A DNA stretch of 62,233 nucleotides, counting the filler, from Asterionella formosa (Eukaryota), in NCBI GenBank assembly GCA_002256025.1. It is 8 parts of 8 records of this genome, joined end to end, with 100 filler letters (N's around TTAATTAATTAA, not from the genome) between each part and the next. Parts side by side here need not be neighbours in the genome. Positions count along the whole stretch, not along the records: positions 46,796 to 54,465 come from NKIB01012406.1; 7 more parts are not named here. One strand, given 5' to 3'. Both the position numbers and the translations under genes were made by a program. Under the pieces are notes generated by a model. The model was not told where the DNA came from, searched no databases, and saw only the letters and a list, made by a program, of their open reading frames with translations. Shown here in pieces: positions 1 to 62,233 of this stretch; position 1 is the stretch's first letter; each line of letters opens with the position of its first letter.

Positions 1-80
1 ACCCGTACCCTTACCCTTACCCTTACCCTTACCCTTACCCTTACCCTTACCCTTACCCTTACCCTTACCCTAACCCTAAC
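1..80. repeat. Telomeric repeat array, (ACCCTT)n = TAAGGG on the G strand, with two proximal canonical ACCCTA (TTAGGG) units
   Basis: Scaffold begins acccgt + 10x accctt (7-66) + 2x acccta (67-78). C-rich strand at the 5' end, as expected for a chromosome end. Confidence 0.85.
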
Positions 81-131
81 AGGCAGTTTTTTTATCACAA
101 TCTGTTAATTACAGATTGGTTGCTTTTGAAG

Positions 132-3100
132 ATGTTCAGCAAACGTTGCCATAGCAGGTTTGGACGACTGCACCTTCACCTCTTACTTTCTGTCTGCATT
201 GTATCAACATTATATGTCAATTTATCACTTTTCAGGTTCGAATCCTGGCACAAGAATGGATTCAGTTTTGAACACGTTAGGCAATTTTTTTCATCAAAAT
301 CTGTTAATTACAGATTGCTTGCTTTTGAAGATGTTGTTTATTTCGTTGACAAAGATATCTTACATCCTGTTTCAAGTTGTTTTCAGTGCGGCACTTCATT
401 TGATTTATGTAATGGTCAATGGACTACAAATGTATCAACTCAAGATGCAGACATAAGGGTGCAACTCGATCGAGTTTCCAGTCGGGTAGGCTTGAAAATC
501 AGTGACGTTAAATTTAGTTGTTTTATGATGATTCAAATCCTTGACTTGCTCCCAATTGAGACTTACCTATGGAGTAAGGATCAGATATCTGATTTGTTCA
601 TCATATCCTTGGAGAAGGAGGTATCTACAGTAGGCAGATGTGACACTTGTTCCCCGCTGTTTGCAACCAGTATGTGTATCCAACATAATCCCTTACTCAT
701 ACCCACGGAATCGAAATTTGTCACCTTGGCATCACAGAACGACATTAATTCGTATCCAAATAGTTTGGACTTGGGATACTCATGCAGATTCCTGGGCTTA
801 TGGAAGGAGAAGTTTCTGTTGGCACACGACAGGGTGTTTTTGGCTGTTGAAGGGGAACAAGAAGGCGAGGACATTGAAGTTTATTTCTTACTTGAAGATT
901 TTTTGTACTTAGTTCCAGAATGTACGCCTTGTTCACCAAATCCGATGACTTTGTGTCCCACACTTGAAACCAAGGAAATTCACATTGTTCCATATCTTCA
1001 TGTTTCAAAGGAACAAATACGAAGGTCAAAACTTACATTTCGTAATGAGCACTTTCGTTGTGAAATGTTTGGTCCAATGAAAATTCAAGCACGAGGAGCG
1101 CTTCTCACACCATACCATATAACGCCAGGAGGAGGGGAGAAATACCTTTTGGAAACTCTTGTACTGTTTCAAACTAATGGATATTTTGTTGACATTTATG
1201 CAGAATCGCAAAATGTCTGTTCATCAAAAGATTGTATTTTGGATGTGGGGACTGCTGTCCACGCCCAAATTAATTCTCATCACATGAACTACTACCTTTT
1301 TGATGGAAAGAGAAAACAATTATTTCTTGATACACTGGAAAGTTTTGGATACGAGGTTTTCTTTCTATTTGGGAATGAGAAGATTCCACAAAGTAGGGGA
1401 ATAGGAAAATACAATATCTACCAATGTCAGTTTCCTTTCGATCTTGACAGAGGAGAAGTTGACTCAACCAGCTTGCATGCTGTAGCTTCATATGATGCAG
1501 TTTGGGTGAATTCACAATTTACCAGATCTTGGTATCTTAAATATTCTCATCCATGGATGTCAGTCTTGATGAACAACAGCTTAGCCTGGATAGGTGACAA
1601 CAGCATTCCTGGCCCAGACAGTGAGTGGAGGTTACGTCAATGGCCACGAGTCATAACATTAAATCCACCAGTTCATGTGTATCAGTCTACTGACACCAAG
1701 GATGAGTGTTCGTTGATTGTTCTCCTTGGTCGTGTCTTTCAAGGACGCCAATCCAAGGGGCATGCTGCTGCAATTGAAATGGTAGTTCAAATGAGACAAC
1801 GATATCCAATGGGATGCTTCAATTTAGCACTTGCTGGCTTCATCATGCCTGGCATGGCACACTATGCAGATGGACTACGAAGTATGGCTTCAGTACATGG
1901 CTTTGAAGTTCACTTTGATGCAAATGTGGAAGATCTACATACTTTGCTTAGTCGCGCCAGGGTGCAGTGGCATCTTACTGGAGCATTTAATGACAATTCT
2001 GATCCCGCGTCAATGGAGCATTTTGGAATAGCCATTGTGGAAGGCATGTCGAAAGGAGCAATACCATTAGTATTAAATAGGGGAGGGCCTGCAGAAATTG
2101 TAACACCTGAATGTGGTAGGGTTCTTGATAACATTAACTCATTTATTCCAGCCACTGCTGAAATACTGATGATGGACCATTCAGAGCTGGATAATTTGTC
2201 ATCAAACGCAAAAGAAAGAGCAAAGATCTATTCAGAACAATCATTTTCCATAGAGGGGACCAAACATTTGCAACAAGGTAGATTGGAGCAGACACATTTG
2301 AAGATGTTTAATGAATTGAAATACAGAACTTATGAAAGGCCTGTTTCACCAGGGAGTTCCACAAAATGTTCATCAAATGGTATTTGTGCAGCATTGATAG
2401 TGGAGTTTCGTGAACACCCCTCCCTTGGGTTCGCTCTCATGAATGCTAAACTTCATCTAGGTGAAAAATGGAAATACTACATCATTACCATATTTGAGTC
2501 TGCCCCATTCATCCAAAGAGTAATATCTTCTGTATTTCCCAACAATGTATTGTCACTTGATCCTGAGGATAACAACAAGAAATTATCTCGATACAGCTAT
2601 ACTATTTCGTCCACCTTTAACATTGAATTGTGGACATGGAGGAACTCTTCAATGTCAATGAATACTGATTTGTACTCTATGCTGTTTAAACGTCAAGATT
2701 TCTGGGACATTTTTTTGCTTCACCATGGTGTGATGATTTATCAAGTTGATTCTGTTTTTGTCCGTGATCCTGCCTATTCAATTGAACATTTCATTGATTA
2801 TGATTACGTTGGAGCACCATGGTGTAAGGATAATGATATATTGATGCCCTTACTTGCAGCTGGCACAATAAAGTACCTTGTTGGAAATGGTGGGTTTTCA
2901 TGGCGAACCATAAAAAGTATGAATGATTGTGTCCGTGAAATGGCAGCAGAGTCTCCACTGTCAGAGCCTGAAGATCGCTTTTTCATCCGGTGTTTCAGTG
3001 CGTTTTATGGTCAATATAATGTTGCATCGGTTGAGGTGGCTAGAACTTTTTCAGTGGAGGTTCCATGCTGGGAATTTGATGCAGAAATCAAGCAGGGAAA

Positions 3101-3176
3101 ACGACCATTAGGATTACATGCTGTTTGGTACTATGCCAAAGAATCAATCATACGCTCCACTCTACAACTATCATGA
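132..3176 (+). CDS. Intronless multidomain glycosyltransferase: N-terminal signal-anchor, GT-B/GT4-like domain, C-terminal DUF5672-like domain
   Basis: About 1014-aa ORF from ATG 132. Hydrophobic LHLHLLLSVCIVSTLYVNLSLF; PGGGEKY, NSQFT, GRVF..KGH and EHFGIAIVEGMSKGAIPLVLNRGGPAEIV (GT4 E-x7-E motif); YDYVGAPW...VGNGGFSWR...EDRFF (DUF5672-type motifs). Confidence 0.8.
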   Translation: MFSKRCHSRFGRLHLHLLLSVCIVSTLYVNLSLFRFESWHKNGFSFEHVRQFFSSKSVNYRLLAFEDVVYFVDKDILHPVSSCFQCGTSFDLCNGQWTTNVSTQDADIRVQLDRVSSRVGLKISDVKFSCFMMIQILDLLPIETYLWSKDQISDLFIISLEKEVSTVGRCDTCSPLFATSMCIQHNPLLIPTESKFVTLASQNDINSYPNSLDLGYSCRFLGLWKEKFLLAHDRVFLAVEGEQEGEDIEVYFLLEDFLYLVPECTPCSPNPMTLCPTLETKEIHIVPYLHVSKEQIRRSKLTFRNEHFRCEMFGPMKIQARGALLTPYHITPGGGEKYLLETLVLFQTNGYFVDIYAESQNVCSSKDCILDVGTAVHAQINSHHMNYYLFDGKRKQLFLDTLESFGYEVFFLFGNEKIPQSRGIGKYNIYQCQFPFDLDRGEVDSTSLHAVASYDAVWVNSQFTRSWYLKYSHPWMSVLMNNSLAWIGDNSIPGPDSEWRLRQWPRVITLNPPVHVYQSTDTKDECSLIVLLGRVFQGRQSKGHAAAIEMVVQMRQRYPMGCFNLALAGFIMPGMAHYADGLRSMASVHGFEVHFDANVEDLHTLLSRARVQWHLTGAFNDNSDPASMEHFGIAIVEGMSKGAIPLVLNRGGPAEIVTPECGRVLDNINSFIPATAEILMMDHSELDNLSSNAKERAKIYSEQSFSIEGTKHLQQGRLEQTHLKMFNELKYRTYERPVSPGSSTKCSSNGICAALIVEFREHPSLGFALMNAKLHLGEKWKYYIITIFESAPFIQRVISSVFPNNVLSLDPEDNNKKLSRYSYTISSTFNIELWTWRNSSMSMNTDLYSMLFKRQDFWDIFLLHHGVMIYQVDSVFVRDPAYSIEHFIDYDYVGAPWCKDNDILMPLLAAGTIKYLVGNGGFSWRTIKSMNDCVREMAAESPLSEPEDRFFIRCFSAFYGQYNVASVEVARTFSVEVPCWEFDAEIKQGKRPLGLHAVWYYAKESIIRSTLQLS

Positions 3177-3927
3177 GAGTAACTCTACATAAATACCAGT
3201 ATATATACACATGCAACATGTTGTGCTTCAAACTGCCTAAACTAGTTGGTACTGAACAGGTAGGTACGGGAAAATCTGTACTTCCTTGCATGGAAAATTC
3301 CTTATGTGTATTGTGCACAGACCTTGTTTTTTTTTCAGATATCTTGGAAAATTCTAGTTATGCATTCTTCTGTGAAGTTTGCATTCTTTTTCGAAGTTTG
3401 CATACATTTTGAAATTTTGTAGAATCAAGTTTGAGCTCTGATCAGGCAATATGGACATTGCTCATCACAAGGTATACTGGTTTCAAGATTTTGTACTGAG
3501 TGCAAATTAGTTCAGTCAAACTAATCAATCTTGAATAATTTTCCAGCCAAAAATCCCGTATTGAAATGCTGTGAGAATTTGAACAGCATTGAAGGGAATG
3601 TTTTAAGTAATCAATATTTCAATGAAGAAAAGGTATATATGCAATGCAGATAGCATTGAATATTCACAATTGATCTACTAAGTCAGTGGAGTCGGATTGT
3701 CAGTTGAGAATTGAATGTCTAAGAACACAATGAATATCTATTTACAAATTTGGGAAGAGAACCTTAATAATTGGTCATGTGAACGATTACAAGATAGATA
3801 AAAAAGCTAACAATAATGTGGGGTTAGATCAGAAGGTTTTAATATACTGACCTTGTCTAGAAAGAGCTAGCATTGCAGTCAGGCTGCAAAAGAATATAAC
3901 ATACTGGTACCAATACCTGTTATGCAG

Positions 3928-4106
3928 TGAGTGATTCTGCACATTGATACAGATGTATATAGGCTTAGGGTTGTATCAAATATATCAGCACTCAACTAAA
4001 ACCTATTGTATACTTTGATGTCGACTTAGGAAACAAGTTATTCACATGGATTAATTAATAAGATCATATATTCAACAAATACTACTACTTCTACTTTTTT
4101 ACTTCA
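3928..4106 (+). mobile_element. Degenerate solo LTR of the Gypsy family found at 19443-22437
   Basis: TGAG...ACTTCA. Shares atacagatgtatatagg, tattgtatactttg.tgtcgactta and aataagatcatatattcaacaaatactactacttcta with 22243-22437. No clean TSD. Confidence 0.7.
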
Positions 4107-4720
4107 CTTTGAATTCAAAAAGAGTCCAAATTAGAATAAAACAAACATACCAATGTATTCAAGGGTTCCTGTCATTCCTTTGATCAAAGATTACAATGTA
4201 TTGACCATCAATACTAAAACATTCAGCATCTGCAAATAAAGAGTATCATGCATATAGGATCAAGGGTATCGTACAATAAGTGGCACAGAATTTTCGTATA
4301 CATGATAATTTTTGGATCAAAACTATGAACATAGGTATCTTATACTTATGATGATTTATTAATATTTTACCAACCTTCAAGTATTATGATAATAAGAGAA
4401 TTATGATCACACAAAGTATATCAACTGATCAACAACATTTCTCATCAATACAAATTTCGGAAGCACAAATCTCCATCTGAGTCTCACAACCGAAATTGTA
4501 GCAATAGCTATGTGATGTACTTCATTCAATATTATGTATCATACTTTGGTGATGTATGCATCGATGTAACCTTAATTATTTTATCATGATATCACAGTAT
4601 CATCTTATCAATCATGATGAGATGATTGGGAAGCAACTGTATTCTGCATCGTGCTACAGGGTATATATTATTATATCACGCAATTTAGTAGCGAAGTCAC
4701 TCCGCCTGTAATGTACTAAA

Positions 4721-5152
4721 GTCGACAGTGCACATACTCACACGCTAATCAGGTTTGAGGCAATGGACAGTGGTTCCAATGAGCAAATGATGATACCACG
4801 AGTACCGATTTTTTTCAGCGAAAGAAGTTGTCTCTCTATTGATGAGGATGACATGGACACCGACTTTTCCAGGAGCAAACAACAATGAAGAGACCCACTT
4901 GTCGCTCTATTGATGTTAACAAAGATGCGGACAAGTTCAACAGTGAATACAAGAACAACATATCAATGAAAACAAGTCGACAGTGTGTGCACGCACACGC
5001 CAAGCAGGTTTGAGGCAACGGACAGTTCCAACAAGCAAATGACGATACAGATATCAAATTTTTCCTATGAGCAAACAACAATGAAAAGAGCCACTTGCTT
5101 TCGCTCTCTTGATGGTATCAAAGATGCGGACAAGTTCAATCGTAAATTCAAG
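4721..5152. repeat. Diverged tandem duplication (copies about 4721-4953 and 4976-5152)
   Basis: gtcgacagtg...aggtttgaggcaa.ggacag...gcaaatga.gatac and gagcaaacaacaatgaa...caaagatgcggacaagttcaa each occur twice, in the same order. Confidence 0.75.
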
Positions 5153-5789
5153 TACAGTATGCCAAATGCAGAAACGAGCGAGTGATATGAAAATGAATTC
5201 TAATCAGAATCATTCTATAACTATAGCGATGTGGACAGTAGTCTGTTACGCTCATTTTCGTATCTCCGTCTATCCTGAATCGAAATAGTAGATGTAGCAT
5301 CATGTGAGAATTGAAAATGTCAACGAGAACAAGTACCGGTAGAATGTGTTTGTTTACGGGTTGATTGGCGAAATTGTCATGCTGAAGTGGACGAAATGGA
5401 TATACTTTGTGCGCTGTGTGCGGAAATATTACGAGTTTGAATGGTTTCTTCTCTCCTGTAAACTCTTAATTGAATGATTATGAACAAAGGTTCACTGCAC
5501 ATGACAATTACTTGAAGATATAATGATCACTTGACCAAAAAATTGAAGACGTTATCACAAACATTCATTCTGCTTGTCATTGCTAGTATTTCCTTGTTGT
5601 TGCAAAAATCGGAGTGATGATGGATAGAAATGACGAGCCAAATTACATTACTTGAAGTGGTACATTATCCTACCAAGAAATTCGAACACAGGAATCAAAT
5701 AGAAACAATACATATAATAATTAAATATATGTAGTCAAAAGGGTTACTTTTTAAATTACAAAGGCATTTATACGAAATATTATGATCAG

Positions 5790-6760
5790 ATGATCACAAT
5801 CCTATGATGCATCATGGAAAAATGATAGTTTTTATTTGCAGACGATGGACAAGGGCGCAGCACTCCAATATTTGGGTGGTAGGCCAGAAGAATAAAGAAG
5901 TGAGTGCACCATGACACCAAAAGTGCCATTGAGACATTCAACTTTGCCATTTTGATGAGGACTGTCACTACCAGGAGTAGGTTCCATGATATAACCTGCA
6001 TTAGCAGTGACATCTTGAAAGGTGACAGAGCGCCAAAGCTCAACTCATTGATCAAGGCGGAGAGCATGGTAACCAGTTGGAAGACCATTCTGGAGCAAGA
6101 AGGTTTTAACAAGGTCAATGGGTGTGGCCTTGCTGGTAGCGAGAAAAACCCAAGTGAATCTAGTTTTGGCATCTGTAATGAGGAGATAGGAATTGTATCC
6201 ATCATAGGAGTCAACAACATGTGATGCACCAGGTGTCTTATGAAAAGAATCAGAGCTTGCACGCATGAATCCAAAATCCAAATGAAAACGAGAACCAGGG
6301 AGGAGGTGATATACAGGGGATATGTGGCCCATGGGATTCTTCCAGGCAAGGGCATCACTGCAGATTTTGCAATGGTGTAGTGGATTAACTTGGTGATTTA
6401 GGCCATGATGAAGATCAGTGGCACACTGTTGTAAATGGCAAAGCTGATGCATGCAAGGATGACCAAGTCGTTGATGCCAGAGTTCAGTGGAAAGCAAAGG
6501 TGACAACCTGTTGGCATGAGGTGTGATAGTCAATTGTTTGAAGTAGAAGAGATTGTTTGTTCAAGTCAAGGGCGCACCAGAAAAAAATGATAATCAGAGG
6601 AGCTGAAGAAGCGTACAAACACAGTGTCCATATTGCGGCAGTGAATTTCAAAACCAGAGAAATTGTTGTACACCATTTCTACTGGCGGTCCCTAGTCTAC
6701 CTGGTTGTCATCATGCGGGATTATCATTAGGTGGTGGGGGACATTATATGTCCCTATCTC
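5790..6760 (-). mobile_element. Ty1/Copia retrotransposon pol fragment (GAG-pre-integrase + integrase core), decayed
   Basis: LWHQRLGHP...CKIC zinc finger, FHLDFGF, DGYNSYLLITDAKTRFTWVFL, LRLDQ then an in-frame stop. Boundaries are approximate. Confidence 0.85.
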
Positions 6761-6912
6761 CCGTGCTTGGTGCAGAGAAGGAAATCGTGCCTTTGCTGCC
6801 CTAATCCCTACCTATGTTTCCGTGATACAGTTTGGGCCCCCGACCTCACCCCTACTGGGTGGGCCTGCCAATCTTAGAAGGATCATTCAATACATATAAA
6901 CCCTGGACAGCT

Positions 6913-7017
6913 TCAGTTTCTGTTTCCGTTTCCGTTTCCGTTTCCGTTTCAGTTTCCGTCTCAGTTTCAGTTTCAGTTTCACTTTCACTTTCAGTTTCAC
7001 TTTCACTTTGCTTCAGT
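6913..7017. repeat. Hexamer microsatellite (GTTTCC/GTTTCA/CTTTCA)n
   Basis: Directly visible. It produces the spurious (VS)n ORF at 6832-7026. Confidence 0.9.
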
Positions 7018-7716
7018 ATGAAATAGAAAGAATTGTGAGCACTTGGTGCCTTGTAGGTATTTTCTACTCTAAGTTCATATATTCGAGATATTTAGCTTGA
7101 TCTTGCTTTTCTTTTCCTATGAGATGTAAGGATAAGCCGTGTTGCATTTACTGGACATGCTTCCTTTGGTATGACAGCAATACGTAGACGTCTCTACCTT
7201 GCACCTTGTACCTGGTACCAGGTGCCAGGTAACAGATTATATCGGATTCAGTACCTTGTACGTAGTAGCTACCAGGGAACCAGGGACGAACCAGGTACCG
7301 GTAGTAAGTAACCTACCGGTATATACCGGTACGGTCCTTTGGTGTAAAATTTGAGTTAGATTAGTGCGGAACTGTACACTATGTTGACATAATGAGTTCT
7401 GTTCATCAACGTATTTGCAAACTACCACTGTTACAGAAAATTATTTATAGAATAAACTGATGTCGTTCACACATATGATACCATACCGTAATTGGTAAAA
7501 TTAAACCCAAGTTGTATTTTCCCGTAGGCCTCTGGTATGTGTCTACTGGGTCATGTTAATACTGGCACGGTATTGATCTGAAAATACTTGTGGAAGCACC
7601 GTGTTACAACAGTATTTGCCAGTAGAAAAATTAAACCCGGTTTAACTGGGGGTTTAATTTTTTGGTTTAATTAAACCATAACTGTACGCACGATCATCGT
7701 AGGAATATACACTGTA

Positions 7717-7816
7717 NNNNNNNNNNNNNNNNNNNNNNNNNNNNNNNNNNNNNNNNNNNNTTAATTAATTAANNNNNNNNNNNNNNNNNNNNNNNNNNNN
7801 NNNNNNNNNNNNNNNN
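7717..7816. other. Artificial scaffold linker N44-TTAATTAATTAA-N44 (also at 15530-15629, 23337-23436, 31130-31229, 38918-39017, 46696-46795, 54466-54565)
   Basis: Seven identical 100-bp spacers carrying a six-frame-stop word. Confidence 0.97.
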
Positions 7817-8504
7817 TAACATAAGTAATATAGCACAAATCGTTGTACCCATAACCCCAAAATTTGTGTTTGTGTTGACCAAATTTTTTACAGTTATAAA
7901 TAACAGTGCATTATGTAAGAAGATGCACAGGCATGAATGACTACATATAATTTCCTGGAATATTTCAAGACTTGCTCGCTCACATCGGAAACGGCTTGCT
8001 CTTACCAAAAAAACGATGTCGGTATGCATATGCATATACAACATATACACATCAATCATCCTAAAGGTATCATCAATCATATGATTCCAGTTTTGCTGTG
8101 ATCATGTCTTCTTGCTCACAATCCACCTGCAATACAATCTTAGTGGTCGCAGCCACTATTAATTCATGTGCAATGTCTGCACTGATTGATGATTATTAGG
8201 TGAAATGAAGAAACAGGGCACATTATATCATACTATACATTTGTTTGTTAGCTTCAATGTCACTACATCGTCAACACTGCCATAAAACTAAAATACATTT
8301 GCTGTGCTGCTTGTAAATGAAGATATTGTGTTCACTACAGACCTTTGTTACTGTAGCATCCTTTGTACAATGGTGTCTGCAGCATGGAACTTATTTTCTA
8401 GACAAAACGCAGTCTACTGAATTTCTCTGCTGGTAACTCATGATTGTCTCCATCTACAAGCTGCAATACATTTGGATTTGCTGCCAATTCCTCTTGCAGC
8501 TGTT

Positions 8505-8697
8505 GAAATTGATTTTCAATGTCATTAAGACTGGATTGATTTCACCTCCATCCCCATGGGAATTGATATGATCTTGTTGTTGAAAGTCGAGAATAAGTTG
8601 GGCTTGCTGCCAATCGCTCTCGCCTACTAGGATGAAATTGATATTTATTTTCATCGAAAACTTGATTGATTTCACCTCCATTCCTATGGGGATTAAT
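8505..8697. repeat. Short diverged direct repeat (about 60 bp, about 130-bp spacing)
   Basis: gaaattgat...gattgatttcacctccat.cc.atggg.att occurs near 8505-8567 and 8634-8697. Confidence 0.6.
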
Positions 8698-9812
8698 AAG
8701 AACTAGTGGTTGAAAAGCGGGAATAGGATGGGCTCAGTCCATTGCATGGGCAAACAAACGATGCAAGTTCCTCTGACTGCCTTCATTTTGGAGTGAAAAG
8801 TCGCTCTTGGAGAGCAATAGCTCATTGTGAAAGGTCGCTTGGCCTGATTTGACGATCAGATGCTTGCTTCTTGAGAAAAGCTGAAATTTCTATGTCTCTA
8901 TCTCATGTTTTAAGTTCGCTCATGGCATCATCCATGTCATCAGGAGATGAGGAGCAAGAGGTAAGCTGACATGCTGGTCAGTGACTCACACTGGTGAAAT
9001 TATGGAACTCATGTGGACAATGAACAAGCGGCTGCGTAGTAACATGCAAGAGGATGTATCGCTATGAAACTATAACTGTTATAAATTAAAGTTAAATTTA
9101 TATAAAATTTCAGATAGCTAATCTAAAATATCTTGATTATCAGAGTGCGACGACGTTATTATGTATCAAATCGCCAAAATAATTTGTGTTATAATGCACA
9201 CACGATATAATTATTTTTTAATATCAGGGTGCGCCCAGTGGGCGCGCTTCGAAATTTAAAAAATATTATATCATATGCATTCTAACAGAAAGAAAAAATT
9301 GAATGATGTTCGTGAACGGAAATTTCCGAAATAGTACCAAACATTCCGCAAAAGACGGATTCACGGATAACGCTGTGTCCCTTCACGATTTGATTTAGGG
9401 AAGAAAAAATAGCTAACTTCATCATGGGTTCCTTTCTCACATATTTGTACTATACATGTATAAATATATGGTATCCAACGAGGACAATGAATGTTTTTTT
9501 CCTTGCCTTTCATTTTACTGTGGGCTGGATATTTCCATATTAGCTGCCAGGTACCGGTATATACTTGCATTTTCTCAACGGCGGGCTCATCATACAAGCG
9601 AGCAATTGTTAAAATGAAATAGTACCACAGCAAGAGTGGTTGGCCGTACCTCTAACAGCTCATCAGACGAAAGAACTTCTCCGCTTCTCAATAAGACCCG
9701 AGCGAACGAACAAGACTAGACTTTGTCCAGTTATTGAGGATTCCTTGCTTGAAAAGGAATTGTGAATATTCATTCATTCACTATACTCAATACAACCAAT
9801 ACCAAAGAGAAC

Positions 9813-12800
9813 ATGACACAACTACGACCCAAGTCTACTGGCCTTGGTGCTTGGTTCGCTTCTCGAGACGATGCAGGGGTTCCGGAACGTGCCGATGGCA
9901 TTTCTGTCCAATCGAGCATTACAGACTCCTACTGTCCCCGACCACGTCCGCCTCCTCCACCCCCTCGCCCCACAAGTCTCTTTCGAACTTCGGGACGACC
10001 AGAAGATATGGTTATTGCTGTCACCTTGAAGAATGAACCAATAGACGAACCTACTGACTCAACAACAGGCTCATCTGAAGATCTACAACGGTCCACCTTG
10101 ACCGAACGACCACCAAGTCACGTGAGCGAATTGGAGTCCATGGATGTGTCTGATGCAGAGTTTGTGGCCACCGAAGACTTTATTAACCAAGTCGAGTTGG
10201 AAGCAGAGATGGGAATATCAGGATACGAAAATGATGCTTGTGGAGAAGTGGTTTTTCGAGGATGGGAAGCTCAAGTGGAAGAGCCAAAGAAAACTTGGTT
10301 GTGGGGAGCAGTGAAGAAAGAAGAACCAAAGCCACAACCACAGCTTGGTTTTGTCCCACCTCAATCAATTGAAGATGCAATCAAGGAACTTCAAATGCTA
10401 GAAGGTATTCGTGTCAAGTGTTTAGACGAAGCGAGTCTGCAGACGTTAAAAATCGAACAAGATGGAAACTTACCTCCGACAGGCGCTGCACAAGCAATTC
10501 AAGTCTGCGACACGAATGTTAATGATCAACAACTTGATGAGAATCATGTTGAATATTTAGGTGAGACAGAGCTTAGAGCTGAAACACCTGACACCGTTGA
10601 AATGGAACTCAAAATGATCGAAGTTGACAGCTCCAAGATCGCGGAGGAACAACTACCTCCAATTATTCATAATTCATCCGAGCGACTCCCTCCAACTATA
10701 TACAATTCACCTGAGCGACTGCCTCTCACTATTTTTAATTCACCGNNNNNNNNNNNNNNNNNNNNNNNNNNNNNNNNNNNNNNNNNNNNNNNNNNNNNNN
10801 NNNNNNNNNNNNNNNNNNNNNNNNNNNNNNNNNNNNNNNNNNNNNNNNNNNNNNNNNNNNNNNNNNNNNNNNNNNNNNNNNNNNNNNNNNNNNNNNNNNN
10901 NNNNNNNNNNNNNNNNNNNNNNNNNNNNNNNNNNNNNNNNNNNNNNNNNNNNNNNNNNNNNNNNNNNNNNNNNNNNNNNNNNNNNNNNNNNNNNNNNNNN
11001 NNNNNNNNNNNNNNNNNNNNNNNNNNNNNNNNNNNNNNNNNNNNNNNNNNNNNNNNNNNNNNNNNNNNNNNNNNNNNNNNNNNNNNNNNNNNNNNNNNNN
11101 NNNNNNNNNNNNNNNNNNNNNNNNNNNNNNNNNNNNNNNNNNNNNNNNNNNNNNNNNNNNNNNNNNNNNNNNNNNNNNNNNNNNNNNNNNNNNNNNNNNN
11201 NNNNNNNNNNNNNNNNNNNNNNNNNNNNACCAACTTCGTCAAAGAGTTCTTTCTTGAGATGGGGCTTTATGAAGAATCTAACCAAGGAGAAGGTGTCACC
11301 AATGTCAGAGGCCAGGCGCTCGAAGTCGACATCCTTCGGTGGATTGCTCAGACCACCACCAAACAGGGACTTTACTCGCACCTTGAAGGAAGGCTCCTTA
11401 CTCGACAATAAGGAGGAGCGTGACATTCGCTTTAAGTGGAATCAGCAGCTTTTGAGTTCCACCTTTGCACCGTATCGCAAGATGTTTGCAGAAGCAGATT
11501 CGCTAACTCCATTAGAAGATGAATATCATGCCGTCAAGGAAGCAAGAGAAGCAAACGAAGAAAATTTTTCTGAAATACGGGACAGGATGCTGCAAAACGG
11601 GGAGATTACAGAGCGAGAGATTGCTGCTTTCTTTGATGCATTTGCTCTTTGTTCGGTGAAGGCAAAGTCCCTGCAGAGCCAGATATTGGGCATTATGGCT
11701 GTCCACCGTGCCGAAGACGAAGAAAGGACACTACGAAATTCCATAGCAAGATCTGCTGCTATGAATGCATTGATTAGGGACCCAAATACATCAGCCGATA
11801 TCAAGTTGATTTTACGCCATCTAGATACTGCTCAAAAAAAGCAGCGAACTCTCGAAGCACAATTGAAAGAGCTCGGCATTGTTCTAGAAGATATCAAGAC
11901 TGAGGAAGAGGAGCAATTTTACCAGGCATGGGAACACAAGCACGATGAGGAAAATATGGACGCTCTGAAGAGATTGCGCCGCCATATGCCAGTCAACGTC
12001 AAATCGGCCACGGAAGCTCAGCTATGTGGTGAAACAACTCCAAGCGGAAAGGTACTCCCAAAGCGCTTCGCGAAGAAATTCAAGACAACAAACGTGCTTC
12101 AACTCATCCGGATGGGTCCTGGTGATTTAGTTAAAATTCATCCCGCTTCCCTTGAAAATTTGTGCATAGCTGGATTGACTTTAACCGAATCGCGTGCTCT
12201 ACATGCTCATCTCAGACCAATTGGAGAAAGATGGAAGGAAGAAAGGCCCGACGAGTTATCTGAGAGACGTTATATGTGGTTTACAATGATGAAACAAAAT
12301 TTCAACGACGCATTGGCGGATTATGAGCAGCATTTAAAGATATATGGCCCACCAGGAAATCATCCATATGCAACTCGGACATGCCCAGACAGCGGCTGTC
12401 CCTTAATCGGAAAACAATGCCCACTCAAATTGGAGAAAACGTTGGAATACAATTTTGACTATGGATTCCCAGATGGACCAGAGTATGATGAACCAGGCAG
12501 TCTCAAGACGTCGAATGAATTCATGAGAGCCAAGGCTCAAGAGGCTGCTTTAGCGTTAATTGCAGAAAAAGCACTGGATCGACGTGAGAGCTTCGAGGCG
12601 CACTATGCTAGATTCGAAAAGAGTGGCACGTCCATTCTCTTGGCTAATTCAAGTTGTGAGGCAATGGACTACGCCATGGATAGGATGGATTTTTTGCAGG
12701 TTCGATGGATAAAAATGCGCCTTTTGATGGAGCGACAGGGGACTGCGTCCGAGGAGCAAGCACGCATTGAAATTATGGGCTTCACTGAAGCACTGCAAAA

Positions 12801-14143
12801 CGTAAGTTTGGCAGTAGCTCAAGCCTCTAAACGCTCTGGTATGACGTTGACAGAAGCAAGAAAAACGAACAACAAGAAACCTGATTTTCGTTGCGATGTG
12901 GAATCCGGTCTCGCTGAAGAATTGTGTGAGACAGCGTCCAATTTCTTGAATGGCATTGAGGAGCGGCTTGCTACTTCAAAAGTCAAAGATGATGTATTGA
13001 AAGCAAACATCAACCATTTGCGGATATTGTTGGACGATTTACATCAACGCAATGTTGATAATTTGATGAAACTTGGAGTGAGGCGTCCGCCTCGCTCCAG
13101 AAAGCTCAGAACCAGGGAGGAGATTGAAACCCGAATCAATACCAAGCTCAACTCTGCAAGTCCAAAGCAGGAAGTTCTAGCCGGTATTGCTCCTCCTCCA
13201 TTGATGGAGACACGACCGTCAATTAGTGTGGCAACTCGAGGCTCGATTTTTATAGGGCGATCCCCGCCGAAACGGGAGAGGCGCTACGAAGGCATTATGT
13301 CGAAGGCGACACTGTCGCCAACACGATGGACAGCTACGGAATTATTACAATTGAACACGTCGTCCGAGAATATGCCTTCCTCGGTGTCCCCGAATTCCCC
13401 CAATGCAAAGCTAGTCAACACATCGAATATTTCTGAATCGACAACATTGAGGTTGGAACCACAAACTAACGGATNNNNNNNNNNNNNNNNNNNNNNNNNN
13501 NNNNNNNNNNNNNNNNNNNNNNNNNNNNNNNNNNNNNNNNNNNNNNNNNNNNNNNNNNNNNNNNNNNNNNNNNNNNNNNNNNNNNNNNNNNNNNNNNNNN
13601 NNNNNNNNNNNNNNNNNNNNNNNNNNNNNNNNNNNNNNNNNNNNNNNNNNNNNNNNNNNNNNNNNNNNNNNNNNNNNNNNNNNNNNNNNNNNNNNNNNNN
13701 NNNNNNNNNNNNNNNNNNNNNNNNNNNNNNNNNNNNNNNNNNNNNNNNNNNNNNNNNNNNNNNNNNNNNNNNNNNNNNNNNNNNNNNNNNNNNNNNNNNN
13801 NNNNNNNNNNNNNNNNNNNNNNNNNNNNNNNNNNNNNNNNNNNNNNNNNNNNNNNNNNNNNNNNNNNNNNNNNNNNNNNNNNNNNNNNNNNNNNNNNNNN
13901 NNNNNNNNNNNNNNNNNNNNNNNNNNNNNNNNNNNNNNNNNNNNNNNNNNNNNNNNNNNNNNNNNNNNNNNNNNNNNNNNNNNNNNNGTGCCAATATCTG
14001 GTCTTTCAGGGGCTCGGAGTCGATTTGTGTCATCCCCTGTTCCAATCACAAGTGAAGTAAAGAAGCGCGATAGTATTGAAGACATCAAGGCTCGCATTGC
14101 CGCTCGTCGTAACACACGAGCCCCCAAGATTGCTGAATCATGA
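9813..14143 (+). CDS. Large hypothetical protein: acidic/Pro-rich N-terminus, helical/coiled-coil core, low-complexity tail; interrupted by two assembly gaps
   Basis: Open frames 9813-10745, 11229-13474 and 13988-14143 (ending ...DSIEDIKARIAARRNTRAPKIAES*). Joining them across the N gaps is inferred. Confidence 0.65.
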
Positions 14144-14345
14144 AGTGGGACAAAGGGCATTTATTTAAGGGCCTTACCCCAAAGATGCCATACGTTGTTG
14201 GCTTGAATTAGAATGTTAGATTACATGTACCGGTACTTAAGAGTATTGCTTGTAGCTTCCGTTTGCTATGCCTTGCTAGAACATGTTTACATATTGGTAC
14301 TGCACTATATATTCCACCTTCAAATTCATCATTGCTCCTAGCAAG

Positions 14346-15392
14346 CTAAGCATCCAAATCTTGTACCATAAGGACAGCTTGTGGAACCAGACCAACTTCT
14401 TCCAAGGTCTTAACATTGTCACTATCCTCGTTGTACGACGTTTTTGGATAGGACGTGCTCAAGCCAATAGCAGCGATTTCCGGCATTTCATTGTCTGCGA
14501 AGTGCACAGTCAAAAATGCACGCAATGACCCAATCGTTTCATTCCCATAAAATCTTCTTTCAATCCTTCGCCCCGACGATAAGACAAATCTAAGATTTGC
14601 TCCACCCTCTAATGGTGCCGGACGTAATTCTCGTCTCGCGTTCTGCAAGCGTCCTTCTTTTTCTTCCATCACTCGCCTCGCCGCAGACTCAGTTTCTTCC
14701 ACGATTCGTTGCGCGTGTTCTCGCTCTTGCTGAGCAAGCCGTTGTCGTTCTTGATCTGCCAAGAGTGCCGCTTGGTATTCATTGTCTTGGTCTCGGCGCA
14801 ACTGAGCTTCTTGTTCTCGCTGGATTCTGCGTACTTCGTGTTCTGCCATGACCATTTGATGTCGTTGAACGGTAGTGTGCAAGTACGCAATGAGTTGATG
14901 GTGAAAAAGCGTTGCCAGGGTGTGTCCTTGTATTTTCATAATGAGTGCGAGGGACGATCCAGCCGATACTTGGAGGACAGCAATCATGGGAAAGGTGACA
15001 GCCTGTAGAAATTGTGCAAGTTGTGCGCCTTGGGCAGTGTGAATGGAAACCCCGATGCAACTGTATTGTCTTAGAATGGGAACGACAGTTTCGTGGCAGA
15101 GCAAGTTTCTCGCGACTGCATTGGCAGTGCGGTGCAAAGGCGAATGTAGATATACCAGGAGCAAATGATTCGAGTCCAGCGCGTCTTGCTTGAGCTGAGC
15201 AAATCCAACAGTGGCCCATACACCTTCTTCTAGTCTGGGAACCAATGTTCGTAAATATGCAGTGAAGGCTTGAGCGGCCTTTGCCGATGCCTGAGGGGAA
15301 AGACCATCAACCTCGTCAAAAGGGAAAAGAAGGACTGATAGTTTCTGAAGTGGGTAGAGGATGATCCGCAGCAGGAGAATCAGGAGACGCAT
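14346..15392 (-). CDS. UAS + coiled-coil + UBX domain protein (FAF1/FAF2/PUX10-like p97 adaptor), probably 5'-truncated by the scaffold end
   Basis: LLLVYLHSPLH (UAS domain); LRRDQDNEYQAALLADQER (coiled coil); LRFVLSSGRRIERRF...TSYPK...TLEEVGLVPQAVLMV (UBX domain). Confidence 0.88.
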   Translation of the reverse strand: MRLLILLLRIILYPLQKLSVLLFPFDEVDGLSPQASAKAAQAFTAYLRTLVPRLEEGVWATVGFAQLKQDALDSNHLLLVYLHSPLHRTANAVARNLLCHETVVPILRQYSCIGVSIHTAQGAQLAQFLQAVTFPMIAVLQVSAGSSLALIMKIQGHTLATLFHHQLIAYLHTTVQRHQMVMAEHEVRRIQREQEAQLRRDQDNEYQAALLADQERQRLAQQEREHAQRIVEETESAARRVMEEKEGRLQNARRELRPAPLEGGANLRFVLSSGRRIERRFYGNETIGSLRAFLTVHFADNEMPEIAAIGLSTSYPKTSYNEDSDNVKTLEEVGLVPQAVLMVQDLDA

Positions 15393-15857
15393 CCAGGAAG
15401 GTCTTGGTTGGTGGTTATTCTGTTGAGAACAGTAAAGCGCAGAATGAGCTTACCGGTATTTAGGCTTTGCCACTCGTAATAATGAACATGCACAGCACAA
15501 TTATTTTATACAACGGATCAATGACAGAANNNNNNNNNNNNNNNNNNNNNNNNNNNNNNNNNNNNNNNNNNNNTTAATTAATTAANNNNNNNNNNNNNNN
15601 NNNNNNNNNNNNNNNNNNNNNNNNNNNNNAACTTTATTGCTCATTACATTTTAGCCTCCTCCCATGAGATCCTTACGTGGAAGTATAAAACGAAACAAAT
15701 CATATTTGGATCATTCATTTTCTCACAACTTCATTGAATAGTACCTGGTACTCCGGAGTATATAATAGAGTACAATTGTCCTTACTACCTGGTACTACAC
15801 GTACATCCGTCGCGCACCCAAACCTGGTCCCATGGTACTAGGTACTGGTACCTGGTA

Positions 15858-16686
15858 CCATTATTGATGAAAGTGGACTTGTGTGAACTCATGGTGATAT
15901 TAAATGGTCCTGGGAGGGGGGTACCATGGTACCCTAATAGCAATAACCAAGGTAGCGGGGTTATCGACAAATACCAGACTATCCATTACACATGGGAAAC
16001 AAAGGGACTCGATCGGTACCAGGTAACAGTACTCAATCACCAACCGGCAGGTACGACAGTGACAGGTAGCATGTGTCCCAAATGGACCTACGCTGATGTT
16101 TATAACCGACCAAGCAGGGACATATATTTATAGGACTGGCTGCTTAGGAGTGTAAATGGTACCCTGTGCCAATGTAAGTAAGGTGAGCCTGGCAATTGCG
16201 GAAGGTTCGCTCGTTGCGAAAACAATTAAACACAACATGCTGCATTAGACATACAGGCAGGACAAGCATAACAAAAAATTTGACCAAACAGTGGCAGCGT
16301 CGAAAATATGTACCATTAAAATACATATATACCAGCGGCAGGCGATCAACAAGAGTTGTATAGCACTTAGAGGAAGGTAGGTTAACCGATAGGCGTTAAT
16401 AATTTGATAAGTACATCCTTGTTGCTAAAATTTGATCATACGGGGTACCACATACAGTTTATAAATTCTCCCCCCAAAAGCGGCATGACAAAACTCGAAA
16501 GTGACCAATTTCGCAAATGTGCTGAAGTGTGAATGAATACAGGTATTTAAAGTAACACGACAAATCTGTCCTTGTTAAAACAAGTTAAAGTTAGTGTCGA
16601 CTTATGTTGTTGAGTCATTCTCATAATTTAGGTAATTTCATGTAAAAACGACCACCATCTATCTGACCACCCTATCTAATAAATGG
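15858..16686. mobile_element. Possible non-autonomous TA-flanked TIR element; right end clear, left end tentative
   Basis: The right end read on the minus strand is TA|CCATTTATTAGATAGGGTGGTC-AGATAGATGGTGGTC, i.e. a CCA start plus tandem direct repeats, like the other TIR elements here. The left candidate TA|CCATTATTGATGAAAGTGGAC is only loosely similar. Confidence 0.35.
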
Positions 16687-17700
16687 TACCACCTGGTACC
16701 TGGTACCAGGGTGGTCCATGCAAATACGACTGTAGTGAAAGCTAAGATAGCTAGTGTACTACTCCGTAGTAGTCAACTAGCACCGTGTACAAAACTACCG
16801 GTAGACTACTGGTACTGATATGGAATGTGCCACCGCGTCCCACAAAACCTTGCACTGACAATAGAGGAACTTCACATGCCCCCTTTCAACCCTTGTAAAT
16901 ATCCTAGCAAGCTTTCGACCATGACCATCAATTCCCACTTCAAACTCCTGCCAGAGGACAAAGAGCATCTATAGGGTCGTAGCTACTAAGACTGTTGGTG
17001 CTTTGGTATTCTGGCTCCATGCACAGCAATCATGCCCACATCATATCTGAATACATTGTTGACTTGTTGTTCAGTGTCATTTTGATTTACTCATGGAGCC
17101 TGAAACTCGAAATTTGCATGATTGAAAGTGGGGGGCGCAGCTGCAGGCGGGGCGACCTTGAGACCACCAAATGTAAACCTTAGCCCTGGTATTCTTTGTT
17201 TAAGACAATTGAGACTTGTATTTAACTTTATCATCCCCTTTGTATAGCTGTCTTGAGATTTGCGCCTTCATCTCCTCCTTCATGTCTCATTGTGTTTCCT
17301 TCTGCAGTGAATACAGCCCAAGTACCTCATTCCTCTGCTGACCAGCTACTAGTTGTCATTGTGCTCCTCCTGCCGGTTTCCCTTGTGGTACCACCTTGCA
17401 TACAACACTACTACCACCTTGATTGAGATCAGCACCAATTTCGTCAATCTATCACCTTCTGCAATAGTAATAATAATAGGAATTTTCTCCACTGGATTGG
17501 AAGCTGCTGGAAGGCGACGCACAAATACATATGCCAACTTGACATGCCCTGTCAGTCTATCTGGTAGGTAGCCCTGTAGTAGGCATAGCCCAAAAACGGC
17601 CCATAGTAGCAACTATTCTATCTTCAAGAATGCTACTTCACTTGGGAACTGCAGAATATTATTTTGAGCTTCACAAAAATACCAAATTGTTATCATTTGC

Positions 17701-17935
17701 TACCAATTTGAATCCAAATTGGTATCAATTTTAATTTTTCTACCAACCGGGTTTCAATGTTGGTATCTATTCTTGGCGTTAGGGATAGGGGCGGTTTGAA
17801 ATTGCTTGGTTCTAAATTGGTATCATTTTAATTTTTCTACCAATCGCATTTTCAAATTGGTATCTATTGTTGGTATTAGGGTTAGGGTTTGAAATGTTGC
17901 TATCAATTCGGATTCTTGATTTCCAAATTGGTATT
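17701..17935. repeat. 98-bp-period tandem repeat with TACCAA/TTGGTA inverted words and interstitial TTAGGG
   Basis: Units start at 17716 and 17814 (aaattggtatca.ttttaatttttctaccaa...ttggtatctatt.ttgg..ttaggg.taggg). Confidence 0.75.
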
Positions 17936-18170
17936 GTTGATATAAATTACAAGATATATAATTAAAAATTTATAGCGCAAAGTACTAGCCTCGCTACAGG
18001 ATTGTATGATGATCACTCCCTTGTGGAGCAGTTGGGTTAAAAAAATTTGCCATCAGTGTTCAAAGCCAGGTCCATGAATGACACTTGTTGTTGTGCAGGT
18101 GAGTCGAGAACCTGGATTATATATTCTTCTTCATTTGTTTCATTGTGTCTTTCCTAAAATTTGTCCTTGT

Positions 18171-18589
18171 GATGCTGTCGGATGGATTTGGGTAATTTTG
18201 TTTATCTCCTTGAGATTCTTGTCAATTCTTGTGCTTCTTCTTTCATCTGTTTGTTGTTTGTGATGGGCTGTGTAGGTACACGACACGATGGAAAGGAAAC
18301 GGTCTGTCTGGATCTGATTGGGATGCGTGGACATCGTCAATAGCCTTACTCAATTTCATGATGCTGCTGGTTGGATTTCGGTCATTTTGCTTGGTCTATC
18401 TCCATGAGTTTCTTGTCAATTTTTGTAGTTATTTCATCTTTTTGATGTTCGTTATGTGCTGTGTAGGTACGCACAGTGGAACGGAAAAGGTCTGTCTGGA
18501 TCTGATTTGGATGCGTGGACGTCGTCAATTGCCTTACTCAATTTTCATGATGCTATCGGGTGGATTTCGGTCATTTTGGTCTACCTCCA
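18171..18589. repeat. About 190-bp tandem repeat, roughly 2.2 copies
   Basis: gatgct...ggattt.ggt.attttg occurs three times; gtgtaggtac...ggtctgtctggatctgatt.ggatgcgtggac.tcgtcaat.gccttactcaattt occurs twice. Confidence 0.85.
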
Positions 18590-19442
18590 AAGGCAAAAAA
18601 GGGGAATTTCAATGCCCAGTTCTGTCTGGTGGGTTAGTAGAGTGGTCACTTGGTTTTGGATTGCAACGCGGTTCATCTGTTTTGAAGATTATAAAATCCA
18701 TCCACAGTCCACGCACTGGCTGGGACATACCCATGAAACTGGTCACGCCTTCATGTCCACTGAAGATGAGCAGCAGAGATGTTGTCAAGACAAGAGGGGA
18801 TAGTGCAGTAGGTATGGAGGTGAATGCACCCTTTGACAACATGATTAGGTAGGGTACGTCCTCCCTGTGGTAGTAAAGTAAAGACGTTTTCGAAGCATTT
18901 ATAAGCAATGTTGTTGTAGAGCATTGACAGATGTGGGAATGTGGGAATAGGGGAGAGACAAGCGAGGCACCAGTCGGCTTTGCCAGAGCAGGTGTAGTGA
19001 GTGGATAGAGGATTAGCTATCATGAAAGAAGAGGGTAGTGAAAAATGATTGAATGGTGTGGTTCCAATTTTTTCTGAAGTGTAGCTGATAGAAAAGGGGA
19101 AATTTGGGGAAGGGGGCTAGTAAAGAAGAGCCAGGTCTGTAAGAAAGAATTGTCAGGGGGGAGTGGAAGCAGAGAGAATAAAGCAAAGTAAGCAAGACTT
19201 GCTTACTTTTGCTTGGGGTGACCCCCTATTACCCCGATCATTGTCATTTTATTTTTTTAGCCATTTGCCTCGTTTTGACATTTCCGCGTTTCAGCGAAAT
19301 AATTATTATTTACATATATTTATACATAACAAGTCCTGCTACTGTCGATTCAATGAGAGAGTTGATGACGTTCTCTATTTAGTCTCATTAAGCGCCTGTC
19401 CTGCGTCTCCTTGTCCATTTCAGCACAACTGCCGGTACCAGG

Positions 19443-22437
<2,995 letters not shown>

Positions 22438-22577
22438 CCAGGTACGGTACCAGGTACCACAATTGCTTGCTGATATTGCCGCCACGATGCCATCACTCAA
22501 TCCACACTGATGGGCTGACAGAACAATTTTCATTCTTGGAACTAACTCTCTTGACCATCCGAAAGACTAATTTGGTA

Positions 22578-23336
22578 CCACTTAAAAACTGTAAGCCACC
22601 GCTACGGCGACTTTTGAACTGTAAGCCACCGCTAAACGGAGTAAACGCACGGTTTGAACTTAGTTTACAAGATACGCTATTTATTGTCACGAACGAGTTG
22701 TTCAGATTTATATAGCGAGTAAATACTTCCGTACTTGTATTGTTGCATTGTGTACATTGTTAATTAGGTATTATCGCCCAAAGGTTGCTGTCGACGTGAA
22801 ATTGCGAAAATTGGATATTTTCACGTTTACTCGATTGAGCAAGCATCACCTTTTATATACGTATTCAGGTATGACAATATTCCTCCGCTAGAAAACTAAT
22901 TTAGTATCCTCTAAAATTTATTTAATATGACTACGACGGCATTGCGCTTTCGCTCGTGCGCCATAATAAAGAGATAATTTCATTAATGGAAAACGTCAAA
23001 TAGGAATTCCTGGTGCGCCCGAATTATGAGTACAAAAATTAAATGCAAACACACAACAATCACCCATCACCCATCACAACACCAACACCATAACCTCGCA
23101 AGCGCCTCGACAAGGCAATGCCTTGCCTTGAAAGAAATTGTCTCCTGAAGAGTTGGTCAGTGTTCAGATTTGTCTTAACAATGTGATTAGGGAGCTAGAA
23201 GCTAAGAAGGCTAACAATGGTGGAAAAATGCCTTATGGTGCTATTTCTAGGACAGTATCAGCTAAGCAATGCATTTTCCCTTGGATATCTGTTAACCAAG
23301 TGAAGAATGAACTAAAACGAAGTGCTAGACTAGAAG
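22578..23336 (+). mobile_element. 5' end of a Tc1/mariner-pogo-like DNA transposon, cut by the scaffold end
   Basis: TA|CCACTTAAAA followed by an 18-bp direct repeat AACTGTAAGCCACCGCTA (22587, 22617). Downstream peptide KANNGGKMPYGAISRTVSAKQCIFPWISVNQVKNELKR resembles the decayed ORF in the element at 42683-44478. Confidence 0.6.
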
Positions 23337-24538
23337 NNNNNNNNNNNNNNNNNNNNNNNNNNNNNNNNNNNNNNNNNNNNTTAATTAATTAANNNNNNNN
23401 NNNNNNNNNNNNNNNNNNNNNNNNNNNNNNNNNNNNTTACATCAGGAATTGAATGATCACATTTGTACCAGTATATAGACTTCGGATGTACCGGTAGTCT
23501 ACGAGTTACTTGGTTGTACCAGGGTACCAGTCATACCGGTACGTAGGTTAGCGATCATATTAACTGCCCCCCAGCCTTCGTTTGGCCAAACCAAGCTGTA
23601 CGTACGTACATGTACAAGGTACTCCAGTACAAAAGTAGGAGTACAGCCAAGGCAGTTACCGGTAAATAAATTCCAACATGAGGAAGCAGCATTGTCGTAT
23701 CATTGGGAAGTCTCGCCAGTTATTTGTTCAGTTACGTTTTTGCCAGCGAACAGCAGTACCGGTACACTGGTATCATTCTGTGCGATACTCGTAAATATTC
23801 AGAACAGTACCGGTATTCTGCTACCAGGATACCTTGTATATACCAGGTACCTGGTACCTTGCTTGCATATAAACACTTCTGTAAGGAGGGAGGGAGGTTG
23901 ATGGCATGCTCTGTTTTCGCAAGCTCGTTGCGGAGGCATTTTTATGTAATATTACAAAAAGGAAGAAGAAGAATCGCCGAGAAGGTCGTCAAGATTGACC
24001 AAAAATGCTGAGCATAGAGTTTTAGGCTGCCCAACAATGGCACACAAAATTTCGGGAAGAAAGGGGTAGTGGATGCTGACAGTTCCCACCTCCAAAGTAC
24101 ATGTGTAGACTGGAAAATGATGACTTGGACATGTTGCATATGCTCCATTGATATGATTCAATGTGATGATTGTTGTTTACATCATTGCATTGAAGCAGTA
24201 TTGAGTCCTTCCAGTCCAGACTGATCTGTGTCTGCGGAATTTTTCATGTTGTGAATGACACACAACTAAATATTAGTACCGGTAGTTCAATTCCAATTTT
24301 TGTCTCTAACATGTATAACCCTTTAATCAGGGAAAAAGTGCTTTCCAACGATGTATCTAAAGTTAAAGGAAAGTAACAATAAAGTTTTCAAATTGAGCCT
24401 CAAAGAGAGACTGAAATCAGCCTAATGAGCCGGAAAGATTCCGGTATCCTATGTGCGTAGCCATAGTTTACCGGTATGGTTTGTCTTCTGCTCGCCCATC
24501 GTCGTCAGCATGATTATTCTTTTAATAAAAAATATGTA

Positions 24539-24753
24539 CTGAGAGTCAACGTTATGAGTCAAAATGGGTAAAATTAAATGGCTTAGATCTCCATAACTGG
24601 ATGTTCTACTTCAGAACTGATTAAATGGCTGATAGCTATCCCCGTTCTATCGACTACCGGTACAATACAGTTCGTACTTGGTTCTAATATTATCATTTAA
24701 GAAACTTCGATAATTTTAGTCGAAAGAAGGAGGACTGAGACGTTGACTCTCAG
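24539..24753. mobile_element. MITE (215 bp)
   Basis: Perfect 14-bp TIR CTGAGAGTCAACGT / ACGTTGACTCTCAG, extending imperfectly inward. Flanked by TA on the left and TT on the right; AT-rich non-coding interior. Confidence 0.7.
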
Positions 24754-25430
24754 TTTTAGGTGGTTCTCCGAGTACCTGTACTACCGGTATCATGTACCAG
24801 TAGTATGTTCTTTGATCTGAGTGGACCGTCTCTCCACCGCCCGGTTATTTTCACGTGCTGGTTCAACGGACGATGAATATGCCATACAGTATGTTACCAG
24901 GTACTGTGGTAGAGGAGCTGTGAACGCAAAGCAATTACCCCTGGTACCAGGTACCAGGGTACCTGGTACCAAATCAGAGGGAGGTGGGGCACCACCAGCT
25001 GTCTATGTGCCAGTCCTTTATAAGCCCACCGTATGTATATCTTGGTGCTCGTGCTGCACTACTATAGCCGCACCTTTTTTCGCAGTTTGCTGTCGTCTGG
25101 TCCCTAGTACTTCGGTATGTAGTGTAAAACAGCAACCTCCCATCTTACATTCTACTCCGTCTCTCTGCCCTTTGCATCCAGGTGTTATTGCTGGATGCAA
25201 TCATCTGCGGCTTCCCTCAAAAACAGCGAGGAGAGATCAATCATAGCAAGCAAGTACTAAGCAACAAGCCAAAATCGAAATCAAATTAGCGAGTCACTTG
25301 AAACGAGTTCTTTCTGAAACAGAACTTTACTAGCTCAGAACTGTGACTAACATAAGACCTGCAGCTGCTACTAATTTCCGGTGTCGACCAAGTTCGTAGT
25401 AGCAACACAACAATACTGTTACTCAACATC

Positions 25431-28400
25431 ATGCTGGAAGGAGGACCACCCACGGACATTTGGTCCACTGGGGCATTCTCCTTTGAGAGCCCACTCAAGG
25501 ACTTGATGGACCGCGGGGAATATTCGTTGGAGGAACTTCTTGGCGAAGATGAACTGCTGCAGGAACTCAGGGGCATGCATCCACAGCTTGTCGACTTCTT
25601 CGGAAAAGAACCAGCGGCTCAACGACTGGTGGAGCATATCATTCTGTTAGGTGAGCCTCCTCCTCGTGAGCCACTGCAGGTACAATTAAACGACACACAC
25701 ATGGACACGGGGGAAGAAACACAAGGCAACGCAAAACTATCAGACAAAAAGGTGAACGCAGACGTGCAAACGATACGATACCCCTACATGGCGTGTGAAG
25801 TCATTTGTTGCGAAATTACATCTATTGTTGATGCCTTGGTAGATGGACACTTGGCAGATGGAAAGTCGATGCCGATCGATCTCAATGGAGGGGAACAAGG
25901 TCAGGCACATTTGGATCCCCGTCCGAGACCTATTCTGGATTTACTCTTTAGTGTCCTCTACACCACTCCATCTGGTCAACTTGACGATTACCGCGCAGGA
26001 TACCTCGACAAGGTACTATCTGTCCTTTGCCGAAAAAGACCTCAGGCCATGTCTGTTTACATAAATGAAACTAGTGGAGGCCTCAAGCTGCTAAGGGCTA
26101 TGCTCCAGCACTTGTATTCGCATTCGATACTACAAATAGTTCAGCGTTTGTTGCTCCCTCATCCTGAATCACATCGACCAAGCGCAGAAGCATGGGAGGA
26201 CGATGACATGCCGGAAAATCTATTCAGATGTAATTGGTCGGAGTCACCCGAAGCCATTGAATATTTACTGGAATCCCTACTCAAGAAGCCGTCATCGGAT
26301 GGCGATGAAGAACTCCGTTTGAGTGAAGCACAAAATGCCTCAGAGGTATTAATTACCGTCATTCAGAACTCACCTCTCACTTCGACGACAATGATCACAT
26401 TGATGTCAGAAAGTATACTCGAAAGAATAGCAATTAAATCGTCGCAACTGGAAGAAGGAGAAGAATTTTTACCACACGACAGCACTCTTACGTGTGCAAT
26501 GAATGTCTTGGAATCGCTGGTCTTGCAGCTGGGTGGCTACGGAAGTGTCGGAACCGTAATAGAGGAAGAAAGCGAGCACCCAACGGCGAATGCTGATTCA
26601 TTGGTGAAACATCTTCCAAAAACACTACAGGACTTGGGGAAACTCCTGAAACATCCATCGACTGCCAAGTGGACATCGCCTATGCAATTTTCACAGGACG
26701 AAGATCAAAATATTCTTGGAACATCGCGCCTGCGAATTGTCCGATTGATTGAATCCTTGGTTTTGTTGGGCAATCCCTACGTTGATCAAATTCTGTGTGA
26801 CTCTAAGTGCCTTGAAACTTGCTTAGATTTGTTTTGGGAGTTTGAATGGTGCAGTATGCTGCATCAGTCGGTGGCAAATTTGCTGGTTCATATTTTTGAG
26901 GGAGCTAATGCAAGAGCCGGATTGCAAGAATACTTTTTGGTCAAATGTGACTTATTGTCGCGCCTGGTGGAATCGTTTGAAGATCATGACGTCGAAAGTG
27001 AAGGATACGAAACGATGCTGAAGCGGCAAGTCCGTTCAGAAATGGTTCAGAAAATTCAGAAGGAGGGAGCTGCGAGCGTCGACACTAGTCCAAGCGACGA
27101 TGGAATTAGTGTGGATAGCGATGCTGCGACTCCTGGGGAACAAGCCCCAGAAAAGTTGCCTATATCCGAGGAAGACATTGATGCGGCAATGGAGCAACAG
27201 AAGGAAGCAATACATCCATTTGAAATAGACTGCTTGGCTGGAGAGGTATCCCCGGATGGCGGGAACGAAATCGTTGTGGCGCCATTGAACATCATTCCAA
27301 TGACTGGTCCTTTAAATCCGCCGATATTCGCACCGTCTATTATGTCCATGTCAGGGAGCGTAGATGCTCCATCGCATATTCCTTCCCTTCGAAAGGGGTA
27401 CATGGGTCATGTGATTATCATTTGCCAAGCCTTGGTCCATGCCTGCACAACGTCTAGTGACCAAAACAGGGAGTCCTATGATGCAAGTCCGTCGAGTGAA
27501 AATATGAATGGAGTATCCAGCACTCCAGAAATGGGCGATGGCGACATGTCACCTCCAAATTCTGGAACACCACGCATTGAGGAGGACGAAGAATCATATG
27601 AAGATTCGGAATCGCCTCCTTCGAGTCCTTTGGTGATTGCTCATTTGATTCATAACCACCCACTTAGAGAACGATGGCACGAGTTCGTCACAACAACATT
27701 GGCGGCAGAGACTGCAATTCAGTCCACCCCTTTGGGTGGCTTCAATGCTAATGCAGTGAATGTCGATCCCCTGCATTCACATCGTCCTGGGCAACATGGT
27801 GTGAATGACTACATTGATGACGATGATGATGACGACGACAACCATGTTCCAGGAAGGGGACTCACGTCGGGTGGTGATGTGATTGATATGGATGACAACG
27901 ATATTGAAATTGCAGCAAGCATGATGGAGGCACTCAATATGCCCTCTCGACACTCTGCAGGTTCCGACGGGGATGATGAAGGCGCAGAAAAACCTGTGGT
28001 CAAGCGTGATTTTCAAAATGCTAACAAATACATGTTTGATGATCCTCTTGGAGGGAACCAACAATTTGGACAATTTGATGAAGACGAAGATAGCAGTGAC
28101 GAAGAAGGTGACCGTGCATCTGGTCTTGGACTGCGGAGGAGCTCCTCTAGTGGTGCGGATCCTCCAGTGATGGATTTGTTTGCTGGCAACTTTACTGGCG
28201 AAAATGGTGTGTTCGATCAACCTTTGGCTGGCCAATCAGGATTTGATTTTGCCAACTTTGATGATGCATTTGCCACTGCGGTTCCTGCGCCAGCGAGCCC
28301 GTTTTCACCCGTAGACGTGTTTGCCTCCTTCCCAACTCCGGAGGAGACTGTGACAATGTTCTCGGACTCTGCTGCGGTAGGTGAAGATATCTTCGGCAGC

Positions 28401-28706
28401 CCTGAGCAATCCAAAGTTATGATAGACGACATATTTGGTACTGCACCTCATTCTTTGCTTCTCGATGACCCGTTTGAAGGAAAGACAAAAGCGCGGACGC
28501 AAGAAGACTGTGAAGATCCTGGGGCGACTCAACCAGGTCTTCATGCAATATCCTCGGAACTTTCAGCTCAAGAGATAGATTCGGAAGATGTGGCGCCACT
28601 CGAAAGCGAGGATGACGAGCCGAAATTGCCAGAAGACGACTCGTCAAGTGAAGAAGAGGGGGCAAACGTTACAGAAGCAAGGATGGAGGACACTTCCATT
28701 AGTTAA
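25431..28706 (+). CDS. SIT4 phosphatase-associated (SAPS) / PP6 regulatory subunit
   Basis: SPLKDLMD...LEELLGEDELLQEL, RYPYMACEVICCE, LGTSRLRIVRLI, LDLFWEFEWCSMLHQSV, RKGYMGHVIII; long acidic C-terminus. Confidence 0.9.
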   Translation: MLEGGPPTDIWSTGAFSFESPLKDLMDRGEYSLEELLGEDELLQELRGMHPQLVDFFGKEPAAQRLVEHIILLGEPPPREPLQVQLNDTHMDTGEETQGNAKLSDKKVNADVQTIRYPYMACEVICCEITSIVDALVDGHLADGKSMPIDLNGGEQGQAHLDPRPRPILDLLFSVLYTTPSGQLDDYRAGYLDKVLSVLCRKRPQAMSVYINETSGGLKLLRAMLQHLYSHSILQIVQRLLLPHPESHRPSAEAWEDDDMPENLFRCNWSESPEAIEYLLESLLKKPSSDGDEELRLSEAQNASEVLITVIQNSPLTSTTMITLMSESILERIAIKSSQLEEGEEFLPHDSTLTCAMNVLESLVLQLGGYGSVGTVIEEESEHPTANADSLVKHLPKTLQDLGKLLKHPSTAKWTSPMQFSQDEDQNILGTSRLRIVRLIESLVLLGNPYVDQILCDSKCLETCLDLFWEFEWCSMLHQSVANLLVHIFEGANARAGLQEYFLVKCDLLSRLVESFEDHDVESEGYETMLKRQVRSEMVQKIQKEGAASVDTSPSDDGISVDSDAATPGEQAPEKLPISEEDIDAAMEQQKEAIHPFEIDCLAGEVSPDGGNEIVVAPLNIIPMTGPLNPPIFAPSIMSMSGSVDAPSHIPSLRKGYMGHVIIICQALVHACTTSSDQNRESYDASPSSENMNGVSSTPEMGDGDMSPPNSGTPRIEEDEESYEDSESPPSSPLVIAHLIHNHPLRERWHEFVTTTLAAETAIQSTPLGGFNANAVNVDPLHSHRPGQHGVNDYIDDDDDDDDNHVPGRGLTSGGDVIDMDDNDIEIAASMMEALNMPSRHSAGSDGDDEGAEKPVVKRDFQNANKYMFDDPLGGNQQFGQFDEDEDSSDEEGDRASGLGLRRSSSSGADPPVMDLFAGNFTGENGVFDQPLAGQSGFDFANFDDAFATAVPAPASPFSPVDVFASFPTPEETVTMFSDSAAVGEDIFGSPEQSKVMIDDIFGTAPHSLLLDDPFEGKTKARTQEDCEDPGATQPGLHAISSELSAQEIDSEDVAPLESEDDEPKLPEDDSSSEEEGANVTEARMEDTSIS

Positions 28707-29033
28707 CACCCTTCCTCTCTATTTCCATGTTGAAATATGAATTGCTGCAAACGCCTTGTGATAGTACATGCTGATTTGGGGGTTCATGGTGTGGATATAA
28801 AACAAGATGTTATTGACGCTATGCATAAACACTTGCAGCGATTTATTTATACATGATACGAAAATTTGTGACTGATCCAAATGGATAAGAATAAAAAAGG
28901 GGAGATAAGCTTTAATAATTAAAAACTCATCTCAGACTTATTATAATGTATTGCCTGTCTCCATCGTCTTCCCATTAAATTATAGCGCTTTCCATCTGCT
29001 GCCGCCTGCTCACTGCAAACAAAGCTATCACAA

Positions 29034-30718
29034 TCATGAATCGTCTTCCTCGTCGTACAAATTCTCTACCTCTGGGTAGACTGTTTCAAACGTTGCATCC
29101 TGTAAACTCACTCGATGATACACTTCAGATCCCAAGATCAACAAGAGAGCACATACCAAATTCATATTATCCACCACGGGGCCATAGTCGAAATCTGGAT
29201 CCGACAAGTCATAGATATACATGACAATGACGGCCAAAATAATGCCGGCACTAATCCCTCGATATAGCACCTTGGTAGCGCCTGCATGAACTATCTTGTC
29301 GACAGCCACTCCGACCATCATAATGCTTGCAACATGCAGCAGAACTAGAGCCAATGAATATTCGCACGTGGCATCTGTGTAATAGGCATATTTTTCCACA
29401 TCATGGTCAATCGTTCCCATGTAACATTCCAGGCCGTGCTTGAAATTTTCGCTTATGCCCGATGATGGATAAAGTGATGCCCAGTTGCTGTGGGAACCAA
29501 GCCCTTGTAGGGAGTAGACCAAGGGAGATATGATCATGACGAATGTAAATTGAAAGACACTCAATATCAAATTCAAGGCATTGGGATCCACTGGCTGTTT
29601 GTGTTGGAGAAAGACGTGTTCCTTGTATAGCTGCGATATAGCGGCAGGGATTGAGCTAGCAGAAAACAAAATTGTGTTATACGCAGTTCTCAACGGAATG
29701 ATTTTATCATCTTCCGAAAAGAAATCCGGCATGATCATTGAAGCAAAGGCAGGGCATAATCCGAGCAAAACTGCCAAGAATATAATGACGGATCCGAAAA
29801 TGTGTGGTCTCGACAAGCCACCGCAACCTCGTATGGGCCTTGCTTCGCCTTGTAATAACCCGTCGTATTCAACGGTTTGACTCGTGGGGCAACAAGCTAC
29901 ACGGAAAAGACCGCCAGGATGAACAAATTGAGTAAAAAATGCGGTCAAAGGAAGCATGAGTTGAACGCAAAGGACTGTCAGTACAGGTGGAACTCGGTAA
30001 CCTGTAATAAATGCGAGCAATAAGTGAATTGTGTCAAGGAGTGCCATTACTAGATTGAATGAAGAATGGATTAGTATCAAAACGCGTCAAAAAAATTTGA
30101 AAGAAAGGTCGGTGACTTACACCCAACATCCACCAGAGGAATACCCAGGGGTTGTTTTATCGACAATTTCCTTCGATACAACGCACTCATCATCATGCCC
30201 AGCCCCAACAAAAGCGCATGAGATAAAGTGAGCACTTCGACGCTAAACAAACGAAATGGCCCTGCTCGATCCACCAATATCTTAAATGAAGATCGTTCCA
30301 CGGCATATGCTAACGCCAATAAAAAGAACCAGAACAAGACCACAAGTGTGTTCCTCGTACTTGGAGCATGGTGAGTAGTATGTTGATCTGAATTATGAAT
30401 AGGAGAATCCCATAAGTTGTCGACATTCGCAATGGTCCAAATGAAATCAGATGTCTTTTGATAGGCTGTAACCACAAACGATCGTGGTGGTGCATCCTCA
30501 ATACTGTGGCTGCCATCACCTCCTGTCATCAAACTGGTGTCATCGTACAAACTATCATAGTGCTCATCATCGTCTCCATCATCATTATCGTCATCTTCCT
30601 GTGTTGCTCCGTAGTCATGAATTTGATGCTGTGTATGCGTTTCCGTTATAGAGGATGTTTCAGCGCTAGAAGGCAAGACGCCCTGTTCGGCTGCGGCGTC
30701 GAGAGCTCGTTGCAGCAT
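29034..30718 (-). CDS. CRT-like (chloroquine-resistance-transporter family, DMT superfamily) membrane transporter; exons 30718-30121, 30049-29034
   Basis: Intron gtaagt...ctag at 30120-30050 joins ...VDVG-L-MALLDT in frame. About 10 hydrophobic segments; AISQLYKEHVF; Cys pair in the GLECY...DATC loop. Confidence 0.75.
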
Positions 30719-31229
30719 TCTTCTTTAACGACGAATCAAGAAGCCGAGACTAGCTGGGGAGATTTCTGATGGCGATACTTCCGTGTTTAGGCTGGATTGA
30801 ATGAAGGAATATATATATATCTCTCTCTCTCTCTTTCTTGGGCTGCTATCGGTAGCCAAATTGGATCAAGAGTATATGTGGGATTATTAATGAAGTGGTG
30901 GATTTTTGTATCGCCATCAATCGAGAAAAGACAAATAATTTAACGAAAACATGTCTCGAAGCAAGGCCAAAAAAAACCCTATTCCAATACCGCCAGTGGT
31001 ACTCCCAGTACCTAGGGAGTTGCTGTACAAGACGGTTTTTACTATAAGAAAACAGAGCTAAATTGCTAATTTACAGCAACTTGCTCTGGAAAACCATCAT
31101 CGCTACGGTAATCAAATAGTACAGGGTACNNNNNNNNNNNNNNNNNNNNNNNNNNNNNNNNNNNNNNNNNNNNTTAATTAATTAANNNNNNNNNNNNNNN
31201 NNNNNNNNNNNNNNNNNNNNNNNNNNNNN

Positions 31230-32248
31230 TCCATAGATTTGGCGTTGTTGACACCACCGAGATGACCAGCGGCCATGGCCATGACATCTTGCATAAAGTC
31301 ATCATTCAGAGCCATAGGAGCGTATTTGTCGCCCACATCCGCAACAGTCATATCGTCGTTATCGAATGGATTCGTCGACTTGTGTTTTTTTTTGCCAGCT
31401 TTGGTACCTTTCTGAAATTTACCCCCAGTATGTTTATGCATTTTAAGACCAACTTCTTCTGACTTTACCCCCATCTTTTCCAATCTATCTAGTAACTTTT
31501 GTTTCTGAGACTTTTTCGTGGACTTAGACTTGGTCTCTTCGGTCAAACTCGCCAAGTCTCGCTGCTTGCTGGCGCTGCGAACTCTTTTCGTTTCCTCCAA
31601 CTTCTCTAAGAGCTTAACAGCCCGTTTCTTGGACTCTTCCTTGAGGAACTTGGATGCCCGTTCTTTCGTTAGCTCCTCTATGCTTGGAACTGCATGCTCA
31701 CGCGATTTTTGAACTTCCTCACGTTGAACACTTATAGAAAACGGTGATTTCACCGTAATGTTGTTGTCTAACGGCATTGTTTTCTGCTCTGCGGGTCCTT
31801 GTGAACTAGTGTCAATAGAAGTGATGGGCATGTTGTTCGTTGACTTCATTTTGCTATCATTCATCTTCTTTTTGGCGGCCCCGAAGGCTTTGCTGACACT
31901 AAAACTAGATGATGCACTTGATGCCATCGACAAAGTGATCATGCCAGATGGAGCGCTGCCCGATGAGGCTGTATAATCTTCAGGTGATTTGCCTAGGAGA
32001 CTGGCGGTTTTCCTTCGCAAGAGATCGTTGACTTCGTTGTCAGTTTCAATGCTAGTCCCTAACGACCCACCAACCTCACTGAATTGCCAATTCGAGTCGT
32101 CTTGCGAACTGCTGTTGTCTGCCCTGGATAATGCTGTCAATGACACCGCTCGGGTAGGAGTAATATTTCTCGATGGAGCATCCTTGTTGTAGGCGTTGAG
32201 GCGCTGCGTACCCAGCTTGGTCGCCTTTGCTGTTTTTAACAAGCTCAT
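31230..32248 (-). CDS. Hypothetical Ser/Lys-rich low-complexity protein, 3'-truncated by the linker
   Basis: Open frame of about 340 codons from MSLLKT; contains an NPF motif (STNPFD); no family recognised. Confidence 0.6.
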
Positions 32249-33254
32249 GTTCGAAACCTGGTTTGGTAAATGCGGCAGACCTTTCCGCTTTGCACCGCCG
32301 TTAACACAGATTGGTTTGGAAATTTGCGTGTACTGCACACTTTATTTTTGTTGGAGAATTCGATGTATTGCAGGGATTTCGGCGAATACATTGATATCCA
32401 ACATATTAGGACATGTATATATATGTGTTAGTCGCCAAAGACATTATCGTAAGTATATAATTTATTGAAGGATAATAACTCATCCGCGATAGCGGCGACA
32501 GCCCTACAATTGTATACAGATACTGTCACTGACAGTCAATGCTAGATATTTTGGTGCATGCATATGGGATCCAACGCAAAGCACTACCAGGTACCAGTTT
32601 CCGGTAGACAGATATAGGACTCGATACCTGCATTTAACAGAAATACTCACAGAAAAAAATCAATACTATCACTGTCGCACTTCATATTAATTTCAGTGTG
32701 CATAAAAATCCGTTAGGAGACGACGAGAGGGAATATATGCATCCTCGCTAAATTGTTAGTTTGGATTTAGGCCCACCTTGCTGTCGCTCAAGCGCCATTA
32801 GTCCGCAGTTGGCTGCCTTGAATATATATATACCCGGTATGCAGGCAAAAATGATGAGGTGGTCTAGCATCAATTTCAGGATCAAAGGAGAGAGAGGGTC
32901 ATCCCCCAATCCAATTGGCATGAGATGGATTTAGCAAAGGGGGTGCTTCCAGCCAAAGGGGGCTTGTTGACTGAATGCAGAACAAGAAAAGAGGATCAGT
33001 TGCATATGTTTTGTTGGAAATGACTTGGGATTGACCATTAAAGACTATCACCATCATTCTGACTGTGGAGGCAGCTGTAATGACCAAGAGCTAGCATGAT
33101 AATCTTGATTCTTAAGGACCATCTACCTTACTGGTATTGTTATGTGTATCAAATAGCTATTGTATTATTTGTTTTGCTTCTGCATTTCTCATCTATCCGT
33201 TTAGTCACAAGGGGCCTGTAGACTTTTTCACCATTCTCCACCAAAACTGGTTCA

Positions 33255-34933
33255 CTACTCTTCATATTTGTCAAAGACCAAAGCACAGTTGGTTCCTCCA
33301 AATCCAAAGCTGTTAGACATGGCACGTTTAAATGGTCCATCCTTTCTTTCTGTCAGGATGTGCATGCCTTCTGCTTCGTCTACAAGTTCATGAATATTCG
33401 CAGATTCTGCCATGAAATCATTGTTCATCATGAGAATTGTGTAGATGGCTTCATGGACTCCAGCAGCTCCAAGGGCATGTCCTGACAAGGACTTGGTAGA
33501 TCCCACATATGGTTGGTACCCCTCTTCAGTAAATAAGTTCTTGATGGCACCAAGTTCTGCCAAGTCACCAACAGGCGTTGATGTTCCATGTGTGTTGATG
33601 TAATCAACATGCTTTGGTCCCCCAATACGGTTCGCTTCCTCCATGGCTATTTTCATGCACCGTTGTCCACCAACCCCCGACGGAGCGACCATATCGTATC
33701 CATCTGAGTTGGCACCATATCCAACCAATTCTGCATAGATCTTGGCACCACGAGCCTTGGCATGCTCCAATTCTTCAAGGACAATAATTCCTCCACCCCC
33801 GGCAATCACAAATCCATCGCGTGTCTTGTCGAATGGACGGGAGGCAGTCTTTGGTGTTTCATTGTATTCCGTTGACAAGGCACCCATGCAGTCAAACATA
33901 GAAGTGAATTCCCAGCTCACGTTTTCTCCTGTCATGCAAGTGTTTCGAGAGATGGTGGGAGTGAAGGAATAATATTAGCATACAATTATTGGCCAAAAAT
34001 TGATTGAGTCCCCCAGAGCCCAATTATTAGACACGTACCTGCCCCACAAAAAGCAATATCCGACTTTCCAAGTTGAATCTGTTCAAATCCAGTTCCAATA
34101 CAGTGCGCGCCCGTACTGCAAGCACTTGAAATCGAAAAGGATGGTCCTTGAAGCTTAAAGGCGGTGGCCAAAACGGCGCTGCAGGTCGATCCCATGGATC
34201 GCGTGACCCTAAATGGGCCGACCTTGTTCTTCCATCGTGAGCCTCCTGCCTGGACTGCTTCGACTGTTTCAACGATATCAGGAATGGAGGTTCCTCCCTG
34301 TCCAATAATCCCAGCCACACGTGAATTGGATTGATATTCTTCGGGGGTAAGTCCCGAGTCTGCCACAGCTCGGTCCATGGCAACGTAGGCATACTTTGCA
34401 TTGTTGCCACAGAATCTAAGACTGGCCTTTGGGATAAGTTCCTTGAAATCATCTTCTGTCAAGGAAGGAATGCCGCGAACTTGGGATTTGATCCCGAGTT
34501 CTTTGCATTCTTCCGAAAAGGTAATCCCAGGGTCACATTTATAAAGGGATTCCTTGACGTCGTCCAAGGTGTTGCCGAGACAAGATACAATGCCCATGCC
34601 AGTAACGACAACGCGTTTGAGTCCTGAAATTTCCATGGCGAGAGTCGTCTTTTGGCGACGAGGTGTCGTGGTCGCGGCTATCCATGATGGGAACAGTGTT
34701 GTGTTAGCCAAAACGTGAACATTCATATAAAATAAAATAAATGTAACCATGGTGCCGACACATAAAAGATCGATACACGCACCATTCCCACTACTGCGTG
34801 TCGCCAGGCCAAAGGCCTTGTGTGGCCCAACAAAGGCACCCGATGGCGAGGAGGAGAACGCTCCAACCAGTGTCGTTGATGTTGATGTTGTCGCGGCCAC
34901 GAAGATAACGAAAGATGCGGTGTGAAACTTCAT
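33255..34933 (-). CDS. fabB: Plastid beta-ketoacyl-ACP synthase I (FabB-type); exons 34933-34783, 34677-34039, 33928-33255
   Basis: [26 protein letters not shown] (catalytic Cys), [45 protein letters not shown]. Signal peptide followed by GA-F transit motif; two GT-AG introns that preserve frame. Confidence 0.93.
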
Positions 34934-35972
34934 GGTCTGCTTTGGTTGTTGTAAGTTATGCTTTGATTGAATTCACTTGACTAGTTGCGACGACGATGGG
35001 TTGATGACAATGATGACGAGATAATTGTTTAGAGACAGTCAAATATATCACAAGGGCAACCGCAATGATGTCGATTACAAAAGGGAGGGGAGTGTGTTCG
35101 ATAGATGTCGCCGTCACCAAACAGCAACGACGACGAAGAATCGGCCGTACAGGCCAATTGCATACCGGTACTATACAGCGGTACCAGATACCCCCTCTCA
35201 GATACAACTACCAGTACAGGTACCAGTACCAGGTACGCCACACTGCGGATGCGCGTGCGTGTTTACAGCGGTGTGATATCTTGTCTTACTGTGCCAGTAC
35301 CGGTACATACCCGATATGAACACTACAAGAACGATGCAGCCGATGATTGCGATCTTTCTCGGTAGGATCGTCATCGAACGTACAGTACTAACTACCTTCG
35401 CTCAAGAAAGTTACGTAGAATCTACGATATTTCCACGACACCGGACATCACTGACGTACTAGGATACCCCAATGTTGGCTGGCTGACATTGATACCGTTG
35501 ATGCATGGTTGGAGGTATTGTGACCGTACGGTTAGTTGGCGTGATGTTGTCGCTTCCCAAAATGGTCGACGACGGCGTCGACGACGAAATCTCTATATAC
35601 CGGTATGCGGTATGTACTATGCACTACTCTGCAATTGATTACAGTAGGTCTACCCGTACCAGGTACCAGATACTGTTACTCCCATCATGAGGTACTCCAG
35701 GTACCAGCTACCATACCAGGATACAGTTCAGCATCAATCGATGCTTGCACCCTTCAGCAATAGCTAACTGTTTTTTTATAAACAATAACTAAAACAGACA
35801 CACTATACACCTTTTATTCCGCCCTGCCGAGCTATTACATATTTTGTTGTAGTGCGAGTTGAGTGCCATTCAAAGCAAAGAATCCAATATAATTTCATTT
35901 CATTGAACTATAGCTGCTACAAACCGTTTCTATTACCGGCAGTCATTACAACAACAACAACAACAAAACATT

Positions 35973-37400
35973 ATGAAGTTTTCTCTCGCCACCATCACGT
36001 CAAGTCTGCTCCTTGGTACTGCCCACGCAGCCTTTGGGACCAACACTCCCACATTCCAGCGCCGACGCCTCTCCTCGTGTTTGTCCGCCACGGCTGGATC
36101 GCTTGGCTGTCGTCCCATAGGAATTGGGTCGGCAACTCCTTCAACGATCATTTCCAACACTGATCTGGAAAGCATTGTCGAAACATCCGATGAATGGATT
36201 AAAACTAGAACAGGCATCGGGTCTCGACATGTACTGGTGGACAAGGAATCCATCAAGGATCTAGGCATACAAGCAGCGCAGCAAGCACTGACCATGTCTG
36301 GGATTGACCCCCTAGACGTTGATTTACTCCTTTGTGCCACGTCCTCTCCTGACGATCTATTTGGCGACGCCACATCGATTGCCGCCAGTATCGGATGTAC
36401 CAACGCCATGGCATTTGACCTCACGGCAGCCTGTTCGGGATTCCTCTTTGGAATTGTCACGGCTGGACAATTTCTACACAATGGCAGAATGAAATATGCT
36501 GTAGTCGTTGGTGCCGATGCTCTTTCAAGATGGGTGGATTGGGATGATCGGAATTCTTGTATCTTGTTTGGAGATGGAGCAGGTGCCATGGTCTTGTCAG
36601 CAGATGCTGAAACTCATGGTCTGTTGGGATATTCAGCTCATTCCAATGGACTGGGCTATGAAAAATTGAAACTTGGGTAAGGCCTTACCTTTGTTGACAC
36701 GTTTATACATTATTGTTGTTTGCTTGTAGTACAGCACATGAAGAAGCGTTTTTATGTAACATTATCATACTCACAAATAACCCCTTTTTTCTTTTTTCCT
36801 CATCAACATTCATTGTGCGATTTATTTATTTTCGTTCCAAAGCTACTGTGGTAGCCCTCGTCTAGTTGCAACACCAGGCGAAGGAACAATCTTGTCGTCT
36901 GGAGAATATTCAAAAATTACCATGGATGGTAAAGAAGTTTACAAATTTGCAACAAGAGAAGTTCCCAGAGTACTGACAGAAGCTATGGAGGCTGCAGAGG
37001 GCATCAACTCTGTGGATGACATTGATTGGCTGTTGCTTCATCAAGTAAGTACAAGAAAATTTGTTTCAATGTTTTAGTTTGTTGCATTGTTGACCATAAA
37101 TTGCACAACATGTCATTTGATGACCTATTACTTACCAAATTTGATTCATGCAACTCTCGATAAATACAAACAAAACAGGCCAACATTCGCATTATGGAAA
37201 CTGTTGCTGAACGATTGGGAATTCCCATGGAAAAGGTCATTACAAATTTGAGTGACTATGGTAATACAAGTGCTGCATCCATTCCTCTGGCACTTGACGA
37301 AGCCGTTCGATCTGGCAAGGTCAAGAAGGGTGATGTCATTGCATGCGCAGGATTTGGTGCTGGTCTGTCGTGGGGTGCAGCCATTTTGCGGTGGGGATAA
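35973..37400 (+). CDS. fabH: Plastid beta-ketoacyl-ACP synthase III; exons 35973-36676, 36843-37044, 37179-37400
   Basis: [37 protein letters not shown] across an intron, [22 protein letters not shown]. Signal peptide followed by AA-F leader. Confidence 0.95.
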
Positions 37401-38049
37401 AAAAGGGCGTTTTTGTTTCATTCAAAAATCATGATACACATGGGTGCTATTTTTATGTAATTGTAGTACCATCAGGAACCAAAGGTGGCCAAAGTCAATG
37501 AAACTAGACTGATCCTTCTAACCACTATTATAGTCAATACTAACGAAAGCAAGCCCCTAATAATAATGCTGCCTTTTAATACTGTCATGTTGTAGGTATT
37601 ATTGATAGAGCATTGTACTAATCTTGTGTTTTATACTGATGCCAAACGAGTGTTGCAAGACTCGTTGGCATTACTTCACATCATAGTGCTTTTGGCTTGA
37701 AAATGCAGTCAAGTTGTGACAAGTGTGTCAATGTCATGAAGGCTGTCTTTTGAACGAATGTGAGAGTGTTGGCATATACTGGATCATCTATTATACCAGC
37801 ACGCACCTAAAAAAACCTGACATTTTTGATACTTCTTAGTACCTAGGAGTAGAAAATAGATTTAGCAGTTTCATGTTTATGTTGTATGCATTAGCATATA
37901 CAACTTAAATATACTGTTATATCTTGAATACATAGAATTATATTTTGTAAATAGACTTGAACGCTGAACAACTTATTATTATGCATCAGGAATAGCGATC
38001 CAAGCTTATAGCTATTTATAAAGCGTTGCAGTTTGGAGATCTTTACATC

Positions 38050-38917
38050 ATGATTGAACATCATTACTAAAGTCCTCGGAAATGCTGCTGGACAAATGCA
38101 ATTAGACAATGATCAGCGACTTGAAGAATTTCGTTGAATCATGGAGGAGCATCCTCACTTGATCACGGTCAGGAATCACTTGGTATGGAGGTCTCCCTTT
38201 GTTGAGTCATGCATGTGCTAGAAATGCATCATTAGAGGTGATTCAGTTTTTGGTGGCGCAATATGTCATGATCCTGAAGCCATCAAGAAAAATGGATGGC
38301 AGTGAAAGTCTCCTTTTGCATATAGCATGTTATAAAGACACAAACCATTTGATTTTATTCAGTTCTTGGTGGAGCAATATCCTGAATCTACATATGAATT
38401 TATTCTGTTCTTGCTGAAGCAATGTTCAGATCCCATGATCACACGCAAGGATCACAATCACGTTATTCAGTTTTTTCTGGTTCGATTCCTGCATTCTCCA
38501 CTTTTATGTAGTCCCCCTTCTCAGGGGTGAGGCTGACAATGAGACATGTCCCTTTGTACCATATGGATGAATAAAACCTGTACTAATTGTTTCCATTCAA
38601 TTGGGCACAAGTGCGATTATTGGATAGCTCAACGTAGTACTACAAAATTCAATTTTTTGTGCTGGAGCTATCATGTCCTGATCTCATCAAGCTCAAGGAT
38701 CAACAATGATACACCACTGGAGGTGATTCAGTTCTTGGCAGAGCAATTTCCTGAATTCATCAAGCAAGGTCAGGGACCACAATAATAATATCTTCCGTTG
38801 CACCATGCATATAAGTACCAAGTACCTCAGTAGTTGGTTCAGTTCATGGTGGAGCTAAATCCTGATGTGGTGACATTCACAGACTGCTTTGGAAATTTAC
38901 CTTTGGTTGATGCAGCA
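38050..38917 (+). pseudogene. Decayed ankyrin-repeat-like gene
   Basis: Fragments LLSHACARNASLEVIQFLV, LLLHIACY, PLEVIQFLAEQFPE, LPLHHA and GNLPL, broken by stops and frameshifts. Confidence 0.6.
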
Positions 38918-39037
38918 NNNNNNNNNNNNNNNNNNNNNNNNNNNNNNNNNNNNNNNNNNNNTTAATTAATTAANNNNNNNNNNNNNNNNNNNNNNNNNNN
39001 NNNNNNNNNNNNNNNNNGTGAAATCACTAAAATTTAG

Positions 39038-40305
39038 AAATCCTCAAGAAACCAGAACGCCAACGAAGGCTCGTTGTTAGCATCTCACCCACCAACAAAC
39101 AAGGTTTAATCGAGTCAAAGCAGCAGCGTGCTATCCGTGTTGACTTCGTGATCAGTGCTCTGTGCTTCGAAAGCGCCGGCGAATTAGGCATATCAGAGGA
39201 AATGCTTGGGCGCGATATCAAAAAAATGCCTTCGGTTGTATACTCCGAGAATGTAAAAAGAAGGCACTCGTTTTGTGATGATCTCGTTGCCCTTCGAGAT
39301 TTTTATCACACGGAACGGCAAGAAATAGAACAGCAAGAATCGATTGCGTCTCTCCATTCGAATGAGATGAAAACTGGAAATCATGGATATTGCAACAAAG
39401 AAGACCCTTCGACCAACAACGAAAAATGGAATGCCACAACAAAACTGCAGGATGTGAAATGGGGCCAAATCTGTGCTAGCCTTGACGACAAGAATATGGC
39501 CATTCGAAGTGACCGCGCCGACACGCTGCGTAAAGCAATGAATATCCTGGAGCGCATACCGGACCTGTCCCCCCCGGTACGCCCAAAGCTAATAAGGAGA
39601 AATTCTTCTATTCTCAATTTCATTGCCCATGGTACTCATCATTATGACAAGCATGACGACAAAAAATGTGATGAACACCACCATCAGGAACTCCCACCGG
39701 TGCCAGCAAACGTTCAGAATATCTCAACAACCTACACTGGAATGAGTGCAACCTTGTCCTCGTGCATTATCAACTCACTCTCCAAGGTTTCAGTCCTCCT
39801 TTCTTGGGTTCCACGACTAAAGGATGAGCCTGGTACAAAGCTTGACATCGACTTCCCTCCTCAGGGTCGTCACCACCGAAGAGCAAAAAGTAGTGTACCT
39901 GCAATTGACAACTTCATTCCTAGTACTAGTACCATGATCAGCAAGGGTGGCAATGAATTGAATTGGATGAGAAGGTGCAACCAAGTAAAATCAAGTTCCA
40001 AAAAGACATCACGGATTGTACGATCATTATCTCCTCGACCATCTGCTGCTTACAACAAAAATGACCAGTTTGCCTTGACTGACTTTAACAACCAGGGAAC
40101 TCTGCCTAAAGCTGACTCTACTACCATGGACCTTCCTCTTTCTCAAAGAAGTCATCGTCCTGAATGTTTCATTAGTGATGAAGACGAAAGGTTTCTCAAT
40201 GGCCTAATTTTCCTTGCACCTAATAAAGAAGTTGAGATTCGAAATCTCATGGAGACTTCACAGCCAAGCATCCACCAAGGTGATGTTTTTCCAAAGTCTA
40301 TTTGA
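39038..40305 (+). CDS. Hypothetical protein, last exon; 5' part lost at the linker
   Basis: Open frame of more than 420 codons after a cactaa...tttag acceptor-like site; no family recognised. Confidence 0.6.
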
Positions 40306-40924
40306 TATTGACGTTACTGTTGGCAACATGTATACCATGTCGACTAGTAGTAAGAAAAAACACATGGCATTAGTCCAAGTAAGAAAATAAGGATAAAAGT
40401 CAACTTTCTCTCTAACTACTAGCTAAGAACAGAAGTACACCAGTACTTTAACAATAGCCTCCTTCGTTTTATTCAACACAACCAAATGGAATTGTTCACT
40501 TATTATGTACAGGTAGCGGTCACAAGGAAAAGTAAGCAAAATATGTTGGAATTGGCCAACTTCATGCACTTGTACTAAACATAAACAATATACATTTTGT
40601 CTGAATCAAGCGAAGTTGGCGCATTTGTTTTTGTAGATTCTTTTTTAGAATGTAGCAAAAAGTAAATATATTACTAGCTATGTATATACTACTAATTCCT
40701 CGATGATTATATGTAATTTATACTCCCCTCAACAAAAACAGTCCAGGTGGTTCATCTGACACCAGGACTCAATAAAAGATTGGCTCTGATACACATGTGA
40801 GCGATGTATTGGCCTATGGCCCAGATTCCTATTCAATAGATTCATTCTTTTTTCGCTAGAGCTTTATTGGTGGCCGATTAATGTATCAACAAAGCAGTAT
40901 ATGTTTTGAATATTTGAAATCAAT

Positions 40925-41018
40925 CTAGAATTTATGTCATAAATACATTTTTGATTTACTTACCATTTTATCTAGAATGGATGTCATAAACACATGTTTG
41001 ATTTACTACGTACCATTT
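40925..41018. repeat. About 47-bp tandem duplication
   Basis: ctagaat..atgtcataaa.acat.tttgatttact...taccattt occurs twice. Confidence 0.7.
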
Positions 41019-42682
41019 AGAAATTGAAAAATATAGCTCTTCGATGATGATTTTTCCTTTTCAGTACATTATTTTTCAAAAAATTTACCTTTAACAAATG
41101 ATATAGTTTCTAGTAGACAACATGGTGCTACAATTATATAAAGGATAGATATATCTTTTTCTCTCTTTTCCTTTTATCTCCACACAATCTGTATGCCAAT
41201 ACTCTACTAGAACATCTTTCTTGTTGGCCAACCATGACATCACCCTACCACTTCCTCTGGTTGGGGGCCTAAAGCTGATTGATTCTTCCCTGACTTTTTT
41301 TACTGGTTTCAACTGCCCAATCACCCACCCCATTAGGGTGCATGCAAGCCTTCTAGTTTGATATTTCCAAATGAATTGATCTTTCATCCTGAATGCCACT
41401 TGCAAACCCGCATGTGTGTATGCTGAATCTTGCCCCCTCCCCCCTTGGTCAAATGGTGTTGCCTTGCCTCATTTGTACCAACAAGAACATGAGCTGATCA
41501 GCCACAAGCCAAAACATTGCCATTATACGTGCCTACAGCTGTTTTGAAATACTCGTACTTACTTGTTACTTCACCAGCAGCATTTCCTAATACTGCTGGG
41601 TTTCCATGTACTTAGTGTGATTGTATCATATGTAAATAGTTGCTAAGAAAATTTTTGAGTATGCATTATAGAGCCTCGACCATTGTGGAGTTCATTGGGT
41701 CACACTGTGGCCCAGAGGGCCAGGTTTGTAGATGTAGGACATTGAAGCCGGGCAAGGAGCCCATGCGGCTCTTCGAGGATGGAGGAGATTTTTTTAAGAG
41801 TGTAAATAGGGTGAGTCAGGCAAGGAAAACAAGTGACTCTTAGAGTAGTATGGTGGATAAAAGTGAGATAGTATCTGGCAATGAGTGAGGGAGAAAATAA
41901 GTATAGCAAGTAGGTGATAGAATGGACAACAGAAGCTGTCTGATAAACAGCTTTGAAGCAGAGTTTGAGAATACTTGAGTAGATATTTGATGCATGGTGT
42001 CAGGAGAAAGCGAGAGAGAGATTGAAGAATCGCATGGAAGCTGTGGATGATGGTAAATGGATAAGAAGGTATCAAAATTCAGATAAATAAAATGCAGCAG
42101 TCAAAATGGATTGAAAACAAAGGAATTCTTGAAGCTTGTGCAAGGCAGTATGTTTTTTGGGTAATAAAAAGGATAGAAGAAATGCAGGGATGGATGTATA
42201 TTATTTCTCGATTAGCAAGAGGTCTTGATAGTGCTGGCATCGACTTTTTCTGAGGTGTAATTGACTGAAATTGGAGTGGGGACGGACTTAGACAATAAGT
42301 AAATTTGAAGTACTTGATGGAATGATGGATCTCATGATATGTTAGGAGTTGAAATTGTCAATGAAGTAGCAAGATCAGAGGAATATGTGTTATTCCTGCT
42401 GCCTTTGGTGCCTGAGCGATGGCAGAGAGTGTGGGTGGCAGCAGCAATGGAAAGCAGTTCCTTGGGATTTCCGGAGAGTCTACTGAGGGTTTTCCAAGGA
42501 CCTTTAATGATATCTGTATTATGTCCGACTCCGTCGCTACATACCGGTATTCAAGACTGGTGTATTCTGGGTGGTAGTATCTTCATACTTTTTTTCTAAT
42601 ACTGTATGTATGCACACGTGAACCAGTATACCAGTAGTAGAACAATTGATACGCTTGTTGATACTATCATGGTGACCTGGTA

Positions 42683-44478
42683 CCAGTTATAAATGGCTTT
42701 GAGCCACGTTATTATATCGTTTTCCGACTAATTCTAGAATTTATGCTAAAATCGATCCCCTCTTTCGCCCTTTGGCACGATATTAGTTAGTTCATTAAGC
42801 TACATGAGAATTAAATCATTTCTTTACTTGAACACATATTTACTGAGATCTATCCATTTTAAGAGTGACAAAAACGGCCAAAGTGGCTCAAAGCCATTGA
42901 TTAAAATTTTAACATACATGCTGGTTTTTTATAGGCGACGGGTAGAAAATATTATATCGTTTGCATGTTTTTTTCGCAGCCAGCAGAAGCTGCATCTTTC
43001 TTATGCTGGTTTTGTCACTTCAATTTTATCTTGTTGGTTCCATCAAAGACTCCTCGCATTTTTTCGCTGCAGTCGTTGCATCGCTCGTTCTTAGACTCCC
43101 ATCGTATCTTGTCATGTAATAGGAGCGACCGAAGGGTGAGGAAGTGGCGCCATTGCAGTCGTTGCAACTGATACTGCAGCGTTGCCACACATCATAGTGT
43201 CATGGTGGTAAGTAGAAGTTGCTTCGTTGTTGGTAATGGAAGATTACCTGCTCACTTGTAACATTTTGCCATGGTTTTCGTTTGCGCCACTGTCCACTCT
43301 GTTACTGTTTGTTTTGGTTTGTAGCGAAATGGGCAAAGTATTCATCCCATGATTTCGACACCAGATCAACAATGCATATCATCCTTTCCAACAGAAAATT
43401 CGGCATGGCGCCTTTCCTTTGGGGTGAGTAAGTCTCTCTTGCATTTCGTGAGTTGGATGTTTAAACTTGGATTTGTTGTCAGGGGTAAAAATTGGTGAGG
43501 TATGTCCTGCCAATGACTGTGAATAATTTAGTGTCATAGTTACAGGTAATTGTAATAGTAGTGAATGAGTTGCCTTTCCCGCCTGATTTAGCTTCTGCAA
43601 ATGGTACTGGATCATAGGTTTTGTTAGCCATGCCAGCAGTGTAGCCACCTTCGATGAAACAATATTCAAGACTGCACCACATGATGGCTGGTAGTTTGCC
43701 ATTGCTATTTGCCTTTGAAGTTCTTCCTAATTCCATAACTATTTTATTTTAAATAAGTGACATGATGGCAGTCTTATCCAAAGTAATAGGTATCGCCTTG
43801 TAGTTTTTGAAGTTTCATTGTTGTTAAGGAGATGACTGCGATTTGCTTCATTTTGCAGTATGTCGGAAGCAATTTCTGATGTCGTGAATTATGGTCTCGG
43901 ACATAAATGTATGGCTCGATTTTTTGGCCTTGAAGAAATATTGCATTCATTTACCAAGATTTACCAAGAGTGACTAATTGATTAATTTATTGCTATAGTA
44001 CATTGTCCATGGCGGTTAAACGCAACTAAATATGTATTAGATATTAAATGTTTTTCATTTATGACTACGGTAAGTGTATTTCCGGGCGATGCCGGCTCAA
44101 TGGTATAATATTTCTTTTGCCACTTTTGGGCCGATCGATACTTTCCGACACATTTATCTTGTCTTATTTTCTAAAACACAAACCTTATCCGATAACTAGA
44201 TATGGTGTATCCGGCACAACATCAGGAACAACTTTATCTTACTAAAACACNNNNNNNNNNNNNNNNNNNNNNNNNNNNNNNNNNNNNNNNNNNNNNNNNN
44301 NNNNNNNNNNNNNNNNNNNNNNNNNNNNNNNNNNNNNNNNNNNNNNNNNNNNNNNNNNNNNNNNNNNNNNNNNNNNNNNNNNNNNNNNNNNNNNNNNNNN
44401 NNNNNNNAAAACACAGTGAATATTATATCCTCAAGTGACTCAAAGCCATTCGAAGTGACTCAAAGCCATTTTAACTGG
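42683..44478 (-). mobile_element. Non-autonomous Tc1/mariner-pogo-like DNA transposon with TA TSD
   Basis: TIRs CCAGTTATAAATGGCTTTGAGCCAC (42683-42707) and its near-complement GTGACTCAAAGCCATTTTAACTGG (44455-44478). TA on both sides; extra copies of the inner repeat at about 42882-42898 and 44435-44450. Frameshifted transposase-like N-terminus (KANSNGKLP.../NIVSSKVATLLAWLTKPMIQYHLQKLN) on the minus strand. Confidence 0.8.
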
Positions 44479-44819
44479 TACGCCTGGTACCAGTTCCGTA
44501 CCTCTACTCGTGTTCAATGTTGTTGCTTACCGGTACTGGTACCTGGTATCTGGTACGTGCAAGTTGCGGTTATTTTGCTGAAACTAAATATTTAGCTTTG
44601 TTTTTCTCAGAATCAAAAAAATGTTGGTTGAAGCAAAATGACCGCAACTTGCTGGTAGTTTATGCATCGAACAATACCGATATATCGCATGCATCAATTG
44701 ATGATCCTCTTGTTGAGCATGAAAACACATAAATAGCTACTGGAGAACCCCGAATTTCGAACCCACGACAACTATACATATAAAGCGAATCTGACGCCAA
44801 TCGCCCTTAATCTGAAATC

Positions 44820-46533
44820 ATGTGGACGATGAGACTTGCTCTCCTCGCTACCCTTCCAGGTCGAACCTTCGCCAGCATCGTCTTGAGCAAAGAGCTCATG
44901 AACCTTGCCAAAGAGTCGGCCGTTCTTTCCGCCATGGCCTACGATACCAGCTTTATAAGCAGTGAATTCCAGGACTTTGAACCTTTCACTGACGAACCCG
45001 ATCAGGCCCTCTTTGTGAAGAAGACGGTTGGTGGAAATGACTACTGCTTTGGTGTCTTTCGGGGAACCACCATGACCTGGGTCGATTGGCAGCAAAACTT
45101 TGACCCCAAGAGTCACGAAGTGTGTGTCGCAGTTGGAGGGCACGAGCAGTGTTGCGTTACTCGCAACGGATTCTTCGATGCGTACTCGACCTCGTACGCA
45201 AGCAAGTTGGAAGAGAGGCTTCGGGAATGTGCCAAGACTTGTACGAACAAGGATGAGTGTGTGGTCTTAACAGGTCATTCTCAGGTAAGGGAGTCAAATT
45301 CGAGCTGTGCAGAGGATCAAGCGCAACACGAATCTTTCCTCTCCTTCTTTCATTGTTTACTTTATATCTATAACAAATTGCCATCTTAAATCACAGGGAG
45401 GTGCTGTGGCTGCTGTTGCAGGCCTTCTCTTTGCGGACCTCAACCCATATGTTGTCACCTTTGGTCAACCCACCACCATTGACAAGCCGTGCCCCTTGGT
45501 AACCTCGCAGCGGTGGTTCCGTTTCGTCAACACCAAGTCATCCGAGAAGGTTGGTATCACGTACGATCCCGTTCCATTCTCTCCTGGTCTTGGCGCTGAT
45601 TCCTTTGGTCATATGATCATCTTGGGCGACGATACCTCCGGCGTGGCGTATATTGGTCTTGACGCTCAAGACTTTTTCTCTCCACTCAATGTCCTTGGCT
45701 TTGAAGCCCATTCCATGATTAGTACAACGGCCTATCCTGGATACTTGGATCGCTTGGAAGCACTCATGGCTAATGGCACATATCCAATTCGCAACAACGG
45801 GTATGTCGCTGGGTCTCTCTGTTCCGAGGACAAGGAGTGCGAGTCCACACATTGCGGAGCAGAGACTCACTTTTCCTTCAAGCGTTGTATTGGTATTAAC
45901 TGCAAAACAGACGATGATTGTGTCACGGACCGTTGCGATTCCGGTATGTGTTTGCCCAAGTTGGGTTCATGTGCCCCTTGCGATGAAGCCTCAGACTGTG
46001 AAGGTAGTCAATGCCTTTTGTTCAAATGCTCCAATGCTGATGGTTTGATGGACAATTTCTGCACCTGCAAGTGGGATGTGGACTGTGAATCTGGACGCTG
46101 TGAAGGTGTTGCTCCTCCTATTTGTCAAGCACAACTTGGCATTGGAGCATCTTGCAACGAGGATTCTGATTGCTTATCCAATCATTGCACATGGTCCTTT
46201 GTGTGTGGTGCTGTTCCTGTTGTTGCTTCAGCAACTGTAACTACTCGTGATGCTGCTCTTGTTCCGGTTGTGACTCTTGTCCCTACTATTGTTGAAACAC
46301 CTGCACCTGTTCCAACGCCAGTTGCGACTCCTGGTCCTGTTGTAACCCCTGTCGTTGTCGCCGTGTCAAAGGAGATTACTACGGATGACAGCAGTGCAAG
46401 TAGTGGGGCAAGCATTCCTCTTCTACTTTTTGCCATTTTGGTGGTTGCGATTTTAGGATTCTTTGTCATCCGCAAGTGCATTCTGTGGCGTCAGGGTTAT
46501 GAAGAAATTCCTTCCACTTCCATGGATGTGTAG
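44820..46533 (+). CDS. Type I membrane-anchored class 3 lipase with Cys-rich repeats; exons 44820-45284, 45397-46533
   Basis: Signal peptide; VFRGT, GFFDAY, TGHSQ|GGAVA nucleophile elbow across the intron, VTFGQP, YDPVP, AHSM; C-x-x-D-x-D/E-C-x-S-x-x-C repeats; P/T/V-rich stalk; TM helix; short cytoplasmic tail. Confidence 0.88.
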
Positions 46534-47090
46534 ATTTTTGATGTTTTGATTCTGCCAGTTGCACGTTAGAGTATTCTTGTAAAAATACCTATTACAGGTT
46601 ATTATTATATCCAAACCACGCGTCAGACTTCATTTTGTGTGGCAAGTCTGGACGTGTTAAAATAACCAACCCTCACCTCTCTTTTATATCATGTANNNNN
46701 NNNNNNNNNNNNNNNNNNNNNNNNNNNNNNNNNNNNNNNTTAATTAATTAANNNNNNNNNNNNNNNNNNNNNNNNNNNNNNNNNNNNNNNNNNNNCTTTT
46801 TTGTCTAACAATATGTAGATCTACGTTGAAAAGGTGATAACGGTATGTACAGTTTAGTAAAGGTGCACGGGGTCATTGTTTCCGTTGTATTCAGAAAGGC
46901 TACCGGTATGTACATGCACCTGGAATGGTATTTACTAGTCTTCCTGGTACCAATATTATACATGGCTGAAGATATGCATCGTTCATGACCAACAAAATTC
47001 GATTTTGTATAATTGATAGTATGCCTCTACATATATATAATTTTATCATATCATCTCGTGGCTATTTTGTCGAGTCGAGTCATGAATAAT

Positions 47091-47136
47091 CCACGACAAG
47101 GACAGTGCACGTGCGAACAGCAATTTACCACGTGGT
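47091..47136. promoter_or_regulatory. ACGT-core (G-box/UPR-like bZIP) sites upstream of BiP
   Basis: CCACG at 47091, GCACGTGC at 47107-47114 and CCACGTGG at 47128-47135, about 170-215 bp upstream of the ATG. Function is inferred. Confidence 0.35.
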
Positions 47137-47304
47137 GATCGTGCGAAACGCGCAATCGAATCTGGGCATTTTGCGAATGGAAATCCTACGGCTCCGGTGA
47201 GCTCTTGGCTGTTTCTTGTACTACATTTTGGCGCTTGTCCATTTCTCGCTCATCACCAGCAACTCAACAAAACAAACAACCGTCCAACAGCTTACCTAAT
47301 CATC

Positions 47305-49819
47305 ATGATCTTTAGAAAACTTGCGCTTGTGGCCTGTAAGTAATCGTATACTACCCTCTGTGTAATGAAGAAGTGTCGGCGTGGAAAAGGAACGAGACGA
47401 TGGACGATCGAGGGACCATGGAAGTGAACCTTCCATGGAAGTCTTTCGAGAAGCCGCGATGACCCGTATTGCCGTTGGAGGCAAAGCATACGGTTTATTC
47501 ATGAACCTCGATAACCAGGTGCACTCCTGTCACCATAGTATATTTCGCTACCAACGCGGGGCTCGTTAATGGAGATTCGATGCTACCGCCGCAAACTGTG
47601 TTGAGGACTGGCTTCTGATCTTGCACACTTCACCTTTTGGTCCCCGAGAATGGTGCGGACCTCTGCTGCGAGCTTGCTGTTGCCATTCCATTGTTCGCTC
47701 CTCCTCTTGTTTCTTTCATGTTATTCTTGTCATCATTTCGTCGGGCTCGCGTTCATTTATCTAATTCTCCTTTGTTTCTGCTATTATTTCTTGCTTCGCA
47801 GTGGCCCTTGGTGCCAACTTCTCCCCCACCATGGCCGAGGAGGAGAAAATGGGAACCGTCATTGGGATTGATCTCGGAACCACCTACTCTTGCGTCGGTG
47901 TCTTCAAGAACGGTCGTGTGGAAATCATTGCCAACGACCAAGGAAATCGTATCACTCCTTCCTACGTTGCGTTCATGGCGTCTGGGGAGCGTCTCGTTGG
48001 AGATGCTGCCAAGAATCAGGCAACCATCAACCCTGAAAACACTGTTTTTGATGTCAAGCGACTTATTGGACGCAAGTATTCTGACAAGTCAGTTCAGGCA
48101 GACAAGAAATTGGTCCCATATGCGATTGTCTCGGACAACGACAAGCCTATGGTCGAGGTTCTTCAAGGAGATACCAAGGTCAAGTTTGCCCCGGAGGAAA
48201 TCTCGGCCATGATCTTGCAAAAAATGAAGGCAACCGCGGAAACATTTCTTGGAAAGGAAATCAAGAATGCTGTTGTTACTGTCCCTGCATACTTCAACGA
48301 TGCGCAGCGTCAGGCAACCAAGGATGCCGGAACCATTTCCGGCATGAAGGTCGAGCGTATCATTAACGAACCAACTGCTGCTGCCATTGCCTATGGTATG
48401 GACAAGACTGGAGGAGAATCAAATGTATTGGTCTTTGACTTGGGAGGAGGAACCTTCGATGTCACCCTTCTTACCATTGACAACGGAGTTTTCGAGGTAT
48501 TGGCTACCAACGGAGACACCCATTTGGGAGGAGAAGATTTCGATCAGCGTGTGATGCAATATTTTATCAAGATGATGAAGAAGAAGTCCGACGTTGATAT
48601 CTCCGGTGACAAGCGTGCATTGCAGAAGCTTCGTAAGGAAGTCGAACGTGTCAAGCGCGCCCTTTCTTCCCAGCAACAGGCTCGTTTGGAAATTGAGGAC
48701 TTGGCAGAAAATTATGATTTGTCAGAAACGTTGACTCGTGCTCGTTTCGAGGAACTCAACAACGATCTTTTCAAGAAGACTCTTGGACCTGTGCAACGTG
48801 TTATGGATGATGCCGACATGGCCAAGAGTGAAGTTGATGAAATTGTCCTTGTTGGTGGATCCACTCGTATTCCCAAAGTGCAGCAGTTGATCTCTGAATT
48901 TTTTGGTGGAAAGGAACCTTCCAAGGGTATTAACCCTGACGAGGCTGTTGCATATGGTGCTGCTGTTCAGGGAGGTATCTTGTCTGGAGAAGGAGGTGAT
49001 GCTACCAGTGAGATTCTGCTTTTGGATGTTACCCCCCTTTCCCAGGGTATTGAGACTGTAGGAGGTGTCATGACCAAGCTTATTAACCGTGGTACCACCA
49101 TCCCCACCAAGAAGTCCCGTAAGTTTTATTGCACTGTCTGTTGTCAATTTTATTTGATGAATTTTGTTTCTAACAAAAAATAAATATTTCATCCGACAGA
49201 GACTTTCTCCACCCACCAGGATAACCAGAACGTTGTTTTGATTCAGGTATTTGAGGGAGAGCGTTCCATGACTAAGGACAACCACTTGCTCGGAAAGTTC
49301 GAACTCACTGGCATTCCTCCTGCCCCACGTGGTGTCCCTCAAATTGAGGTCACCTTCGAGGTTGATGCTAATGGTATCCTTCAAGTAGCTGCTGAGGACA
49401 AGGGAACTGGAAAGGCTGAAAAGATTACCATTACTGCTGAGAAGGGACGTTTGTCAGAAGAAGATATCGAGCGCATGGTCCGTGAAGCTGAGGAGTTTGC
49501 TGAAGAGGACAAGAAGGTTAAGGAGAAGATTGATGCCCGCAATGGATTGGAGTCGTACCTCTACAACTTGAAGAACACTCTTGATGACGAGGAGAAGGGT
49601 GCCAATCTTTCTGCGCAAGATAAGAAGGAGCTCCAAGACATGGTTGATGAGACACTAGACTGGATGGAAGAGAACCCTGAGGCAGATAAGGAGGATTACA
49701 AGGAAAAGCAAAAGGAGGTTGAACAAGTTGCGAACCCCATTATGCGCCAATTCTATGGGCAGGGAAGCTCTGGTGGAGCCGATGAGGATGCCGGTGACTT
49801 CGGCGATGACGAGTTGTAA
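47305..49819 (+). CDS. BiP: ER luminal Hsp70 (BiP/GRP78); exons 47305-47335, 47802-49118, 49200-49819
   Basis: Spliced signal peptide [43 protein letters not shown]-terminal DDEL retention signal. Confidence 0.97.
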
Positions 49820-49977
49820 AGCATCATTTTCGTCAAGGAAATTTAGATGATTTTGAGGGCTTAAAGTATATAGGAATGGAATTTATAAGAAAGTGAAGGT
49901 GCATTTGTTTGTTTTCCTTTAAGTCTTCCTACCGGTACTTCAATGCGTCTCGATAGTAATAAAAATAAAATTAGACT

Positions 49978-50823
49978 TTATGTTATTTTGTTTTTCTTGT
50001 TTTGACAATGTTCTTGGTGTCTCATCCACTTCCTTTTCCAATAAAGTTGTCCCCTGCCCTCCATAGCTTCACATTTTCTGAATCCAACAAACGATATCCC
50101 GCAACCACTACAACAAGCATCGTCACATGTATGACCATTATATACATTATCAAATGCAGGTCCGATTCCTGGGACATATGAGGAATTCTTGACACAAACA
50201 TGCATGTAAACAGCTATTCGCTCCACGGAATTACCATCCAAATCACCCAGTACAGCATTCGTTTCATCCATCCTTTTTCTTGTAATGGCTGTAAATCCCT
50301 TGAAATCCCTTAGTTGCGTGAAATTCTTTCTAGGTGAAAGGACTAGGTACTTGCCACCATCCACCAACCAGCGATGAACATTGTCGAACAGTTTTCGAAG
50401 GAGTTCCATTTGAACTTGTTGTTTGCTTCGAAATAGAAATGTGTCTAAACATCCCTTGTCAAGAACCATATGAAACGGCTTTTTAATCTCGTCCTCCAAC
50501 ATCAGCACATTCAAAACAGCGTACGAAAACTTTCCCCCCGAAGAGTCAATCCATGATTGATCTCTACGTTGATTGCTTTCAATACAAATGTTACTTACAT
50601 CTGTACTAACAATATGACAACCTGTATGTACATACAAGTCCCTGGCCAAGTTGGATGATCCACATCCAATTTCCAAAACACTGGGGTGTGATGATGGTAC
50701 TACATGTAACAACTCCTTTTCTAGAATCGTCAACAACGATGCTGATGGTATCAATATCCACTCCTTGGCAGATTCTTGTTCGTGGTACTCATTCCAGAAA
50801 TCAATGGTCTTGTTACTTTGCAT
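49978..50823 (-). CDS. Class I SAM-dependent methyltransferase (EEF1AKMT4/METTL13-N-like) with a Cys/His-containing C-terminal extension
   Basis: FWNEYH...KEW, VLEIGCGSSNL, TDVS, VLDKGCLDTF; tail CSGCG...HQEHC. Confidence 0.85.
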   Translation of the reverse strand: MQSNKTIDFWNEYHEQESAKEWILIPSASLLTILEKELLHVVPSSHPSVLEIGCGSSNLARDLYVHTGCHIVSTDVSNICIESNQRRDQSWIDSSGGKFSYAVLNVLMLEDEIKKPFHMVLDKGCLDTFLFRSKQQVQMELLRKLFDNVHRWLVDGGKYLVLSPRKNFTQLRDFKGFTAITRKRMDETNAVLGDLDGNSVERIAVYMHVCVKNSSYVPGIGPAFDNVYNGHTCDDACCSGCGISFVGFRKCEAMEGRGQLYWKRKWMRHQEHCQNKKNKIT

Positions 50824-51531
50824 AATTCATGAAGGTGTCGTTTGATATATAATATGGAGGTTAACAACTTTCTTGTGCAAAACTGGAAGTAATGGGTGTA
50901 CCGGTAGGTCGTAAAGTTAAATCACACGAATGTCATTTCGCGAGCAACAACAAACAATCATTCTTGTTCTCATCATTTTGTTGCTTACCGGTTTTATGTA
51001 CGCATACCAGTAAGTGTCTGCGTCGTACTGGTCCCTGGTCCAGTACCGTACTTAAGGTTGATATTTGGTGCGTTTATGATTATGTCATGGCACAGCGAAC
51101 GACCATCATGCATGATATACCGCTACCGGTACTGTACCTATTCTACACGTATCATTCTTCATGCAAGGATCGTTTACCACCAGGTACCAGGGTACCGGTA
51201 TTTTATCTTGATCATTATGGAATCATGGATACTATGTATAATGTTGTGCATGTAAAATGCACCACCCTCTTGCTGCCTTTTGTTAGGGACTGTCAAGGTA
51301 CCTGGTACCGGCACAGGTACTCTGATAAATAAAACAAAAAGATTCGGTTTCGCTTTACGGTAGTAGTTTTTACTTATTTTTTATACCGGTAAATAAATAA
51401 TAAATATATATGTATGCATAGTGGTGTGATACTTTTTACTTATTTGAATATAATTGATAAAAAAAATGCCGGTATGCACACCGTAGTCACCTCGGGTATC
51501 CACGGTACATTTACATTGTATGTAGTTCACC

Positions 51532-52835
51532 ATGCCGTCGGCTCTCTTTGCATCAACTTCGCCGTACAAGCCCTCCCTATTGACCATTTCTTTCGCTGAG
51601 AATCCCACTGAATCTTTGGGCGCTCAGCTGAATAACCGGGACAATGTAAGTTACAATGGAAGGAAGGTTACGTTTCTGTCGCATTGTTTGATTTGGATTA
51701 TTCATGTCATTGCTCACTCATTCATGCCCTTACCTACATACGCTACACTTTGTAGGGAGAGACAGCTGAAATGTTCATTCCCTCCTACCTGACGATCCTC
51801 ATGCTGTTAGATGGAGATACAGTAGCACGGAAATCGGGGGTGTTGCAAGGCGATTGCATTGTTTGTGTCAATGGCGAAGGCTTTCGACGTTTCCCCCCCG
51901 ACTGGCCAGAAGGAGACTTGGAGCATTTGAGTGGCGACCACGAAGAATGGACAGACGAACAAAAGGTCAAGAGGGCAGAAACACTTACAGGACTTGATAT
52001 TGGGGAGCATTACAATGTAGTCCTGGATAGAATTAAAGAAATCAAGGCCCAAGGCGACGCGAATCCGTTGATACTCACATTGGAACGCCATGGATGGGAT
52101 GCCAAGGCAAATTCATTCGGACGATTCTTAGTGGCACGAGATTCCAATATAGTTCAAGCCATGGGGATGCTGGAAAAGCATGAACAATGGAGAGAACGCA
52201 TGTTCCCTATTGACCTGACATCACCCTCACTACAAGAGATCTTGAAACTTAAGGCAATTTCTGAAATTTGTGTCAATCCACAAGCACCGACGGTATATGT
52301 CAATTACGCAAAATTAGCGGTATTGGAACATTCTCACACTCCAGAAGATGTTGTCAAAGTATTCATCATGTTTACTGAAATTATGTTGGGCAAAGCTCCC
52401 GATCCGACTCACCCAAAGACTTGTCAATTTATTGACTTGACTGGGGTCGTCATTAGCGTGACAGGCTTTCGAGTCGATATATTAAAGGCACTCTACGCTG
52501 CCTTTGAACCAAACTATCCCGAGGCTCTGCACACAATGGTCTTGTATCCTGTCTCCAAGACAATGGTGCGTTGGTTGTTTTCATGTCAAAAATGTGCATT
52601 TCTTTGTCATTTCCAAGCTCACCACAATTTTACGTTTATATAGTCTTCCATTATCAAGGCAATGCTGAGATTTGTCAATAGCAAAACCCTTGACAAGATT
52701 GTCATGACTGATGACCTAGAAGTGGTGTACAAGGAACTAGGTTGGGATAAAGAGGAAGTCGACGCATCTGGGGGCTTCGATGACTTCGTCCGAAAGAACG
52801 ACAAGGCCGCCAATGATTTAATTATTGAGATTTAG
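51532..52835 (+). CDS. PDZ-like + CRAL-TRIO (Sec14-like) lipid-binding protein; exons 51532-51645, 51756-52565, 52644-52835
   Basis: VARKSGVLQGDCIVCVNGE (PDZ-like); RFLVARD...AMGMLEKHEQWRE, FIDLTG, FEPNYPEALHTMVLYP, FVNSKTLDKIVM (CRAL-TRIO). Both introns are phase 0 and GT-AG. Confidence 0.85.
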
Positions 52836-52975
52836 TTTCTAAGTTTTATTCCATTAATCTTATAATAGTAAATTCCATGTATAGGTATATAGTCTCGAAA
52901 TGTGAGAATAACATCGCGATGACAAACCGAATTGAGAAAAATAAGCCCATGCCAAAGGATTTACCAAATGCCTGT

Positions 52976-53449
52976 TTATTTCTCCTTCTTTGTTTTTGCT
53001 TTGTCTGCCACAATTTCAGGAACTGCTGTCTTTCGTCTGGGAGTCTTGAACCAATTCAGAACACGAATGTACTGGGTATTGAACCTTGCTGCAAAGGAAC
53101 CAGCGTAAAAGCCAACAAACACTGAGCATAAAGTCACGAGAACTGGTATGAGTAAATCTTTATCCAGATTCAGGTCGATAGGCCCCTCGCTATCAGACTC
53201 GATTTCTTCCCAGAATCTCCTATGTAGTACAACAAAACCAACAACAATGGGAACGAAAAGAAATACCGCAAGAGAGAAGTACGTGGGAGGCAGACGGAGA
53301 ATTTCCGCGAGGCGTACTAATCTACGTTCCATCGGGGTCAAGTCGACGTCACGGGATGAGACAGTAACAGGCTTTAGAGCCTTATCTTTGGCAGCATGCT
53401 TTTGAAACGCTGTCGCTTTCTTTTGTTCGGCTGTTTGTGTTTTGCTCAT
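52976..53449 (-). CDS. Hypothetical 157-aa membrane protein with two TM helices
   Basis: ATG at 53449; hydrophobic YFSLAVFLFVPIVVGFVVL and LLIPVLVTLCSVFVGFYAG; basic tail ending KTKKEK. Confidence 0.6.
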   Translation of the reverse strand: MSKTQTAEQKKATAFQKHAAKDKALKPVTVSSRDVDLTPMERRLVRLAEILRLPPTYFSLAVFLFVPIVVGFVVLHRRFWEEIESDSEGPIDLNLDKDLLIPVLVTLCSVFVGFYAGSFAARFNTQYIRVLNWFKTPRRKTAVPEIVADKAKTKKEK

Positions 53450-54296
53450 CGTGTCGACCAGGTCGTCTTGAATGGACTTTGATGGAATAAAAGTCTGCCG
53501 ATGGTCAATCGTTAGTGAGCTGGCTAGGTTACCTAAAGGCACACCACTGACGAGCTGCAACACAAAAACATCGATATGAACTACACATAATCATGAAACT
53601 TACCAAGGGCGACGACTTTAATAATGTCGCTGAAGAATTGTGGAATAATTTGATGGATGGATCGTGAAAGCGTGTTGGTGCAGCAAGTGGGTGAGCGTTG
53701 GATGTTGTGTACCCAGGTACCGGTAAAAATATGTAGAAGTAGCTATGATTTTTGGACCGCAGTAACTTCAAATTTAGTACATCACATATATAATGTAGCG
53801 TATAGTACTATTTTGAGAATGCTGATGTACCAGTACACTACCGGTAACGGAGTAAAAAATGAGGAAATTGCAGGAGAGGACCTCAATATTTTCTCAATCT
53901 GGTGGCTGGCTTCTTCGTCTTGCGATGAATCTTGACGGAATCTTCACAATTGGACCTAGTCGACTCCATCTGCTTCGTTTTCTTCTTAAAAGAAACTTTA
54001 TCAGTTCTATGCGAAGGCCGACGTCAATATAGGCAGTGAATCATACGACATTATCGTCATGCTGAGAAGAATAACCTGTACCAGGTACACAACTATGAAC
54101 ATGAATGCATCAAGCATGCAAACACATACATAGCCCAACGAAATAATTCACTGTACCTGGTACCTGGTACCAGGTACCAGGTACCTAGTAACACCTGGTA
54201 CCGTTACTCGAGTATATTACCTGTAGTGCGGGTGAAGGCGTTATTCTTTTTTAACATTTTTGCGGAGTCAACATTGACAAAATGTCTGTGTATATA

Positions 54297-54465
54297 ATGG
54301 CATCTTGCTCTCATTTTCTCCTCTTCCTGTTGCTGCTGTCACATACACACGCCCTAGTCCCTGACTTCCGAAAGGCAACAAGCGAGGATGTTTTAGTCGC
54401 TCGCAAATTCTTGTTTAAAGAAGCAATGAATCCCCTTTCCCTCTCGACGCGAACCTTGCTGGTCG
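54297..54465 (+). CDS. 5' fragment of a signal-peptide protein, possibly a GNAT acetyltransferase; truncated by the linker
   Basis: FLLFLLLLSHTHA-L signal; FRKATSEDV resembles the first strand/helix of GNAT proteins. Confidence 0.45.
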
Positions 54466-54565
54466 NNNNNNNNNNNNNNNNNNNNNNNNNNNNNNNNNNN
54501 NNNNNNNNNTTAATTAATTAANNNNNNNNNNNNNNNNNNNNNNNNNNNNNNNNNNNNNNNNNNNN

Positions 54566-55266
54566 GGTTCATGTTATTACTAGTAGAAACATACAACGAC
54601 ACGGTAAGTTCAAGGAATAATTAATCTCTTTGCCTTACACAGTGTCAGTCTCTCATCTCTTTCCACTCCCATGCTAACCCTTCTCAATAGTCTGAAATCG
54701 ACGCTGATGGGCTAGCGGCTGCTACAAAGGCTGCCATCGGAGCCATACGAGACCCCGTCACTCTGTTTAAGCAACAGAGAAGTATGCTTTTACTCCCTGC
54801 CATTCAGGCCCTTGCCAACAACGCCAACACAAAAGCCCTCCATGGACTTTTGACTATTTTTCAAGAAGGATCGCTAGACGACTACCTTGCATTTCCTGGT
54901 CCGTTCCCAGAAGGCCTTTCACAAGATGACTGTGTTCGACACATGAAAATTCTTTCTTTGTGTTCCTTGGCGGCAAATCACGAAGAAATCTTTTATAAAG
55001 ATATTGCGCAAACCTTGCAGCTACCAGCTGAAGATCAAGTCGAGAGTTGGGTTATTGCTGCCGTTTCCAGTGGCCTCCTCGAGGCGAAGATGGATCAGCT
55101 TCAACGAAAGGTCTTGGTGGAGAGATCGATTGTGAGAAAGTTCGACGAGGAGCAATGGAAGGCCCTACTATCGGAACTTACTCTTTGGAAGAACAATGTC
55201 AGGGGTATTCTAGAGACCTTCAAGCAGAGTCAAGCGGCTGCTGCTGGTGTTGCCCCGACTAACTAA
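54566..55266 (+). CDS. eIF3m: Translation initiation factor eIF3 subunit M (PCI domain), 3' part; exons 54566-54603, 54691-55266
   Basis: MKILSLCSLA...IFYKDIAQTLQL...VESWVIAAVSSGLLEAKMDQ...RKFDEEQWKAL...WKNNV. Confidence 0.88.
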
Positions 55267-55308
55267 TGCTGATTGGTACGAAGAAATACGAATAAAATAG
55301 TTTTTAGA

Positions 55309-56689
55309 TCACTTTGCCTGTGGGAGATGAACTAAAATTGGATATCCGACAGAATAGTCAGAGAAAAAGCCACTGGTAACATATTCGTCAGTGAAGAGGT
55401 GGGAGACGGGGAGGACCGTCATCAATGTGAGAAATGTAAGGAGGGGTCTCGGGAGGCCCTCAAATCGCTTGACCAAGACAATTTCGCTTAGCACATGCTC
55501 GGCAATCATGACAAAGCCATTCCAACTAAAGAAAAGCAGTTGCGCGCCATGACGGGGTACATAGTGTTGATCAGCGTATAACTTCCCTTTCAAAGCGATC
55601 ACGGACAGAACATACTCGTGCAATATACCACTGGCTAGAAAAGTAAGAATGGCAGCAACATATCTCTGGCCGCATTTGAGGCATGGCAAGTAAATCCCAC
55701 GCTTCAATAGTTGATGAACAATCTTGTTCCATCTCAATGACCAGAAATCAGAAGGACTTTTTGAGCAAAGAATTGGGTTATCCATGACTCGTATCGTAGC
55801 GTATCCAGAGATTAGAGAAATGCCAAAACCAACGCCGAGTGTGCCACCCTCAATGCTTAGCGAAGTCAAGCCAGCAACCAAAAGGTTGTTCAATAAACGT
55901 CCCCAGTGAAAAAAATCGCCAAATGATGTTGGTTGCGAACTAGGGATGGGAAATGGCGCATAATCGTACGGGATCATGACACTATAGGCAAGGATTGTCA
56001 AGAACGTGATGATGACAAGCCTCGCTCCCATTGCCAATAAATTCTTTACTGTAAACTTGATGGCACGTCCTGATTTAGGATCGTATTGAAATGGTACGAT
56101 GGCTGCATAGTATCCACAATACGTTTGTATGTCCCTTTCGATGAAAGTCGGAGTAGTTCCATGCAAAGCTGTAATCAACGATGTTGTAGTGCTGAGTATG
56201 ACATAGAAAAAGCAACATGGAACGGCAGCAATAGACGCACGCATCTACATTCAGCCCAGCCGCAACCCACCTTCCAGGCACCGCAAAACTAGTACCATGG
56301 GAATACTTCCCAAGGTCACCATCGTACACATGTTCCTGATGGCCAGTAAGCGAATCAGATAAAAGGGTAGGAAGGTCACGAGCGGTATGATAAGACCATA
56401 TCCAAAAATGGAAGCCATTGGAGTATTCCGCTGCTTGACGATCGTTACATAGATAATGGATCCAAAGATGCAAGACACCGAAGCTTGTATTAGTAGGGTC
56501 TGAAGAGTATTACCGCAGTGCAGGCTGTGAGAAAGTACGACCTGACTGGGCTGTCACTCAACTTGACAAGAAGATATTTTAGCGTACCACAGCAATCTGA
56601 CTCCAGAACGCCAGCGGACTGCCTAACACTCCAAAAGAACCTTCGATCTCCGGAATTGTGAACATGTGGAGTGGCTCTCGATCTTCCAT
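55309..56689 (-). CDS. MBOAT-family (wax synthase/sterol acyltransferase-like) membrane O-acyltransferase; exons 56689-56588, 56499-56271, 56168-55309
   Basis: MDNPILCSKSPSDFWSLRWNKIVHQLLKRGIY, TFLASGILHEY (catalytic His), LFFSWNG. Two frame-preserving GT-AG introns. Confidence 0.88.
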
Positions 56690-57252
56690 GGTGGTGGCGA
56701 AGATCTGGCGAATTCGATCAATCATGATTGGAGTTCACACAAACGCATTCATTCACCATTCTACCTTTTTTTAAATTTTGTGTTCATACCTACCGTATTC
56801 TTATTTTAGGGAGTTGATTTGTATACCGGTATGTTCGTGTATCATAGTCGTCCTCTTTGTATATTGCGTTTCTACGTACATTTTAGGTATGTACCGATGC
56901 TGGTTGCCTATAGCACCAGGAGGTACTAGGTACCAGGTACCAGTAAGTTTTCCTCGTGGGAGCAACTGGTACTTCCTGGTTCTGTGAACCTAGTATCATA
57001 CCCAGCAACAGGTATCACCAGGTACATGATACGATCATAATGGTCGGTGATGCAGCATGAAGAGAATTCGTGGAGACCAGGAGGTTTTTCTTCCTGTGCA
57101 TACAATATCTATGGATGCATGTAGAGCAATGTAGAGCAATGTAGCGTTTACAATATACCGGTAAATGAATCGGGTACCTGGTACCAGGTAGGTAGGGACC
57201 AGGCCTAATTTACAACAAACTACCAATAAGAAAGCAAATTAGATCATTGACC

Positions 57253-57835
57253 ATGGCGGCTTTTGGTGCTTTTTCTCGGACTCGCGCTGTCCTTAAGGCC
57301 AAGACTAACTCAAGCCTGGCAATGTCAAAGTGGTGGGCCAAGTATATCCCAGATGAAGGTCAGGTGAGGAACAACACCACTCGCCGTTGGTCTGACCGTT
57401 GATCGACAACATGCAACAAGCAACATGTCACGACAGAAACCCGAAAACGTGGGAATACCGGTACCGGTATGTGTATTACATTGGCTCTGTTGTTGACTCT
57501 TCTCTCCACGCATATCGCAGGTTATTCGGCACCTTTCACCGATGGAAACTCTACCAATTGCACCATGGATTAAGACTTTCCCCACAAAGGTGCGTCAAAG
57601 ATAGATGAATGGATTGTCATTTGCAGCCGGTTCGCACTGAAAGACTTACGTTTCTTTTTTCGCCGTTCCACTTTTGCCATTCTCGCTTCTGGGTACTTCT
57701 TTTCTTTCCTAGATTATGGACCGTGCTTGGGATTACATTGTCTATGTTGGCGGAACCGCGGGACTTGCCATGGGTATCATCACGTGGTCAAAGACATCGG
57801 ACTACAATAAAGGGGTCGCCGAAGAGCGAGACTAA
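57253..57835 (+). CDS. 100-aa protein, probable cytochrome bc1 complex subunit 8 (QCR8/UQCRQ-like); exons 57253-57363, 57521-57589, 57713-57835
   Basis: Not in the ORF track. Exons of 111+69+123 nt, both introns phase 0 and GT-AG. Protein: MAAFGAFSRTRAVLKAKTNSSLAMSKWWAKYIPDEGQ/VIRHLSPMETLPIAPWIKTFPTK/IMDRAWDYIVYVGGTAGLAMGIITWSKTSDYNKGVAEERD. LSPxE motif plus one C-terminal TM helix. Confidence 0.7.
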
Positions 57836-58105
57836 TAAGCTTGGAAGCACCACAAGTAACCGTTTAATTTCAGATAGCCATTTTTTATTGTGTGTGTGTT
57901 AACGTGATGGAAGGAGATCTTATTCGATTATTGAATGATTGGAAGCGGATAGATCACACAGGGAGGATTTGCTTTGTCGGATCAACTCATGTCTTCCCTA
58001 ATTATGATTTTGAATGGGTACGACGAAGTTAGTGACGATGCAAGCAGGAAGAGGCTGTATATCTCAATTATCTTTAACAAGTAGAACATCGAAAACACTT
58101 AAAAT

Positions 58106-59457
58106 TTAGTACGGTAAAAGCTCCGTAGGTGGCGGGGGTTGAACTGGGCCGTTTGCAACCCAGGGATGTGCAAAAACCTGTGCCAAAGTTAGCCGATCTT
58201 GTGGTTTTAGCTTCAACATTTTCTGCATCAAATCACATGCTTCTTTCGACAAGAAGATGCCCCAGTTGCGCAATTGTTCCTCGAGCCGACCATTCACGAT
58301 CAACTCGAAGCGCTGGTCAGTAATGCTGGCTTGGTCGTATGGCGGAAAACCTGTCAACATAATGTAAAGGATGACCCCGGCAGCCCACAAATCAATTGCA
58401 AATCCGTCGAAGTTTTCGATACTGGCAAATACTTCCGGAGACATATAGTTGTGCTTTCCACATACTCCTTGAGGTTTCATTAACCGGCGTAAATGGTTAG
58501 CTCTACTGACATCAGTGATTCCTCGGTTTTCTGGGTCGCAATACGGAACACGTAGACACATTCCCATGTCAATAATTTTGCACGTGTCTTCATCAACAAG
58601 AATGTTTTCTAGTGACAGATCTCGATGACAAACGCCGAGCGATTGAAGGTGGTGAAGACCCTGTGCGAACCAAGATTGAGTCAGTTGAAGTTTAAGAATC
58701 TCGTTGCATGTAATGTAATGTAATGTAATGTGCAAAAACTTGAAGTCACGACTCCATGTTTCCTAACACTTACCCACAGTATTTGGCGAAACCAAAACCT
58801 CGCAACCGGTTCCGGCATACCAATGTCACCTCCACTTTCCTCGGCATACTGAACAACAACACCAAATAAATCCCCTCCCTTACAATACGGCATGACACTA
58901 TAAATAAAATCGCTGTCTTGCAAGACTTCAGTACTTCCCAGCACATGTGGGTGTGCTGATCCCAGCAGCTGCATAGCTGCCACTTCCTTGACTGGGTCTT
59001 CCAACAACCTGCCTCGCATGTGAACCACCCTTGCCCACTCCACCATTTTAATCGCCACGTGACGACCGGTAATTTCCCAGACGATCGGTGCATTCGGAGC
59101 ACCTGGGTCTACACCAGCTGCCCGAGCAGCATCGTCGGCGGCTATTCCGTAATGTCTCTTTAGCACTAAACACGCCCAGACTGATCCATAGATGGCATCT
59201 TGCAATCGACGCTGAGGCCAATAGGCCAGGATATCTGACGGCTTGATTCCAAGGCCTTTGGTATTGCCTGAGAGATCCTCTCGGTGAATGACCCCAGAAG
59301 AGACTTGCCTTGTTCCGGTTTCTGGATGAACCACCAGCGCGTTGACCCGCACCCCGCGGACGACTAAGGGAGCTGGGAAGTCCAGCGGTCGCACTGCATC
59401 GCCGGAGGCACGAACTTGCCCAAACGTCAGGTGAGCATGAGGGGCTGGTTCCTGCAT
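58106..59457 (-). CDS. Ser/Thr protein kinase (CAMK-like); exons 59457-58774, 58660-58106
   Basis: VAIK, KEVAAM, MPYCKGGDLF, HRDLSLENIL, DMG, GKHNYMSPE, DLWAAGVILY. Atypical Gly-loop DAIYGSV. Confidence 0.92.
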
Positions 59458-62106
59458 GCTGCTCTGAAAATGCTCGACTTTGGATCAAATCTTCCGTAAT
59501 AGACAGCCGGAGCCGGCAGTGTGGTCGAGTCGCAGTCCACGTCGATTCGCTATCCAAGACTGCAGCTCACTGGAACTCTTTTCGGAACGAACGATCTGCT
59601 GGCGATGGACAGATACAATCGAATCAAGCTGTAAGCTGTAAGCTGTAAGCTGCAAGCACAAACTCAATTCGAGTGAATTCTCCGTCGCAAAACAAAAGGA
59701 AATGATGCACCAGTTCAACAAGGCACAGCAGCAACTGTGTTCAGTGTTGCTATGTAGTACGATATGGTTCTTGAGTTCCGACAAGTTGGTATTTTTTTAA
59801 TTATCATCGATAGACCCAGTGTTTTCGTACGCACTGAGCAGTACAGCCAAATCAAGAGAAGAAGTTTGGAATGTATCGGGCTATATAAGATACCAGTACC
59901 AGCACGTTTTCCGGGACTCCGTAGATAATTTATTTCGCGGCCGCTTGTGGGGAAAGAGCAGATACGGTGGTGGTAAAATTTTTACGAACGACCCAACTAC
60001 CGGTAGTTATCATACCATGAACCGAGTGGTAACTGGTATGTACAAGCACGTACAGGAACTTGGTAGATGTTACCAGGTTCCTTACCTGTGCGCATGTCCT
60101 TTGTACCAGTACCTGGTACCTGGTACTAGTCACCAGGCCAGCTACCTTGGTACCAGGTGTACAAGGTAGGAGTAACAGTTACGCCCTGGCATAGAGTATA
60201 GAGTAACGGTACCATGGTACCAGGGTATCTGGTACCAGAACCTGGTCCAAATTTTGTTGGTGAAACGTAATGATAAAGCAAACGAGGACATATGTGCAGA
60301 CGATCACACTCCTAAGTAAAACTGACAATTAGCCCTGCGTGACATCATACTCCTGCAAATAACCAGTCATGACGGTTGAAGGACTAGCCAAGTGGCAGGG
60401 GAGCGTTTTACAAATGCGGAGGATTCGGCTCGTTTTACCGATAGTCATTTCATTAAATTGTCTTGTGGATTCAATTCGAATTGGCCATGTGAATGAAGGA
60501 ATCTACCGTATGCCGTTCAGGCCAGCCAAATTTTTTACGATCCCTCCACAGAACAGTGCGAACTACCGGTACTATATTTGAGTCATCCGAGTCATTACTT
60601 GGAACACAAATACTAGCATGCAGTCACACGTCGTAACTTAGATACACTTATTACCAAAATTCTATGTACGAGTATGTTATTCGACGTATGAACTAAGAGT
60701 ACCGTAGTACCTGGTACTAAACGTTACCATGCTATGCATGTCTGACCATATTGACGTAATCAATGATGACTGAGGCGGACCAGGGAATCTTGATTCCGAC
60801 CATCTTCCTGCCTATTTTACGTGTGTTTATAATTTTTGTGCTAGCATTACTTAAGTAGACTACTGGTACCTGGTACCAGCAGGGCAGACGAAGGTACAGG
60901 CAAACTGAAATACTGGTAATTAGCTCAAGTTTCTACCAGAGGTGGCGCTTATGTCCACTGCATCAGTACCAGGGTACGACTTCTCAAGGAAGTGACATTA
61001 ATTCAGATTTTTCACCCTCTCCATGCAAGAAAAAATTTCTTTGATATTTTATAAGTGATTGATTTTTGTAACTTCCATTGCCTGACATGTCAATTACTGT
61101 CCATTATGGTCCCATATTTATTGCTGTCCTTTCTCTTGCTACTTACTCTTTGGTAAAAATGATTCTATTTCAGACAAAAAGTAGAATATGCATCTATTTT
61201 ACATGTTCAGCCTTTTTTGCTTGTGCTTTTGCACTTGTCCACTTTTACACATGACTTGACACCCACATCTGTATAGTGTCATTGTTTCCACTCCTTCAGA
61301 AAAGAAGGCAACCCTGCCTGGCTGGGCCCTGACATCCTTCTTTTATGCCATTGCTTGTTGTACAGTCCATGTCACTCATAAAGCTCCAGAAGTTCAGTTC
61401 AGAATTGTTGTTTTAGCAAAGGATGTGCTGCTACACAACCTAGGGAGCTCCAGATGATGCACTAAGTTTATATTGGGTGGGCACATGATGCATTGGATGT
61501 ATGTGAATGAATGCTGCACCATGTACCCAGGCAGTGGGGTTCTGTAAATCTGGTCATACTATTCACTTTGAAGGAGTAGTTTGTCAGACAGTTAGAAGAC
61601 AACTACAATGTGGTAAGGAGGAGGAAGTGAAATGCCAACTTTCTTTGTTAAATTCAATGCCTTGTCTCCTAGTAAAGCAAGGAGTACTAGCAGATAACAA
61701 CTCCTGCCAGGAAGTTTGCAGTGTGGGAGAATTATTTACCTTCTACTAGGTGCCCACTGCTGTTAAGATGGGGCAGTGCTAATGATTATGTGCAATTATA
61801 CCTTTCATGGTAGTAGTCGAGACCAAGTAGCATTTTCCAGTACCCAGGAGGTAACCAACAATGAAAATTTAATGCAGCAATATTACTAATAGCTAGCTGG
61901 GCTAACATACTGGGATGATAATTTTCCTATATTCATGTTTTTGGGTACCATGTTTTTGACTGCTGGATTTTGTCATCCAAAATTTGCCCACCTTATATAG
62001 GCATTTGCAATACAAGGCAAAAATCTTTTGACATTTTTTGATTCAATACTATGTATTGAATTAATCCAAGCTGATGTTGCCTGCATTGACCTTGTAAACT
62101 ACTTGA

Positions 62107-62233
62107 AGCCAATGCAATGCACATACCGGTGATCTCAAGCTTACGGGTTTCTGTCGTGTTGCTTGTTTCATGCTGTCGATCAACGGTCAGACCAACGGCG
62201 AGTGGTGTTGTTCCTCACCTGACCTTCATCTGG
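62107..62233 (-). repeat. Inverted, diverged copy of the QCR8-like exon 1 end and intron 1 (57349-57486), running off the window end
   Basis: Reverse complement ccagatgaaggtcaggtgaggaacaacaccactcgccgttggtctgaccgttgatcgaca is identical to 57349 onward, then diverges with substitutions and small indels. Confidence 0.9.

Follow-up and report, generated by a model that had tools for sequence, protein, structure and literature searches.

Short palindromic words bounded by TA in the non-coding DNA of the diatom Asterionella formosa as possible transposon excision footprints

The stretch analysed here (the window) comprises 62,233 nucleotides, filler included, of the freshwater, pennate-type diatom Asterionella formosa (GCA_002256025.1) and joins parts of eight scaffolds. 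ORFs of at least 190 codons account for 46% of its non-N bases, and the DNA between them carries a family of short palindromic words bounded by TA, above all the 8-mer TACCGGTA and the W-type word TACCWGGTA, frequently extended to GTACCWGGTAC. A first-pass annotation of the sequence had singled out an array of such words at 54150-54205, and direct inspection bore this out: the stretch 54153-54184 is a perfect 32-nt palindrome, identical over 100% of its length to its own reverse complement, with 5.4 copies of a 7-nt unit (TRF). The array lies inside a divergent intergenic region, about 100 nt upstream of an ATG at 54283. The 13 further clusters listed in that annotation were all present, and family words occur on all 8 scaffolds (Table 1). 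Some motif-rich tracts are overlain by ORFs of 131-155 codons; these gave no Pfam match and were treated as non-coding.

Table 1. Positions of word clusters, length differences and repeats in the window
Feature	Position	Strand	Remark
Cluster of TACCTGGTACCAGG and three TACCGGTA	7209..7331		
11 family words, including TACCATGGTACC	15742..16025		Overlying ORF without Pfam match
6 family words, clustered	16685..16814		
Three 24-25-nt mini-palindromes TACCAA...TTGGTA	17701..17862		Inside a tandem duplication of ~98 nt
8-nt insertion TGTACCGG creating TACCGGTA in one repeat copy	19496..19507		
GGTACCAGGTACC immediately past the 3' end of an intron-like repeat copy	22446..22458		
Motif-rich 1.5-kb tract, SAPS-domain gene (ATG 25431) downstream	23466..24970		23 family words, including nine TACCGGTA, and an array at 24943-24970
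11 family words in the divergent intergenic region between two fatty-acid synthase genes	35163..35705		
Cluster of TACCGGTACTGGTACCTGGTA, then a 104-nt inverted repeat	44486..44548		Inverted repeat (44554-44657) single and imperfect
10 family words, divergent promoter region	50899..51391		RNA contig of downstream gene from 51523
Polymorphic TA, other alleles TA-CCGG-TA (6 nt extra)	51233..51234		X1 144.1/144.1; X5 one contig, 408.8/2278.9
TACCCAGGTACCGGTA and TACCAGTACACTACCGGTA, upstream of minus-strand gene ending 53563	53716..53846		
Polymorphic TA, alleles TA-CAGG-TA (TACAGGTA, 6 nt extra)	54030..54031		Runs X1, X6
Solitary GTACCAGGTAC site	54079..54087		
Array GTACCTG GTACCTG GTACCAG GTACCAG GTAC	54153..54184		32-nt palindrome
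Clusters upstream of MBOAT-like gene	56824..57190		
TACCGGTACCGGTA, two CCGGTA units	57456..57469		Inverted paralog 62107-62233 has one
Densest region of the window, decayed look-alike units around perfect words	59891..60976		59/250 in 60001-60250
TA-preceded stretch, first 13 nt (60153-60165) as the start of the Mos1 5' ITR	60153..60170	+	ITR according to PMC3419177
ORFs treated as non-coding	15738-16130, 23479-23898, 24821-25243, 50865-51329		No Pfam match

Compared with 100 dinucleotide-preserving shuffles, TACCGGTA was found 37 times in the window against a mean of 0.33, and GTACCWGGTAC 22 times against an expectation of 0.01. TACCGGTA is the most enriched 8-mer apart from homopolymers and ranks first among all words of the form TA-x-TA. 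The hexamer GGTACC is present 61 times, and the counts of further words were 16 for TACCTGGTA, 13 for TACCAGGTA, 11 for TACCAGTA, 7 for TACTGGTA and 2 for TACCATGGTA. All enriched family words have TA on both sides, as would be expected of footprints at TA. When the telomere repeat, the spacer and overlaps are excluded, every x in the seven top TA-x-TA words is composed of CCA(G) and (C)TGG pieces. Perfect family words cover 2.7% of the non-coding bases and reach at most 59/250 in the densest stretch, so that the earlier description of intergenic DNA as built from such footprints was an overstatement.

All 37 copies of TACCGGTA are non-coding and most of them lie upstream of ORF starts, as a promoter motif would. 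ORFs of at least 190 codons contain 0/37 TACCGGTA, 0/29 TACCWGGTA and 3/61 GGTACC. The words had been called rare in CDS, which is correct inasmuch as none of the 66 copies of TACCGGTA and TACCWGGTA falls in a long ORF; since only about 0.4 copies would be expected there, coding DNA shows a lack of enrichment and not a true depletion. The density of TACCGGTA amounts to 1.1 per kb of non-coding DNA, or about 0.6 per kb of window. Placement is loose, distances to the ORF starts downstream ranging between about 20 nt and over 1 kb with no fixed site, and at least one word, at 49930, is located in a convergent 3' region under an RNA contig.

This distribution brings up the possibility that the words are bound by one or two transcription factors acting as dimers and are kept by selection as homotypic promoter clusters, in which GTACC-W-GGTAC would hold GTAC cores 7 nt apart and whole-unit indels would reflect turnover by slippage or repair copying. 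The palindromic nature of the words and their confinement to non-coding, mostly upstream DNA argue for such a role, as do the arrays of scaffold 7, which lie upstream of RNA contig starts, and the palindrome of the W-type word, whose extent is fixed at 11 nt. On the other hand, no cognate factor is known, and the loose placement, the very high density and the spread of the array over hundreds to thousands of loci (see below) are hard to reconcile with binding sites, as is the coexistence of three half-site spacings with an A/T-only spacer, which would be unusual for one factor. Overall, we regard this explanation as rather unlikely.

Public sequencing runs were compared over scaffold 7 (7.7 kb, four runs), and stretches without RNA cover were excluded as evidence. 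In the bin with the array at 54153-54184, the summed contig depth rose to 200-330 times that of neighbouring bins in DNA runs X1, X5 and X6, of which X5 appears to be a deep data set of culture type. Loose contig ends there begin at 54152/3 and at 54185/6/90 and have no flank consensus, their agreement beyond the array edges being 0.35-0.45 (450 to 4862 contigs, three DNA runs, three studies). Because these ends start right at the borders of the array and agree so little, the flanks are unrelated. The array is thus found at hundreds to thousands of loci in the contigs of three public DNA runs, each time in other surroundings, and it is therefore not a piece of a longer repeat. An artefact of assembly, adapters or chimeras might be suspected from the fragmented assembly, its N gaps and a 127-nt poly-G run. 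Its probability is negligible, and it is in practice refuted by the independent runs X1, X5 and X6 of three studies, which contain the same arrays and flanks; related words are also present in contigs of other diatoms from other projects. A 29-nt exact coding word of scaffold 7 had no match in metagenome contigs.

What is new here is that family words are gained or lost as whole units among alleles and paralogs. At 51233 and 54030, the four runs over the 7.7 kb of scaffold 7 provide allele series with empty and scar-like forms, while an occupied ('filled') allele was not seen in these contigs; the two differences are not polarised as gain or loss. A single X1 contig of 3006 nt spans the locus and holds both allelic insertions, and all of its 32 gap letters are accounted for. 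The insertion at 51233 makes a new TACCGGTA where no tandem unit stood. Among paralogs, the insertion at 19496..19507 is missing in both sister copies (3927-4107 and 22242-22438); the TACCGGTA at 19500 is a gain, since neither the sister copy nor the more distant one carries it. Altogether, two or three new units arose at sites without an earlier unit. Family-word units make up 4/11 indels of at least 4 nt, compared with a non-coding cover of 2.7% (binomial P = 1.5e-4). The expectation of the first-pass annotation that such units would be enriched among indels at TA is borne out on a small sample, two alleles and two paralog cases, and at neither of the two allelic differences was there an earlier tandem unit.

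We tentatively consider, at somewhat less than even confidence, that the words are products of a sequence-specific insertion process at TA, with Tc1/mariner-type excision scars as the most plausible form. A Tc1/mariner-type cut-and-paste element that duplicates TA and has the ends CCA...TGG would excise, the break would be rejoined, and each end would leave 2 or 3 element nucleotides between two TA copies. The products would be TA-CC-GG-TA, TA-CCA-GG-TA (read as TA-CC-TGG-TA from the opposite strand) and, as a rare form, TA-CCA-TGG-TA. Scars would build up in open, non-coding, mostly promoter-proximal DNA, would multiply locally into 6-8-nt arrays through recurrent events, slippage or copying during repair, and would later decay through point mutation, mainly at CpG. 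Some may afterwards be co-opted as protein-binding sites.

Known footprint systems share several of these features. Mariner excision keeps 2-3 nt per side between the TAs (PMC2642840), and after excision of Stowaway/mariner elements the duplicated target remains together with end sequence (PMC4561436). Like the footprints of Mos1, Tc1, Sleeping Beauty and Osmar/Stowaway, the words have TA on both sides and 2-3 nt per side, and alleles with TA and TA-x-TA exist here as well; the CCA...TGG pieces are identical to the Mos1 ITR over its first three nucleotides (PMC3419177). The spacing within TACC-N-GGTA points in the same direction, with 37 cases for N0, 30 for N1 (29 of them A or T) and 9 for N2. 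Counts of 37 : 29 : 2 for the 2+2, 2+3 and 3+3 combinations agree with ends that behave independently, P(2 nt) being 0.76 (chi-square p = 0.19). To our knowledge, such a density and such chaining into arrays have not been described for transposon footprints.

The idea that arrays are excision footprints is thus partly supported, and several observations speak against it. Every variant had been parsed as 1-3 nt from each element end. CC+GG, CCA+GG and CCA+TGG are indeed enriched, while TACAGGTA does not derive from CCA/TGG ends. Unlike in Tc1/mariner footprints, one-end scars remain at background in the window (TACCATA 6 vs 5.1 expected, TATGGTA 3 vs 5.6), as do 2+1 words (TACCGTA 5 vs 3.9, TACGGTA 5 vs 4.1). 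Since 2+1 words are not enriched, we rejected TACCAGTA and TACTGGTA as 3+1 scars and prefer CpG-transition decay of TACCGGTA as their origin. A second difference concerns the flanks. Shared flanks for all scar types, expected of one element, were not found: G at -1 or C at +1 is present in 51/58 flank positions of TACCWGGTA and 26/74 of TACCGGTA (Fisher p = 5e-10). Fixed G..C flanks are also present in 10/12 unchained TACCWGGTA sites, which is unexpected from one process acting on arbitrary TAs. Finally, the paralog gain at 19500 measures 8 nt, not 6.

We then looked for a donor. Diatoms carry mariner-like elements, and our literature searches found no paper on them. Pfam detected no transposase domain among the window's 98 translated ORFs (15 long and 83 further), the only match of that kind being a sub-threshold gag_pre-integrase at 6048-6560. 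A directed search of the 62-kb window with 16-nt arms yielded just the arrays themselves and one local mini-palindrome, none of them a TA-CC...GG-TA element with genuine terminal inverted repeats; extant insertions, from which a preference for GGTACC might be read, were likewise not found in the window. In this respect the locus differs from the Tc1/mariner case, with neither donor element nor transposase seen over the 62 kb. Of the TA-flanked elements with inverted repeats ending CCA...TGG that had been annotated, there remain local mini-palindromes and an imperfect inverted repeat, and no true TIR element.

These structures bear on another explanation, that the words are remnants of miniature inverted-repeat elements, as solo or abutted ends, or their preferred targets, and not scars. 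It could draw on ACCTGG-TA-CCAGGT, which resembles two mariner ends on one TA and is the commonest adjacent pair (TA 5 vs AT 1, a difference that is not significant), on the mini-palindromes at 17701-17862, and on the identity of 60153-60165 with the opening 13 nt of the Mos1 ITR. The last is a weak hint and could be due to chance, because the stretch, present once in the window, doubles as one arm of a local palindrome, and no TA-preceded copy with up to 2 mismatches was found in 43 related loci. Ends of the type TACCAAWTTG are not dispersed either, with 19 occurrences vs 13 expected at one mismatch and exact copies just at 17680-17933, so that TACCAA ends are limited to one tandem region of 250 nt. 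Moreover, the loose contig ends share no sequence past the array. We consider element remnants very unlikely.

The immediate surroundings of the new units suggest a further mechanism. For each of the three insertions, the same hexamer or heptamer recurs no farther than about 60 nt away, where the chance of such a nearby copy per random non-coding TA is 0.175, 0.189 and 0.10, that is, jointly about 0.003. This proximity is expected from local templated copying and to that extent counts against footprints. The words could then be a self-copying repeat of micro- or minisatellite type, in which breaks in TA-rich DNA are mended by polymerase-theta-type templated insertion or by slippage and a few seed words multiply locally and neutrally, without a transposon. 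As in templated insertions of alternative end joining, the segments are short, identical to sequence at most about 60 nt distant, bounded by 2-nt microhomology and placed in either orientation. About 13 short arrays with a 7-nt period and 2-5.4 copies each (TRF, window) agree with such growth, and so do the GTAC-to-GTAC distances, which peak at 7 nt (28 cases) beside 6 nt (12) and 8 nt (10). Units within arrays are mixed direct and inverted (TT 3, AA 3, TA 5, AT 1), as snap-back and loop-out copying would give, and one of the paralog differences is simply a different number of tandem copies.

Templated insertion by polymerase theta, or synthesis-dependent microhomology-mediated end joining, comes without word specificity and without dispersal to new loci. 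That hundreds to thousands of loci with unrelated flanks carry identical 8-13-nt words is beyond the reach of local self-copying, which also leaves the choice of these words over other TA-x-TA segments unexplained. In addition, 35/37 TACCGGTA copies have no tandem overlap with another copy. A control trio of loci from another diatom showed TA-bounded indels with assorted x (GA, CA, TG, CCA, GTAA) and no single word family. The promoter arrays of 6-8 nt and their copy-number differences between paralogs resemble short tandem repeats that act as clustered factor-binding sites, from which they differ in that most copies are solitary and new copies appear at unit-free sites. Overall, self-copying appears improbable to us.

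Binding sites have a second line of support outside this genome. In the available portions of the publications concerned, TACCGGTA is the 'high-confidence' promoter motif M94 of Phytophthora infestans (PMC3597505), with counterparts in motif-9 of Seidl et al. 2012 (PMC3520976) and in streme-5 (ATACCGGTAT) of Plasmopara halstedii (PMC10031896), and it is described as a stage-associated promoter motif in Phytophthora and Plasmopara (PMC3597505, PMC10031896). The same 8-nt palindrome is common upstream of genes in another lineage of stramenopiles, where it has no assigned binding factor. The accessible part of the P. infestans report does not name M94 among six motifs with functional tests, not all six being named there (PMC3597505). 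The oomycete motif M93, or motif-1, corresponds in the same sources to TACATGTA, which is not enriched in this diatom (4 copies, outside the 30 most enriched TA-x-TA words of the window). Unlike for the words of this diatom, unit indels are unreported for the oomycete motifs. As for the literature, the available text of a 2024 paper on binding specificities in P. infestans contains none of these words, its logos being in figures outside a text search; full-text matches for the 11-13-nt word GTACCWGGTAC and the 7-nt arrays included, judged by title and abstract, no diatom or promoter-motif paper, and a literature search for the family words in diatoms returned no paper.

Among 42 loci of other diatoms (364 kb), TACCGGTA was present in 18 copies vs 2.8 expected, the 4th of 256 palindromic 8-mers. 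This 6-fold enrichment, which we call weak, comes from 11/41 loci. Its presence in oomycetes and other diatoms would also be expected of a conserved protein-binding site, and hence tells against footprints. Conversely, word density varies at least 10-fold among diatom lineages, and new full sites arise here through clean insertions of 6-8 nt at TA, where turnover of binding sites by point mutation would proceed otherwise. In a trio of related loci the few TACCGGTA copies all lie in conserved coding sequence, and no family-unit indels were found in the strain and species comparisons L008/L009, L020/L021/L023 and L017/L018.

A wider proposal, which we hold to be possible and doubtful, is that palindromic promoter motifs of stramenopiles (TACCGGTA and GTACCWGGTAC here, M94 and M93/TACATGTA in Phytophthora) would not have begun as protein-binding sites and would represent a cumulative, still-growing record of Tc1/mariner excision at TA, multiplied locally by break repair. 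If so, promoter sequence in these genomes, and possibly new regulatory sites as well, would stem in large part from transposon scars, mariner footprints would shape promoter DNA genome-wide in a major algal group, past transposition could be read from the words, and two very abundant oomycete 'promoter motifs' without a known factor would need re-reading. If the words are binding sites instead, TACCGGTA would be a regulatory word common to diatoms and oomycetes, and the 11-nt GTACCWGGTAC a new and very abundant diatom promoter element. Under either reading, gain and loss of units among alleles offers a directly testable handle.

One last result concerns the state of preservation of the words. 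Beside the 37 perfect copies of TACCGGTA, copies decayed at non-CpG positions number 14 vs 7.4 expected. So few decayed copies fit constraint, as binding sites would imply, or youth.

Short TA-bounded palindromes form a real, strong and genome-wide pattern in A. formosa. We counted 37 copies of TACCGGTA in the window against 0.33 expected from dinucleotide-preserving shuffles, 22 copies of GTACCWGGTAC against 0.01 expected and 61 copies of GGTACC against ~10 expected from base composition, while 37 of the 42 ACCGGT copies sit within TACCGGTA. Each of the eight scaffolds carries family words, and all the clusters listed in the first-pass annotation were found again in the sequence. Its statement that the words are rare in coding sequence also held: ORFs of at least 190 codons make up 46% of the bases and contain none of the 37 TACCGGTA and none of the 29 TACCWGGTA copies. 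To say that intergenic DNA is built from such words was too strong, however, because perfect words cover just 2.7% of the non-coding DNA, with a local maximum of 59 out of 250 bases. Most words precede an ORF start, by between ~20 nt and more than 1 kb, and a few lie in 3′ regions (3194, 14228 and 49930). On scaffold 7, the word at 49930 falls within an RNA contig, and for the gene at 51771 the RNA contig begins at 51523, which is downstream of the 51124-51391 arrays.

The eight scaffolds, of ~7.7 kb each, are joined by N runs and the spacer TTAATTAATTAA, and GC content ranges from 34 to 48% in 2-kb windows. Their genes are eukaryotic and intron-poor (Hsp70, a SAPS-domain protein, ketoacyl synthases, a kinase and others). 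The 99% match of the SAPS protein is one environmental record, and all of its closest named relatives (38-46% identity) come from pennate diatoms (Fragilaria, Nitzschia, Cylindrotheca, Pseudo-nitzschia and Seminavis). Scaffold 8 was found in public runs from 13 studies labelled as freshwater, lake or algal metagenomes.

The halves TACC and GGTA are separated by 0 nt (n = 37), 1 nt (n = 30, A or T in 29) or 2 nt (n = 9), larger spacings being at noise level in the window. Flanks of TACCGGTA are weak: of 74 positions, 26 carry G (−1) or C (+1), compared to 51 of 58 around TACCWGGTA (Fisher p = 5e-10). Since these flanks are nearly fixed even at the six unchained W-type sites (10 of 12 positions), the true W-type word is GTACCWGGTAC. 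Successive GTAC cores are most commonly 7 nt apart (28), then 6 nt (12) and 8 nt (10), and TRF identified ~13 arrays of 2-5.4 units in the window. We found no description of GTACCWGGTAC or of 7-nt arrays in the literature searched. Of the variants that differ from TACCGGTA by one letter, only TACTGGTA and TACCAGTA, the products of CpG transition, stand out (18 vs 1.3 expected), followed by TACAGGTA and TACCTGTA (6 vs 1.3 expected). Words previously taken for '3+1' scars were dropped as such; they are more simply decayed TACCGGTA (CpG transition), given that the 2+1 words TACCGTA and TACGGTA do not exceed background in the window.

On scaffold 7 (46796-54465) we placed contigs from three DNA runs, each belonging to a different study, and from one poly-A RNA run. 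Summed depth of the array-bearing bin was 200-330 times that of neighbouring bins in all three DNA runs, which placed 450, 1034 and 4862 contigs on the scaffold, the majority matching the stretch at two positions. Contig loose ends start exactly at 54152/3 and 54185/6/90, and their agreement is just 0.35-0.45. From this depth, these ends at the array edges and their low agreement, we concluded that the array itself, without a longer element, is repeated at hundreds to thousands of loci whose flanks are unrelated.

A new result is the gain and loss of these words as complete units bounded by TA. A 3006-nt contig of X1, one of the DNA runs, covers 51190-54171; relative to the reference it has 24 substitutions and 32 gap letters, and five listed indels explain all the gap letters (Table). 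The insertion at 51232 creates a whole new TACCGGTA at a plain TA; this allele was also present in one contig of a second run (X5) at a depth roughly half that of its surroundings, which we interpret as heterozygosity. Between paralogs, alignment of the three copies of a GTGAG-starting repeat revealed an extra TGTACCGG solely in the 19442 copy, where it generates TACCGGTA at 19500. Neither the closest sister of that copy (22242) nor the third, more remote copy (3927) has it, which identifies the extra unit as a gain. An inverted duplicate pair on scaffold 8 differs by one CCGGTA unit. When all indels of at least 4 nt were tallied (4 allelic and 7 between paralogs), family units were over-represented, as the first-pass annotation had proposed for indels at TA: 4 of 11 against 2.7% coverage (P = 1.5e-4, or 0.02 if 10% is assumed). 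As a control, three related loci of a word-less diatom showed TA-bounded indels of assorted content and no preferred word. Gain and loss as whole units points to a sequence-specific, insertional origin rather than slow binding-site evolution.

Table. Positions of the flagged array, allelic changes, introns and other repeats.
Position	Feature	Details
54153-54184	Flagged array	GTACCTG GTACCTG GTACCAG GTACCAG GTAC; perfect 32-nt palindrome
51232	Insertion, +TACCGG	X1 3006-nt contig; GGATAC-TA-TGTAT -> GGATAC-TA-CCGG-TA-TGTAT
54029	Insertion, +TACAGG	Runs X1, X6; AATA-TA-GGCAG -> AATA-TA-CAGG-TA-GGCAG
53762 and 53764	Two adjacent insertions	X1 3006-nt contig; jointly one 16-nt complex change
54124	Slippage, 4 nt (ACAT)	X1 3006-nt contig
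47038	Insertion, +AA	Different X1 contig, outside the 3006-nt one
47335-47802	GT..AG intron (RNA contigs)	466 nt, Hsp70 leader
49118-49200	GT..AG intron (RNA contigs)	81 nt, Hsp70 body
51645-51756	GT..AG intron (RNA contigs)	110 nt, CRAL/TRIO gene leader
3927-4107	GTGAG-starting repeat	
19442-19567	GTGAG-starting repeat	Longer copy, to 19960; 26-nt inverted ends 19452-19477 / 19926-19951
22242-22438	GTGAG-starting repeat	
57349-57486 / 62107-62233	Inverted duplicate	At least 138 nt, 85% identity, first 60 nt identical; continues past window end
1-86	Scaffold 1 start	12.8 copies ACCCTT, then two ACCCTA units (CCCTAA type)
42689-42710 / 42880-42901	AATGGCTTTGAGCCAC (reverse complement GTGGCTCAAAGCCATT)	Inverted arms 169 nt apart
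44433-44470	AATGGCTTTGAGCCAC	20-nt tandem pair (region 44418-44470)
21479-21605	Poly-G run	127 nt, adjoins N gap; poly-C stretch 120 nt beyond
18203-18578	Tandem duplication	188 nt, 2 copies, 85% identity, within ORF without Pfam match
6048-6560 (minus)	GAG-pre-integrase match	Below threshold (E = 0.0012, 19 bits vs cut-off 28.4)

We tentatively favour mariner-type excision scars combined with local multiplication as the best single account of the words. A Tc1/mariner-type element would excise and leave TA-x-TA, x being 2-3 nt from each CCA...TGG end, and the scars would then multiply locally. Passages of PMC2642840 relate in vivo mariner footprints to a 3′-end cut and a 5′ cut two or three nt inside the element, and passages of PMC4561436 describe Mariner/Stowaway excision leaving both target copies and end sequence behind; the Mos1 5′ ITR starts with CCAGGT (PMC3419177). 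The scars predicted from such ends, TACCGGTA, TACCAGGTA (TACCTGGTA on the other strand) and TACCATGGTA, were counted 37, 29 and 2 times, which is compatible with independent ends. By a rough steady-state sum, ~1 word/kb would require new words at ~1% of the per-site substitution rate, and 2 unit indels vs 24 substitutions in one 3-kb contig would be of that order. Against scars, we found no transposase in window ORFs, no element with matching ends in the window and no occupied allele in the contigs of the four runs on scaffold 7. The fixed W-type flanks also count against them, one-end scars are not enriched in the window, and the gain at 19500 is 8 nt rather than 6. Nor does every variant parse as a footprint, as had been claimed: TACAGGTA is not derivable from CCA/TGG ends. 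The 13-nt identity to the Mos1 ITR start (60153-60165) is a single case within a local palindrome and was given little weight. For each insertion, the same hexamer or heptamer recurs within ~60 nt (chance 0.175, 0.189 and 0.10), which equally suggests local templated copying; that such copying made the words with no transposon involved seems improbable.

It is also possible, if rather doubtful, that the words are binding sites. The donor element of the scar reading is missing, and the fixed W-type flanks and the occurrence of TACCGGTA across stramenopiles keep this explanation alive, but words that come and go as whole TA-bounded units argue against it. Passages of PMC3597505 give TACCGGTA as the Phytophthora infestans promoter motif M94 and describe M94 and M93 (TACATGTA) as palindromes differing in the two central bases. 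In the window the M94 word is enriched, whereas the M93 word, included in the family by the first-pass annotation, has 4 copies and is not. Passages of PMC10031896 and PMC3520976 connect TACCGGTA with two further motifs, motif-9 (GTACCGGTA) from Seidl et al. and the Plasmopara halstedii streme-5 (ATACCGGTAT). The passages of these three papers name no binding factor for M94, motif-9 or streme-5, and a word search retrieved no family word from the text of a 2024 binding-specificity study, whose logos are figures. Scars and binding sites are not exclusive, since scars could later have been co-opted as binding sites.

In 42 loci around SAPS homologues of other diatoms (364 kb), TACCGGTA occurs 18 times vs 2.8 expected and ranks fourth among palindromic 8-mers; it is present in 11 of 41 loci when L038 is also dropped, at a density more than 10-fold below the window. 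Several loci contain chained words of the same style (TACCGGTACCGGTACC, TACCTGGTACCTGGTA, TACTGGTACTGGTA), and the phenomenon is missing from one trio of species. Taken together, palindromic 8-mers of the form TA...TA show 2.4-fold enrichment in these loci vs 1.08-fold for other palindromes. The literature searched held no link between the words and diatoms. Other short words are strongly over-represented in loci L001-L043: CTAGCTAG (22 vs 1.5 expected), TATGCATA (29 vs 3.7, 15 of the 29 in L028) and TAGTAGTA/TACTACTA (79 vs 16, in 21 loci). The set of short repeats containing TA seems to be particular to each diatom lineage.

Regarding other repeats, the GTGAG repeat (~180-200 nt) starts right after AG or CA, one copy ends in ...CAG, and each of the three copies has a GGTACC word no more than 30 nt away. 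It resembles an intron and could be an introner-like or miniature element. The AATGGCTTTGAGCCAC arms and tandem pair suggest a second small inverted-repeat element family. The scaffold 8 inverted duplicate flanks the kinase gene and the motif-rich region. The poly-G run is probably a sequencing or assembly artefact, the match at 6048-6560 may be a Copia-type retroelement relic, and scaffold 1 seems to begin at a chromosome end where variant and canonical telomere repeats adjoin.
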